Below, piece by piece: positions 1 through 64,000 of a stretch of DNA of 64,000 bases. Location of the stretch: contig OZ116704.1 in NCBI GenBank assembly GCA_964199315.1, positions 26,660,001-26,724,000 of the forward strand. The letters are read 5' to 3'. Below the pieces are notes generated by a model. That model was not told the DNA's origin and did no database searches. It saw only the letters and a program-made list of their open reading frames with translations. The first letter of the stretch is position 1; each line of letters starts with the position of its first letter. Source of the DNA: Orbicella franksi. Taxonomy: Eukaryota. The position numbers were made by a program, and so were the translations under genes.

Positions 1-378
1 GATTCTGAAACACTTAAGACACCAATAGACTTGCCTTTTGCAAGGTCTATAGATCAACCGGAATGCATTATATAGGTAGTAATTTAGTTCATTCGTTCGT
101 TTGTGCGTTCATTCGTTCATTCATTCAGTCAGTCATTTAATGTCAATAATACGGAGCGCGCTTGTGCAATCACCTGGGTCAGAGGTCCGTGTTTAAAGTG
201 CTTGACAACACATATAATAAAATACTTGACGTAATCCAAGATGGAGCTAAAATGGTACACGAGGTGAACAATGAAATATCACCGCTTGGTAACACAGGGC
301 AGCTAAGATTAGACTGAGTTCTCCGAACGTTAAACTCAACAAACGGTAAAATTCTGTTGTGGCATTAAGTCAACTTAC

Positions 379-543
379 CAGGTGGTCCAGGTTCACCAGG
401 TGTGGTATTCCCAGGGGCGCCTTGGCTGCCAGCGTCACCAACAGGTCCGGGAAAGCCATCGAAGCCTGGCACCCCATCTACTCCGTTGCTCCCAGGCTTT
501 CCTTTTTCACCTGGCAGGTCAGGTCCAGGATCACCAAAAGGAC
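379..543 (-). CDS. collagen exon 35
   Basis: (G)[17 protein letters not shown]...GEPGPP(G); acceptor TCTAG, donor GTAAGT; phase 1-1. Confidence 0.92.
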
Positions 544-3004
544 CTAGACACCAAAAGAAAAAGAAATCATGGGTGCACAGCAGGAGATAATATTTTGATG
601 AAAATTGATCCTGTTAAAGGTATGTTATTGTCAGACAGATTCTAAATAGATTGTAGTATAGTTCCACTGTCTTGGAAAGCAATCTAAAAATGATTTACTG
701 ATGAACTCCAAGTTAATGAAGAAAAATAATCACATTTATTACATCTCTCAGACACTACGCGTGCTGTGATAGGTCAGTTAAGTGTGCCATCTTCTACTGT
801 ATGGCCCCTAAAATTTAAAGCTGATTTTGTTGCCAAAATACCGTAGAATTCCGAAAGTAACGGCCCCCGTTACTTTTGGATTTAGCAGGCAAAAGGGGCC
901 GCTACTTTCGGGTAGCCGTTATTTACGGGTAGCCATAACTTTCGGATGGTTAATAACGTTTGCACAGTAATAGTCGTTTCAGACAAAGCGGACGTGTAAC
1001 ACAAGAAATCAAACGTTCCGTTTATGCATGTTTCCAACTACCCGCATAAACAAAGCAGACTGCACAAACCAAAAGAAGGCTCTAAACCCGTTGGTACTAT
1101 AGGTCGAAAGTATGATGATCGCATTATATCGCAATGAATTTATCATTTGACTCTGCCTCTAGACAAATACAGCTTATAAATCATAGTTTCATTAAAATTT
1201 TAGTCAAGTTCGAAATAATATCACAGATAACACTCTTCAAGTCTATGTTCAGTCCTGCATTCAGGCTGTTCCGCGGCATGATCCACGCTTGAGAACAGAG
1301 ACTTTCTCTTTTAGTGACTTCTTCAAAGGGCCGCTACTGCTACTTTCGGGGGAACCGTTACTTTCGGGGAGCCGTCGTTTATTTATTTATTTATTTTTTT
1401 TTTTTTTGGGGGGGGGGGGGGCGTTACTTTCGGAATTCTACGGTACGGAATTAAAGTAACCACAATGGAGACACTAAAGACAAAATTGTTTAAACAGTGA
1501 ATTTATATTGTACCTTGAAATCTCTCAATACTCTAACGGCATTTAATTTGTTTACCTCTGCCAAAACTATCCCAAAACTAAATATGAAACGAAATGGAAA
1601 TTTCAAATATAAATTTTAATAATTAACTGTCATGGTTTATGTTCTCCACACGACACCAAATTTGGTCATTTTATACTGTTGTTTGCAGAGGATAACAAAG
1701 AAATGTACCAAGAATTATAACACACATGTACAGCCATTGTACTCCACACTGAAACTTTTGTTTTTCGACGTTCGTATTGCCGTTGCAGTTGTGATTTTCT
1801 TAAACTCGACCCCTATGTTGTGATTTATTGCCAAGTGTTCTCAACTTTCATAGCAAGCAAATGTTTAAAATTTTCACTTACATTAAATTATGTATTAGGA
1901 CGTGCTTACAACTTACAACGATTTCCAATTGGCTTATTTTGCTATTGACGTGCGTCAATCATTTCAAGCTGTTCCGAATAGAAATTGTTTCCCGAACTCG
2001 TAAGATACAAACAGCAGAGATATAATAAATATTATATTAACCAAACTATGAATTAATTTGCAGAGTTTGCAAAGTTACCAAATAATTGTGTACGCGCTTG
2101 CACAGGATTTTAAGCTGACAAATAGACAATATAGTTATTATTTCAAAATACAACAAAATACACCCTATCAGACAGAAAAAAAAAAAATTTGAAAAGCACC
2201 TTGGATGCCCGGATCTCCAGGAAAACCAATTACACCCTTTGATCCTGGCAAACCACGAACGCCATCATCACCATCCATTCCTGGAATTCCGCTAAGTCCA
2301 ATAGGACCAGCATCACCTTGAAGAGAATAAAATTAATTGTCATTCATTAGTAAAAATCTACTGGCATTCTATCACCTTGAAGAGAATAAATTATCATTCA
2401 TTAGTAACTATCACAAATGCCGGCCATTTCCTTATTAGCTGTGCTACTCTCTATCAATTCTGTTGCAGATACTGAGTAGCGTAGCATTGTGCCCTTGTTA
2501 ACAAAATGACGGCCGCCTCTTTACGTTTTCGAAGTGTCTGTGAAGAGGATTGACATAAAGTTTTGAACGACTAGCAGATTTATACTGAAACAATTAGATA
2601 TTCACTCTCAGTTTTTATGAGTAGTATACAGTTGACGAGTGTGCAGCTCGATTCAACTATTAAGCAATTAGATTATGAGCTCAAGATTTCTATCGCGTGA
2701 TTACATTGCTCGCTCTCGATTTCTATCCATGATAGTTGACTTGGGCTGCGCCCTCGTCAACTATCAAGGATAGAAATCGAGAGCGAATAATCTAATTGTT
2801 TTAGTATAAATCTACTAGTCGTTCAAAACGTTATCTAAATCCTCTTCACAGACACCTCGAAAACGCAAAGAAGCGGCCGTCATTTTGTTAAAAAGCGCAC
2901 ACTGCTACGCTACTCACTATCTATCACAGAATAGATAGTGAGTAGCATAGCCAATCAGAGAACGGCATTAGTGATAGGGTTGTCGTTCTTAATTAACCCG
3001 TTTT

Positions 3005-3055
<51 letters not shown>

Positions 3056-6000
3056 CATGACGCGACTTAGATCTTGTTTCGTTGTTGTTGTTGGCATGAT
3101 GGGACCTATTTTTCTGGGATGCTAGTTCCTTATAAGTTATCCTTTAGCATGATTGCTGTAATAATTGTCTGGGACATTAATAATAACATTCATAATCTTG
3201 GGTGGAGAGAGGCGCTGTCTAAGTATATAGTGTCTTGTCCAAGAACAAAACCCACTAATCCTGCCAGAGTCCAGTTTGTTCGATAATAACTAACCAGCGC
3301 TGTGTCTCCTCGCCTAATGACACAATAGAGGGAAACATAAACACGGGAGCACATTCAGTTAGTACCTGGATCACCATTGGCTCCAGTCTCTCCACGAGGT
3401 CCAAGTGGTCCTATAGGCCCTGCATCTCCCGTGTCTCCTTTAAACCCAGCTGCTCCTTGGAAGCCGTCATCCCCCTTAAGCCCGTCAAGTCCATTCAAAC
3501 CTGGTTCTCCGGGGGGGCCTGGGTCACCAGGATCACCTCTGACTCCTTTTGAGCCTGGTGTTGCTTCACCTGAAAATGACAACACAACACGACTGCTGTG
3601 ACAACATTGTTTGCGTCAATTTTGTAGTGAAGAATCAGGACACATACAAGCTGTAATGTCCAGCTTGATGCCATTGTTGATCTCTACAGAACAATAGTGT
3701 TATTCTCCTAATTTTGATTCCTATAACACTGATTGTTATGATGATTGTTATACATTGAATTATTCGGCTTCAGCTGATAACCCCTACCTCGACCTTGATT
3801 ATTCTGGATATCACAAAAACCTCATCCAATAATTGTTAAACATATGTGAGAAGTAAATGGTAGTTCAAAATAATATCTCCTATGTTAATTGTCACACTAT
3901 TGTTATAAAATAGTACACATCATTGTTGAGTCACATTTTGCCAGCAAACCATAAAGTAAAACTGAGCAAAAAGTGTTAAAGGGTAAGTGTCTTAATACAG
4001 AATATAGCTGGAATTAACTGTATACCTACAACTTAAGGTAAGAAGAATCATCCAAGGGATACAAACAATATCAAAGAGGGCTGAAAATGTCCGGAGCTCA
4101 CTTTCAAATTTCAAGTCATAAAAGCAAACTAACCACAAGGAGGATACGTTATGCTGTATAATTATAAGGATATACAGAATCCCAAGAGGACTTAAAAAAG
4201 TTCAAGCTTAACAAATGTTTTATCCTGTCTCATCCTCCCTAATCAAAAGCCCTATGCCTGGGCTGCCTCGTGTAAGTTGTTTAATGCAAAGAAATCCACT
4301 GCCAAACCAAACAAGCATAATGCAAGCGTAACGCTAGATTAAGTAGACAGGATACGTTTTCACTTCCGTTAATTTTACGAATAAAATTCAATCTGCCTCC
4401 ATCTGGCCTAATTCGACTCTTACTGGAAATTAATTTCATAGGTTTACACCTGTTTGCTTGCTCTCAAAAAGTGCAAATTATATGATAGTTTTTAATTGGC
4501 TCATTGTAATCCCTGGATTTTTCCTGTCTTTGGGTTACATTTCGCAAAATATGCGCTTTTAGAGGTTAGTTTTTAATCCAGTCATTGTCATCTTTAGATT
4601 TTTCTGCATCACTGAAACCCGTCACTTCAACGTTTTAAGCCTGTTATTTGTTGTCAAATTTGGTTTAAACACAAGCGAGTTGCGTGAACCGAGGGCTCGG
4701 ACGCTAACAAAATAAAATGCTAAAAACAGCTTGTCACAAATAGCTACAACGGCTTGAGTCTTCAAGGTCTACATCCCAGTCCCCGTGAAAAATAGTGTCT
4801 CGAATCTGTAGAGCAGGGTTGAAACTTGCATTTCCAAAATAAATAGCAAAATCAATTGCAAAATCAATAGCACCAAACGTCAATTCATCGGCGGTTGTAT
4901 ACCTGTCTTTTATAGATCTTTATAGTCAAAACTGATTAACTCTCAAATTGCCAGAACCGCCCTTTACAGGTATCTCACATTAGGAACGCAAAGAACGGTT
5001 ACACAAGAATGTCTTATACAGGAATGCACCAAAGTCATATCCATATCCTCGTTGCCTGGTGTCCGTGTCCACATGACTTTGGTCACGTGGACATGAGGCA
5101 AAACCTGGAAATGACAGAGCTTCCAATTCCCTGTCTGAGATGAATGCGATTACCATGATTCCCTGCAGGCGCATTTCATAGGGGGAATTGACCATTTGAT
5201 CACTGAAGATTTTTAACACTGCAACACTTAAATACTCCAATTTGTGGAGTTTTTTAATGTAAAAGTAACCTTTGGTTAGTACGGACCAAGAGCAGGTAAC
5301 ATTTTTGCTAATGGTCAACCACTGGTCAACATTATTCTATAATTTAGCCATTGAATGTTACCATAAATCAACCAATAGGAATGTGCATTAGATTCAACTA
5401 AACAACAGCTGTATAACAAGGTTCTTTACTGAGTGACGTTCCTACCTGGTGGTCCTTCATCGCCTTTAAATCCTTTATCTCCCACCATGCCTTTAGGGCC
5501 TGGAGGTCCTGTCTGACCAGCTGGACCTGTCGGACCTTGGTTGCCGAACATCCCAGGGAGACCCTCAACACCGACAATCCCTGGGATTCCTTTAAAACCT
5601 TTAGGTCCGTCCCTGCCGGGTTCACCTACCGGTCCTAAAGAAAAAAAGTACAACTGGGCTGCAGTCATCAGGGTGTCATCATACTCAAAAACAATGATCC
5701 TATCTTACACATTGGAGTAAACTACAATTGATTATTAGCGTTGTACAGTTGTACACTTTCTCACATCAATAATAAAATTCTCATATGATACTCATTGTAT
5801 AATAGAGTAGTACTTCCCAGTAGAATTGTTCGAGTAGTCACAGTTATAATCTACTCAATTATATGGTCCTAATATCATTATACCAAAACGTTTTAACAAT
5901 AATATGACCCCCTGAATGAAGAGATAAAATTTCATTGAAACAACAATGATAATGACAGCAAATAAACAACCGCAACATTGCTGGGTTGTAAAAGCGTTAT

Positions 6001-9000
6001 TGAGCCCATATATTCTTCAAAATATTTGGGGATTCTAAATCTAAATTAATCAGAAAGATTTCCCTGAACAACAAGCTCCAAGTAAAGTAAAATCTTTTTT
6101 CTCGGTCTGCCAAATTTTATGGAATTTCACCAAAGGAAATGCGAGAACATTCACTGGCAACCCATGCATTTTCCTTGGAAACTAAAGAGAGCCACCTTAA
6201 GATGCTGGCTGGAAGACCACTCTAAATTTGTGTGTGTGTTTTACTTGTGATCTCTAAGCTCTCTTCTTGCATTCTGCTGAAATCTGCAGAGTAAAGTCAG
6301 AGAGGGAGAAAGAAATCAGGGAGTTCAGTAACATACATACCTCTGCAGCTCTTTTCTACTGTGGTCCTGACCAGTCCTAGAAGTTCATCAAAAGTTTTTG
6401 GGGTCAAAATGTCTTCCGGGCTATCTACTAATGTAGACAGCTGATTCCTATCAACACTCCCAATACCAATTGCAATTACTTTCACTCCCAGATCTTTGAT
6501 TGGTTGAACAGCATCAACAAGGGGTGTTTGATCAGGAGCAATATCAGTTCCTGTTTGATTACCATCTGTTAGCAGGACCATGACCTAAGAGGTGGGAGAC
6601 AAATCATGATATCATAAACATTCGAAGATATTAACTAGCTCCTTTAACTTCAGGTAGAAACAAATCCTGTCCATAACTGAAGTCCCCGAGGAAAAGCAAG
6701 CTCAGTTAAACAGCATTTGACTTGTTTTACTTGTATCATTGGACATCCCCACTAGAAATTCAGTCTTGAATTTATTCAGTCCACTAGAAATTCAATCTTG
6801 ATCAGATCAGATCAGATCAGATCAAATCAAATCAAGACTTTATTTATCCACGGTAAAGATTAAAGCTATATGCTTATGGGGCCGTGCACTAAAATAAAAG
6901 AAAAAATAATCAACACTGTAACCTACTATTACTACAATTAATTCAAAAATATGTTTTTAAAAAATCATACAATTAAACCTTCTATCTACAATTACTAAAT
7001 CCTCTTTTTACCGTTCCCAACCTCCCCCTAATCTAAACTCCCCTGGGAGTCTCATCACAAGATTATATTCTGGTTGCTATTTAAGTTCGCTTCCCCTGGG
7101 AGTTTGAGACCTCATGGTTCTGCTGTAGGTTTAGCTCTTCTGAAAAGGGAGGTATAAGGTTCTTGGTGAACTAAAAACGAGGAGTATAATAAAAGGTTCA
7201 ATTAATCACCACACTAGTATAAATTAGCACTACTATGGGAGTTCTATTTTATGGACATCTTGATAAACATCACATTCTCCTCATTCAAGTAACAAATTGG
7301 TGTCAGTTTTTCATGTGTCTGTCCTGTTATTGATCATGAATTTTCTGATAACATTATCAAAGTAGCTGTGGATTGACAATGAATTTGACAACGCTATGAT
7401 GAAAGTCGTTGTCAAAAACAGGACAGATACGTGAAACACTTGCGTCAATTTGGCGAAAAACTGATGTCATTGTTTGCTCTCGCTCATTGCATAAATGATA
7501 GATTTGTGTGTCTGTCCACTGACAATAAAAATTAGCCAATCAGTGTGAGAATTTCTGCAGTTGCTGTAAAAATAACGTTTTATTATATGGCAAAGCTCAC
7601 TATTTTGGCTCAAAATAGTTTCCAGCACTTAGATTTTGATGGGTCGTTATAACCACTCGTTATCACTTGATGCTATAATCATGGTATCGAAAAACTGCTC
7701 AATCGTTGGTGAACACATTGTTATCATTTTCATGACACAATAGGTTACCATAGCAACAGTATGACCTGCTAAAAACACCCTTAATTACAGCTTTAGGGGC
7801 TTATAATCAAATTTGATAAGCATGATAAGACACAAATTTTGGCAAAGTTTAAAAAAATTCTGTACAAAGGGTTCAGAGCCACCTTAACTTTGAAAATTTA
7901 AGGTGGCTCTGAACCCTTTGTACAGAATTTTTTCAAATTTTGCCAAAAATTGCGTCTTATCACGCTCATCAAAATTTGATAATATAACAAGATTTCACAG
8001 TGCCGTTTTAGAATTATCAGCCCATGAAGCTGTAATTAAGGGCGTTTTTAGCAGGTCGTACTGTTGCTATGCTAACCTATTCTGTCACGAAAATGATAAC
8101 AATGTGTAATCAGCAATGATTAGGCAATTTTTTGATACCACGATTGTAGAATCAAGTGATTACAAGTGGTTATAATGACCCATCAAAATTTAAGTGCCGG
8201 AAACTGTTTTGAGCCACGTTAAGCTGGCAAGATGAACCAAATCCTGTGCTGGGAAGATGGCACTATCTTGCCTGCTCGGGATTAGGTGCTATGCCCTGCC
8301 AGAAAACTTTCCCCAAAGTCGAAGTAGGTTCCCATAAAGTAAATCCGCCATTGACCACCCCTTGTTTGATCAAGGTGACTTGAAATTGGCCTCATGTTTT
8401 TTTGCATGCTTTTGGACCTGACTCCATAAGTTCCAAATCTGCCACCTTGAGTAATAACTAAATCTATACTGCATACTTTTGAATAGTCAAATAAACAGTT
8501 AAATAGTTGAAACACAAAATAATTTGAAATTTGGAAGGAATGGTAATTTCACTTGACAAGGCTCCAAACAGAATAACTGTAAAACAACACTGTTGAAACA
8601 TATCACCATACAGTAGGTAATAATTGAGATCTGACCTTTAGTAACATACTTTACCTTTCTAGAATTTTGTCTCATTCCGCCTTCTTCTGTAAATAATTCT
8701 TCAGAGGCAACCTTTAGGGCCAAATCAATTCGCGTAATACCAGCTGTATGAGGTACATCATCCACACGCTTTTTTATGTCTTCTTTGTCGTAGGATGTGT
8801 TAAAGCTAATCTGCATTTTGGCACTTCCGCTGTATTCAATGAGGCCAACATGAGTAAGGGCACGGCCAATACTGAGATAGTCAACTACTCCGTTAATAAA
8901 TTGTTTCAATTTAGCAAACTCGTCTGAGAGAATACTACCAGATGCATCCACAAGGAATGAATAATCAGCATTTTCTTGACCACACACTAAGAATGAAAAG

Positions 9001-12000
9001 AAAATAGAAATTATCTCAACATTTAAGAAACATCAGACATTTGGCCATGTAAAGTGGCTACCATGCAGATTAAATACCTCTTACTAACCGAGTTTGAAGG
9101 CCGTACTGTAAGTTACGGACCGAGTTTTTCCCCATCGATTTATGGCCCAAACAAAGCGCGCGGGCCATAAATTGACGGGGTAAAACGAGGATCCGTAACT
9201 TACAGTACGAACTGAAAAAACGTGGTTAGTAAGACATATATTATATCTCTACTGTGTGTCTGACAGCTCGGCTGTTCACGTGGAACAGCTTCAAATTTCT
9301 GACGCACCTCGAAAGCAAAGCAACTCAATTTGAACTGACCGTTTGAAATCGTTAGTAGGTATTAATACACAATTTTGTTCTTTTACTTGCTAAAGAAGTT
9401 AAGAACACTTGCAATTGTCGATAAACCATGAAACATTTTGGCAACAAAAACAGCTTCAAATTTTAGCGGGCCGTACAGTAGATTACGGCCTGCTAAATTG
9501 ACCAATCACAGCATGTGTACTAACTGAGATATAATAAGAATGTTTACGTAATCCTGAAAGAATTTTCCCTAAGGAGAGTCACATGTAAATGGTTCTGCAA
9601 TATCACAAAAGGTCGATAACCTTACTGTTTTATTAATCTACAAAATAAAATGTGAAATAGCCAGACGATTTTGTGCATTTTTCTTCTGCAATAGGCCTTT
9701 TTGCAACAGTTGGTAATGTGACTGATTATATCTAAACTTTGAGCTACAGCTAAAGGAATTTCAGAACTGGAAAGAGCCAGAACACCAATTTTCAGACCAA
9801 TGCTATGTAAGGTTGACATTTAATGACAATTTGAATATTGCAAAAATTAGAAGGTTTTGTATGGACGCAAGGAAGCTTTGCCCTCCAGAAACATTTTATG
9901 TTATTAATCACTACAAAAGGAAGCTGCTGGCAAATAACTACAGTGGAACCCCGCCTTACGACCACCCTGTTATTACGGCCACTTTATTCTGGCCCCAAAA
10001 AAGCTCAGTCAGTCATTTTCTTATTTAAAGAACCCCTTTAATACGACCACCATGTTAATGCGACCAATTTTCCATGGCCCGAAGGTGGTCGTATTAACAT
10101 GGTTCCACTGTATAGGGGATAGGAAGAGAGGAAAAATACTAGCAACAATGAAAAATTCTAGATTCTTAAACTGAAAGGAACAGACAGTAGGCCAATGATG
10201 ATTGTAATGTCTTATGGTTACATTTACCACTACATATGAAGATAATAATTGGTATCACTCACAAATTACTCCTGTCTGGCCTTTCTCGCCCTGCGGTCCA
10301 GCAGCACCTGTGTTGCCAACAGGCCCGACATCACCTGTTCGTCCAGGTGGTCCAACCGGGCCAGGGCTTCCGCTGCTTCCTTTTTTGCCTTGTACTCCAG
10401 GTTCTCCTTTCTCACCTGAAAACGGTTTCATTCAAATTTCAGAAGATAAAAATGCTGCCAGGCAGAGTAACTCAAGCACAAAACAGTCTCCCTTGTATAC
10501 AGGGTATGATTTATCTACTTTACCATTTTGTCCTAATTCAGTTGACAAAGAAATTTGCCTACTTAATTTTGGTAGTCAACATGGCTAGTACCTAAGGGAA
10601 TTTCACCAGCCAAAACTGAAAATCCAGTGGTATTTGGCTAGTAGACCACCGCCAAGGTCGAGTCCAGCTAACCCCACTGACACATTACCCTTACCCTGTA
10701 GGATACCTTGGGAGGTGAGCTGTGGCTTAGTTACCATGGTGACCTCCTTGCTGCTGCGGGGATTGTTGCTATCCTTTGTCTCTACCTTAACAGTACCTAC
10801 CCTCCAAGACTTCAAATTGGGTTTGAGTTTTAAGGGGGCATTGTCCTTATGTCAGGTAATAAGTCTATTTACTAAGCTTGCCTACTGTAACTATCAGTCT
10901 TTGTGCTGTTTAAGTGTTCTTGTTCTGGAAATTAGTTAACATCCAGTTCAAAGATGCTGTACCATACCAGGGGTAACCTCAATGTACAAAATACCTTTTG
11001 TTGGGACACCTGGTAGTCCCATGACCCCAGGGTCTCCTGGGGGCCCACTTATACTGTCACCAGGTTCTCCTTTCCGTCCCCGTGGACCCTTAAAGCCAGG
11101 GGGTCCTGGCAGTCCAGTGCCATTTGCTGGTAATCCTTTTGGACCTAGAGATCCACCTTCTCCTGGACCACCTGGCACACCAGGCAATCCAACAGTGCCA
11201 GGTTCACCTTTGATCCCTGATGAAACAGATTGAACATGTTCATACCTCAGCAACAACCATTATAACAAATTGGAATAGTTTTATAAGAAATTAATGCATG
11301 CTTGATGTATAGAAATGCCAGTAGACATATGTTAGTGTCTTCAGGTGCATTTTTAGACCTCAAAAGTATATAACTTTGTAATAGAACAACACAACAAAAA
11401 GTCCATTTAAGAGCACAAAACAAATACCAAAATACTGCTACTTATGGCTGTTGTGTCCACTAAGGTGGCTGACAAAAGTTTCTGGCACTTTCCAGCAGTT
11501 ACACTTGGATGGATAATACCACCACTCTTAATGAGGAGATGTTACAAATTATTAGCACTGCACAAATGCTCAATCATTAGTGATTTATCTTTATGGCATA
11601 CTACTGTAGGCTACCATGGTGAGAGTACATGTTAAAAACATCCTTAATTTGGCTTCAACTCAAAACTGGCACTCAAAGCTAAAACTTATGGTGTTTCTAC
11701 CTGGTAATAGGTTTTACTGTTGCTATGGTTAACTAGCTATAATGCCATGAAGATGGCCACAACTCGTTCAGCAACAATGGGGCTTTTTTTTTTTTGTAAC
11801 TGCCAAAAACTGTTGTCAAGTTAGGAATGCACATAGTGGTTAACCCTCCCTCATGCAAGAATTTCCACTATGCCATTGATTAGGGGTGTGTGGATTTTTC
11901 TGATTTACAACCAGTGGATAAAACGAATGTAAATAAAACACCTTTGCGTCCTTTAAGTCCATCTTCTCCCTTTGTTCCATTTGGTCCATCTCTGCTGTCA

Positions 12001-15000
12001 CCTGCTTCTCCCTCCATGCCCTGTGCTCCTTTATCTCCTGGTGGGCCCTCGAGGCCTATCACGCCTTGATCACCCATATCACCAACAGCACCTCTAGAGC
12101 CATTCCGTCCTTTTATACCTGTGAGTATACGAGATTAACAATCCAACAGTGACACATTACCCAAAGAATGACACATCAGACAGATTGATAGAGCAGTCAG
12201 TGTGACACAGCAAACATAGACTGATACATCAGAAATAAGGTGACATGACTACAATGTTGGACATTAATTAACTCTTTGTTGACGGGAGGTTTTCATTAAT
12301 AATTAACCCATCATATTCTTTAGCTAATATTTCTACAGGTATTTACAGTACTGTAGCCTGTAATATCTCATTTGAAAGGGCATAAAATATACTTAATAGA
12401 AAAAAAAACATTTACCTTCATGGAAGCTAACATTACCTTGATGATAATTTTTTTTGCAAACCATAGAATTAAATATAAAAGCTAAAAAATAGTTGGAAAA
12501 CCAAAAATATTGTTAGAACACTATTTTCAGAATTAGTGTCAAAAGAGAGTATTTTCCCTGATCTATAACCAAATGTATCCTGAAAACCGAATTAAAAACG
12601 ACCTGATCTTAAATTAACCACGATTTTTTTCTGGACGTAAACAAACATATTGCATTTCCGTTACTATGGAAACCCCCAGTCAGTCTCATGTTACGCATCC
12701 CTGAATCAATAGGCCCTTTGCAGCTAAGCCATCACGTGACCTATTTGTCATAAAATTATGGGCTACAACTTAAAGAATGCCATGAATGGAAAGAACGCAT
12801 CGAAAATATGAAAATGGCCAAGTTTGAGGCTCCCATCGTTATAGAGGGAGATTTTATGACGGTCCGAATTTTTAAAAGAATAAGAAGATTTGTATGGAAA
12901 AAGTTGTTGGAGAGCAAACTCTTGCTCTCCAGCAACATTTTCCATACAAATCCTCTAAATTTTCCGAAAATTCAAACTGTCGTGAAAACGTACTCTTTAA
13001 TTCCAGGGCCCTCAAACTTGGCCATTTTGGTATTTTCGATGCGCTCTTTCCATTTCTGACATTCTTTAAGTTATAGCCCATAATATAAAAATTTTATAGG
13101 AAAAATCTGGTCACGTGACCCCAGCTGCAAAGGGCCTATTCATTTCACAACAAAAAGTCAACTAAGCGAAGAATTTATTCAAGATTTCTGAGCTCTCCAC
13201 TTTCAATAACGATTGACATGAACATAATTTAATCATTAGCCAAGATTCTTAAGGTAAAAATGGCAAACCGAAGGGAATTTAGTTACATTTGAACAACATC
13301 TGCTAAAATGGGTGACCACGAGCGAAGACTCACGTAAGTTTGTTTACCTCAATTTTTCGCTTTTTATTTCCAGATTACTGTAAAAATTACTTTCTAATTA
13401 CTTGAAATACCCTTCGGAACGTCGTCCTGGTCAAAAACCATCATCAGAATCTTTGCAAATCATTTTAAGCTCACCCGATTCAACTCCGCCATCGTGACAT
13501 GAATTTGCCTGATGTTTGTCTCACCTAAAAATCGCCCAGTGATTGGGTAATTATGTCAGCTTCCTGTTGTCCAAATTTGGCATCGAACGGAAGTAACGCA
13601 AATTTTTGGCGATTTTTTTCTCTTATGGGTACACGCACGTACCCATAATAATAGCATTTGTTGATGAAGAGTTAATTGACACCACACTTATAGATTGATA
13701 AGTCAGAAATTGACTCTTGACACAAGGCGAGACATTAGAGTTTGATTGACACATCAGACATATTGACACTTAAGACACAAATTCAAACATTTTATCATGC
13801 TTTCAACCTGTTATCTCTGATTCATTGATTTTTTAACCTCGGCACCTAAACTAGGATTTACACCTCTGAGTGGTACCCATGTATTATGATCGTCTTTGTG
13901 TCCACAGGGACCTTTGGGTATAATTAACAATTGAGGTAAGGTAGTCCCCAGCTCACACTGTCATAGTAACTTAAAAGCTGGTTTGTTGCATGACTCAAGG
14001 ATGCTACACAGCCATAAGATGTAATTACAACTGAGTTTCACATAAGTATCTTTTATCTATTTTACACTTCTGGAAGAGAAGCTCTGAGCGAGAGTGGTGA
14101 GCAACCACAGGGACAACTCAATCCAGATTTAAATTAGTGCGATCAACCACCAAGCCTAAAGCTTGACACCTTGCATAATAATAAAAAAAATGCGTAATCA
14201 TTACTCAGCGGTAAGGCAGCTACCTTTTGGACCTGCAGGACCGGCGGGTCCTTGTGCATCATCTCCTGGGAGCCCTTTGGGTCCATCAGGCCCAGGTAAG
14301 CCACGTTCTCCTTTTCCACCAATAGCACCTGTGTTGCCCTTCAGTCCTTCTACACCAGACTCACCTTTGTCGCCAATTTTTAATTGACCTGTGATAACAA
14401 CGACAAAAACAGCATATATACATGTATGGAAAGCTCTCTGCTAGGGAACCTGCTGTTATCTCCTAAGAGTGCCAAAATACACATTAATTAGATCAAATTT
14501 TGATCTATCAAAAGATTACCACAGTGCCAAATAGAGGTACGAACAGCAACATTTATCATGGAAATTCTGCTCGATAGCTTTTAGTAAATTAGGTTTTTTG
14601 TGAACTCTTTAACTTGATAGGGGAGTGTTTGCTGATGTCATCTTTTACATTTTATATCAATAGCATTCCACTTTGCTAATCAATAATTGACTCCAGAAGT
14701 GTAGAGAGCCTGTTTAACATAGTAACTGGAGAAATGCTTAGCTCTTTGGATTTTGCAGTGAGTGCTAATGAGTCCATATATTTTCGAGAATTTAGACGTT
14801 TTAAGTTTGTGTTATACAAATTCTATACCTTGCAAAGGGCTCAAATATCTTGGAAAAGTTAATCATGCTAAGCCCTTTTAACATTCTGAGCCGATATCAT
14901 TGCACATGCAGCTCTACCTGAACTGAAGTACTAATGCTAATTAGGTAAAAATTGTAAACAAAAATTCCCCTATAAACATCACAAATGAGCTGTACTAAAA

Positions 15001-18000
15001 TGAAAAGTGAATGATAGCTGCAAAAATTAAACCCATAAGGAGTTTGGAACATGTAACATGCGTTCACAAATTTTGAATGTTCATACCTAAATTTCCAATA
15101 CCCCCTGTTGATCCTTTTGCTCCCTTGGCTCCATCAGTTCCTCTCTCACCCTTCTGACCTTTTGAACCATTTTTGGCCATTTCGGGGATTGGCAAGATAG
15201 GAGGTTGTCCCTTTTGGCCATCTGCACCTTTATTGCCACGCACACCAGGATCCCCATCAACTCCAGGAGAACCATCTTCTCCCTACAAAAACAATTTAAT
15301 ATTTAAGGACATTCAGGCAATGATAATTGATATTATTGTAACAAAGAGATTCCATGTTGCTGTGCATCTCAGTGTTCAGTACTAGTAACAAATCACATTT
15401 TGATGTCTTATTGAACAAACACATGACAACGTGGAATCTACTCCTTTTATATACTAAATAAAGAAAAAAGAATGTTAAAAATGTCATCAGTGCATCTGTC
15501 CTCCAATAGATCGTAAGTAAGAACCATCAAAATACAAGAATAATTTGACCTATTATATAAAGTTAAATAGATTTGTATGACAGTTAGCTATAGCAAAGCC
15601 ATAGTATCAAAACTCGGTATTCATAAACATGCGTCATAATCCAGTGATGCACGCTCATGGTGTGAGCAAAGTTAACTTTGCTTTGTGAGAAAGTTTTTCC
15701 AATGCCAATGCTAAAATAAACAATGATGTTAAGAAGTGGTCTAATTAAATAGAGGAGTTATGATGTACGCCCCCCCCCCCCCTCCAGTACATGGGAAGTT
15801 GGCTGCACCTTGAGCAACTCTTATGCTTCTTTTCTACTTTCAAAACTGTGTCCATGCATCTTAACTCAAAAATGTAGACCAAGGCAAGAATCAATAATTG
15901 TTAATTAATTAATAAAATTGTTAATAAGTTAATAAATATTGCTAATTTTCGAACTTCCTCTGTGGCCAGATGACTAGTTAATTACTCGTCAGAATGCAAG
16001 AGAAATTCTAATGTGGAGAATGTTTTGTGACCGTAGCGTGACAAGTTGTCATACTAATGAAAACTCGTGACTATTGTTTTGTTTCTAAGCCACTGAGCTA
16101 TTTTGATTTCATCTCTAGTTTCAAATCATGTGATATCTTGTTTCCAGCATGAAATGCATGATCAATTGAATCAATTGTTGTAATCTTTGGGGTGAATTTG
16201 GGCCGATCAGTGGAATAAACAGCAACTTGTGAATATTGAGTGAGTCTTCAGTGTCTCTGGGAATGAATTGGATACATAAGGAAATTCCCCACACTAACAT
16301 AGTTAGCAAAGCCACAATGCCAAACTCAGCATACATCAGGGTGTATGATAATTCAATAATGATGCTTGTGGTGTGAGTGGATTGGTTTTGTATTTTATTT
16401 TTCTCGTCTTAATTATACAAATATTAAGGTGCGTTTCTTTGGGGTGATCTGGATCAGAATCAGTGATCCAAGATCAGTCTGGATTATGGTACATCAAAGG
16501 AACCGATGATTACTGCTAATAAGCTAGTTAATGATGTTATTCCTTATGAAAGTAAGTTAAAACCAGAGCTTTAAATCAAATACAAACAACTTGTGATGGT
16601 GTTACTAGGGGAACACTGCCTTGCGTTTGGTTAGCCTATGCGACTTCTGGCGATAGCGTGACAAACAACCTCACATATCTCCCCAGCACTACAAACTGAA
16701 TGGCAGACAGCAGATGCTGGATCAGACAAGAGTATCGGTTAGCAAGCGACATTCAAAGGTGATGAAAAGACAACAAGCTTGGGGGGAGTCACAGCACAGA
16801 CTTAACTGCACCATTCAGGAGAGACCTTTTGTTTATTATGCAGGAATACATGACCAACCTTGTCTCCAAAGGAAGGGAGGGAGGGAAAATTTAATGATAG
16901 ACTTACAATTTAAGTAATAGCTATGTTGCTTAGACGAACTGCAAATGGACTCTGAACAGTTGTTTGAGCTTTTATACGTAGGCATTCATCTGTTGGTAAG
17001 CCAGTAGGAAAGGCTGTACTACCGAGCAGCTTACCCTAGCACATGTAACATCTTTAAGATGAATAGCGCTTTAATGCTTTGCACCAATGCTATGGTTCAT
17101 TAGAACGTTCTGAAGGTAACAAAGCTACAATGTTTAAGGTCTAGCTACAATAAAGCTTACAGTTTGCTGACCTTTGGAATACAACTGCTCAATAGCTCTA
17201 TAGAAAGCGATGCCGCCATGAACGGCTCATTGAGAACGTACCTCATGCTCCATTAACTATATTTTACTGGCGTGACAGTAAAATCTCATTAAACATACCT
17301 GAGGAAAAGCAATTTCTTACCGACATATTTTTGTTGTTTTACAGTACATTTTAATGCAATGTATGGGGTACATGTATGTCTATTTTCACTTAGATGGTTA
17401 TTTTCCTCCATTTCCTCTCTAATCAATGTATTTTACACAATGAGTGACAAAAGTAGCTGAGATACTTAGAAAATGATGCTTTTTGATATTTTAACCCCTT
17501 ATTCTATTTTATTTGCATCTTAAGCGTTAATCCCCTGATACCCCTGGCCGCCCAATTCAATGTTGTGTAGGTGCTGTGGTCTGTGCAGTCTTAGAAATAG
17601 AAAAATCAACACTGTTTGGGGGAAGGGGGGCATGGTTTCAAGACGCTCAAAAATCGAATTTTACTGCGAAGTGTCTCAACACTTTTGTCGCTCATTTGTA
17701 TTTATATACAGGTGTATTTTTTTCATGCCACTAAAACATTATCATAAAAAAGGTGGTTTTGAGCTGAAACTAGGTACTGTGTACTTGAACAATTACCCTC
17801 CCCCTGGCTTTCCTTAAGCCCCCGGCGTAAAATACACTTCTTACCGGTGGTCCAGGCAGACCTTCAGGACCCTGCTCTCCTAAGCTACCATTGTTACCAG
17901 GGGAACCATCATTTCCGGGAGGACCAGGTTTTCCCTTTTCGCCACGGTCACCTACTTCACCTGGCAGACCTGCTGGTTGAAACAGTTCTTCTCTTGGACG

Positions 18001-21000
18001 CTTGCCACTCTCACCTTTTTCTCCAATATTCCCTCGGGGACCTGGAAAGCCCTTAGCACCCTAAAGAGGAGGACCAATAAGAACCCACAAGCTATATGTG
18101 ACTATTAAATAACTGATATACTACGCATGGTCTGATTGATAAAAAAACCTATTGTTTATTGTACCAGTATACCGATGTGGCAGCAATGCAAGAGAACAAT
18201 AGAACTCAGAAAGCTGCAGCTTACATTGGCTGAGATATCAAAAACAGGAATATCTTTTCAATTAACATATAAATAGAAATTTCTATGGAAAGTTGGTCAC
18301 AATATAATGCTTGATGTTTTACCCCAAGGGAAAAATTCTATGCCAAATCCATTTATGGTTCAGTTTAGAATGACAGTTTGTTGTATCACCTCATGAATTT
18401 GCTGATAATAAGTAACTTGATCATGAAAGGACAACGTTTCCTCTCTTTGATAAAAACTTTTTCCAGTTATTTTACAAAAGCAATAGATTGCTCTTTATAT
18501 AGCCTTAGCGGAGCAATAAACCACTTAGGATGTTTCGAAAACAACACCCAATGGCTCACTATTTCTAAGCTTTTCTTGTGTTCTCACAACATCCTGCATA
18601 GGTTTATTGTGTTGGTGAACCCATAGAAAGAGCAGTCTATTGCTTAAGGAAGCCTTAGGATTTCAGTTTTCATGGTTGACACTTATTTGGTTTCATGTTT
18701 GGTGATCATAGGAAACAACTAATAAAGAAAAATGTCTGTGTTAAAATCTCACACCTGCTCTGGACACAAATAAAAGGAAAACGAAAATCCATTAGAAATA
18801 AAAAGGAAATGAAACAGATGCTAATTGCTTATGTAATGTGGCATACAGGTATCTTTTCTAGTCTAAACAACCAGTTCTCTGATTCCTCTCAAAATGAGTA
18901 CAAAATTTTGTCTTCATCAAGTTTCATGCCTCCTGGAATTTGCAGTGGATGCCATGTGAAATCAAACAGTCATACAAACCAATAGCCTGGGATGAAAAAC
19001 AAGAGGTTAATTCACTGGTTCACCCTAGATCAGCCAGTCATTTGCCATCTTATGTCCATTCCAGACTGCATTGTATATGCATTCTGGGATGGAAACAAGA
19101 TGGCAGTTGACTGATATGATGAATGTTTAAGCTTTGTTTATAACCAGAGTCATTACAAAAGAATTGCTCTATTTGTTGACTATCATAGAGGAAAAACACT
19201 CATTTGACACAAATTTTCACAAGTAAGGCTGAATTTGTCAATCAGAAATGGTTTTTCAGTACCATTATTTCTGAGACAGGGTAATGACCCGGTATCAGAA
19301 TCAATTGTTGCATTGATAACCTAGGGCTTAATCACAAGTACCATGCACTTACCGGTGGTCCTGGTACACCAGCTGTGCCATCTGCTCCCCTTGTGCCAGT
19401 AGGCCCTTGAGGACCCTTGATCCCGTCTGGCCCAGGTTCTCCAGCATTTCCAGGCTCACCAGCATTGCCTTTTATTCCTTTAAAACCTTTTGGACCAGGA
19501 CGGCAAACGGGACATTTATCTTTTTCTCCTTTTTCACCTTTTTCACCCACTGGTCCTTGTTCTCCTGGTTCCCCAGTTGACCCTACAGGTCCTTGGCCAC
19601 CAGGTTTAGGGGATGGACAAACATTCTCTAGGCAGAACACTGGACCAGCTACAAACAAGAAATTGAAAAGTTAAAATACGCTGTTGCCTAACCAATCCCT
19701 TAAACATGGTTGTCACAGACATCAGATGTAGTCACAATCTTCAACTTCCCTTACAGCCTTCCTTGTTAAGGAAAAGCACTGTTCAAATCACAGTCACTTG
19801 GACGTAATACATGAAACACGAGAGACAGCGTTTCATCGGGATATCCAAACACTGAGAAGAGAATACCACATGCAGTGGAGTATTTTTGATGAAATTTGAG
19901 GTGTTTGGATAGCCGATGAAACATTGTCTTGAGTGTTTGATATATCTTCTCAATCAAAACAAAAACTAAGGATTAAATGGAGAAGTTAAATCGTCAAAAT
20001 CTATGCTAATTAAGATTGGGTATCCAAACCCTCTTCACGGTTGTGATTTTCTTTGTTTTTACTTGACAAATTATTAATGAGTTTGAGAATGTTCCTTCCA
20101 GCATTCAATGATAATATATCATGGCTGCCACAGACATCACTTATCAAAATTCCCTGACTTTTCTCTGACTTTCCCCTGGTAAAAATAAAATTTCCCTGAC
20201 CAAATAAATATAAAATGACAAATAGAGTAGCAGCTTCTGGCCTCCCCTTACAACTGTCCTTTCCACTTGTTCATTAAAACTGATAACTTTTCAACATATT
20301 TTCCTTCTTCATTAAGGTATCAGCATACCCCAAAATTGATCATTCTTCAAAAAAATTGTTTTTTGCTTTTTCAGATAGATCTTTTGAGAATCTTTCAATA
20401 TGTCCTTTTGCTTTGCTGTATTTATTCTCTCACATCAGAAAACTACCGAATGGCTGACCATGTTTGAAATCACCCTATAACATATTGCAAACCCTTGATC
20501 ATTGACTATGTCATGTATGCCTATGGAGTGTTCTCTTGTAATGAATGGTATCTGATTCAAAAGAAAGTTTATTGAGTAGAAACACTTCAAAAAGCACTTG
20601 CTATCAAATTTTATCATAGATCCTACTAAACTGCTTTACTTTCCTTGGTACCCTGATGCATTTTTTCCTTCTGTAGCTTTCAATAATATTTATTGGCCCC
20701 TTTCCTAAAAAAATTGGCCTGTAAAAAAGGTTTTCAGGGGCAACTTTGGCCCTCCCTCAAGCAAAATTTCTGGCTGGCTGGCTGGGTTTCTTGGTTTCAA
20801 GTTCCAACCCAACTGTCTTGCTAAGGACTTTCTGCAGTCTTCTGTGTCAATATCTGGGGTGTTTTCTCCTACATTTTTGGTATGTACTAAAACAAACATT
20901 CCCTTCAGAGTCTGTGGCTAGGGGAGGAAATACAGATAATATCCAACAATGGACAGCACCGCTGGTAACAATTGTTTATTATTCCCACTAAAGTGAAATT

Positions 21001-24000
21001 TAAACAATTTATATCATTTTTGTTGACGGCACTGCATCAAAGAGCCTCTCCTGCAGTCTCCTATTAAAGATCTTTAAAGCTAAAATTCTTAACAAAGATA
21101 GATGAACGAATAGAAGAAACTTTGTTTACATTAATGTCACTATTCCACTTATTCAAACTAAGTGTAGGATGTAATGCAACAAGGTAAAAGTACATATACA
21201 AACAACAATATGGCATAATTGAAGGGGACAGCACTGTGGCAGGTTGGACATGACTTCATGATAGGCAAAAAAAAACTTCTCACTTATTCTCCCACTACAT
21301 GGAAATAGAAGAAAAGTACTGGCAGAACCTTTCTTATCTCCCCAGCACTGCACAGGCTGGATCAGACACGATAAAGGCCAGGGTATAAGATGGTAAGACA
21401 AAAGATATGCCAAAAGCTTGGGGGAACTGAACCAGGAGTGACCACAGTCTATGGGCAAATGTGACCCTCCATGGGAAAACAGGGATAAAGGTGATTAAGC
21501 ACACTAACAACATGCTAACACAGCATGCTTAGTATGCATTAAAAAGAGACACTTCTAGGGCAACCCACTACAATCAACACATGCCTTTGTAATATTATAC
21601 TTGTATCATGCACCTTTCTGTGAAATAAGCAGTGTACCTGTACCAACCCCAAAAATAATTAATAATCAACAGTGCTGCAGAAAATTTGATCCACAAATTC
21701 AGGAGTGAAATTTGCTTGACAGTTAACAGTGAGTAATTAAATCAGGTGTAATGACAGCTATAACACAGCACTATTACCTTTAGGTCCTTGGGCTCCAACC
21801 TCTCCCTGTATTCCTTTGAAGCCTTTAGGTCCAGGAGGTCCATCCATGCCTTTTGGGCCAGGCACAGGGAGCCCATTCTCACCACGCTCTCCCACATCAC
21901 CTACTGGTCCTTCTAAACCTTTTGGGCCTTCTTGACCCTCCATACCTGGAAAACCTGAGGAAGGACAAAGCATGCTTACTGCAGAGTGAGAGAATCATAC
22001 TTCTTGCTATTCGTCTTCTCTCTTGAGGAAGGACAAGGCATGTTTACTGAAGAGTGACAAATCACAATTCTTGCTTTTCTGTTTCTTTCCTCGGCAACAA
22101 ACTAACATCTAACTTTATATGCCCTACAATAACAGTTTCATCACTTACAATAGCACTACAATACCAGTTTCACCCCCCTGGAGGCTCGCACCTTCAGTGC
22201 TTGTTTTCCCAACCGTCTATTTCTTTTCCCCAGCCTGCTACTTCAAAACTTACTGAAAGCACTGAGCAGGGCATGAGAGCAATACAACCAGTGACGTCAC
22301 AAGGTTGTTTTTGGCTGTGCCAAGATGCCTCAACCAGCCAACTTCTAACAGCTGAAAACCAGCTTTAACTTACTGTTTGCAAAAAAAAAAAAAATTGCAG
22401 TGGTTTCAAGTAAGGTTCAAACTTTATTATCAAGCAAACAACTCTGAAATGAAAATTTCATTTCAGTGGCACTTTGAGTTGTTTTAATTCACCTTTTTTG
22501 AAATCAGTTTTGGAGTCATTCTTATTTTTTTTTTTTGTATCTCTTGCAATTGTCTTGCACATGCATGTTGCTATCCGCAGGTAGCAGTTTACAGTTTGAA
22601 CCATAATAATTTTCTATCAAAAGCGGCAGCTAGTTTTTTTTAGCAGTACACCAAAAAAAGAAAAAGAAGTTGGTGGTTATAGTGATATGCTGCTATTCTG
22701 GTGTTCCTAGTTGTGGTAGGAAAATTTTGCTTCTATTTTAGTCTTGCAGGTGGTATAGTATACTTGATTTTGTCAGTTTCAACCCTACAGAGTGTGAGTA
22801 GCAGGTAGTCTGCCTGTCCATGGCTTGTATTATGTGCAGGACAAGACAAGCACTAGAAAAAGCACAGTAAATTGTACTATGACCACAGTACAGTGTTATG
22901 ACCAAATTTTACCTTGTGTTCCCGGTGGCCCAAGAGGTCCTTCAGGTCCAGGAGCACCAACAGATCCTTTGGGACCAAAGACAGAAGCGCCTTGGTTACC
23001 AGGAGGGCCTATGTCACCTGTAGAGCCTTGAGGCCCACGGTCTCCAGGAGATCCGGCTGTACCTTTCATTCCTTGATTACCCTTCTTGCCTGGCAGTCCA
23101 CCCTGCACACACAACCATATATGAACTATCTTAAAGGAGAAGGTCACTCCATAAACATATTTCACTAAATTTAGCTACTCACCGAGGTTTCATCCTCTAA
23201 AGTGCAAGTTTTCCCCCGATGACATCAATCAATGAAAATATATCACTGATTGCCAATCAATAAACATTAATTGATTGATATTGATTGATCTAACCAATCA
23301 AAACTTATTGATAGTCTCAATTGTTATTGAATATCCCTGACTTTTTATTCATATCAATAAATGGTTGCACAACAGTAAAAACCTGCGTTTGGCAATGCAC
23401 AGAAAGACTTAGATTTCTGCATTATAATGCTACACTCAAACTGAATTAGTAAAATTCTCCAACGCATGGATAACAGATGCAAAAGAAATGTGCTTAGATA
23501 CCTGTTTATATCCATCTCAAATTGTAATGAAATGCTATGAAATCCCAGATTCAAAAGACACAGGTTCAACAACTCAGGAATGTGGCGTATTAGGGGCAAC
23601 ATTACAGTACAGCATATCGTACGAAAAGACTTAAGGTTCACAAAATCGGGATTCTGTGTGAACCCTTTCATTTCTAACAAAAAGCTCATGGGTGGACAAT
23701 AAAAAAATTGAAAATAGATAAAGAAAAGAGTTTGTAAAAAATGATTTCCTTTTGAGATGTTGTTAGGTTATAGTTTCAAAACAGTTGAACATCATTATTT
23801 GCAGTCATTTAAAATTAGTTTATTCTATTTTAAGATCCTCTAGGGAGTTTCAAGTAACAAGATTAGACTGTATGTAAAGTATAAATCAGAGCAAATAAAC
23901 TTTATTTCAATATCATTTGACGTTTTGAATATCTTTGTGAAACGAAATGTTGAAGTCAAGACTAATACTTTTTAAAAAGGAAAAAGTAATTCACATTTAG

Positions 24001-27000
24001 TTTAACACACATTTAGAACATAGACTACTACAACACTTATTTGATTAAAAACACAGAAATGCATACCAGCTGATGAGGTATATTGATGAAACTGTATCAT
24101 TGTAACAGATGTAAATGTGCGTTGAAAGCAAATGCAATTGAGGGTTTTACTTATTAATATGGTTGACCTTTCATGTATTATACATTTAACTGAAATTTAT
24201 CGAGAATTAAGAATGCAATGATAATCAATAGTAATCAATACTTGTTAATTAAAATCAGTATTAATCAATGAAAATCAATACTCAAAGTCAACTTTCAGTT
24301 ATTGATTTTCACTGATTGATATTGTCGGGAGGTTTTCCTTATGAAATTCGTCTCCAAAGAAGCCCAAAATTTGACATTGTAGCTGCCATTTTTAACAGTA
24401 CTCAGCAGCCATGCCATGTTTTTGTGACGTCATAGCGTCCAAGGGATTTTGTCCATAGGTTGAGCCATTTTTTTTTTTTTGAGCCAAGCATGCTCCAAAT
24501 CCCAAAAATGATAGCAGTGAAGATGGTGAAGTGGGTAATTTGTTGGAAAAATACATTTTGCAGCCCTTGTGAAGGATACCAAGTCAGTTGCAAGTTTGTC
24601 TGCTTCCTGCCAATTTCGAGTTAGACGGAATGACGTCACATAAATATGGCCTGGTTCCCAAGCAATTTTAAAATGGCAGCATCCAAAGTCAAATTTTGGG
24701 CTTCTTTTAAGACAGATTTCTTCAGGACAGCAGGCACTTTAAAGGCTGAAACTCTGGTGAGTGGAAAAACCCAATGTTTACGTGCCATAGGTGGAGACAA
24801 AAAAAGTAGGCTTTTTGGGGTGACCTTCTCCTTTAAGACTTTCTGCACTGTGTTCAACATACAAGAATGGTACAACTTGTCACTGTAAACTCACAGCCTG
24901 AACCATCCATGGAAATATTTAAATCAGTAGTTGATAGCAGCTAGGCCCTTACAATGCAAATAGTAAAAGCAGTGGGCAGTCCATTGGCAATCTGCTAAAG
25001 GTTCTTCATCACCGCTTGGCAACTTTGAAATTAAAATTACATGGTCAGTCCAGTCTTGGAGACTGGCATTCACCATAAGCTGGTAAGTTTTTCCCTAACT
25101 GAGAAAAATATGGAAAGCAGTGATACCATGCATATAAATTATCTGAAAATAAACATACTCCTCTCTCTCCGACTGAACCAATTGAGCCTGGATTTCCACG
25201 ATTACCCCTTGCTCCCTAAAGAAATATTAAAAAATAAACTGAATAATTGTTTGAAAGAAAATTTGCCCTTAGTGAGATTTGAACCCACATTCCCCCGCAT
25301 ACCAGTCAGGTATGAAATAAATACTTTTGTCTTGTTAGTACTAAAAACACAGGACAACACTTTTTTGTCACATTACATATCACTAATGCTTTTTAGAAAA
25401 CAGTCCTAAGGAAATATGCACACTGATTGGTTAAAAATCTTGTTTCTATAACTCGATAGAAACACAGAACTAGCATGAGCTGTTGACGTAATGATGGCAG
25501 AAGCAAAGAGAATTTACGATCTGATAATCAAAGTTAACAAGTTGCTTTCCTTTTTTGTCGCGGTGTTTTCTAAAAGAAATAGAAGACGTTCTCCGTGTTT
25601 CTATCGAGTTATAGAAACACTCCTGAAAGTTTGGGAGAACTTGAAAAAGCTGTGAAAACACTCGCCTGCGGCTCGTGTTCCCACAGCATTTCTTGCTCTC
25701 CCAAACTTCCACTCGTGTTTCTATAACTCAATAGAAACATGGCATATGTTTTCTATTTCTTAAATGTTTATTATACATCCATGAAACTACTGCAAACCGG
25801 GCAACTCAATAGTTTCAAATCCAAAACAACACAAGTTTCTTATACAGCAGTGTGATTAATAGTTGCTAGAGCACACAATTTTTCTGACTGGAATTTGGCA
25901 ACAAACATTGAACAAAATAATTTCAGTGATCTCCGTACTGATGCTTTACACATTTTAAACATGCAAACAACATTGAATGACCATTGCTAATGTATTTTCA
26001 TAAATGTGCACCAGACCTAGAGTGATTTAATGAGTGAAGGGGCCTAAAAATGGTCTGTGAATAATTGCCAGACCTGTGTGGATGAGAAAATCAATATGCA
26101 CTCACACTTGTCAACTGCATATTAACAGATGTTAAGTATCAGTACTTGAAAAGTGTAGAGCTAAAAATCAATACAGGTACCTTAAATCCTCAAATTAGCA
26201 CCCCCTTCGAATAAGTGCCCCTCCTGTCGGCTGCAATTTAAAATAAGCACCCTCCCCCCTCGATTAAGCCCCCCCTCCCCTCCCCCTATTTTGTGGACGA
26301 GTAATGAGACAACAAAGGATGTATAGTTTTCTGTCATGTAGTATTAGATTTGTACATTGTTTCAGTTTGTGAACACGTTTAGTGAATATGTTGAACACAT
26401 TGAACACATTAAGTACTAATGGTGCCATGATTTGAACTTTAAGATCAGCTTTTACGTCAATAAACAGCTTATGTTGGTGTTTTCGCGCAGATAATGTATT
26501 AAAAAAGTGATCATGTCAGGCCACAATTTGGGAAAAATTAAATAAGCGCCCCTCCTTGATTAAGCGCCCCCCTCAAATAAGCGCCCCCTGTCTTCTCCTA
26601 AATTTGAAATAAGCGCCCCGGGCACTAATTCGAGGATTAATGGTAAACTATAAATAATCAAAACAAATAATGTCAAAACTATTATCAACTTGCCTGCTGG
26701 CCAGTAGCTCCTCTTTCACCTTTGATGCCAACTGGACCAGAATTCCCCTAAGATATTAAAACAACTAATGAGCGCTCTCAGGTAACATGCACTTTTATGT
26801 GGCTGGCAACAATTTCCAGCACTTTGATGTGAATATCACAACTCTTTATCAACTGATGTTACCCTATCACACAATTCATGCCCAACCATTGTTAAACAAT
26901 TTGACGGCATAATGGGTTACCATAGCAACAACAGAACTTATTTGAAACCTCCTTATTTTGGCTTTCAGTATTTATATTCAAAAACGTCTCTTCCAAATAA

Positions 27001-30000
27001 TGAAAATAAAATATTAAAACGTGTGTGAGTTATTGGGAAAAATAGATCTTTTTAAAAAATGTTAATAAACTGTCAAGGTGTCCTAATCCCCAAAAGGCAT
27101 GCACTCCTCAACGACCTTTTTGTGGCAAACAACTTAATCCAGAGATCCTACAGAGGAACCCCACCTTACAGCCACCTTGTTATTACGGCCACTTTATTCT
27201 GGCCTGACCAAAAACTTGGTCAGTCATTTTCTTATTTTAAAGAACCCCATAAATACAACGACCCGATTAATATGTCTAGATTTTTTGGCGGCCTCTAATG
27301 CACCACATTACGTGAATTTAAAGATAGTGGAACTTGACAAATCTATAAAAAGATAACCAATACAAATAAAAGAAAATGCTGAGAGATTGATGCTTTTTGA
27401 TTAACACTGCACGCTATTTTGCATCCACAATTGCATTCGATTAATCTGCCGGAATGTCAGTTGGTCATTCTGCCGCATTGGGAAAGCAATTGGCAAGACA
27501 GAATATAATTTTATCGAATTCTTCATTTCATAACCTTTATATTGACACATAGTCTGAGGGGGTTTCCTTGAAAACAGTGTGGGTACAAATTTTTATTCTG
27601 GAGGACAGCGAAGGTTTGGAGTAACCTTAAGTTGACGTCATTTTAAAACCAGCATATTTCTTGAATCACATAACACAGCAGGACCTATCTGCTTGAGGAC
27701 CATTAAGTTATACATCCTTACAAGTCACTTCTATCTTTTGGACATACCTTTGCACCAAAATTCCCTTCATCTCCTTCCAATCCACGATTTCCCTGGCAAG
27801 CAAATCATTGACAGGCTTTATATTGAGACATTATTATCAAAACATTCTCTTTTATTGACTAAGCAGCAATAATATGAACTCAATAACAACTGAGAGGGCT
27901 AAACAGGAACATGTTTGGCTAAACGTCCATGCAAAATGGTGAAGAGGTAGATACTTTCTCCTCCTGTCTAACCAAACCCACTCACTAAATATACACACCA
28001 CCTTTACTGAGTTTGATTTTGTTGGAAATGTGTGAAATGTCTCGCTAAATGTTAACTGCACGCAAGGCCAAAGGCTGGATGCAGGTAAGAACTTCAACAT
28101 CTATGTCACACATATAATTGATACAAAGATTGTGTATTGTGTTAATGGTAAGTGTAAGTGGTTTCTTCCCAACAGTTTTTTGTTTGCATGGATGATTATT
28201 GTATCACAATTTGACGACTTGCATCAACCACAACTTACCACTGGACCCTTTTCACCTTGCTCACCAACAGCTCCTTTGTCTCCTGGGGGTCCTGGCCTAC
28301 CTCTACCAGTGGCATCTTCACCACGCTGGCCTTTTGGTCCCTCGGACCCCTGCATGATTGAGGATTATACAGGAAATAATCATCATCACCAGGGGCCTGT
28401 TTCTCAAAGGTCCTGAAATGTTTTTGCACCCGGAAAGCCGTAGCAAAATCTCAAACCTTATAATTACAGAACTGTTTTATTGACATATTCTTACATGAAC
28501 AGAAGTTCTCTTCATACAAGAAGTTTCAGACATATACACCTCAGTGTTTTTAGATAAAGATTAACTAAAAATAGCTTTGCAGGCCTGAAAAGTTTCTGAG
28601 GTTTCTGAGAAAGGGGCCCCAGTGCACTTACCCGCAGCACAATACCCAGCCAAACTGCTCTGAATTCATCAACAAATGTGTCAGCAGCATGTGAATTTGA
28701 AACGCATATTGTATTTAGAAATCAGTGGTGGAATTTGCAATCAGTTTTCACATCTGTCACAGAATTGGCCACCTGAGGTGATCAATGCCTTTTCTTTCAA
28801 AATCAGGTGCTTAAAAGATTAATTCAGCTATCATAACAGAACCTTTAACTCAATCACTGTTAAGTTGTTTGGGACAACTATGCCACCCAACTCACATGAA
28901 AAGGACCCATCACTTCTCACTTGTATTCCAGCATAATGCCAGATTCTCTTGCCTAATTATGATGCTTGAAATAAGGTCAGGATAGTCTGTAAAAACCTTA
29001 TACCAAATAAGACTTAGTCTGTCTCCGACACCACTCAGCTATTGCAATTTCAGCTAGAACACGTCACTTAATTTAAAAGGGAGCTTTCCACAACCATAGA
29101 CATAGGCGATAAAAAAAAAATTAACATTCAAAATGTACTTACATCAGGTCCTGGGTCACCTTTTTTTCCTTCAAACTAAAAAAGCAAACGATGTTGTCAG
29201 ATAATTACCTTGCTAAGTAGCATAGGGAACACAGCGGTGGGAATTGAAGATGGAAGATAATTTCCCAAGCTGTTTTAACAAAATAAATTGCACATGAACG
29301 CAGTTTTAGATTGGCTCAGGTCATTGATGACTCATATGCTCTGAGTTAATACATTTTTTCCTACAGCAAGCTTTCAAGGTGATGACATCTTATTGGCTCA
29401 ATATGGGTCACCTTCCCTCAGCCAATGGATGAAGGTTATGTCAGGTTTATGTCATACGTTAGTATGACCGTGTATTTGACTTTCATTCAGTACATTAGTA
29501 CATACGACTGTATATTTTACTTTCAATCAGTACATTAGTCTGACTGTATATCTCAATTTCCAGCAGAGCAGAGTAGAGTAGAGAAGATTANNNNNNNNNN
29601 NNNNNNNNNNNNNNNNNNNNNNNNNNNNNNNNNNNNNNNNNNNNNNNNNNNNNNNNNNNNNNNNNNNNNNNNNNNNNNNNNNNNNNNNNNNNNNNNNNNN
29701 NNNNNNNNNNNNNNNNNNNNNNNNNNNNNNNNNNNNNNNNNNNNNNNNNNNNNNNNNNNNNNNNNNNNNNNNNNNNNNNNNNNNNNNNNNNNNNNNNNNN
29801 NNNNNNNNNNNNNNNNNNNNNNNNNNNNNNNNNNNNNNNNNNNNNNNNNNNNNNNNNNNNNNNNNNNNNNNNNNNNNNNNNNNNNNNNNNNNNNNNNNNN
29901 NNNNNNNNNNNNNNNNNNNNNNNNNNNNNNNNNNNNNNNNNNNNNNNNNNNNNNNNNNNNNNNNNNNNNNNNNNNNNNNNNNNNNNNNNNNNNNNNNNNN

Positions 30001-33000
30001 NNNNNNNNNNNNNNNNNNNNNNNNNNNNNNNNNNNNNNNNNNNNNNNNNNNNNNNNNNNNNNNNNNNNNNNNNNNNNNNNNNNNNNNNNNNNNNNNNNNN
30101 NNNNNNNNNNNNNNNNNNNNNNNNNNNNNNNNNNNNNNNNNNNNNNNNNNNNNNNNNNNNNNNNNNNNNNNNNNNNNNNNNNNNNNNNNNNNNNNNNNNN
30201 NNNNNNNNNNNNGAGTAGTGTAGAGTAGAGTAGAGTAGGGTAGAGTAGAGTAGAGTAGAGCAGCACAGCACAGCACAGCACAGCACAGCACAGCACAGCA
30301 CAGCACAGCACAGTAGAGACACATTTGATTTCAGCATAATTTTCTATGGATAACGAGTAGTTTTTCAGATGAAGAAATTAACAGTAGGTGGTTAACGATA
30401 TACTGCTATTCTTGTGTTCCTGGTTTAGGTACAGGTTCATTGAACTTGATTCAGTCATAGTAGGAAAATTTTGCTTTCATTTTAGTTGCTAGAAAAGTGA
30501 TGGAACCTTTGGCAGCCTCCTTAATAGAGGTTTGTTTCGCCATATAACTAAGATGCAATTTCATCTAACCAGAGTTGCATTTGATCCTGTTAATTCCAGT
30601 TCTCCAGGGTCACCTGGCTCTCCCTGGTCACCCTAAAAAAGACAAAAAAAAACTTTTCATCAGCAACACTAATCAGTGATTTTAGTTTGTAGTGCTGTTC
30701 TCTGTAGCTTTAAGTCCAACCAAATTTCCAGATAAGAGAGGGGTTCCAAGTCAAAAAGCATACATTAAAAAAACATCACCTACCTGACACAACAAATCAG
30801 TAGAAATCCTTTGAGCATTAATTGTGTGGGACCCTTACCTACTAACCTATTACAATCCCTTATTGAAAAAGCTTGCCGTGAAAGCTTATCTGGTACACTG
30901 GGTCAGGTTTATAAAATACATGTGGCTAAATGATGTGCCTCTTATCATTTAGGATCCTTATTTGTCTAATGATCTTATGTTGTGATTATTTTGTTTCAGT
31001 GTTTGTCTACATTGGCTGCAAAAAACCTGCATTGCAGGAGACTGGTCAGTTACAATAAGATATTTATTTATTGAAATACCTATACTCACCAGATCACAGA
31101 AATTTCTTTGCCATTGATTAAAGCTGTGTGTTTTAAGCTTGCATTCATTCAGAATGAGCTAAAATGGTTTGCCACTGAGAAATTAATCAAGTACTGGGGA
31201 GCTGTTATAACAATGTATTCCCTTTAGCGCTTTTTAACACAGTGGTAAAGTGTGCTTTTGTTTTGTCAAAATATGCACAGGCTGTGAAATTATAACTTTG
31301 CCACATCTGGCTACCACAAAAAGCCAATGAAACTCTGAAACCTTATACAGTACATATGGGCACCCTGATATGGTAACAACCTGGGATACCTACAACATCT
31401 CCTTTTGGTCCCTGTAGTAATGCTGTATCTCCTGTTGCTGGTGAACCCTATAAACAAAATTGTTGGAAGAACCCTAAGTATTGGGCTGATATATCCTTGG
31501 CATGGCAGCTGAGCAACCCTCTTTTGAGCCTCTGTATTACTTTAACTCACTTAAATGAAAAACTCTGCAAACTTTTTACTTGGTTGTGAATTTAATCGTG
31601 CATGGTGTATTGTTCAAGAGTTTTAAACCTATTTGGGATCAGTTACGAGCTGTAGAGCCACTGAGCAGTAGAGCCGTAGAGTTTATTATCTAGAAATGTG
31701 TCATTGTTGAACCTTAGAACCACAGACTTCACTATAATTATATCTAACAATGTGTGATTGTAGAGCCATAGAGTTCATTATACAGAAATGTATGATGTTA
31801 GAGGCATAGAGCTGTATAATTCATTATCCAGAAACGTGTGATCATAGATCTGTAGAGTTCACTACCTAGAAATGTTTAATCATAGAGGCATAGAGCTGTA
31901 GAGTTCATTATCAAGATATGTGTGATCATAGAGCCATAGAGTTATGTAGAAGTCATGTAGAAATGGTCGTTAACGAACAAGTTCTGGCGTAGGGTTGAAC
32001 TAAAACAAGTGCAACCCAAAAATAAATGAGACCATGTCATAGTGTGGCTAAACACTTCGTGTAAGCCACACAAAAACTGTTGGTAACCATGGTAATGTGC
32101 TACTGTTTTATTTTTACACGCAAAAGAAGAAGTACAAAATGATTAGTGATAAAAAGGTAAAGGTGTAGCACTCTACAAAAACTTGTACGCTGATTCAAGC
32201 TTCATATATAAATCGGGCACCTGTTGGTTACCTCCCCAAGGGTAAGGAATTTTCTTGGGAAAAATGTGAGAAATTTCAAGTTACAGAAGTACAGCAAACA
32301 GACAAACATTTGGGGCTAGTGAGAATGATTTTTAGGAGAGTGCATCAAAGTTAATATAATAGGCCTTGCCTGAAAATTTGTTGCCTTTGTACCCTGATTT
32401 TTATATATAAATTGGCACAATTAACTACTTCTTTAGATTAAATTTCACAAAAGAAATTGATTGAAGTAAATTAAACACTTGCGTTACAGTTTGGGAGAAA
32501 TCAATCTATTCCCCCAGCATTTCTCATTTTCATTTAGCTCCTAAACTTTGCTCAATGGAAAATAAATTCTATTTCTTTAAAATGGCATTTCTTACCGCAT
32601 CTCCTCTGGGCCCTTGGTCACCTTTCATGCCCTACAGGTAAAAAACAGAGTAAAATTCATCAGAAAACGCCCTATATGTAAGTGTGTGTTCTAAATGCTT
32701 TTACTTCTATCACTTGGTAGAAGACAAGAGGTCGGCTTCCAGATTAGAGGTTCAAAAGTTTCAAAGGATTTGTAAGCCAACTGGCAAGACTTGTCTTTTG
32801 CAGTAGCAAGGTTTTCCCATGGAAAAACCACTGCACATGTAGTAGTCACAGGGCTTGACTTTCAAGAAAAAACGCTGGGTCCAGCTGGCCCCTAAGTCTT
32901 CAGATTTTGTCGCCAGCACAAAGTATTTTAGTTGCCATATATTTCCACGATAAAGGCGCTAAAACGGCACAAATCACACATTTTGCACACGAGTGACATA

Positions 33001-36000
33001 AAGGAGTATAGTTCAGTATTCGGCATTCATTCCACTCATTCAATGAGCATGAAAATTAAAAAAATAAGACTTAAGAGACCTTAGGGGCCAGCCTGGCAAC
33101 CAAATGTGAAAAGTTAGTCACCAGTGAAAACAATCCGGTCGCATATCGAGCTCTGAGGCACCTCACAACTTTTTTAGTCAAATGAAATGTTCATCAGTTG
33201 AAATTACTGCATGATCACACTAGCAAATTCCTGAATGGTTGGTTATTCTTACCCTGTCACCCATTGGACCTGGATTTCCCTACAAAAGTAAAACAATATT
33301 CAACATTCAACATGCCACATATGATTATTATCACATTCTGCAAAGAGTGTAGTATAATGATGTAAGGATATATGTGTATAGGGATGTGCATTGTCACATC
33401 CTGCAAAGAGTGCAGTATAATGATGTAAGGATGTATGTGTATAGGGATGTGCATTGTCACATCCTGCAAAGAGTGCAGTATAATGATGTAAGGATGTATG
33501 TGTATAGGGATGTGCATTGTCACATTCTGCAAAGAGTGTAGTATAATGATGTAAGGATGTATGTATATAGGGATGTGCATATGCAAGAGCAGTACTGTAG
33601 AATGGATATTAGTTCTGCAATGCTTAATTGAGTGGTATACCGTGGAATATCACACAAGTCTCTGTCTCGTATATTCTTGGTTCACACACAAGCCTTTAGG
33701 TGAATGTGTATACCACGCCAGAGAAAATACAGTGGCTAACACAATCAGTGCAATGTACAATGTAATGGGAATGTTGGGCATAATACTTAGCTCTTATTAA
33801 CCGAGCAGGAGGTCTGTATGAGAGAATCTTGACCGAGGTCATGAGTACAGACCGAATGCAGTGAGGTCTGTACACACGACCGAGGTCAAGATTCTCCAAT
33901 ACAGACCGACTAAGCTCGGTTAATAAGATGTTAATTATATGGCAAGCAAGAGAAATTTAATTCGTTTAGTGTAACTGGTTTGAACTAACCGACATTTTGC
34001 TTGCGAACGGCGATGAGCTGAACTTAATTCTGCGGAAGTCTGCTCATCCTCTTTACTTTTCTTTTCTTTTCTTTTCTTATCAGACTTTTTGGCATTGCCA
34101 TAAAATAATAAATATTTTTAGAAGAAAATAGTCAACATTTTTGCATTGAAGTTTGCAACTTTTTCACCGCAAAGCATTACTGGTCTAGATGCCGCTTTCA
34201 ATATCGATTTCAGCCGATCAAATTCTTGAATTTGGTAGTTCCCAGTCCTTGTGAGACACAGCCATATAATAATGTTGAGTATACAACAGCTTTTCTGTAT
34301 CTTGATTGCCTGTATTTTCTATGACATGGCATACTATACCAGAGAAAATACAGCCAATCAAGATATAATAGAGTGGTTAAGTAGAAGATAATAAACTTGC
34401 ATTCATTTACATTTTTTTTGTGGTTGATATACATCCCATCCCTCTCGTGTCTTCAAACTTTAACAGAATTGTGATGCATGTCTCAGTTTCTGTTCCTCAG
34501 ATTCTTCCATTTTTGTGGGGTCTACTTCCTCTATAGTAAATTTTGAAATTACTTTCAACTGTCTACTATATTCCTTTGTCCGGTGACAATGATAATTTTA
34601 AGACATCTTCCCTGGCCTCTTTACTTGTATTACTGAATTTTGTTGCTTTTTAGACTGTTTGCAAGCACACAGTGTAACTCTTCCATATTTGTAAGCAAAC
34701 GATTACTTACAACACTTCCAGTGGCGCCTTTTTCTCCAGGAGGACCCTGCAAAGGAAACAATTATCAGAACACTAAATTACACTAGCTGACCAAAAAAGG
34801 CATTTGAAAGCCCCACTGCACATGTCAGTCTGTCTCTTTCATGACTTAACTGAAACCATCAACTTGAAGACAGTTGAGAAAAAGAGGGAAGGCAATAGAA
34901 CAAAAATAATAATATAATAAAAATATTATGCAAGGAGTTCTCTGTACTTCATATTATGCAAGCTTTACAAGTTGCCAAGTTTCAGAAGTGAAAAAGTACA
35001 AGTACCAGTACATTTTTACAAAAAAGTGAAATATACATGTATATTACTTTACTTTGCGAGGTTGAACAGACAGAGGCAAAGCTGACAAACCTGTGGTCCC
35101 TGTTGTCCCTTTGGTCCAGGATCACCCTGAATAAAGAATGGTAATAAAAGTATTTGTGTAAAAGATTAGGAGCAGCTGTTGAGCCAGAGTGGACCATACT
35201 AGCTAATGGAGATTATAAGGCTGTCAACTACATGAAGTGACTTGCCTATTCCCATGGGTGAAGGGTAATCTGTGATTAGACTAACATTCCAACCCCAGCA
35301 TGATGGTGCAGGATATATTTCAAAAACTCACGAGAAATTTACTTTAAAATGTACAAAAAAAAAAAAAGACATACTAGTGGAAAAATAAAACCTCTTATTT
35401 GGTAGTTTAACATAATACACCAAGACATTTTGCTCATTACTTGTATTTTCCCTTGTCCCTTCGGGGCTTGGAAAAAATCTATGCAACTCGCAAAATAAGT
35501 GTATTTATTGACAGCAATCTTCTTCATTTTCCTTCGGTTAAATATTCTGAATGTTGTGGGAAACAAGGGCACCTCCACAAACAGGACTCAATTCATTGAT
35601 GGCAAAATTATTATGGAAGAGGCTGATGCTCCACACCAGATGAAACACATTACTACAACAGCAGCATGTGGACCTTTCAATCAAAGGGTGGAACTTTCAG
35701 TAGTCATCCTGCAGTCACTGAGAAGCTACCATAATTAGCCTAATTCAAGTAGCTTAACTCTCATCAATCTTACACCTTTGGTTCCCAAAACAACTTCCAA
35801 AGATGCTGGACAACCACTGAGAACAATAGATCTTATTTTCCTTTGCTAAAAGTGTTTTGGGGGTAATTGAAAACAAGGTAAGGTTTTCTCCATTATGCAA
35901 TGCCTTGACAAACTTCCTGCTGAGCTGAGTCAAAATTGGCTTTAAGCATAGTTACTAAGATCACCCACACACCACAAAATTCTTCTCACACCTCTGGCAC

Positions 36001-39000
36001 TTTCATGCAGTAGTCATGTAGGCATAAGGAAAAATAAGCAAACTGCAAAAGCTATGACATCACAGAGGGTTTAACGACCATTACAATGGGCTCTGTATAT
36101 GAGATGCAAGTCTTGGTGCCATTGAGAAAATAATTTTTTTTTGTTCTCACTTGATGAATAATGGGTTTGAGACACAGTACTACTGTAAATTATGTAATGT
36201 TTGTAGTTACCTGTTTCCCCTTGGTTGCATTTACTGGACCGTCATATGGGTCACCCTAGAAAGATAACAGTTACACATGAGGAGATTCCATTGTTACAAC
36301 AGTTTTTATTTATTCCCGTCATCATTAAATAACAAAAATGGATCTGATCCACAAGTATGCAATTGGGACAATTCAAGTTAAAAAGTGGAAACACTTAGCT
36401 ATTTTATCAACTCAAATTGATAACAGTAAATTAACCATGCGCCATGGCAAGTTTGTACAGCTGAAAATTAATTTCAAATAACAAACCTTAAGCCCTGGCC
36501 AAACAGATTCGCAAGTAGTTCCAAGTAACCGCAAGTTAAACTTGCGTCAAGACTTGAGTTGGGTAGCAAAACAGACTAGAGAGTTTCCTCACAAGTATGC
36601 GCAAGTCCCAAAAAAATCCCATTTCAAGGTACGTGTAGACATGTCCTGTATTTCATTGGCTAGTAATAGGTTAATGGACATCACTCAACTTGCGTTGACT
36701 TGGGTTGGGTGGCCAAACATTGAAAATCTTGCATCGAGTTGTATGCAAATTTTATCTTGACCAAAGTGAGCGCAAGTTATCCATGTAGCAAGTCAACACA
36801 AGAGCATACATGCCCTGGCCAAATGTAGTCACAAGTAGACTCAAGTTTTCAACTTGCGTCTACTTGCAAGTCTGTTTGGCCAGTGCTTTATGCCAAAAAA
36901 AAATTTGAACACCCAGTCTTCAATTCCTGACTAAATTCCTAGTTGAAAGGATTATTGGACCTAGCAATATTATTAACATATAACTGCGGTTTCTGTGGTA
37001 TGAAGAAACTAGGGACCAGACAAGATGCTAGACTACTGTGGGGTACTGCAGTGCACTTGCAGTCTTCGAGTGGGATATATCCAAGGGGAAAAAATTTTTG
37101 GGTTCTAGTGGCCATGTGAGAAATAAAGGGTTCAAGAAGTTAGGATTCCACTGTAGCTAATATGCTAGATTTGATTATTTTCAGGAAACATATTGAAAAA
37201 CGTACTTTAAACCAAATTTACCCACAGACGTTTATAAAACAGTAAGGAAACGTTTAACTTAACTTACAACTGTTTCACTTGAGTGTCAAAAGTGTAATTT
37301 GCATTTGTCCTGGCTTTATTTGCATTACTATGCTAAGCAACTGAACAGTTCATGCCACTTTGTCATCCAAGCAGAAGTGAAACCAAAACCAATCACAACT
37401 CGCTTGCGCATTTTTTCAAGCACTTTGCAAATATATTGAGTCAGCTAACTGTCTTTGCTTTGAGTTTTAACTTGTTCAGAGGATTGTCAGTAACCTTTGT
37501 GATTGGCCAGAGTTTTTACTTTATTTTGGTCTTTAACACTCAATTGAAAAGCACTCTATCTCAGAATCTTAAGGAGTTTATTACTGTAGGGCCTTGTTGG
37601 CCTTTGTCTCCTGGATCTCCTGCTGTGCCTCTACTACCATTTATTCCTACTTGGCCAGGTTCTCCCTGAAACAAGAAAACACTTGATTAAAAAAACAAAT
37701 TGTACTCATGTACAGTGTATGTACTATATCAAACATGAACACATTTGCAAACACCGAGAAGAGAGTTGAAAATAAGATGCATAGTGAAGTATTTTCACCT
37801 CTCAAGAGGTACCATTTTTGTTGTTTCTGTTTACCTCTGTAGTAAAGTACTGTGCTGTGCTGTGCCGTGCCATGTTGTGCTGTACTGTACTTTGCACAGC
37901 ACTGCACTGTACTATACTGTATGGTGTAAGGTGTGGCATGTTGTGGCGAGGTGTGGTATTGTATATTGTGTTCAAGAATGTAAGGTCAAACAAGGTCTTT
38001 ATTGTTTGATATATCGATCTTCCCAATAGAGACAAAAACCAAGAAGGAATTATAATAATTAATGTATGCAACGTAAGATCAGACATCAAACACCATCCTG
38101 GTTATGATCAGCTTTGTTTAAACTTAATGAATTATTCAAGAGTTTGAGAAGGCATTATGAAAAGAGGTTTGTTTACAGAACTACACTGAAACAACAGCAA
38201 TAAACATGTATTTATTTAGCAAAAGGGAAAGTGAGGGAATATGTTGTCAAAAGGCATGCTAAATGTTTTCACTCACATAGATCATCATCACCATTTGCCT
38301 CATACATAGGCAGACATGAAATGCTACAAAAGTCAACTAATGGCCTATTTTTTATCTCCCTAGCTTTATGCTTAAGTATAATTCTGGCCACAAGTAAAAC
38401 TTTCATACAAATTACCCGGTATGTCACATATTACACTTGCAGCCGCAGAGTGGTTGCAAGCTACAGTACTGCAGGTAATGAAAGTTATTTAATTAGAACA
38501 GCATTAGTTTATGTAACTAATAAACCTTTACATGTATGTCTGCTTTTCACCCCTACAGGTTTTGCATACACACAAAAGTGAGATTTTTTCAGAGTATGAA
38601 GAGAGATTTTCAAATACCGGTAAACATGTTAATATTTTTAAGTGCCTACCTTTTCTCCATCACATCCACAGCTTCCCATAAAACCTTTTGGCCCATGAAT
38701 ACCTGGATAACCCTAAAGAGAAAGGTTAAAAATATACATGTAATTATTTATGATATAGCAATATCTAACTTATGTGAGGAATAATCAAATGAATATAAGT
38801 TGTTTAAGTTTTATATTTTTGATGTTCATTAAAATCATGCAGAGCAAAGACTAACGATTATAGTGAGGACACTTGAATCATGAATACCTAGGCTTTTTTC
38901 CCACTTTCTTGGCATCTTCCAATCAGGAGGTTATTTCATTAAGGCTCATGCATTTACAAGTCAGAGAGTGAGCATTGCCCTATCATGGCTGACAGAAGTG

Positions 39001-42000
39001 AAGTGAATGTCTGGTTGAAATCATTATCTCTAGGAGTGAACTTAGAAAGATTGTCCGTGCAGTTTGAAAGCAGGGCTTCTTGCCCCCAAAGATCACTGGC
39101 ATATGTCAAATCAGAGGATAAGGACTCATTCTTTCTGTCTCCCAATTATAAGCTTTTACTGGTTGAAAGACGTGTGTTAGAGGCTGAACTAAACAGCATA
39201 AAAACAGAGAGTGGCCGTCACTCCAACCTGAATCACCCTGAGCCAAAGCTACTGTATATGACTCCAAGTACAAGCAGTGCACCCTGACAATGGTCACCTG
39301 AGGCAGCAATTGATGTAAGTTTTGCAGCAAGTGCAACCACTTCAAACCAAAGCCCTCAAGGGATTCAAAGTCCATTTGACCAATTAGCTGCAGAACTGTC
39401 AGAAAATCTAAAGCTACTAGAAGTGGAAGTCGAAAGCACCAAAAGTAACCTACACGGGAAACAAAAAGCCCTTGAAGAATTACCAAATGTTCATGAGAGG
39501 TGCAGAAAAGTGTCTGCTATTTGCCATACATCTGGCCACAACAGAGCAAATTGTAAGAAAATCCCTTGTACAGATGTTAACTCTTGTAAGCTTAAGGACA
39601 AGCACCCAGAACTGAAGTAAGTTCAAGGTATTGTTTGCGTTTGAGACATAGCGCTGAATTTCTATCACAGGTTCACCAATCTAAGAATATCTATAGACCC
39701 AATTTCCTGACGTGACAATAACACTACATTCATTTAAAAATGTGATGTTTTGTATAGTCACATTGTCCAATTTGGTCAAGAAAATAATAGGTGTACTCTG
39801 TATTTGCTTGGGAAAATGATTCTTTGAGTACTTGGGAAATCTTTTTCTTTGTCATTCTGCAGTCTTTCCGGATGCACTTTTTTATTGCAGACTGTGATGG
39901 TAAATGACCAAGGGGAGAAATTCTATCTAATAACAAATGCCGTTAAAGCTCACTTGTATACATACTTGGTTGACATAATTTCTCTGACTCCACATATTCA
40001 ACAACATCTGCTCACATTTTATTTCGAACCAGTGTTTTCCGTGGTCCAGCTAGTTGATCTCTTCATAGAATTGAACAAATTTATTTACATACCCGTTACT
40101 AACTCACACATTTTGTGGAATTTGTCTTTGCAAAAACCCTTGATAGTGTAGATCAAGCACTCTTTCCCAATAAACTTGTGGCGGAAATTTACCATTGTCA
40201 TACCCTTGCTGTCTATTGACAGTGAGTTTGCATTCGCCTTTGCCGAACAAGAATAAAAAAGTGAGTACCATCTAAAACTCGACAGATAACTTGAAGCTAA
40301 GAATGAAAATTGTACTTACCAGCATAGTTAGCAGACACATAGGCCACTTAATGTTTGAAAATATAGTCAAGACGCTACCACATAAAAAAATTACATATTT
40401 TCCCACCATCACTGTGATTGGACAGTGCCTAAAAAACACTAATTCTTTTGTCTAAATGAGGAGTTCTCATTGCATAATAATACAAAAATGTACCAAAAAA
40501 GTGTAGTTGTTCATGGTTCGAGTGTCCTCACTGTAATCAAGCAAACGGATTCCAACTAAAAGTACGCAATGCGTAAAACTTTGCCTCTGCAAGAACAATT
40601 CTGTCAGGCAGAGAAATTTCTTTGAGTTTCGTAAAAAATTAGAAAACAAATGTAACAAAGATGCGCTTCACAGGTTAAAGGCACTTTAATAACCAATTCA
40701 TAAATTCAAGTGCTACTGCATACACACAACATACTTACTGGTAAGCCATGTACGCCAGGAAATCCAGGAACTCCAATCATGCCCTAAACATAAGCAAATG
40801 TACATACTTAGATAAAAGATAAGTGTATCACTGTTGTACACTGTAAGCCCTCTAAGAAAAAGTAGCCTTTGCTAATAACAACATTTCTTGAAATGAAATC
40901 AGTGGCAGACTGTGACAACAAGAATGCACAAGCACACATCATGTGGTTCCAGAAAATACATATATGAATCCCAAGGAGGGTTAGTAGAAATTCCAACGGG
41001 GAGGGGTCAAAAGAATGAACCAAAAATTAAATTTCAAGAGGGATTTGGGAGAGAGGAGGTGAAACCAAAAATCTCTCTATGGAAGGGGCATGGAAATATA
41101 TAACCCTCCCTCCTTGTAAACAGGCCCTCAAACTTTACTTAACAAATAGGTTCAAAAAGTTGCCTATTTTACCTTAAGCCCAGTCTTGGAATATCACGTT
41201 TACCAATTTGACTTATCAATTACTTTATCAACATCAATCTAATATTTAGCTAAATGGAGTTAATTCATTTGCCTGCCAATGCAGCACAAAAGTTTCATCA
41301 TGAATTATAAATAAATGTCTTCCAAGAAGTTTTACTTGATTATTGTAACTTTGAACATCACATGCTTGTATATGTAAATCAGGTACATGTAGTAAAATCA
41401 AAATAGCTGGTCTTACTGATCATTTAAAGGGACAAAGTCATGAACTGCATATGTGTGACGTTTTGATCAAAACTTGAAAAGTTCAGGTTGAATTTTTCAA
41501 GTTTGAATTTAACAAATGGCATCAACTAGTGGAGCCAGTTGTGGAGTGTACACAAGGGAAATTTGACTACAATGGATAGCTCATGCTATTAAAGCATGGG
41601 GAGAAATTAGCTATCATAATATACGAAGCTTCCACCCAGTAAATGCCGAGTCTTGGCCAGTTGAGGTATTCAGCATATCTTGACCTCCTTATCGCAATTG
41701 TCTTTGAGTTAGGAATCTGTATTCACTTAACTTTTTTTTTAACAGATGCATTGAACATAAAATTCCGTGGAGATATGCTAGAGAAAATAACTGAAAAGCA
41801 GCGTGTGGTTTGAGATGGCTAAACCCTAAGTTATTATTAATAGTGGAATACGGCATGATTTTTTTGGCTATTAAGTGCATCTTGACATTTAAATTGATAC
41901 ACACTCCAGCATCTGCCTTCAGTTAGCTTTCATATGGCATATAAAACTTAGAAACCAGTGGAGATTTGGTAGAGAAAAAAATATATTATTTTGTAAACAT

Positions 42001-45000
42001 GGCACAGTTAGCATTGTGAAGTTGAAAGATACGTGGCTTGTGCTGCAATTCAACAGTAACTTGATTGAAATACTGCATGACTTTTAGGCTATTAGGCTAT
42101 TCATGGAGGCAGCATGGCTGAGTGGTTAGGGCGCCGGACTTGAAATCCGGAGGTCACGGGTCACTCTGACCACTTAGCTGGAGTTGTTTCTCGGTAGACC
42201 CTACAGTAGTTAAACTCCTCGGTCATGCTTGTAAATAGCCAACTGGTCTGCCTCCCACCAGTTGGGACTTTTAAGCCTATCATGTTTAGTTGATATACTT
42301 GTTTCTTTCATTTAGAGTGGCATGCCTGTGAACTAGCTAGGTGTAGCTAAGCACATTGACCACTATAAACAACAACAACAAAAAGCGCATCTTGACCTTT
42401 AAATCGCTTTAATGTAACTGTTCCTTTCAAAATAATCTAATCGTGACTTGTTGTTTGGTTATCACGCGAATTACTAATTAAAACAAACAATGCCCCAAGT
42501 TGGCGTTAATGGGGGAGCACTGCCTTGCGTTAGGTAAGCCTGTGCGACTTCCGGAGATTGCGTGAAACAAGAACCTCACTTATCTCCCCAGCACTACGAG
42601 CTGACTGCAAGACAGCACGTGCTGGATCGGACAAGAGTATTGGTAGCGGGCGATATTCATAGGCAACGTAGCCAAGACGCTTGGGGGAAGTCGCTGCGCA
42701 GACTTAACCGCACCACACAGGAGTGACCCAAGTTTATTAGAATAAGAAATAGCAAACCAACCTCTTCTCCAAAGGGAGGGAGGGAGGGAAAATTTTTAAC
42801 AATAGTATAGCAAGTGCTAACTGCGCTGTACAACAGAACACCAAAGTGAACTCTGAACAGTTTGTTTGAGCTTTTATAGCTAGACGCTTGTCTGCTGGGA
42901 AGGCCAGTAGAAAGAGCTGTACTACCGGACAGCTTAGCATTACACGTGTATACTCTTAGCCATGAATAGTGCTTTAATATTTTTGGCCAATGCTATCGAT
43001 CGTTATAATATGCTAGAGGTAACAAAGCCATAATGTTTGAGCTAGAATACAATGTATCTCAGAGTCTGCTTGGCCTTGGGAGCTTGCCTACACAATAGCT
43101 TAATTGAAAACAACACCGCCATGAAAGGCTTACTGATTACGAGCGTCACGTTCCATTAACTATATTTTACTGACGTGACAGTAAAATTGCATTTAATGTA
43201 ACTGTTCCTTTCAAAATAATCTAATCGTGACTTGTTGTTTGGTTATCACGCGAATTACTAATTAAAACAAACAATGCCCCAAGTTGGCGTTAATGGGGGA
43301 GCACTGCCTTGCGTTAGGTAAGCCTGTGCGACTTCCGGAGATTGCGTGAAACAAGAACCTCACTTATCTCCCCAGCACTACGAGCTGACTGCAAGACAGC
43401 ACGTGCTGGATCGGACAAGAGTATTGGTAGCGGGCGATATTCATAGGCAACGTAGCCAAGACGCTTGGGGGAAGTCGCTGCGCAGACTTAACCGCCACCA
43501 ATGCATGCGAGGCAATGCATCCCCCCAAGCAAATACGAAAAAACAAAACAAAAGAGTTAGATCGGTGAGAAATCCCCCGAAACATTAGCCATCCTGGGGG
43601 CGACCGACTCTAATGTAGATTGAGGAGTTCTAATATAAAGCTGGTAGCAATCCGAGGACCAGCGACCTAGAACTTTAATAAGCCAGTCCGGCAAGCCAGC
43701 GGCGGCTGCGACTGACGCCGCACCTATGCGAAAGCTATGGCCTTTAAGACACTGATAAGGGAGGCCGGCAACTCTAGAACTGTCCTTAAGGAGGTTCGAC
43801 ACCACACCCCGGGTAAGATAGCGACCTGACTGGAAGTAAAACAATGGCCCCTGTTTTGGCCTAGCTAGAAGAAAGTACTTTTGCATGGCCGCAACCGCGC
43901 AAAGGGGTGACGAGGTACCGGCTATGGTGAGGAACTGCCCTTGCCTAGATATGTCAGTTTTTGACGACTTGAGATGTACCGTCATACGCTGCGGGCTTGC
44001 CAGGTTGGGATGAAATGCTATGCAATCAGTACAAAGATCAAAGTGTTGGTTAAATTGACGAACCCCTGCGTATGTAAACTCGCTGCAACGGAGAAAGGCG
44101 AAAAACGCCAAATTAAAAGCGGCCCATATCATAGAAAAATCTCGCGGACTAAGCCATGACCGCAAGACTGGACAAATAGCTAAAAGCACCCGAGGAGTTA
44201 CTGGTTGGCGACGGATGCGCTGGTCTCCCTGGTAGCGAAGAATGCCACGCAGGACTTTCTGGAGAAGGAGCTTACCCTTAAGGGGGTCGTTAAACCCTGC
44301 CGTAATGTGAAGATTACGAACGGCCGCTAGGTAGAGTTTAATAGTGCTATGACGCACTGTTCTAGCTAGATAGGATGCAAAATAAACCAGTGTCCCTTCG
44401 GAGGCAGGTAATACGTCCCCGTCTGGGCCTAGGAGGCGATTCATCAGGCAAAATTCTAGGAAGCGCTTTTCCCCACAGCTGTAAGCTCGATTTGTGTTCT
44501 TGGCAAGACCCCAGGTGGCATACGTTAGGACTTCCTCCCTCAAAGGGTCATTAGTGAAGGCGGGATGATACAAGGACTCTGGTCGGCGTCGGGAGCGAGG
44601 GCCCGGAAGCGCTGCATCTGAAAGCGGGAGAGTGCATCAGCGATCTCATTTGAAACCCCAGGGACATGGCGAGCCCGGACTACAAAGTTGTGCTGCATAG
44701 AAAGGAGCACGAGCCGCCTGACCAAGTCCATGATGCGTGGTACTTTGGAATGCCCAGAATTTATAATAGACACGACCGATATATTGTCACACCAGAATTG
44801 AAGGCGTTTCCCGGCAAGAGAGGGGTGCCACATGGCGCAAGCGACAACGATGGGAAAGAGTTCTTGCCATTCGATACTTATTCCCCGTTTTTGGTTCAAA
44901 AGCATGTGGGGAGGCCAGCGACCCTGAAACCACCTTCCCTGGAAATAGCCACCGAAGCCTATAGAGCCCGCGGCATCGGTGTAGAGCTCTAGATTCTGAA

Positions 45001-48000
45001 CTGGGGTATGGGAAGACTCTAGAAAAAAGGAACGCCCGTTCCAGTTTAAGAGAAAAACTTTCCACATTTCCAGATCCTTAAAGAACTCCTTATTAAGCCG
45101 TATGTGGTGAAAGCGGCTTGGGACCCCCCTGGTCAAATTAATTGCCCGCTGAAGGAAGGTTCTCCCAGGCACCACCACCTTGCATGCAAACTGAAGAGTC
45201 CCAATGAGGGATTGTAACTCGACCAGGCGTACTGAGCGACGTATTTTGAAAGAATTCAACAGTTCATTAATCCTGGAGAGTTTATCCTGTGGTAAGCGGG
45301 CCTCCATGCGGATGCTGTCTAAAACAATTCCCATGAACTCAATCTCCTGAGAGGGGCCTATTGTCTTGGACGCTACGACAGGGGCCTTGAGGGACATGAA
45401 CACCCGTAGCAGAGTGCTAAAGCTAGATAAACATGCCAATTTAGACCGTTCGGCAATGAAGAAGTCGTCCAGGATGTGAATAACATGCTGGAGGCCATAG
45501 TTACTTTTAAGGATCCATTCAAGCCCGTCCGACAGCTGATTGAAAAGGAACGGGGCGCTTCGAAGCCCAAAGGGTAAGTACATGTCTACATAGTATTGGG
45601 ATTGCCAGTGGATACCCAGCAAGCTCCAGTCCTCCGGATGAATTGGTATCAGGCGGAAGGCTGATTTAAGATCAGTCTTGGCCATGAAGGCTCCCCTTCC
45701 CAGGGACTGGAGAATATGGATGGCATCGTCGACCCGGACATAACTAAGGGAATAGGGGTCCTTTGGAATGTAATCGTTAATGCTATCGCCCTGGGGGTAG
45801 GAGAGGTGGTAGATAGTGCGCCAGTCAGTTGAATGTTTTTTGGGAACCACGCCCACCGGGTGACACTGAAACTTGGGCAGGGGCGGGGAGTGGTAGGGAC
45901 CCGCTACCCTCCCAAGAGCTACTTCCTTTTGCAGATTCAAGGAAACTACATCCGGGTGCTGTACTGCCGAAATAAGGTTAGGGGAGACCCGGTCTGAACG
46001 CGGCCCGGAGTAACCAATGCGAGCGCCCTCCTTAAGCGTACTTAGCAAATTAAAAACAAAATTACGATCAGGATGATTAGTTAACTCTAATTCTAAGCGA
46101 GAAATGACAATAGGGGAGGATACTAGTGGCTTCTGCTGGCTCCGTTGCTGCTCTACTTTACTTCTTGCTACGCTCGCTGGGCTTCGTGGTCTTGCTAGTG
46201 GGGCTGGACTGTTGCCTGGTGCAGTCTGGGGCGATGTGGTCACTGGAGTAGCAGCGGCGACACACGTGCGGGTAGCTGCAGTCGCGGCGCCGGCAACCGG
46301 AGGACTTGTTGAAGTCGAAGCACACGGTTTGGGAACGACGCGGTTTTCTGTTGAGTTCAGCAGAAGGACAGACATCCTCAGCGTGATAAGGGCTGGAGCA
46401 AACGTTGCAGTGGGGCTTAGCCAGGCCCGCGAAAGTCACCGTCCAGAGTTCGAGGTCGACCTTATCCCAGCTTAGGGATAAGTCGTACGCCGCACGGCGA
46501 CGGAATTGCTGGTCGTACGATAGCCAGGCCAAGCCCTTAAATTTGGCAACCGCTCTGCTAATAATTTGCTGATATTTAATCAGCTCGAGTGCCCTACGCG
46601 GGTAGGCGGTGACGAGGACGATCATATACACCATGAACGCGTCGAGCCACTTTTGAAACGTATCGACAACTGGTTTTTTCCTTCTAACCATGGTGACAGG
46701 GGAACCCATAGGGCCTGGGGACGGGTCGTCCAAGCGGAGCTGGATTTCAGGGGTCTGGGATTGATATTGATTGTCTGGCAAAAGCAAGGCAAAGTCAATG
46801 TACTCACCCCTGAGTATCTTGTCCTCCAAGCTTTTATCTACTGGCCTCGAGAGACCCAGAGGAGAAGCCATGCCAGGAGTGAATGGGCTTGGAGTTGTTG
46901 CAGGGGGTGTACGGAACGCGGAGAATGCAGAGTGTACCGATTGTGTCACGATCGCTTCGATCGCTGAACGCTGGACGGGACTGAAGCCGGTGTCCTGTTG
47001 GGAACTTGGTACAATTGGGATGTCCGGCTCGGGATCGGACTCCAACATCTCCTCGATCGAGGACAAGGAGGCTCTGTCCGACAGGGCGCTGTCTTCCTGC
47101 TCGTGCTCGAGGCTTGATGGCACATTTCGCCTGCGTAGAAGGTTTACAGCTTCGTCAGATGGTTGCGACTCGATGGCGGTCCTTTTCGCTGAGCGCCCAC
47201 GCCGAGCTTTGGGCTGAGACAGACGTTTTTGTGGCTTTCGCCGTGGTGCAGCCGCGTTACCCTGCGTAGCCCGCTTGAGACGGCTAAGTAGGTGTCCTTT
47301 AGAGCCCGTGATTGGAAGATTGAGGGCTTGTAAACGGAGTTTGAGGACTTCGCTGGAAAGCTTTGAGAGATCCTCTCCCGGGTTTGTGTTCAAAGCACGG
47401 CGTGAGCGGTGAGCCATGAAAAACAAATTTTTAACAATAGTATAGCAAGTGCTAACTGCGCTGTACAACAGAACACCAAAGTGAACTCTGAACAGTTTGT
47501 TTGAGCTTTTATAGCTAGACGCTTGTCTGCTGGGAAGGCCAGTAGAAAGAGCTGTACTACCGGACAGCTTAGCATTACACGTGTATACTCTTAGCCATGA
47601 ATAGTGCTTTAATATTTTTGGCCAATGCTATCGATCGTTATAATATGCTAGAGGTAACAAAGCCATAATGTTTGAGCTAGAATACAATGTATCTCAGAGT
47701 CTGCTTGGCCTTGGGAGCTTGCCTACACAATAGCTTAATTGAAAACAACACCGCCATGAAAGGCTTACTGATTACGAGCGTCACGTTCCATTAACTATAT
47801 TTTACTGACGTGACAGTAAAATTGCATTTGTACTCCGGAATCTGTGGTGTATAAAACTTAGAAACCTGTGAACATTTAGTAGAGAAAAAAATCTATTTGC
47901 ATGAGACGGTTAGCACTGTGAATTTGAAAGATGGGTGGATCATGTTTTAATTTGACAGTAACTAAAGTGAAATAGACAAGTTTCGTAAGCTGTTTTCACT

Positions 48001-51000
48001 TTGTGACCATTAAATCCTTCTGTACTGTAGAATCTGCATTAGCATACAGTGTAGCTGTTAGTAGCAGTGTTCAAGTCAGAAATCTGTCTAGATATACTGG
48101 AGACAAAAATTATTTCCACAAAACCAATATAAGCACACATTGTACTGCTGAATTACGAAGTTGTCTTGATCACAATGCGATCCGACAGGCCGGAAACACG
48201 GCACAAGTTTGTTCAACGCAAACTGACCTCAAAATTATTTAGTTTTGAGAAATCTACTTTCTCTTAGTTCAAAAAGAAGACAGTATAGTTCAATATCCCC
48301 TTTCAAAAGGGATTTTAAGTCGATATGGAGAAAGCAATCTCGCACATGCACAGCTCATGACACTGTCCCTTTAACCAGCTTTTCTTATAGAAAGCCCTGA
48401 ACAATACAAAGTGAAGCAAGACTGCAAAAAAATTAACATTTATTCATTTATGTGAATAATTAGTTTCCTTGGCATAATTATTATTACTGCATAATGCACC
48501 TGATCTCCTTGAAATCCAGGGGCGCCAGCTTGTCCAGCATCACCCTGAAAAAAAACAATGAAAGCATTTTATCCATGCCATAAAATATTAATGACATGCA
48601 CACAATGCTACTTTTGTACACCTTTGGTTGTGGGCTAGTAAAGACACTGAACACAACTTCTCATATAGACTACGAGTAGTCCCTCTTTTGCTTAGTCCGT
48701 CGAGCAAGACCGCAAATAAACCACAAGGAAAAAATGGCCGCATGAAATCCTGGGGGTGAAACGAGCCAGAGACTCTGACCTTTCACAGCCAGGTGATTTT
48801 TCAGTGTAAATTTTCAACCTCATTGCACATATCCAATATAACTCCTTATCTTGACATCCTCTCATTATCGCCTGTTGTCAATAACCCTGGGAGATGTCTT
48901 GAATAAAATTGCTCTTCTCTTTAAGTAGCAATTCAAAACCATGCTGTGAGAAGTATATCTTCATTACAGCGTTTGTTAAGCAAAATTGCTAAAGAGGTTT
49001 TGAAAAGAAAATGGCAAAGAAGGCATCTTGAAATGATTTTTTGCCATGTCTGTAGGTATAAATTTAAAAGTTATTGAAAAATTTTCAAATGCAGAGTTTC
49101 AAACAGGAATTTACTTTATGTATTTGACATAGGAGATCATCCAACTGCAGTGACATGTTTGCCAAAAGCAGCGGAAAGTTTCAAGTGAATGTCCAGGACG
49201 GCTGAAAGGCCAAGCTCAGTCAATTCATATTTACGGAATTGTTTTTCAACGATGTTGATGACCTGGTATTGAGCAGCGAGATCACTGACACGCTCACATT
49301 CAAGTTCCAGCGAAAAGCTTTGCCAAGCAAAACACCTAATACATTTAACTCTTTCCATAGCCTGTCAGCAGAATCGCAAGAACATCACAGCCTGGGAGAC
49401 ACAATTCCAATGCTTTGATTTGCTCCAGTTCTAAAGCTTTCTATTTTCAGGGAGCGAGATAAACATTCCTGCAAGACATCAAGCATTTCTCGAATGTTGA
49501 CAACGTTAGCCAATCATATTTTGGTGTTGTGGGAGCAATGTATAATTCAAAGTCTGAGCCTTAGGTGGTAGTCCCTCCTTTCAGGTGCTTCTCACTCTCA
49601 GGAGTTCGCGCAGCCACTTTTTCTCATGGTTTTCTCTCGCAACATGCAAAAACACGAAAGAGTGACTACTCATGTTCTACTTTTTGTATGGCTAGCTGAG
49701 CGAACAGGCAAGATGAACCAAATCCTGCACCATGATTGGTTACCTGAACGGGCAAGATGGCCCTTTCTTGCTGGCTGGGGATTATGCCTTGTGTCCTATT
49801 AGAAAAATTTCTTTAAAAAGCCTTATCAACTCCATGTAATAAATCCTTTTATTGACCAAGCTTTTTGGTCCGGATGGCTGGGTATTGGTATGCTTTTTTT
49901 TTCTGCGTTTATCGACCTGGACTCTGTCTTGGTCCATAACCATACAAAAAAAGAACAAGGCCAATATCCAGCCATCTTGACATGAGTCACACTTGGTTCA
50001 TAACCCAGACATAATCAGATAGGATAGGATTCTACCACTAAGATCCAGGTGCACAGTGCTTCCCTTAACAAAAGGAAATGAAACCTCACAGATCAATGAA
50101 CACTGGGGAAAAAAACCCATTTATTTGGTACCTTGTAGCCTTTAAGACCTCTTAAGCCTTCTTTCCCTGGAGGACCCTATAAAAAAACAAATCTGCAATT
50201 TAGTGAAGACACATTTCAAAGCACACTTACATGTACTAGCTTCTATTTCAAGTTTCGGAATCTCATGAATCTATTCATTCATCTTTGACTACTTGCTGAT
50301 TGAACATCACTGAGCTAAAACTGATTCTTTGTTTTCCGCTTCACGAGTACCCAAAACTGTACAAGTAAGCTCAGTTTGGAATCAACATTTTTAACGTGAA
50401 ATCAACATTTTTAAGCTCACAACTTGCATGAGATCAACATTTTGCTGTTTTCTAAGTGAAATCAACATCTTTGCAGTCACACATTAACCTAAAATCAACA
50501 TTTTAACTGCTTTTAACGCAAAATCAACATTTTTGAGCTTACACATTGCGTGAAATCAACATTTTGCTGTATTCCAAGTGAAATCATCAAATTTGTTGTC
50601 ACGCATTGATGTGACAACAAATATGAGTTTTTGCATACGTAATATCTGAAAAAAGAAGCAGACTTTAGCGAAAAAAACACAGGACATTGTTTACCGTGCA
50701 TTTACTGAAACCAGGGCCAGCCAGACAATGAAAACCAATCAAATGCCAGAACTGAAACAATACGTTCCAACATTTTCAAATCCAGCCAATCAAATGTCCT
50801 GTACAAAACAATGAAATCTCAACTTGTTTGTTGTGATCTTCGCAACTTTGGTGTCTGTTAATAAATCGTCTAAGCTCAAACCATTAGAACTTTCGCGTTC
50901 AATTAAAAAAATAATAATTATTGTGTTACTTTACTTTAGATTTTACATTTACAACTGTGATAAATTCATTAGAATGACTGTTTTCCACTGTGAACGTACG

Positions 51001-54000
51001 GCCACACAAATTGTCATCTTTATGGTTGTTGGTTAAAATCACACCTAAACAAAACCACATGCAAAATTTGGAGCGTTTTTGACAAACTGTTCACTTTTGA
51101 CCAAAAATACCTCATGCCAATTTTTCCACCACGCAGTTAATGGAGCGTGACGCTATTTACGCACAGTCACTAGCTTACTGTTGTTAAACGTAACGCAATA
51201 GAACTGTTACGCGTTAGAACATTATAGATGTCTTTCTTGTCTAGTTTAAACAATATTCACAATAGCCTTTCACGTATGCATGTTGCAATAACGTTTGGTT
51301 TAACTATATCATGCATTTTGTATGGCTAGTCTTTTAAATAGCCCCATTCTTGTTTTGTTCAAGGCTGCATGGACTCTGTACATTTCATGGGACACGATTT
51401 TACATTGGTTTAAACCCAGACATCAGTTTACCTATAAAAGAGTCTTAGCTTGGACTTTAGCATCATTCGCTCGTTATATCACTGCAGTAACTTTTAGTTA
51501 GCCCTCGAAATTGTAACTCCCACCCTTCCCTCCCTTTGGAGGTTGATTGTTGTTGTTCATTAATATAAATCCAGCACGTGCCGGCGAAGTCGGCTCGTAG
51601 TGCTGGGGAGATAAGTAAGGTTTGAGAACTGTCTGCACTCTAGCATGATGCTGACCGGAGGTCAGCTCGTAGTGCCGTTTAGAGTTACGCTACTAGGACG
51701 CGCAAGCTTTTGGCCTCGCCGACTTGTCTGATCCAGTGCAGAATTAACCGCTGGGGAGATAAGTTTGGCATTAATTTTGGTCACACAATGAAAGTTCGTC
51801 TGTCACGCCGATTGCGGAGCGGTGTTCCCCTCTTTACGCCATAGAACGCGTGTTTATTGCTTGTGTTTGTCGGGATAATTAAAGCATTACTCCCTAGGAA
51901 CTGCAACATTAATAACTAAATAATAACAAATGTAACAAGACCAAAAGGAGAATTTGCACGTTGAACTTAACCAGGAATGAAAGGTTAACCATTATACAAA
52001 CCTCCAGTCCTTGTGCACCTTGGACACCAACTTGGCCTGGTCTTCCCTATAAGGCAAACAAACCTTAATAATCTTGATAGTGTTTGACTACAGTCCAAAG
52101 AGGTATGATCTTTAGCTACTTTGTCTTCAGTATTTTTTATTGCATTAAGGTAGTTTATTACAGTCTTGCAAGAGTAAACAAGCCCAACTTTTACACAGGC
52201 TTTCTATTTTGAGAACCAACAATACTTCTGAATGCCAATGAATTGTGTACTTCCAGAAAGTATCCATACCCATCCCAAGGAAGGTTAATAGAAATTCCAA
52301 GGGGGAGGCGGGTTTCAAAAGCCCATTTTTTTAAAGGAAAGTATGACACTAAAAAGGAATTTCTGGAGGGGTGGGGGGGTTCAAGCTACAAAACCTTCCA
52401 CGGGGTATGGATATTTTCTGGAACAACACATTGGCATTAAGAAGTAAAAACTAATATTTCAATTGCATGAGGGAAGAAATAATTGAGAAATGCTTACACT
52501 ACCCCATTTTGAAGTTGCACCTTAAAACTCTTCTCTTACCCTGTGTTTCGCGGGAAAAAAATTAAAAACCCAGCGCTCGTCAAAAATTATATTTTTTCAC
52601 CAGAAAGTTAGCTCGCAACATATACATATTTATATTCATTTGAATCGTCGATGAAATGACCTTTTCGGGATATTTTTTCTTTCGGGGTCAACAAAATCCT
52701 CCAATTACAAAATCACACAGAACCCACACGTTGCAAAAAAATCTCTTCAAAACCCTGACTTCGAAGCGATATATCACTTTAGTGTTAATAGCTACCACAC
52801 ATCAGTAGAAGGTAAATCTATTCCTTAACAATCCAGCTTTATCGTGTTGAAATTTCAGCGAAATCGAACAAAACCAGAATTAATTAGCATTTTTTTGCGA
52901 CCTCACTTCCCAGACTTGACCTAACAAAGGATGCTACGGTCGCCCATAGCAACCGAAAAACACAGACATAACAAAGCCGACATTTTGGCCAAAAAACTCC
53001 AGAATTATCGCCTGAGAGCTTAAACTTGAATGGGAACATCTTTTTCGAACTTTTTTCAACTGATTTAGATGGAAGAATGGCCTCGGCAGGCTACAAAAAA
53101 GACCAAGAGAAAAAACAGAACAGGAGAGCATAACAAGCCAATAACATTTCACCACGTGGCTTTCGGCACGAAAATGAAAATACAGCTTACTTCTGGATAA
53201 ATTCAGCCTTAGAAGCCAGCAACTGGTCCCAAATTACTTTCTGTATCCTTACAAATGTCCTGACTTCCATCTCCGAAAGATTTTGCCCCAATTTTGAGCA
53301 AATAAACATTTCACCAACAGTGACCACCATTACATTGGCTTGCATACTAAATTAGCTAACTTGACAAAACTCTCCCGAGGGGGGGTATGACGAAAAGAGC
53401 TGAAAAATGGCCTGTTATTGGCTAATGATGAGATCATCCCACTGTCCAAATTTGGTGAGAATCGAAAGTAACGCCAATTTTCTGTCACGTTTTCAATCTA
53501 TGGTCCCTGGAGTGACCAAAATCGATACTATGGCCTGAATTGAGAAATGCTTACACTACCCAATTTTGAAGTTGCATCTTAAAAATGTATTTTGTTCAAC
53601 TGAACGTCATTCAACCTCGTCCTCTGGGTCTCATATTATAGAGTACCAAAAAACTCCAGTTTCTTACATGTCTTTTATCAGTAGAATCAGGTTCCATTCT
53701 CCTTAATTCCAATGCATTATGACACGTTCCTTTCAATTATCACATATAGTTATCCAAATGTTTCTGGTACTTTGTCAAACAACTACTATGACATCTCAAA
53801 GTATCAAATAACAGACAAAATTACATACATCATTTCATTCATCTGTACCATTCATCAGTTTGCTCAGCAAGCACTTTGATTGAAATAGGTATTTTGATTG
53901 AAATGTTTCATTCATCTGTATCATTCATGAGTTTGCTCAGAGAGCACTTTGATTGAAATAGGCATGGCAAAATGTCACTTGGTGCATTCATGAAGTGTAA

Positions 54001-56968
54001 CACAATCCTAATCCAGTCTGTATCAAGAGTTTTTTGGGACAACCGTACATGAATACTGATTTGGCCTCCCCACAGCAGGTGCAATTACATCATACATGCA
54101 TGTATACAGTCACCACATAGACTCAAGGACAATTTAGATGATTTCTGCAAACCTGCAGTTTAGTGCTGTGATTTTCGACAACAGGTAACTGAAGCTGCGT
54201 CATCAGGAATGAATATTTTGTAGCCCAGTGATTGCAAATGTCCAGGAATTGTGGTCAGAAAACAAATTTTGCAGGTTGTGTAGCTTGGCAAATGGCCATG
54301 ATTTGTTCTCATAAAACAAACAGCTGTGTTGCTCACCAAGCTGTAACTTGTGAATAGGACTAATATAACCTTTTTCAATAGAACAGTTTCAAATTCTCAT
54401 GGCAAGGGTGGGGTGGGGGGGGGGGGGTCCAAAGGCAAGGGGGATATGAAGATGCTTCCTTTGGAAGGGTATGGATATTTCTGAAACCATTTTCAGTGGA
54501 GAGGCGCTGATTTCTTCAAATCCTTACCCTAATTCATTCAAACTTTTAAAAATAAGTACATGCCTCTAATACATGACCTCAACTAGCCAGTGATGGCTTC
54601 CATATGTGTAAACATTTCAGTAAGGTTTTAAATTGCCAGATTTTAAGGGAAAAATAATTTAATTTTAACAACACAAGCAATTTCAGGTCAAAGTGCAAAA
54701 CAAACATGTACCCTATTTAAGTCTGAAGTGATGAAAATCAATATTAATGAAGGAGTAATGTCCCTTTGGGTATACATAGTAGACACTCCATTATGTCCCT
54801 GTAGTGATGTTGTAACTTACCCGTGAACCTTTCTGTCCAGGTTTACAGTTGCATTCCTCATCATTTTGATCCTAAAAAAAGAAACAAAAAAATGTTATCT
54901 AGAAATACAAGCATAAATAGGCTAAATAATGGTAAGAAATGTGAGCCTGGCATGCATGTGGATGAGCTACAAAGACTAAGGAATTAACAATTTTTATTTA
55001 GACATCTTTCTTGGTAAATCCCAGCAAAGTTGATAAAATGGGTATCCAGTCACCTCGCCACCAGGGAATTTTACCACCAACGAACTTGCCACCACCTCGC
55101 CACCAAACACAAACAAAAAGATAAACTAGTCGAGTAAAATAGTCGAGGTGAATTAGCTGGTGAATCGGTTTGCGGCACTCTAATTTGTTTCTTTCTTGTT
55201 ATGACTTTTGCATCATTGAAATGGGCAGCGCATTGCCTTCCTAGCTTTGTTTTCAAGTCACATATTGCATATATAGATTATTCCTTGTTCTTTTATCCAC
55301 TGCCTTATTAGACTATTGGTGGCAAGGGAACTTCACTTGGTAGCAAGTTCGTTGGTGGCGAGACTTCCTGGTGGCAAGATGACCAGTAACCGTAAAATGT
55401 GCAGATACATCGAGATTAAATGATTAGGAAAAAATTGTGAATTACTTATTGCTTGATTTATGGTCCATCTGCACTGCTCATCTCAATTTGACCTGCAAAT
55501 TCTATATATAATGCTATCCAGTGGATAAATCGCTATCAAGTGGGTAGTAATGGTCAAGCAAAGTTTGCTATTCACTGGATAACGATTTTTTTTTATTGCG
55601 ACATTGCGGTATTTGCCAAATTTTTTTGCAGTATTGCAGTGTTCAGAACCCCCAATGTTCCTCTCTATATGTCTATTCACCTAGTAGCATTTATAGCTTC
55701 TTCTCAAAGGATATCAACTTTTTTTTAGTCTTTTAATTTTAACTGAGAATATGCTGGAGGAAATGGTGGTCTGGATGTGAAGCCTTGGATGAGATTTCAG
55801 TTGGAAAACACATCATTTCAAAGGTGTAATAGCGTAGATGTGTCAAAAAAAATTAATGGTGTAGATGGAGCCTCAATTTCAATTCCCACTGGTGTAGGCA
55901 TTCTCCTTAACAACATTGGCTCTGTCAGCAAGGTTTTAATGAAACCGCAACATAGAATGATTTGATTGAAAATAACATCGCTTCACATCTCCATTTTTTA
56001 AGATTTCCGGAGGTACACACATGTACACGTTGTGCAGAATTGGTGGCTATATATGCCCCTGTGCTGTTTGCCCCGTTTTCAAAATGGCTGTTTTCACTGT
56101 GAAAAGCTTCAAATATTTTTTTGACGATGTATGAACTTTAACCACAACCATCAAGGAATAAAGAAAGTTCCTTGCCTACCACAGTGCTTTTTCTCTAAAA
56201 TTCTTTGGTATATGCTCTAGACATTTCCTCGCACAAAACAAATAGGGTCAATTAATTACTTCTTTCTTTTTTGTAGAAAGGTGGTGAAGGGTATATTGAT
56301 GATTTTTATCGTGAAACGACTAGGTTTTTATACGCGAATAGTGATTTTGTGCGTAGCCGTGAACCGTGTTTTTTTTACTACGCAATAAATGATCTCCGCC
56401 TTGACAACCAACGCAGCAAGTTAAGCAAACATTCAACGGTCATCGTTGTAACCATTCTCACTTAGAATTTTATTTATTTATGTTAAAACTGGAGAATGTG
56501 CCCCGAATTCAAAGTAGATTATCTCCAAATTCCGTTCACGCGACTGTTTCACCAGACTACATATCAGAGATCCATGAACCAAATATTTGTATCACTTAAA
56601 AAAAAAACTCACTCAATAGTGTAAAAAGAACGCTTTCTTCTCGAATCAACGACCTAGCTAAGTGTTCGCGTTCACCACGCGCGCGGGCACGCGAGTGACT
56701 GTAAGTTTCCCTACAGCAGTAGAAACATTGTAGCCTCCAAAACTAATGGCAAAACTAATGGCAAAACTAATGGTAACAAAACCTGCGTAAAAGCAAACTT
56801 TACCTGTGAATTTGCTATTTTGCACACAAGGAAAAGTAGGACGAAGAGAGAGGCCGCCCTGTGGATGAAACGTGAATAATAAGTGAGACAATCTTTTCGT
56901 AAACCGGGTAAGGCGAAACTCAAACGGGTGGGAATATTAACGATCTCGCAAACCTACCTTAACCTCAT
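379..56968 (-). CDS. COL4A: Type IV collagen alpha chain-like protein with an internal vWA domain (35 exons in window, 3'-partial; NC1 not in window)
   Basis: All exons have AG acceptors and GT donors (one GC donor) and join in frame. N-terminus: [46 protein letters not shown]...[34 protein letters not shown]. This is triplet-for-triplet collinear with the collagen IV 7S domain as I recall it for vertebrate alpha2(IV). Many short interruptions. The alpha1/alpha2 type cannot be assigned without NC1. Confidence 0.85.
841..1443. mobile_element. MITE, Tc1/pogo-like
   Basis: TIR CCGTAGAATTCCGAAAGTAACG at both ends, TA flanks, subterminal TACTTTCGGG repeats. Confidence 0.85.
2200..2316 (-). CDS. 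collagen exon 34
   Basis: (G)[38 protein letters not shown](G); phase 1-1; absent from the ORF track. Confidence 0.9.
2408..2977. mobile_element. foldback/palindromic non-autonomous element with nested inner palindrome
   Basis: Imperfect inverted arms of about 190 bp (CTATCACAAATGCCG...CGGCATTAGTGATAG); inner GATAGTTGAC...GTCAACTATC hairpin. Confidence 0.75.
3009..3054. repeat. (TG)n microsatellite
   Basis: About 23 TG units after a poly-T run. Confidence 0.95.
3366..3569 (-). CDS. collagen exon 33
   Basis: (G)[14 protein letters not shown]...GANGDP(G); phase 1-1. Confidence 0.92.
5446..5634 (-). CDS. collagen exon 32 (first helical exon after the vWA)
   Basis: (G)[12 protein letters not shown]...GDEGPP(G); phase 1-1. 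Confidence 0.92.
6341..6584 (-). CDS. collagen exon 31, vWA C-terminal half
   Basis: [11 protein letters not shown]...[10 protein letters not shown]...TVEKSCR(G); phase 0-1; donor GTATGT. Confidence 0.88.
7607..8215. mobile_element. foldback/palindromic MITE
   Basis: Imperfect inverted arms of about 290 bp centred near 7893 (TGTACAAAGGGTTCAGAGCCACCTT / AAGGTGGCTCTGAACCCTTTGTACA). Confidence 0.8.
8655..8986 (-). CDS. collagen exon 30, vWA N-terminal half
   Basis: [18 protein letters not shown] (DxSxS)...HVGLIEYS...[10 protein letters not shown]...GGMRQNSRK; phase 1-0. Confidence 0.88.
9078..9537. repeat. unclassified interspersed repeat with internal inverted motifs
   Basis: CCGTACTGTAAGTTACGGA is inverted against TCCGTAACTTACAGTACG; a related motif recurs near 9470; boundaries approximate. 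Confidence 0.4.
9941..10110. mobile_element. 170-bp MITE, pogo/Tigger-like
   Basis: TA|CAGTGGAACC...GGTTCCACTG|TA; related partial copy at about 27151-27280. Confidence 0.85.
10263..10415 (-). CDS. collagen exon 29 (last exon before the vWA)
   Basis: (G)EKGEPG...GEKGQTGVI(L); the donor T|GTGAGT gives the phase 1 required by exon 30. Confidence 0.82.
10995..11216 (-). CDS. collagen exon 28
   Basis: (G)IKGEPG...GVPTK(G); phase 1-1. Confidence 0.92.
11942..12118 (-). CDS. collagen exon 27
   Basis: (G)IKGRNGSRG...GLKGRK(G); phase 1-1. Confidence 0.92.
12708..13140. mobile_element. foldback MITE (almost wholly palindromic)
   Basis: TIR AATAGGCCCTTTGCAGCT...AGCTGCAAAGGGCCTATT; interior also inverted, apex near 12918. 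Confidence 0.85.
14224..14388 (-). CDS. collagen exon 26
   Basis: (G)[11 protein letters not shown]...GPAGPK(G); phase 1-1. Confidence 0.92.
15087..15282 (-). CDS. collagen exon 25
   Basis: GEDGSPG...[18 protein letters not shown]...GNL(G); phase 0-1. Confidence 0.92.
16527..17291 (-). mobile_element. diverged solo A-spacer-B unit of a Ngaro-related element
   Basis: Collinear with 42408-43194 (ATCTCCCCAGCACTAC, GCTGGATCAGACAAGAGTAT, CTCCAAAGG(A/G)AGGGAGG, CCATTAACTATATTTTACTG.CGTGACAGTAAAAT); no ORFs. Confidence 0.85.
17845..18060 (-). CDS. collagen exon 24
   Basis: GAKGFPG...[16 protein letters not shown]...GPP; phase 0-0. Confidence 0.92.
19353..19648 (-). CDS. collagen exon 23 (Cys-containing interruptions)
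   Basis: (A)[17 protein letters not shown]...[15 protein letters not shown]...GPP; phase 1-0. Confidence 0.92.
19805..20090 (+). repeat. interspersed repeat family, copy 1
   Basis: Matches 62150-62440 (GTTTCATCGGGATATCCAAACAC...ATCGTCAAAATCTATGCTAATTAAGA); internal hairpin. Confidence 0.75.
21310..21450 (-). mobile_element. highly degenerate Ngaro B-repeat fragment
   Basis: CTTATCTCCCCAGCACT, GCTGGATCAGACA and AGCTTGGGGG occur in the same order as in the B repeat. Confidence 0.55.
21778..21954 (-). CDS. collagen exon 22
   Basis: (G)FPGMEGQEG...GAQGPK(A); phase 1-1. Confidence 0.92.
22913..23102 (-). CDS. collagen exon 21
   Basis: GGLPGKKG...GPPGTQ(G); phase 0-1. Confidence 0.9.
23135..24832. 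mobile_element. non-autonomous TIR element, Kolobok-like, with a nested insert
   Basis: TTAA|AGGAGAAGGTCAC(T/C)CCA inverted at both ends, TTAA flanks, inverted subterminal blocks; a second TIR element at about 23214-24331 lies inside. Confidence 0.7.
25159..25215 (-). CDS. collagen exon 20
   Basis: [19 protein letters not shown]; phase 0-0; donor GTATGT. Confidence 0.88.
26180..26643. mobile_element. MITE, pogo-like
   Basis: TA flanks; imperfect TIR CCTTAAATCCTCAAATTAGCACCC / CCATTAATCCTCGAATTAGTGCCC; TAAGCGCCCC subterminal repeats. Confidence 0.75.
26694..26747 (-). CDS. collagen exon 19 (GC donor)
   Basis: [18 protein letters not shown]; 54 bp; donor CAG|GCAAGT. Confidence 0.88.
28239..28349 (-). 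CDS. collagen exon 18
   Basis: [20 protein letters not shown]...GEKGPV; phase 0-0. Confidence 0.9.
28392..28620. mobile_element. MITE, PIF/Harbinger-like
   Basis: GGGGCCTGTTTCTCAAA...TTTCTGAGAAAGGGGCCCC termini. Confidence 0.65.
29143..29175 (-). CDS. collagen exon 17
   Basis: [11 protein letters not shown]; poly-T acceptor, donor GTAAGT. Confidence 0.85.
29560..30313. repeat. (AGAGT)n/(AGCAC)n pentamer satellite around an assembly gap (N 29591-30212)
   Basis: Seen directly. Confidence 0.9.
30570..30632 (-). CDS. collagen exon 16
   Basis: [21 protein letters not shown]; 63 bp; phase 0-0. Confidence 0.85.
31394..31447 (-). CDS. collagen exon 15
   Basis: [18 protein letters not shown]; 54 bp; donor GTAGGT. 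Confidence 0.82.
31645..31950. repeat. degenerate minisatellite (unit about 45 bp)
   Basis: Recurrent TAGAGCCATAGAGTTCATTATCTAGAAATGTGTGAT-like units. Confidence 0.7.
32596..32631 (-). CDS. collagen exon 14
   Basis: [12 protein letters not shown]; 36 bp. Confidence 0.88.
33253..33279 (-). CDS. collagen exon 13
   Basis: GNPGPMGDR; 27 bp; TTTTGTAG acceptor, GTAAG donor. Confidence 0.85.
33331..33585. repeat. 63-bp minisatellite, about 4 copies
   Basis: Unit TCACATCCTGCAAAGAGTGCAGTATAATGATGTAAGGATGTATGTGTATAGGGATGTGCATTG. Confidence 0.9.
34711..34746 (-). CDS. collagen exon 12
   Basis: [12 protein letters not shown]; 36 bp. Confidence 0.88.
35091..35126 (-). CDS. collagen exon 11
   Basis: [12 protein letters not shown]; 36 bp. 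Confidence 0.88.
36211..36255 (-). CDS. collagen exon 10
   Basis: [15 protein letters not shown]; 45 bp; first helix interruption. Confidence 0.82.
36490..36888. mobile_element. MITE, PIF/Harbinger-like
   Basis: TIR AAGCCCTGGCCAAACAGA / AAGCACTGGCCAAACAGA; CGCAAGT/ACTTGCG subterminal repeats. Confidence 0.7.
37585..37665 (-). CDS. collagen exon 9
   Basis: [27 protein letters not shown]; 81 bp. Confidence 0.9.
38650..38712 (-). CDS. collagen exon 8 (7S cysteines)
   Basis: [21 protein letters not shown]; 63 bp. Confidence 0.9.
38861..40533. mobile_element. degenerate IS630/Tc1/mariner-like transposon with two convergent ORF relics
   Basis: TA flanks; TIR of about 26 bp (C/T)AGTGAGGACACT(C/T)GAA(C/T)CATGAA. 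Minus-strand HTH transposase relic ([18 protein letters not shown]...[24 protein letters not shown]). Plus-strand second ORF relic. Confidence 0.75.
38985..39620 (+). pseudogene. transposon ORF2 relic (SAM-like N-terminus, zinc-knuckle-like C-terminus)
   Basis: [17 protein letters not shown]...; in-frame stop at 39285-39287, then continues to [12 protein letters not shown]...CKLKDKHPE. Confidence 0.5.
40739..40783 (-). CDS. collagen exon 7
   Basis: [15 protein letters not shown]; 45 bp. Confidence 0.9.
42105..42383 (+). mobile_element. tRNA-derived SINE with Nin/Deu-like core
   Basis: A-box TGGCTGAGTGG; anticodon-like stem CCGGA-CTTGAAA-TCCGG; damaged B-box; core CTTGTAAATAGCCAACTGGTCTGCCTCCCACCAGTTGGGA; (AAC)n tail. 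Confidence 0.75.
42408..42711 (-). repeat. Ngaro split direct repeat B2 (304 bp)
   Basis: Matches 43192-43495. Confidence 0.9.
42790..43194 (-). repeat. Ngaro split direct repeat A2 (405 bp)
   Basis: Matches 47425-47829. Confidence 0.9.
43192..43495 (-). repeat. Ngaro split direct repeat B1 (304 bp)
   Basis: Matches 42408-42711; overlaps A2 by TTT. Confidence 0.9.
43557..44573 (-). CDS. tyrosine recombinase (YR) of the retrotransposon
   Basis: FLRCSE (R), SKTD (K), GHSFRIG (HxxR), [12 protein letters not shown] (W,Y); frame overlaps the pol 3' end; true start codon uncertain. Confidence 0.92.
   Translation of the reverse strand: MYHPAFTNDPLREEVLTYATWGLAKNTNRAYSCGEKRFLEFCLMNRLLGPDGDVLPASEGTLVYFASYLARTVRHSTIKLYLAAVRNLHITAGFNDPLKGKLLLQKVLRGILRYQGDQRIRRQPVTPRVLLAICPVLRSWLSPRDFSMIWAAFNLAFFAFLRCSEFTYAGVRQFNQHFDLCTDCIAFHPNLASPQRMTVHLKSSKTDISRQGQFLTIAGTSSPLCAVAAMQKYFLLARPKQGPLFYFQSGRYLTRGVVSNLLKDSSRVAGLPYQCLKGHSFRIGAASVAAAAGLPDWLIKVLGRWSSDCYQLYIRTPQSTLESVAPRMANVSGDFSPI
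44540..46375 (-). CDS. reverse transcriptase / RNase H
   Basis: [23 protein letters not shown]; RNase H LYTDA...WQEL...WCDN...NEIADALSR; no methyltransferase extension. Confidence 0.93.
   Translation of the reverse strand: MSVLLLNSTENRVVPKPCASTSTSPPVAGAATAATRTCVAAATPVTTSPQTAPGNSPAPLARPRSPASVARSKVEQQRSQQKPLVSSPIVISRLELELTNHPDRNFVFNLLSTLKEGARIGYSGPRSDRVSPNLISAVQHPDVVSLNLQKEVALGRVAGPYHSPPLPKFQCHPVGVVPKKHSTDWRTIYHLSYPQGDSINDYIPKDPYSLSYVRVDDAIHILQSLGRGAFMAKTDLKSAFRLIPIHPEDWSLLGIHWQSQYYVDMYLPFGLRSAPFLFNQLSDGLEWILKSNYGLQHVIHILDDFFIAERSKLACLSSFSTLLRVFMSLKAPVVASKTIGPSQEIEFMGIVLDSIRMEARLPQDKLSRINELLNSFKIRRSVRLVELQSLIGTLQFACKVVVPGRTFLQRAINLTRGVPSRFHHIRLNKEFFKDLEMWKVFLLNWNGRSFFLESSHTPVQNLELYTDAAGSIGFGGYFQGRWFQGRWPPHMLLNQKRGISIEWQELFPIVVACAMWHPSLAGKRLQFWCDNISVVSIINSGHSKVPRIMDLVRRLVLLSMQHNFVVRARHVPGVSNEIADALSRFQMQRFRALAPDADQSPCIIPPSLMTL
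46158..47417 (-). CDS. gag-like ORF1 (SAP-like N-terminus, C-terminal Cys/His fingers)
   Basis: ATG just inside the A1 boundary (MAHRSRR); [32 protein letters not shown]; [14 protein letters not shown] and [34 protein letters not shown]. Confidence 0.88.
   Translation of the reverse strand: MAHRSRRALNTNPGEDLSKLSSEVLKLRLQALNLPITGSKGHLLSRLKRATQGNAAAPRRKPQKRLSQPKARRGRSAKRTAIESQPSDEAVNLLRRRNVPSSLEHEQEDSALSDRASLSSIEEMLESDPEPDIPIVPSSQQDTGFSPVQRSAIEAIVTQSVHSAFSAFRTPPATTPSPFTPGMASPLGLSRPVDKSLEDKILRGEYIDFALLLPDNQYQSQTPEIQLRLDDPSPGPMGSPVTMVRRKKPVVDTFQKWLDAFMVYMIVLVTAYPRRALELIKYQQIISRAVAKFKGLAWLSYDQQFRRRAAYDLSLSWDKVDLELWTVTFAGLAKPHCNVCSSPYHAEDVCPSAELNRKPRRSQTVCFDFNKSSGCRRRDCSYPHVCRRCYSSDHIAPDCTRQQSSPTSKTTKPSERSKK
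47425..47829 (-). repeat. Ngaro split direct repeat A1 (405 bp)
   Basis: Matches 42790-43194. Confidence 0.9.
48500..48544 (-). CDS. collagen exon 6
   Basis: [15 protein letters not shown]; 45 bp. Confidence 0.9.
48666..49679 (-). mobile_element. AcademH-like deletion derivative carrying a RecQ-like helicase relic
   Basis: TAG...CTA termini; TIR TAGACTACGAGTAGTCCCTC / TAGAACATGAGTAGTCACTC; degenerate 9-bp flanks CTTCTCATA / CTTTTTGTA; relic [27 protein letters not shown] (Walker A) and VISLLN (motif Ia-like) at about 49150-49490. Confidence 0.7.
50132..50176 (-). CDS. collagen exon 5
   Basis: [15 protein letters not shown]; 45 bp. Confidence 0.9.
51113..51912 (+). mobile_element. diverged solo A-spacer-B unit of a Ngaro-related element, opposite orientation
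   Basis: AGTTAATGGAGCGTGACGCT, CCCTTCCCTCCCTTTGGAG, CTCGTAGTGCTGGGGAGATAAGT and CTTGTCTGATCCAG match the reverse complement of the A, spacer and B motifs. Confidence 0.75.
52002..52046 (-). CDS. collagen exon 4
   Basis: [15 protein letters not shown]; 45 bp. Confidence 0.9.
52237..52432. mobile_element. short MITE
   Basis: TGTGTACTTCCAGAAA...TTTTCTGGAACAACACA termini; related partial copies at about 40941-41100 and 54400-54490. Confidence 0.65.
52481..53584. repeat. 47-bp direct repeats flanking an unclassified insert of about 1 kb
   Basis: 52481-52527 and 53538-53584 differ at 2 positions. Confidence 0.85.
54821..54871 (-). CDS. collagen exon 3
   Basis: [17 protein letters not shown]; poly-T acceptor, donor GTAAGT. 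Confidence 0.9.
55045..55388. mobile_element. MITE with (TCGCCACC)-type subterminal repeats
   Basis: CAGTCACCTCGCCACCAGG is inverted against CCTGGTGGCAAGATGACCAG. Confidence 0.6.
56804..56858 (-). CDS. collagen exon 2 (signal peptide core)
   Basis: (R)[18 protein letters not shown]; acceptor CATCCACAG, donor GTAAAG; phase 2-0. Confidence 0.85.
56958..56968 (-). CDS. collagen exon 1 coding part (start codon)
   Basis: ATG AGG TTA AG|GTAGGT; 99-bp intron to exon 2 gives MRLR... Confidence 0.78.
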
Positions 56969-59289
56969 GATGAAAAAATATCAAACAGTCTCCAACGAGA
57001 GGTAAAAGCAAGCAAAATTGAAGAACAGTGCCACGGATCACAAACGCTTCATGGATAGCACAAGGCCTTGTTATCTGAGCCTCGACGGCCGTGTCACTCC
57101 AAAGGAAGTGGGAAAATCGATTGTGATGCAATCCGATCTGGCGATCTCGACAGTTGACAGGCCCCTGTAACCTCACATTACAGGGATTGTCTCTGAAGGC
57201 GGAGAATGACGAAAAGGAAATATCGAGTTCAGGATTGTCTCATCACACCTCAATAACACGCATAGTTGAGCACGCCTTGGCGCCAATTCAATCGCCTTTT
57301 TCGCGGCAAAAGCGAGGATCGGTATGTTTACTTAAGAAACTGCTCGATATTTCCGGTGAGTCCCGCCATCGGGAGGTGAAGCGACAGACTCCACGAATAG
57401 CTCTCCAGCTGTTTCCCGGTCGTTTTTGTTTAGTCTTGGGTAAAATGGTGAGATAAAAGAAACACGTTTTGCTACACGTCTATGGAGTAGGACGACTAAG
57501 CGAACAAAAAAAAAAATGAAATGCGAAAAGATTCGTTTGGTATTTTCTCAACCCATTTCGGGCCGTCAGACAAATACATTATCTGGTTTCTGGATCTTAT
57601 CGCGTTTGTCATCTTGCAGCTTTCTACAAATCACCTTTTAGATACGAGGTCATAGCCGCGGGGGTCCGTATTTTGAAATTTACCGTAATATGTACGACTT
57701 ACACTGCTTTGAACCACATGATAATGGTTCTTGGCGAATTTCTGGCCACCTAATTTTCGCACAGCAACGCTAAAACTCACATAAGTGCTCAAGCAATATC
57801 AATAAAAATTTTTTTCTCTTTTTCGCATTAAGTTTTACCGAGGACCACACACACAAGTAGGTCAACACGTTTGTTTTCAAACTGAATGACTGAGAATTTA
57901 AGAGAAAAAGACTTAAAAAATACAGTGAAACAGAAAAACGAACACATTTCAGCGTGAAAGCATAAGAGGATTCCAAATTCGTCGTCCTTTCCTCTTTCAC
58001 GGATATACTCCGGATCGAAACTGTCTAAAATTCTGTAATCTCGCCAAATTAATGGCTCTTCAATAAACATGAATTTTTAATGGCCAAAAAAGAACGTAGA
58101 AAAATGCCTCCTTGCCAGGTTAATAAAGGAAGTTACGTGGATTTCCCGTCTCTCATTTATTTACAATTCTCGCGTGCAAAAGTCAAGCGAAGTTGTGAAA
58201 AAAGGCGACCTGTTCTTCACAAACATCACGCCACTCTAACAACTTCCCCTCAATCTCCAATACAGCCAGGGAATATGACACTTTTTTACGCTCAAAGAAG
58301 GTGACCACACCGCAGATCAGGGGGTCTAGCTCGGGCGTCCCGTAGTTGCTGTTTTTTGAGGTTGTGACAGACATTTATAGCTTGGGTCAAGTTCTCCGCC
58401 GTAATTATCTTTTATCTAAATCAATCCTTAGATCCAATGAAAGCTGTAGCAAAAAAAATTACGGATGAGTTTCACAACTAATATTATTTGACACACAGGA
58501 TTGTTTATCTTGTCTGGGTGCAATTCGCAGATCACCATCCGGGAATGACAACTATTTGCGGTTAGAATACTTGGAGTGGTTTTTCCGGCTGCAGAAATAT
58601 TTTCAGGGCAAAAGCAGGCCGCAATTCAGAAGCATGGGCAGGCCTTCAGTAATAATCCAAAGTAGCTTCCGTATTTTGGTAGAACACGCCTCATTTCGAG
58701 GGAAAAATCTCGCTGTTTTACGAGAAGCGTAATTTCATTTATTCTTGTCATAGTCCGATTGCCGGGCCCGATTGTGATTGTTTAGCAGTAGATCCAGCTT
58801 CTTCACGTACGCGAGAATAAAAACTTCTTAAAAGTAAAAACAAAAAAGTGCTACTGTGCACTTAGAGGCTAAATATTACAAATAAGCTTGTTTTTGAACG
58901 ATCGAGTTAATAGCGTCTACTGCAACGCGCCCACAGAAATTCCTGGGAAATTTCCGATTAATTATTAGATTAACTTCACGCTCTCGATGAAGAGCGTAGG
59001 ACAGGTAAACTATTGTTCCATGGTGTAGAAGGTAAACCCACCCAGTCATTCAATCTTGACACCTCGGGAATTCCGCGATCTGTCAATAAATCGTGAAACA
59101 TTATCACCGGAGGCTAAACGTGAAACAAAAGCCGCTTTCTCAATCCTGGCATTTCGGCCTGCCAGCCATTTTCACTGATCACCGGGCGACAATTCTCAAC
59201 TCTTCACACTTAAAAACCCACGTTAACATAGTATGACCAGATAAGAGCTCATCAGAACTGGTAGCTGTTTCTGGATGCATATATTAACC
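56969..59289. promoter_or_regulatory. putative bidirectional promoter and 5'UTR region
   Basis: Lies between two divergent ATGs 2.3 kb apart; visibly richer in CG dinucleotides than the gene body; TSSs not located. Confidence 0.6.
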
Positions 59290-59511
59290 ATGCGGTACGT
59301 TTGGGCCCGATATTATGGGACGGATCTTTGGCACGCTTCAGTTCGCGTTTTCTTAATTTACCAAGGCAGACGTCAAGCGCCTGACGCGCGCGTTCATCCA
59401 CTCATGTTCTGCTGTGGTTTGTTGTCTTGCAGGTTTTCAGTTCGTTTTGCTGCTCTTTTCGTCGTCGTTTGTGGATTATCATTGGTAAATTCTCCTCTCG
59501 CGGATGCCGAG
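59290..59511 (+). CDS. first two coding exons (59290-59294, 59433-59511) of a divergent secreted protein, probably the partner collagen IV chain
   Basis: ATG CG|GTACGT...TTGTCTTGCAG|G TTT...GAG|GTATGT gives MRFSVRFAALFVVVCGLSLVNSPLADAE, a signal peptide; no later exon identified in the window. Confidence 0.65.
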
Positions 59512-62149
59512 GTATGTTTCTATTTTATTTGGAGTGTTTCCCCACAGCTCCAAGAGAGCGTGTCCCTTTGCACTTTCAGCAGTACTGAGCGAACCGACCA
59601 CAGGAAAAGTTGATAGTTGCGACCCGAAAAAAAACCCAGCTTCTGTTTGCTGTCATTTCACAGCAGAAGCTATTTGTTTGAAAGTAGTTTTTCTAACGGT
59701 AAAAATGCATATATTCATTTACACTCTAGTTAACCCGCACCAAAACCATTTACTCCTGATGTCCGTTTCATTCAATGTTCCGTTGCCTTCTATTCGGCAT
59801 CTAGCCTGCAGCGCGCAAATGTTTCTCGAAATCAAGAAATAAATTAGAATTCCCTGGTTTTTCGGGAAGATCCCCTTGGTGATAGCATTTCCGAGTATGT
59901 CATGTCCAAACCCTGAACCATTTGAAATCTCGTGGCTTCGATCACACCAATCGATCGCACGATCGCACGAGTAGATAGATACCAAAGTAGAACCGTGTTA
60001 GCTTGTATTCTCATCACCGGATCGTTAATTATAGTTGCGAAAATTAGCAGTAATCGCCTTCCCCATCGACGGGCTGTTAACAAAACTAAAGATTGCAACA
60101 GTTAAGACAGTAAAATCACTCTCTTTCTCGTGTTCAACAATTATAATAATTTCATCTCATGGTAATTATTTAAAACAAAAAATCCACGGCTGGTCTGCGT
60201 TCTAGTGTGATTGAGGCGATAAACTTGGAGGTATTTCCTTCACAGTTGAGTTTCCGCTGCTCTTTTTAAATCGTAGCTTTTCAAAAACTTCTCATTTGCT
60301 ATGAGGGGGATGCTCGAGAGAAAGACTCGCGCGCTAGCTGTAGTTCAGAAGGTGTGCGTGACTTTCACGCGAGTGACGTGGCTCGCGCGACCGACAAAGT
60401 CGACGAAAGACAGGCGACAGAAGTGACATGAACGTTGTTCTTAAAACCACTACTGTGATGCAGTTTTGGGTATAAATCCTTGTAATAACACCATGATAAG
60501 AAGTAAGCTCACTTGAACTTGACATAAACATCACGACAGACTAGACGTGGTTGGAAATCACAAGAAAAACTCGCGATGTTTATGTTATATTCGGTTTGTG
60601 ATTTCTGTCTGGGGAAAACCATCAGAACACTAAAGCGTTGTGTAATTAGACCTACCCAAATATCAACCAAAAGATCATTAAAACTTCCCGGGAACTGCCC
60701 TTAAGTCCAGCTCGGTTTAGGAAGAGATCAACCATTTGTGCGAGACTTAATTTGAAGTCTTATAGTTAACAGATAACAAGGAGTTTTTTTTATTCACAGT
60801 GAACCGATGAAGGGCTAAGAAGCTAAAATGATGGTAGCTTTAAATATTTCTAATACAATGCCATCTGTTTCATTCGTTGTGTCCAAAACCCGTCCCGCTA
60901 TGCAGTCTTCGACCTTTGCGCAAATTTATTTCCGGTGCTGCGGCCGTTGAGCTAGAAAGTATTCAACACTAATACACGTTCATCAACTGTGTCTCAAGAT
61001 TACCGAAACTGCATAACACAATCTAGTGATGAATGTAACAGAAAAAGAAAATAGTTGGTAAAGATTGTGCTCAGAAGGCTGTTTAAAAGGCACATCGCGT
61101 GAATTTTGTGCATGCGGTGAGACTCCCATGACTTCCGAAATAAGCCTAACAAAATCGGACTATAGTAAACCTTTTCGGTAATCCTAAAAGATGTGCCCCG
61201 TGAGTCTTCCGCTGCTTAAAAGGTTCAAAAACAATCCAAAACGTACTGATAAAATTTTTTTCTCATAAGTCATGCAATGGACAAACTGATGAAAATTCCA
61301 AGATCACACGCGTACAGGTTTTTGCCTTGGGCAAAGAGTCAAACCGCAAGCTGTAGGCGAGGCCATATCCTTAAGTTTCTGGAAATATTCCCAATGCAAA
61401 ACACTGTCTGGTATTAAAAGGAACGCATTTGCGGATTGGCATCTCATCAAATCCTTGGAAATAGGTTTTCAAATAATAGACTTCTAATAAATAACGGATA
61501 GATATAGCAGCTTTGCCTTCTTCCGGTTTCGCTCCAAGCTTCAAGCTTGTCCGTGCTCCAGCTCGTCCGGAAGGCCGTGAAATTCTAGGAATCGATTTTA
61601 CTGTTTTGATATAACAAAGAATAGCAAATAAATATTGACAATTACAGCATGCCTCAATGAAAAATCAATATCCAGCTTCTTAAAATGTACCGTTACAGCT
61701 CGTAATTAAAGTTCTATTTAAAGGACATTGTTTTTTTTTTTTCCTTTTTTCGTTTTCGGTATTTTTGTACATGAAGTTTCACCTTTCTCCTTGCAATTAC
61801 CTTTAAACTATATTAATAAGTTTGACCCTAGCGTTCAGTTAGATTACCTTACATATCATCCCCGTCTACTTTTTAAACCAACAACAATAAATCTTCCGTA
61901 CAAAGGGAAAATTTTTAAGTAGCATAATTTTCAAAGACTTTTTTCAACACGAAACTATCCAGAATAAAATAGTGTTAAAAAAAATGTTGAAGATCAACTT
62001 TGGCCCACCAAGATTTAGAATGGCAGAAATTGAAATTCAATCGCAGTATCTAACAAGTATTTGAAATGTAAGAGCACCATGTCTGCATCTCGGCTGGGTT
62101 GTTCAAAGCCTGATTAAGCTAACCTAGGATAAGGAGGAATTTTGATGCA

Positions 62150-62440
62150 ATATATCAAACACAAGAGGCAGTGTTTCATCGGGATATCCAAACACCGAGA
62201 AAAGAGTTGAAAATACGACGCGCAGCGGAGTATCTTTGACGAAATTCAATGTGTTTGGATAGCCGATGAAACACTGTCCCGAGAGTTTGATATATCTTCT
62301 CTACCGAAACCGAAACTAAGGAGTAAACGGAGAACTAAAATCGTCAAAATCTATGCTAATTAAGACCGGGTATCCAAACCTCCTTCACGGTTGTGATTCT
62401 CTTTGTTTTAACTTGATGAATTATTAACGAGTTTGAGAAT
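62150..62440 (+). repeat. interspersed repeat family, copy 2 (nested in a Harbinger-like MITE at about 62092-62626)
   Basis: Matches 19805-20090; outer termini GGTTGTTCAAAGCC...GGCTTTCGAACAACC. Confidence 0.7.
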
Positions 62441-64000
62441 TCAGTTTTCTAACTTTTCAGAGAGGATTTCTTTTTATATTGTTTGTCCTTCAGTTTTGAG
62501 TTTGAACAATTTCAAACTACACAAACCCTAAGCACTGAGAAACATTTTTATATAAGGAGAGTTAATACTTCGGTCAACTTTTAATCCTGAGGTAGCATTA
62601 ACCGGCTTTCGAACAACCCTACAGCCCTGTTGTTTGCATCTAAAACTTAACAGGCATAAATCTAAACGCTTTTGTCAGTTAGGAAATTTGTGTTATGATT
62701 ATCAACATTGTAAGTGGCAGGTGGGGGAGAACTTGCTTGGTGTCCCAATTTTTTTGTCCCAGACTGTCTAAAAGAAGAATTGAAAGAATGTCTTACCACT
62801 TGCTATAAGGAAGGTCTTAGAAAAGGGGAGTTGTGCTGTCTAACGGGTACAGCTAACGAGCACTACTAAAAGGAAACAGCATGCAACAACAAGTTTTACC
62901 TGGGTAGGCAGTGCTAAAGATCGTGAAGTCCATCTTTCTAAATGACCTTCTACGGTCAGTGACTGATAATTCCTTGACATGACCTGCTATTGCTTCTCGA
63001 GGGGCAAACAGTTCACTTGCCCACCCACCAATAAAATCCAACTGTACACGAGATATTTTGTTTGAAAAGGATGTCCCTTTTTCCTGCACTGAATAAGATG
63101 ACCTTGGCTCTGTCTTAAGATCTTCAGAGGGGTGGTTGATCCACGCGAAACAGAAATGATCTAAATTTGGTATAAGCAGAGGGTACTGCGCAAGTGGACA
63201 TTTTGCCTTGTCCTCGCTTTTTCACAGGGTTTATCTGTGGACGGCAATAAAGCGATACTGCTACCTAAACGTGATTAAATTATGTATGTCTCTGTTCGTT
63301 TTCCCCTCTAAGAGCGGAACACATATAAAGCAAGGTGCACGTTTTCTACTTCAGAAGTGTCACAAGGTTAAGCACTTCAGCGAACCCTAACAATAAACCA
63401 TTACTGGTAAATCATCTTAGTTCCAAACTGTGTCATATCATTCAAATTACACCTTTTTCCACTTTATAGGAATTAAATATAATTATTTGACGTTGTTTGG
63501 GATCAAGAACTAGCAAAACAGAGTTTTGCGAGAAGGTTTACATGGTTAACTATTCAATTTAAATAGAAGGGGTAGTTACGTAGTTAACCTATTGTCTCTG
63601 GCAGACAGTTAACCATATTTCAAGTATCAAACTCTACATTGCTTCCATCCTGAGTTTTAAATGATGTGAAGTGAGAAATTTTCATACCTTCTGCCAGTTG
63701 GGAAGAACAGCGAAGGTTAGGGTGCAAAACGCTGACTTTCAAGTGGTTAACCATTGATGTAATTTGTGCGCATTAATTAAATACATGTGACCCGAAAGTT
63801 TTCATGTCGCATGTAATAGTGATAAATCTGATTACTGTACACGGATAACCATTTCAATGGGTTTCATTCTATTTACTGAACACTATTCCATGAAACGACA
63901 CAAAAGATCTGCTACTTTGCAAACTGATAATCTTGGAACATGTCTTATAGACACAAGCTCTGCCCTTTCCTTTAATGCCATTTTACTCGAAGCATATCGC

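Follow-up and report, generated by a model that had tools for sequence, protein, structure and literature searches.

Among the matrix scaffolds of animals, collagen IV is both the oldest and the most conserved, and in the current view its network arises solely from joints at the 7S and NC1 ends of the chains together with lateral contacts between the helices. The canonical chains, including human COL4A1-6, Drosophila Cg25C/Viking, Hydra Hcol4 and Nematostella NvCol4a/b, combine a long, often interrupted helix with an NC1 of two C4 repeats, and we know of none that carries a globular domain inside the helix. The closest described relative of the chain analyzed here is Hcol6, whose original description is said to be that of Zhang et al. 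2007, J Biol Chem 282:6792. PMC12549020, PMC9966395 and PMC3308698 cite this work on Hcol6; Hydra Hcol6 is depicted there as triple helices with vWA domains in between (PMC12549020), and the medusozoan Hcol6 chains as forming networks and as having, besides WAP and VWA domains, a C-terminal tandem domain that is type IV-like (PMC9966395). The class has been known since 2007 and is still "of unknown function", and a 2025 matrisome study reported that an Hcol6-like gene is absent in Nematostella. The initial annotation of the locus analyzed here professed to know of no collagen IV of this type, which cannot be upheld, since Hcol6 of Hydra and jellyfish has already been described as the same kind of molecule. 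We found no description in the literature of a vWA-interrupted collagen of the Hcol6 kind in corals.

The window, i.e. the whole analyzed stretch of 64,000 nucleotides from the coral Orbicella franksi (positions 26,660,001 to 26,724,000 of contig OZ116704.1), contains on its minus strand one complete vWA domain (PF00092), formed by exons 8986-8655 and 6584-6341 and spliced in frame between the Gly-X-Y exons 10415-10263 and 5634-5446. The features of this region are as follows:

10263..10415, minus strand: collagen exon adjoining the vWA upstream (exon 29 of the initial annotation), phases 1/1, ending in GEKGQTGVI plus one base of a Leu codon
8655..8986, minus strand: vWA exon 1, phases 1/0, 110 full codons, identified by Pfam VWA and RNA junctions
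8984-8982, minus strand: N-terminal flanking Cys, in vWA exon 1
8948-8934, minus strand: DASGS of the MIDAS, in vWA exon 1
8747-8745, minus strand: Thr of the MIDAS, in vWA exon 1
6585..8654, minus strand: intron splitting the vWA, phase 0, cutting at Pfam profile position 105/106
6341..6584, minus strand: vWA exon 2, phases 0/1, 81 codons plus 1 base, identified by Pfam VWA
6566-6564, minus strand: Asp of the MIDAS (within LLTDG), in vWA exon 2
6347-6345, minus strand: C-terminal flanking Cys, in vWA exon 2, followed by Arg and then by Gly-X-Y
5446..5634, minus strand: collagen exon adjoining the vWA downstream (exon 32 of the initial annotation), phases 1/1

The Pfam VWA profile (length 174) matches vWA exon 1 over positions 4-105 (E-value 2.8e-22) and vWA exon 2 over positions 106-168 (E-value 2.8e-07); since these two matches abut, the two exons form one whole vWA domain, and all five MIDAS positions are present in it. 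The claim of the initial annotation, that a complete vWA with an intact MIDAS lies in the middle of a triple helix, is thus borne out by the profile matches, the reading frame and the RNA junctions. Scripted splicing of the minus strand reproduced its reading of the protein (HTAGITRID, VMVLLTDG and VEKSCR followed by GPVGEPG), and its 192-codon vWA corresponds to 191 aa from Cys to Arg, or 192 codons if the Leu is counted. Each of the two flanking Cys residues is one residue away from the Gly-X-Y repeats. The acceptors of both vWA exons and of exon 5634-5446 are AG and the donors of exon 10415-10263 and of both vWA exons are GT, all checked directly, while the acceptor of exon 10415-10263 and the donor of exon 5634-5446 were read by eye. 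The flanking introns are indeed in phase 1, as first proposed, and the module is therefore symmetric (1-1), which fits exon shuffling. A search of the six frames of the window with the vWA HMM gave this one two-exon domain, and the count is the same in 38.6 kb of species sp2 and in L005/L006. The intron that splits the domain harbors a foldback repeat of ~610 bp (7606-8216).

The homology search with vWA exon 1 (HMMER) returned close matches only among exon-sized genomic ORFs and otherwise multi-vWA proteins resembling collagen VI, which rank next after the orthologue clade, at 25-35% identity. A word-indexed search, filtered by length, likewise yielded exon ORFs alone; those orthologous to exon 1 make up 64 clusters. 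The nearest solved sequences are those of collagen VI alpha3, mussel PTMP1 and the integrin alphaM I domain, and the ESM Atlas look-up yielded generic vWA clusters only. Orthologues of the adjoining collagen exon 10415-10263 were found in L002, L005/L006, L009 and L010. Across five species the module has an identical length (191 aa, no indels) and the same intron positions, and 103 of its 191 columns are invariant, including DASGS, the T and D of the MIDAS, both Cys residues, and the TRIDLALK and LTDGNQT motifs near the MIDAS. With dN/dS of 0.10-0.20 (dS 0.9-2.6), the sequences indicate that the module is under strong purifying selection, and the constant length, the invariant columns and the dN/dS together argue that the insertion is old and has been kept by selection. 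The vWA of the window shares 63-73% identity with that of sp2, as compared to 39-63% for the collinear collagen exons and 58-59% for the two exons that flank the vWA (59% for exon 5634-5446). Two sequences, P0123 and P0131 (57-62% identical), were first taken as distant orthologues of the collagen; their contig shows genes of CUB-vWA composition, the 10 kb to each side of which are free of collagen, and hence they are paralogous copies of the module. These CUB-vWA paralogues possess the vWA intron at the same position and form a nested clade of the same module.

The vWA module is embedded in a much longer collagen gene, whose remaining parts in the window are:

10995..52046, minus strand: ~23 further collagenous exons of the same gene, boundaries approximate
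377..3606, minus strand: three more collagenous exons (~3606-3358, 2317-2192 and 562-377), after which the gene leaves the window at its left edge

The exon boundaries were read by hand for the 3' half and are approximate for the 5' half, as automatic exon chaining was noisy. The 5' collagenous exons are small (27-111 nt) and in phase 0, while the 3' exons are larger and mostly in phase 1. The helix is interrupted at least 12 times between 23103 and 10995 (e.g. by vf, vp, dkcpvcrp, preelfqpa, aq, rd, angt and is), exon 19650-19353 carries two Cys-bearing breaks, and the early exon 38712-38650 bears two Cys residues within the helix (GSCGCDGEK). Neither Gly-X-Y blocks upstream of 52046 nor a Gly-X-Y run on the plus strand were seen in the window. 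A Cys-rich segment (54089-53991) was considered as an N-terminal exon and dropped because of its unconvincing splice sites. The ~24 recognizable collagenous exons upstream of the vWA encode ~851 aa, which agrees, if only approximately, with the earlier placement of the domain at about residue 929. The vWA therefore sits in mid-rod, with ~850-930 aa of helix before it and ~610 aa after it, the latter taken from the downstream part of the sp2 orthologue; RNA contig X7 record 19 reaches 3,423 nt beyond 5444. The helix of ~1,450-1,500 aa, with its many short interruptions, is comparable to that of collagen IV (~1,400 aa).

As the gene continues past the left edge of the window, its own C-terminus, where an NC1 is expected, lies outside the sequence analyzed, and the label "type IV-like" given to it earlier draws its support from orthologues: on contigs of two other species, the collinear genes terminate in an NC1 that comprises two C4 repeats, as in canonical collagen IV. 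The collinearity between the window and sp2 extends over 15 exons, matched exon by exon from 23103 downwards. In L003 the C4 profile (PF01413) matches over three exons (positions 2-26; 26-109 plus the start of repeat 2; and 27-109) and the E-value against solved COL4 NC1 is 1e-60, and L012 contains NC1 exons (68-80% identical) downstream of the vWA. The NC1 of the orthologues matches the solved human, bovine and fly NC1 chains with E-values of about 1e-38 to 1e-63. In sp2, PMMPVSA is aligned to PMMPVAE/PMSMAPITG, a stretch of the solved NC1 fusion protein, and TLKSG to TLKAG; a Met and a Lys lie in these stretches, which are the putative sites of the sulfilimine cross-link. The assignment of the gene to the type IV family of collagens is supported by the collinear orthologues and their NC1.

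Collagens VI and XXVIII contain vWA domains of the same Pfam family as the coral domain, which flank a short helix (in the collagen VI-like matches its Gly-X-Y part measures ~250-330 aa), whereas the coral vWA lies inside a long one. Four collagen VI-like matches scanned with Pfam lack the C4 domain; the combination typical of collagens VI and XXVIII, i.e. a vWA outside a single short helix and no C4, differs from that of the coral chain, which has helix on both sides of the vWA and whose orthologues end in C4. The integrin alpha I domains and vWF A1/A3 resemble the coral domain as MIDAS-type vWAs whose neighboring N- and C-termini connect them to a host structure (E-value 5e-10 for the alphaM I domain), and the Cys bracket of the coral vWA resembles the disulfide bracket of vWF A1/A3; the host of the coral domain, however, is a collagen triple helix and neither a beta-propeller nor a mucin-like chain. 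PTMP1 of the mussel byssus, presumably a collagen-binding protein, is also an extracellular vWA protein. It is the second-best solved match to vWA exon 1 (PDB 4CN8, E-value 1.1e-12), but it is a free two-vWA protein, while the coral vWA is part of a collagen chain.

Like Hcol6, the coral chain has a vWA placed between helical segments of an interrupted collagen and, as far as can be seen in its orthologues, a type IV-like C-terminal domain. Hcol6 has multiple vWA and WAP domains and comes from Hydra and Medusozoa, while only one vWA and no WAP-like segment were seen in the coral chain, which comes from coral and related, possibly anthozoan, contigs. In a scan of Cys patterns, a WAP-like arrangement of 8 Cys residues was absent from the stop-free minus-strand segments of the window, in which the N-terminal exons were not located. 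Most simply, the coral chain would be the anthozoan counterpart of the Hcol6 class, to which it is likened by the published descriptions of Hcol6. It can only tentatively be suggested that the anthozoan insertion is independent of that in Hydra, in which case a collagen IV paralogue would have received its vWA by convergent shuffling. The different number and kinds of domains, as given for Hcol6 in PMC12549020 and PMC9966395, would speak for it, as would the reported lack of an Hcol6-like gene in Nematostella and the evident mobility of the module, a nested clade of which sits in CUB-vWA genes without nearby collagen. However, an interrupted helix, a vWA and a C4 end are common to both chains, the number of domains changes easily, and a loss in Nematostella is equally simple. 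More speculative still is a scenario in which corals (and perhaps Hexacorallia at large) gained the mid-rod vWA independently of Hydra Hcol6, whereby the collagen IV network would acquire a third joint, lateral and MIDAS-dependent, that is absent from bilaterian basement membranes, and the module was later re-shuffled into the CUB-vWA genes. If true, the independent gain would amount to a natural experiment on the acquisition of a new node by a network collagen.

We propose, with a probability of roughly 0.7, that the locus encodes an alpha chain of a network collagen of the collagen IV family, and that this chain received a single phase 1-1 vWA module by shuffling long ago and has retained it as a putative metal-dependent node in mid-rod. 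According to this proposal, the two-exon module would have entered an intron of the triple-helix region. The termini of vWA domains lie side by side, as is the case for integrin I domains and for vWF A1/A3 with its bracketing disulfide, so that the chain could loop out the globular domain and re-enter the helix, with the two invariant Cys residues probably joined to each other by an intrachain disulfide that brackets the domain. Up to three vWA heads (one, two or three, depending on chain composition) would sit on each trimer, roughly 60% along the rod and about 175 nm from the NC1. Their putative MIDAS sites may bind, in a metal-dependent manner, acidic residues of matrix molecules (collagen helices, laminin) or of neighboring protomers, and the ordinary collagen IV net, joined end to end at NC1 and 7S, would thereby gain a point of lateral cross-linking. 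An intact MIDAS alone is no proof of metal-dependent ligand binding, and we infer the binding role from the sequence. Evidence of a function in the skeleton was not found.

Or perhaps the vWA could be mainly a device for assembly and folding instead of a ligand-binding head, which registers the chains and restarts the N-terminal helix of 850 aa? Collagen helices zip from the C-terminus and a large break requires re-nucleation; the vWA sits between two long helices, an invariant Cys lies one residue from each helix end, the registration could come from three vWA domains that associate or from interchain bonds of their Cys residues, and there is an analogy with collagen VI, in which C-terminal vWA domains are needed for chain assembly. 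We regard this role as unlikely, because the MIDAS, TRIDLALK and LTDGNQT are invariant over dS > 1, which pure registration would not obviously need, and because one Cys per chain on each side is an odd number for an interchain knot.

That the vWA exons are spliced in frame into the mature mRNA is shown by the transcripts, analyzed as assembled contigs. The three junctions predicted by the initial annotation (10263|8986, 8655|6584 and 6341|5634) are all present in RNA contigs from four public runs, one contig of 3,879 nt in run X3 joins all three of them, and in three poly(A)/RNA-seq runs the depth over the introns is close to zero. Transcripts that skip the vWA, which would contradict the proposed structure, are missing among the joints listed for these assembled contigs (there is no 5634|10263 joint). 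That the vWA exons are a cassette or part of a nested gene, with the main collagen transcript lacking them, is highly improbable, as it has no positive support beyond the facts that contigs lose rare isoforms and that one joint was not displayed, whereas single contigs cross from collagen through both vWA exons to collagen in four runs at a depth equal to that of the flanking exons, and the junction phases and the module are kept in five species.

The class becomes experimentally tractable in corals through the finding of an expressed single-vWA version, of a MIDAS and bracketing Cys residues that are invariant across lineages with saturated synonymous sites, and of copies of the module in CUB genes. 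The coral chain also qualifies the recent statement that an anthozoan model is missing Hcol6-like collagens. A conserved and apparently functional adhesion domain in mid-rod suggests that cnidarians have a further way of wiring the collagen IV network, and for the biology of corals it provides a candidate organizer of the mesoglea or the basement membrane.

The window is spanned by a single minus-strand collagen gene: a scan of the whole stretch found Gly-X-Y runs on the minus strand only, from 52046 down to 404. The helix of this gene is heavily interrupted, with ~24 recognisable collagenous exons (~851 aa) upstream of a vWA domain encoded by two exons between collagen exons:

10415-10263, minus strand: collagen exon (exon 29), 3' end reading ...GEKGQTGVI
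8986-8655, minus strand: vWA exon 1, ending ...RQNSRK
6584-6341, minus strand: vWA exon 2, VMVLLTDG...VEKSCR
5634-5446, minus strand: collagen exon (exon 32), the Gly-X-Y side downstream of the vWA

Splicing of these four exons by script gives a single open frame, and direct checks revealed canonical GT donors (exon 29 and both vWA exons) and AG acceptors (both vWA exons and exon 32). The introns flanking the vWA exon pair are of phase 1, and the intron within the vWA is of phase 0. The Pfam VWA profile matches vWA exon 1 over positions 4-105 (E 2.8e-22) and vWA exon 2 over positions 106-168 (E 2.8e-07); since these segments abut, the two exons together make up one complete vWA domain. The metal-ion-dependent adhesion site (MIDAS) has all five of its positions, namely DASGS (8948-8934), Thr (8747-8745) and Asp (6566-6564), and a Cys stands at either end of the module, one residue away from the collagen repeats. 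The initial annotation's complete vWA within a triple helix, with an intact MIDAS, a Cys bracket and flanking phase-1 introns, is thus borne out on each point.

Further features of the gene were noted outside this region. The exon 19650-19353 (minus strand) contains two Cys-bearing non-collagenous breaks, one at its start and one internal (DKCPVCRP); the CPxC break, kept in an orthologue as DQCPQCPP (L002:3046-3294), could tie chains together as a disulfide knot inside the rod. An early small exon, 38712-38650 (minus strand), bears two Cys within Gly-X-Y and may belong to a cross-linking region of the 7S-like type. A 622-N assembly gap (29591-30212) lies inside an intron and could hide a small exon; a short tandem repeat, translating as (CCAVL)n / (STLLY)n, adjoins the gap (flank to ~30340). 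The intron region 42408-47829 contains a long ORF (47627-46161, minus strand) of 489 aa free of stops.

Transcription over window positions 5300-10600 was assessed on contigs that had been assembled from four public RNA runs. The joints 10263/8986, 8655/6584 and 6341/5634, which the initial annotation had named as junctions to check, are present in all four runs with minus-strand GT..AG ends, and in one run (X3) the four exons lie together, in the order collagen-vWA-vWA-collagen, on a single 3,879-nt contig. The main transcript therefore includes the vWA. A transcript joining collagen to collagen without the vWA had been put forward as evidence against the model, and none occurs among the joints listed from the assembled contigs, which leave room for a rare skipping isoform. 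Intron bins are mostly at zero depth in three runs, apart from repeat-derived peaks. In another run (X7) a contig extends 3,423 nt past exon 5634-5446; as only ~480 nt of coding exons remain in the window, the gene continues well beyond the left window edge.

The introns contain several repeat-like segments. A foldback of ~610 bp (7606-8216), in the intron between the vWA exons, contains inverted repeats nested in one another (112, 95 and 83 nt, with 85-92% complementarity), the innermost arms being 2 nt apart; every run shows very high RNA contig depth over 7601-7954, pointing to a multi-copy element with transcription from other sites. Intronic segments 7247-7423, 9017-9547 and 9902-10078 by far exceed the exons in RNA contig depth and have numerous loose ends and variant letters, a pattern of dispersed (SINE/MITE-like) repeats expressed at other loci.

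Searches with vWA exon 1 against 1.8 billion representatives identified as the closest matches exon-sized ORFs with 61-85% identity; all remaining matches were multi-vWA, collagen VI-like proteins with 25-35% identity. One ORF, P0101, sits on a 55-kb ENA contig from another species, of which 38.6 kb was examined. Fifteen exons, including both vWA exons and the adjoining collagen exons, are collinear between this contig and the window. Beyond the counterpart of the window's last exon, the contig carries four further collagen exons, then an exon in which Gly-X-Y turns into GFHLVVHSQSTSIPDCP..., and two more exons. Two complete C4 repeats (PF01413; E 7.8e-38 and 2.4e-27), i.e. the NC1 domain, are encoded by the last three exons, which match solved NC1 chains of human, bovine and fly collagen IV with E between ~1e-38 and 1e-63 and carry a Met and a Lys in stretches that we take to be the sulfilimine cross-link sites. 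A second species (L010/L012) exhibits the same order of collagen exons, vWA, collagen exons and NC1, its NC1 exons being 68-80% identical to those of the P0101 contig, and loci from two more species (L005/L006 and L009) have the vWA between collagen exons in the 20 kb examined. The NC1 of the orthologues, together with the heavily interrupted helix, supports the earlier label "type IV-like" and the assignment of the gene to the type IV family, the NC1 having been seen in the orthologues and not in the O. franksi gene itself. A vWA HMM built from the matches found no second vWA in the window, the 38.6 kb of the P0101 contig or L005/L006, and in the P0101 species ~610 aa of helix separate the vWA from NC1. 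Taken together, the exon counts, this spacing and the vWA scan describe a chain whose N-terminus is followed by ~850-930 aa of interrupted helix, a single vWA, a further ~610 aa of helix, likewise interrupted, and NC1.

The module from Cys to Arg is exactly 191 aa long in all five species, with zero indels and identical acceptor, internal and donor intron positions; 103 of its 191 columns are invariant, including CGQ, the MIDAS-region motif beginning Dx and the final SCR. Pairwise dN/dS is 0.10-0.20, at a saturated dS of 0.9-2.6. The fixed length and intron positions, the invariant columns and the low dN/dS indicate that the vWA insertion is old and has been kept by selection. Identity between the window and the P0101 contig is 63% and 73% for the two vWA exons and 39-63% for the collinear collagen exons (58-59% for the two flanking the vWA).

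A word-indexed search of genome, metagenome and Logan assemblies yielded 64 clusters of vWA exon 1 with 57-98% identity. In the exon-1 tree all 64 group with good support in a single clade, well separated from the collagen VI-like outgroups, and a subclade of 21 is nested within it as sister to the P0101 group. Two members of this subclade, P0131 and P0207, lie 21 kb apart on one 3.46-Mb contig, each directly downstream of a CUB exon and with the internal intron of the collagen vWA; no Gly-X-Y block was found within 10 kb on either side of them.

L007:9550-12117 and L008:8138-13099 (ENA ERZ25067557, ctg35472_71x_l): two tandem CUB-vWA units, with P0131 and P0207 as their vWA exons

From the nesting and the CUB context, it seems that CUB-vWA genes of at least one lineage received a copy of the collagen vWA module; the nesting suggests the direction from collagen to CUB, the root of the tree being insecure. 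The tandem pair looks like the outcome of a secondary shuffle that brought the collagen vWA into a CUB gene, or else like a single gene in which CUB-vWA modules are repeated. Such copies support the view of the module as a mobile phase 1-1 unit, without thereby identifying the original donor.

The nearest solved sequences to the vWA are those of collagen VI alpha3, the mussel byssal protein PTMP1, which we take to be collagen-binding, and the integrin alphaM I domain. The termini of the vWA fold are adjacent, so that integrin I domains fit into a propeller loop and the vWF A1 and A3 domains are closed by an end-to-end disulfide. In the simplest model, based on these adjacent termini and on an invariant Cys placed, at both ends, one residue away from the helix, each chain would loop out a disulfide-closed vWA, after which the triple helix would resume; a trimer would then bear up to three vWA heads, and the node that these form would lie ~175 nm away from NC1. 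With its MIDAS intact and invariant, the domain may bind an acidic side chain of a partner in a cation-dependent way. The functional reading of the initial annotation, a putative metal-dependent binding, is a reasonable one. We found no evidence tying the vWA collagen to the skeleton. The main rival explanation, compatible with a binding role, is that the main task of the vWA is to bring the chains into register and to nucleate the N-terminal helix anew.

The mid-rod vWA is real, expressed and conserved. The novelty suggested in the initial annotation was overstated, a collagen of this kind having been published as the Hcol6 of Hydra and Medusozoa, of which the 2007 paper reportedly gave only a partial sequence. 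Hynes (2012) termed Hcol6-type genes "collagen genes of unknown function" (PMC3308698). A 2023 survey described Hcol4 and Hcol6 as network-forming collagens whose COL domains are interrupted and whose C-terminal tandem domain is homologous to that of type IV; Hcol6 has WAP and VWA domains in addition, and all medusozoan genomes covered by the survey contained between one and four genes for it (PMC9966395). A matrisome study from 2025 described Hydra Hcol6 as having its triple helices broken up by vWA domains and found no Hcol6-like sequence in Nematostella (PMC12549020), and our full-text literature searches revealed no description of a collagen-vWA-collagen-NC1 architecture in a coral or other anthozoan. 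Compared by description, Hcol6 as published has multiple vWA and also WAP domains, while the coral chain has a single vWA and no recognisable WAP-like segment. By published description, we file the coral gene as an anthozoan, single-vWA member of the Hcol6-type vWA-bearing network collagens.
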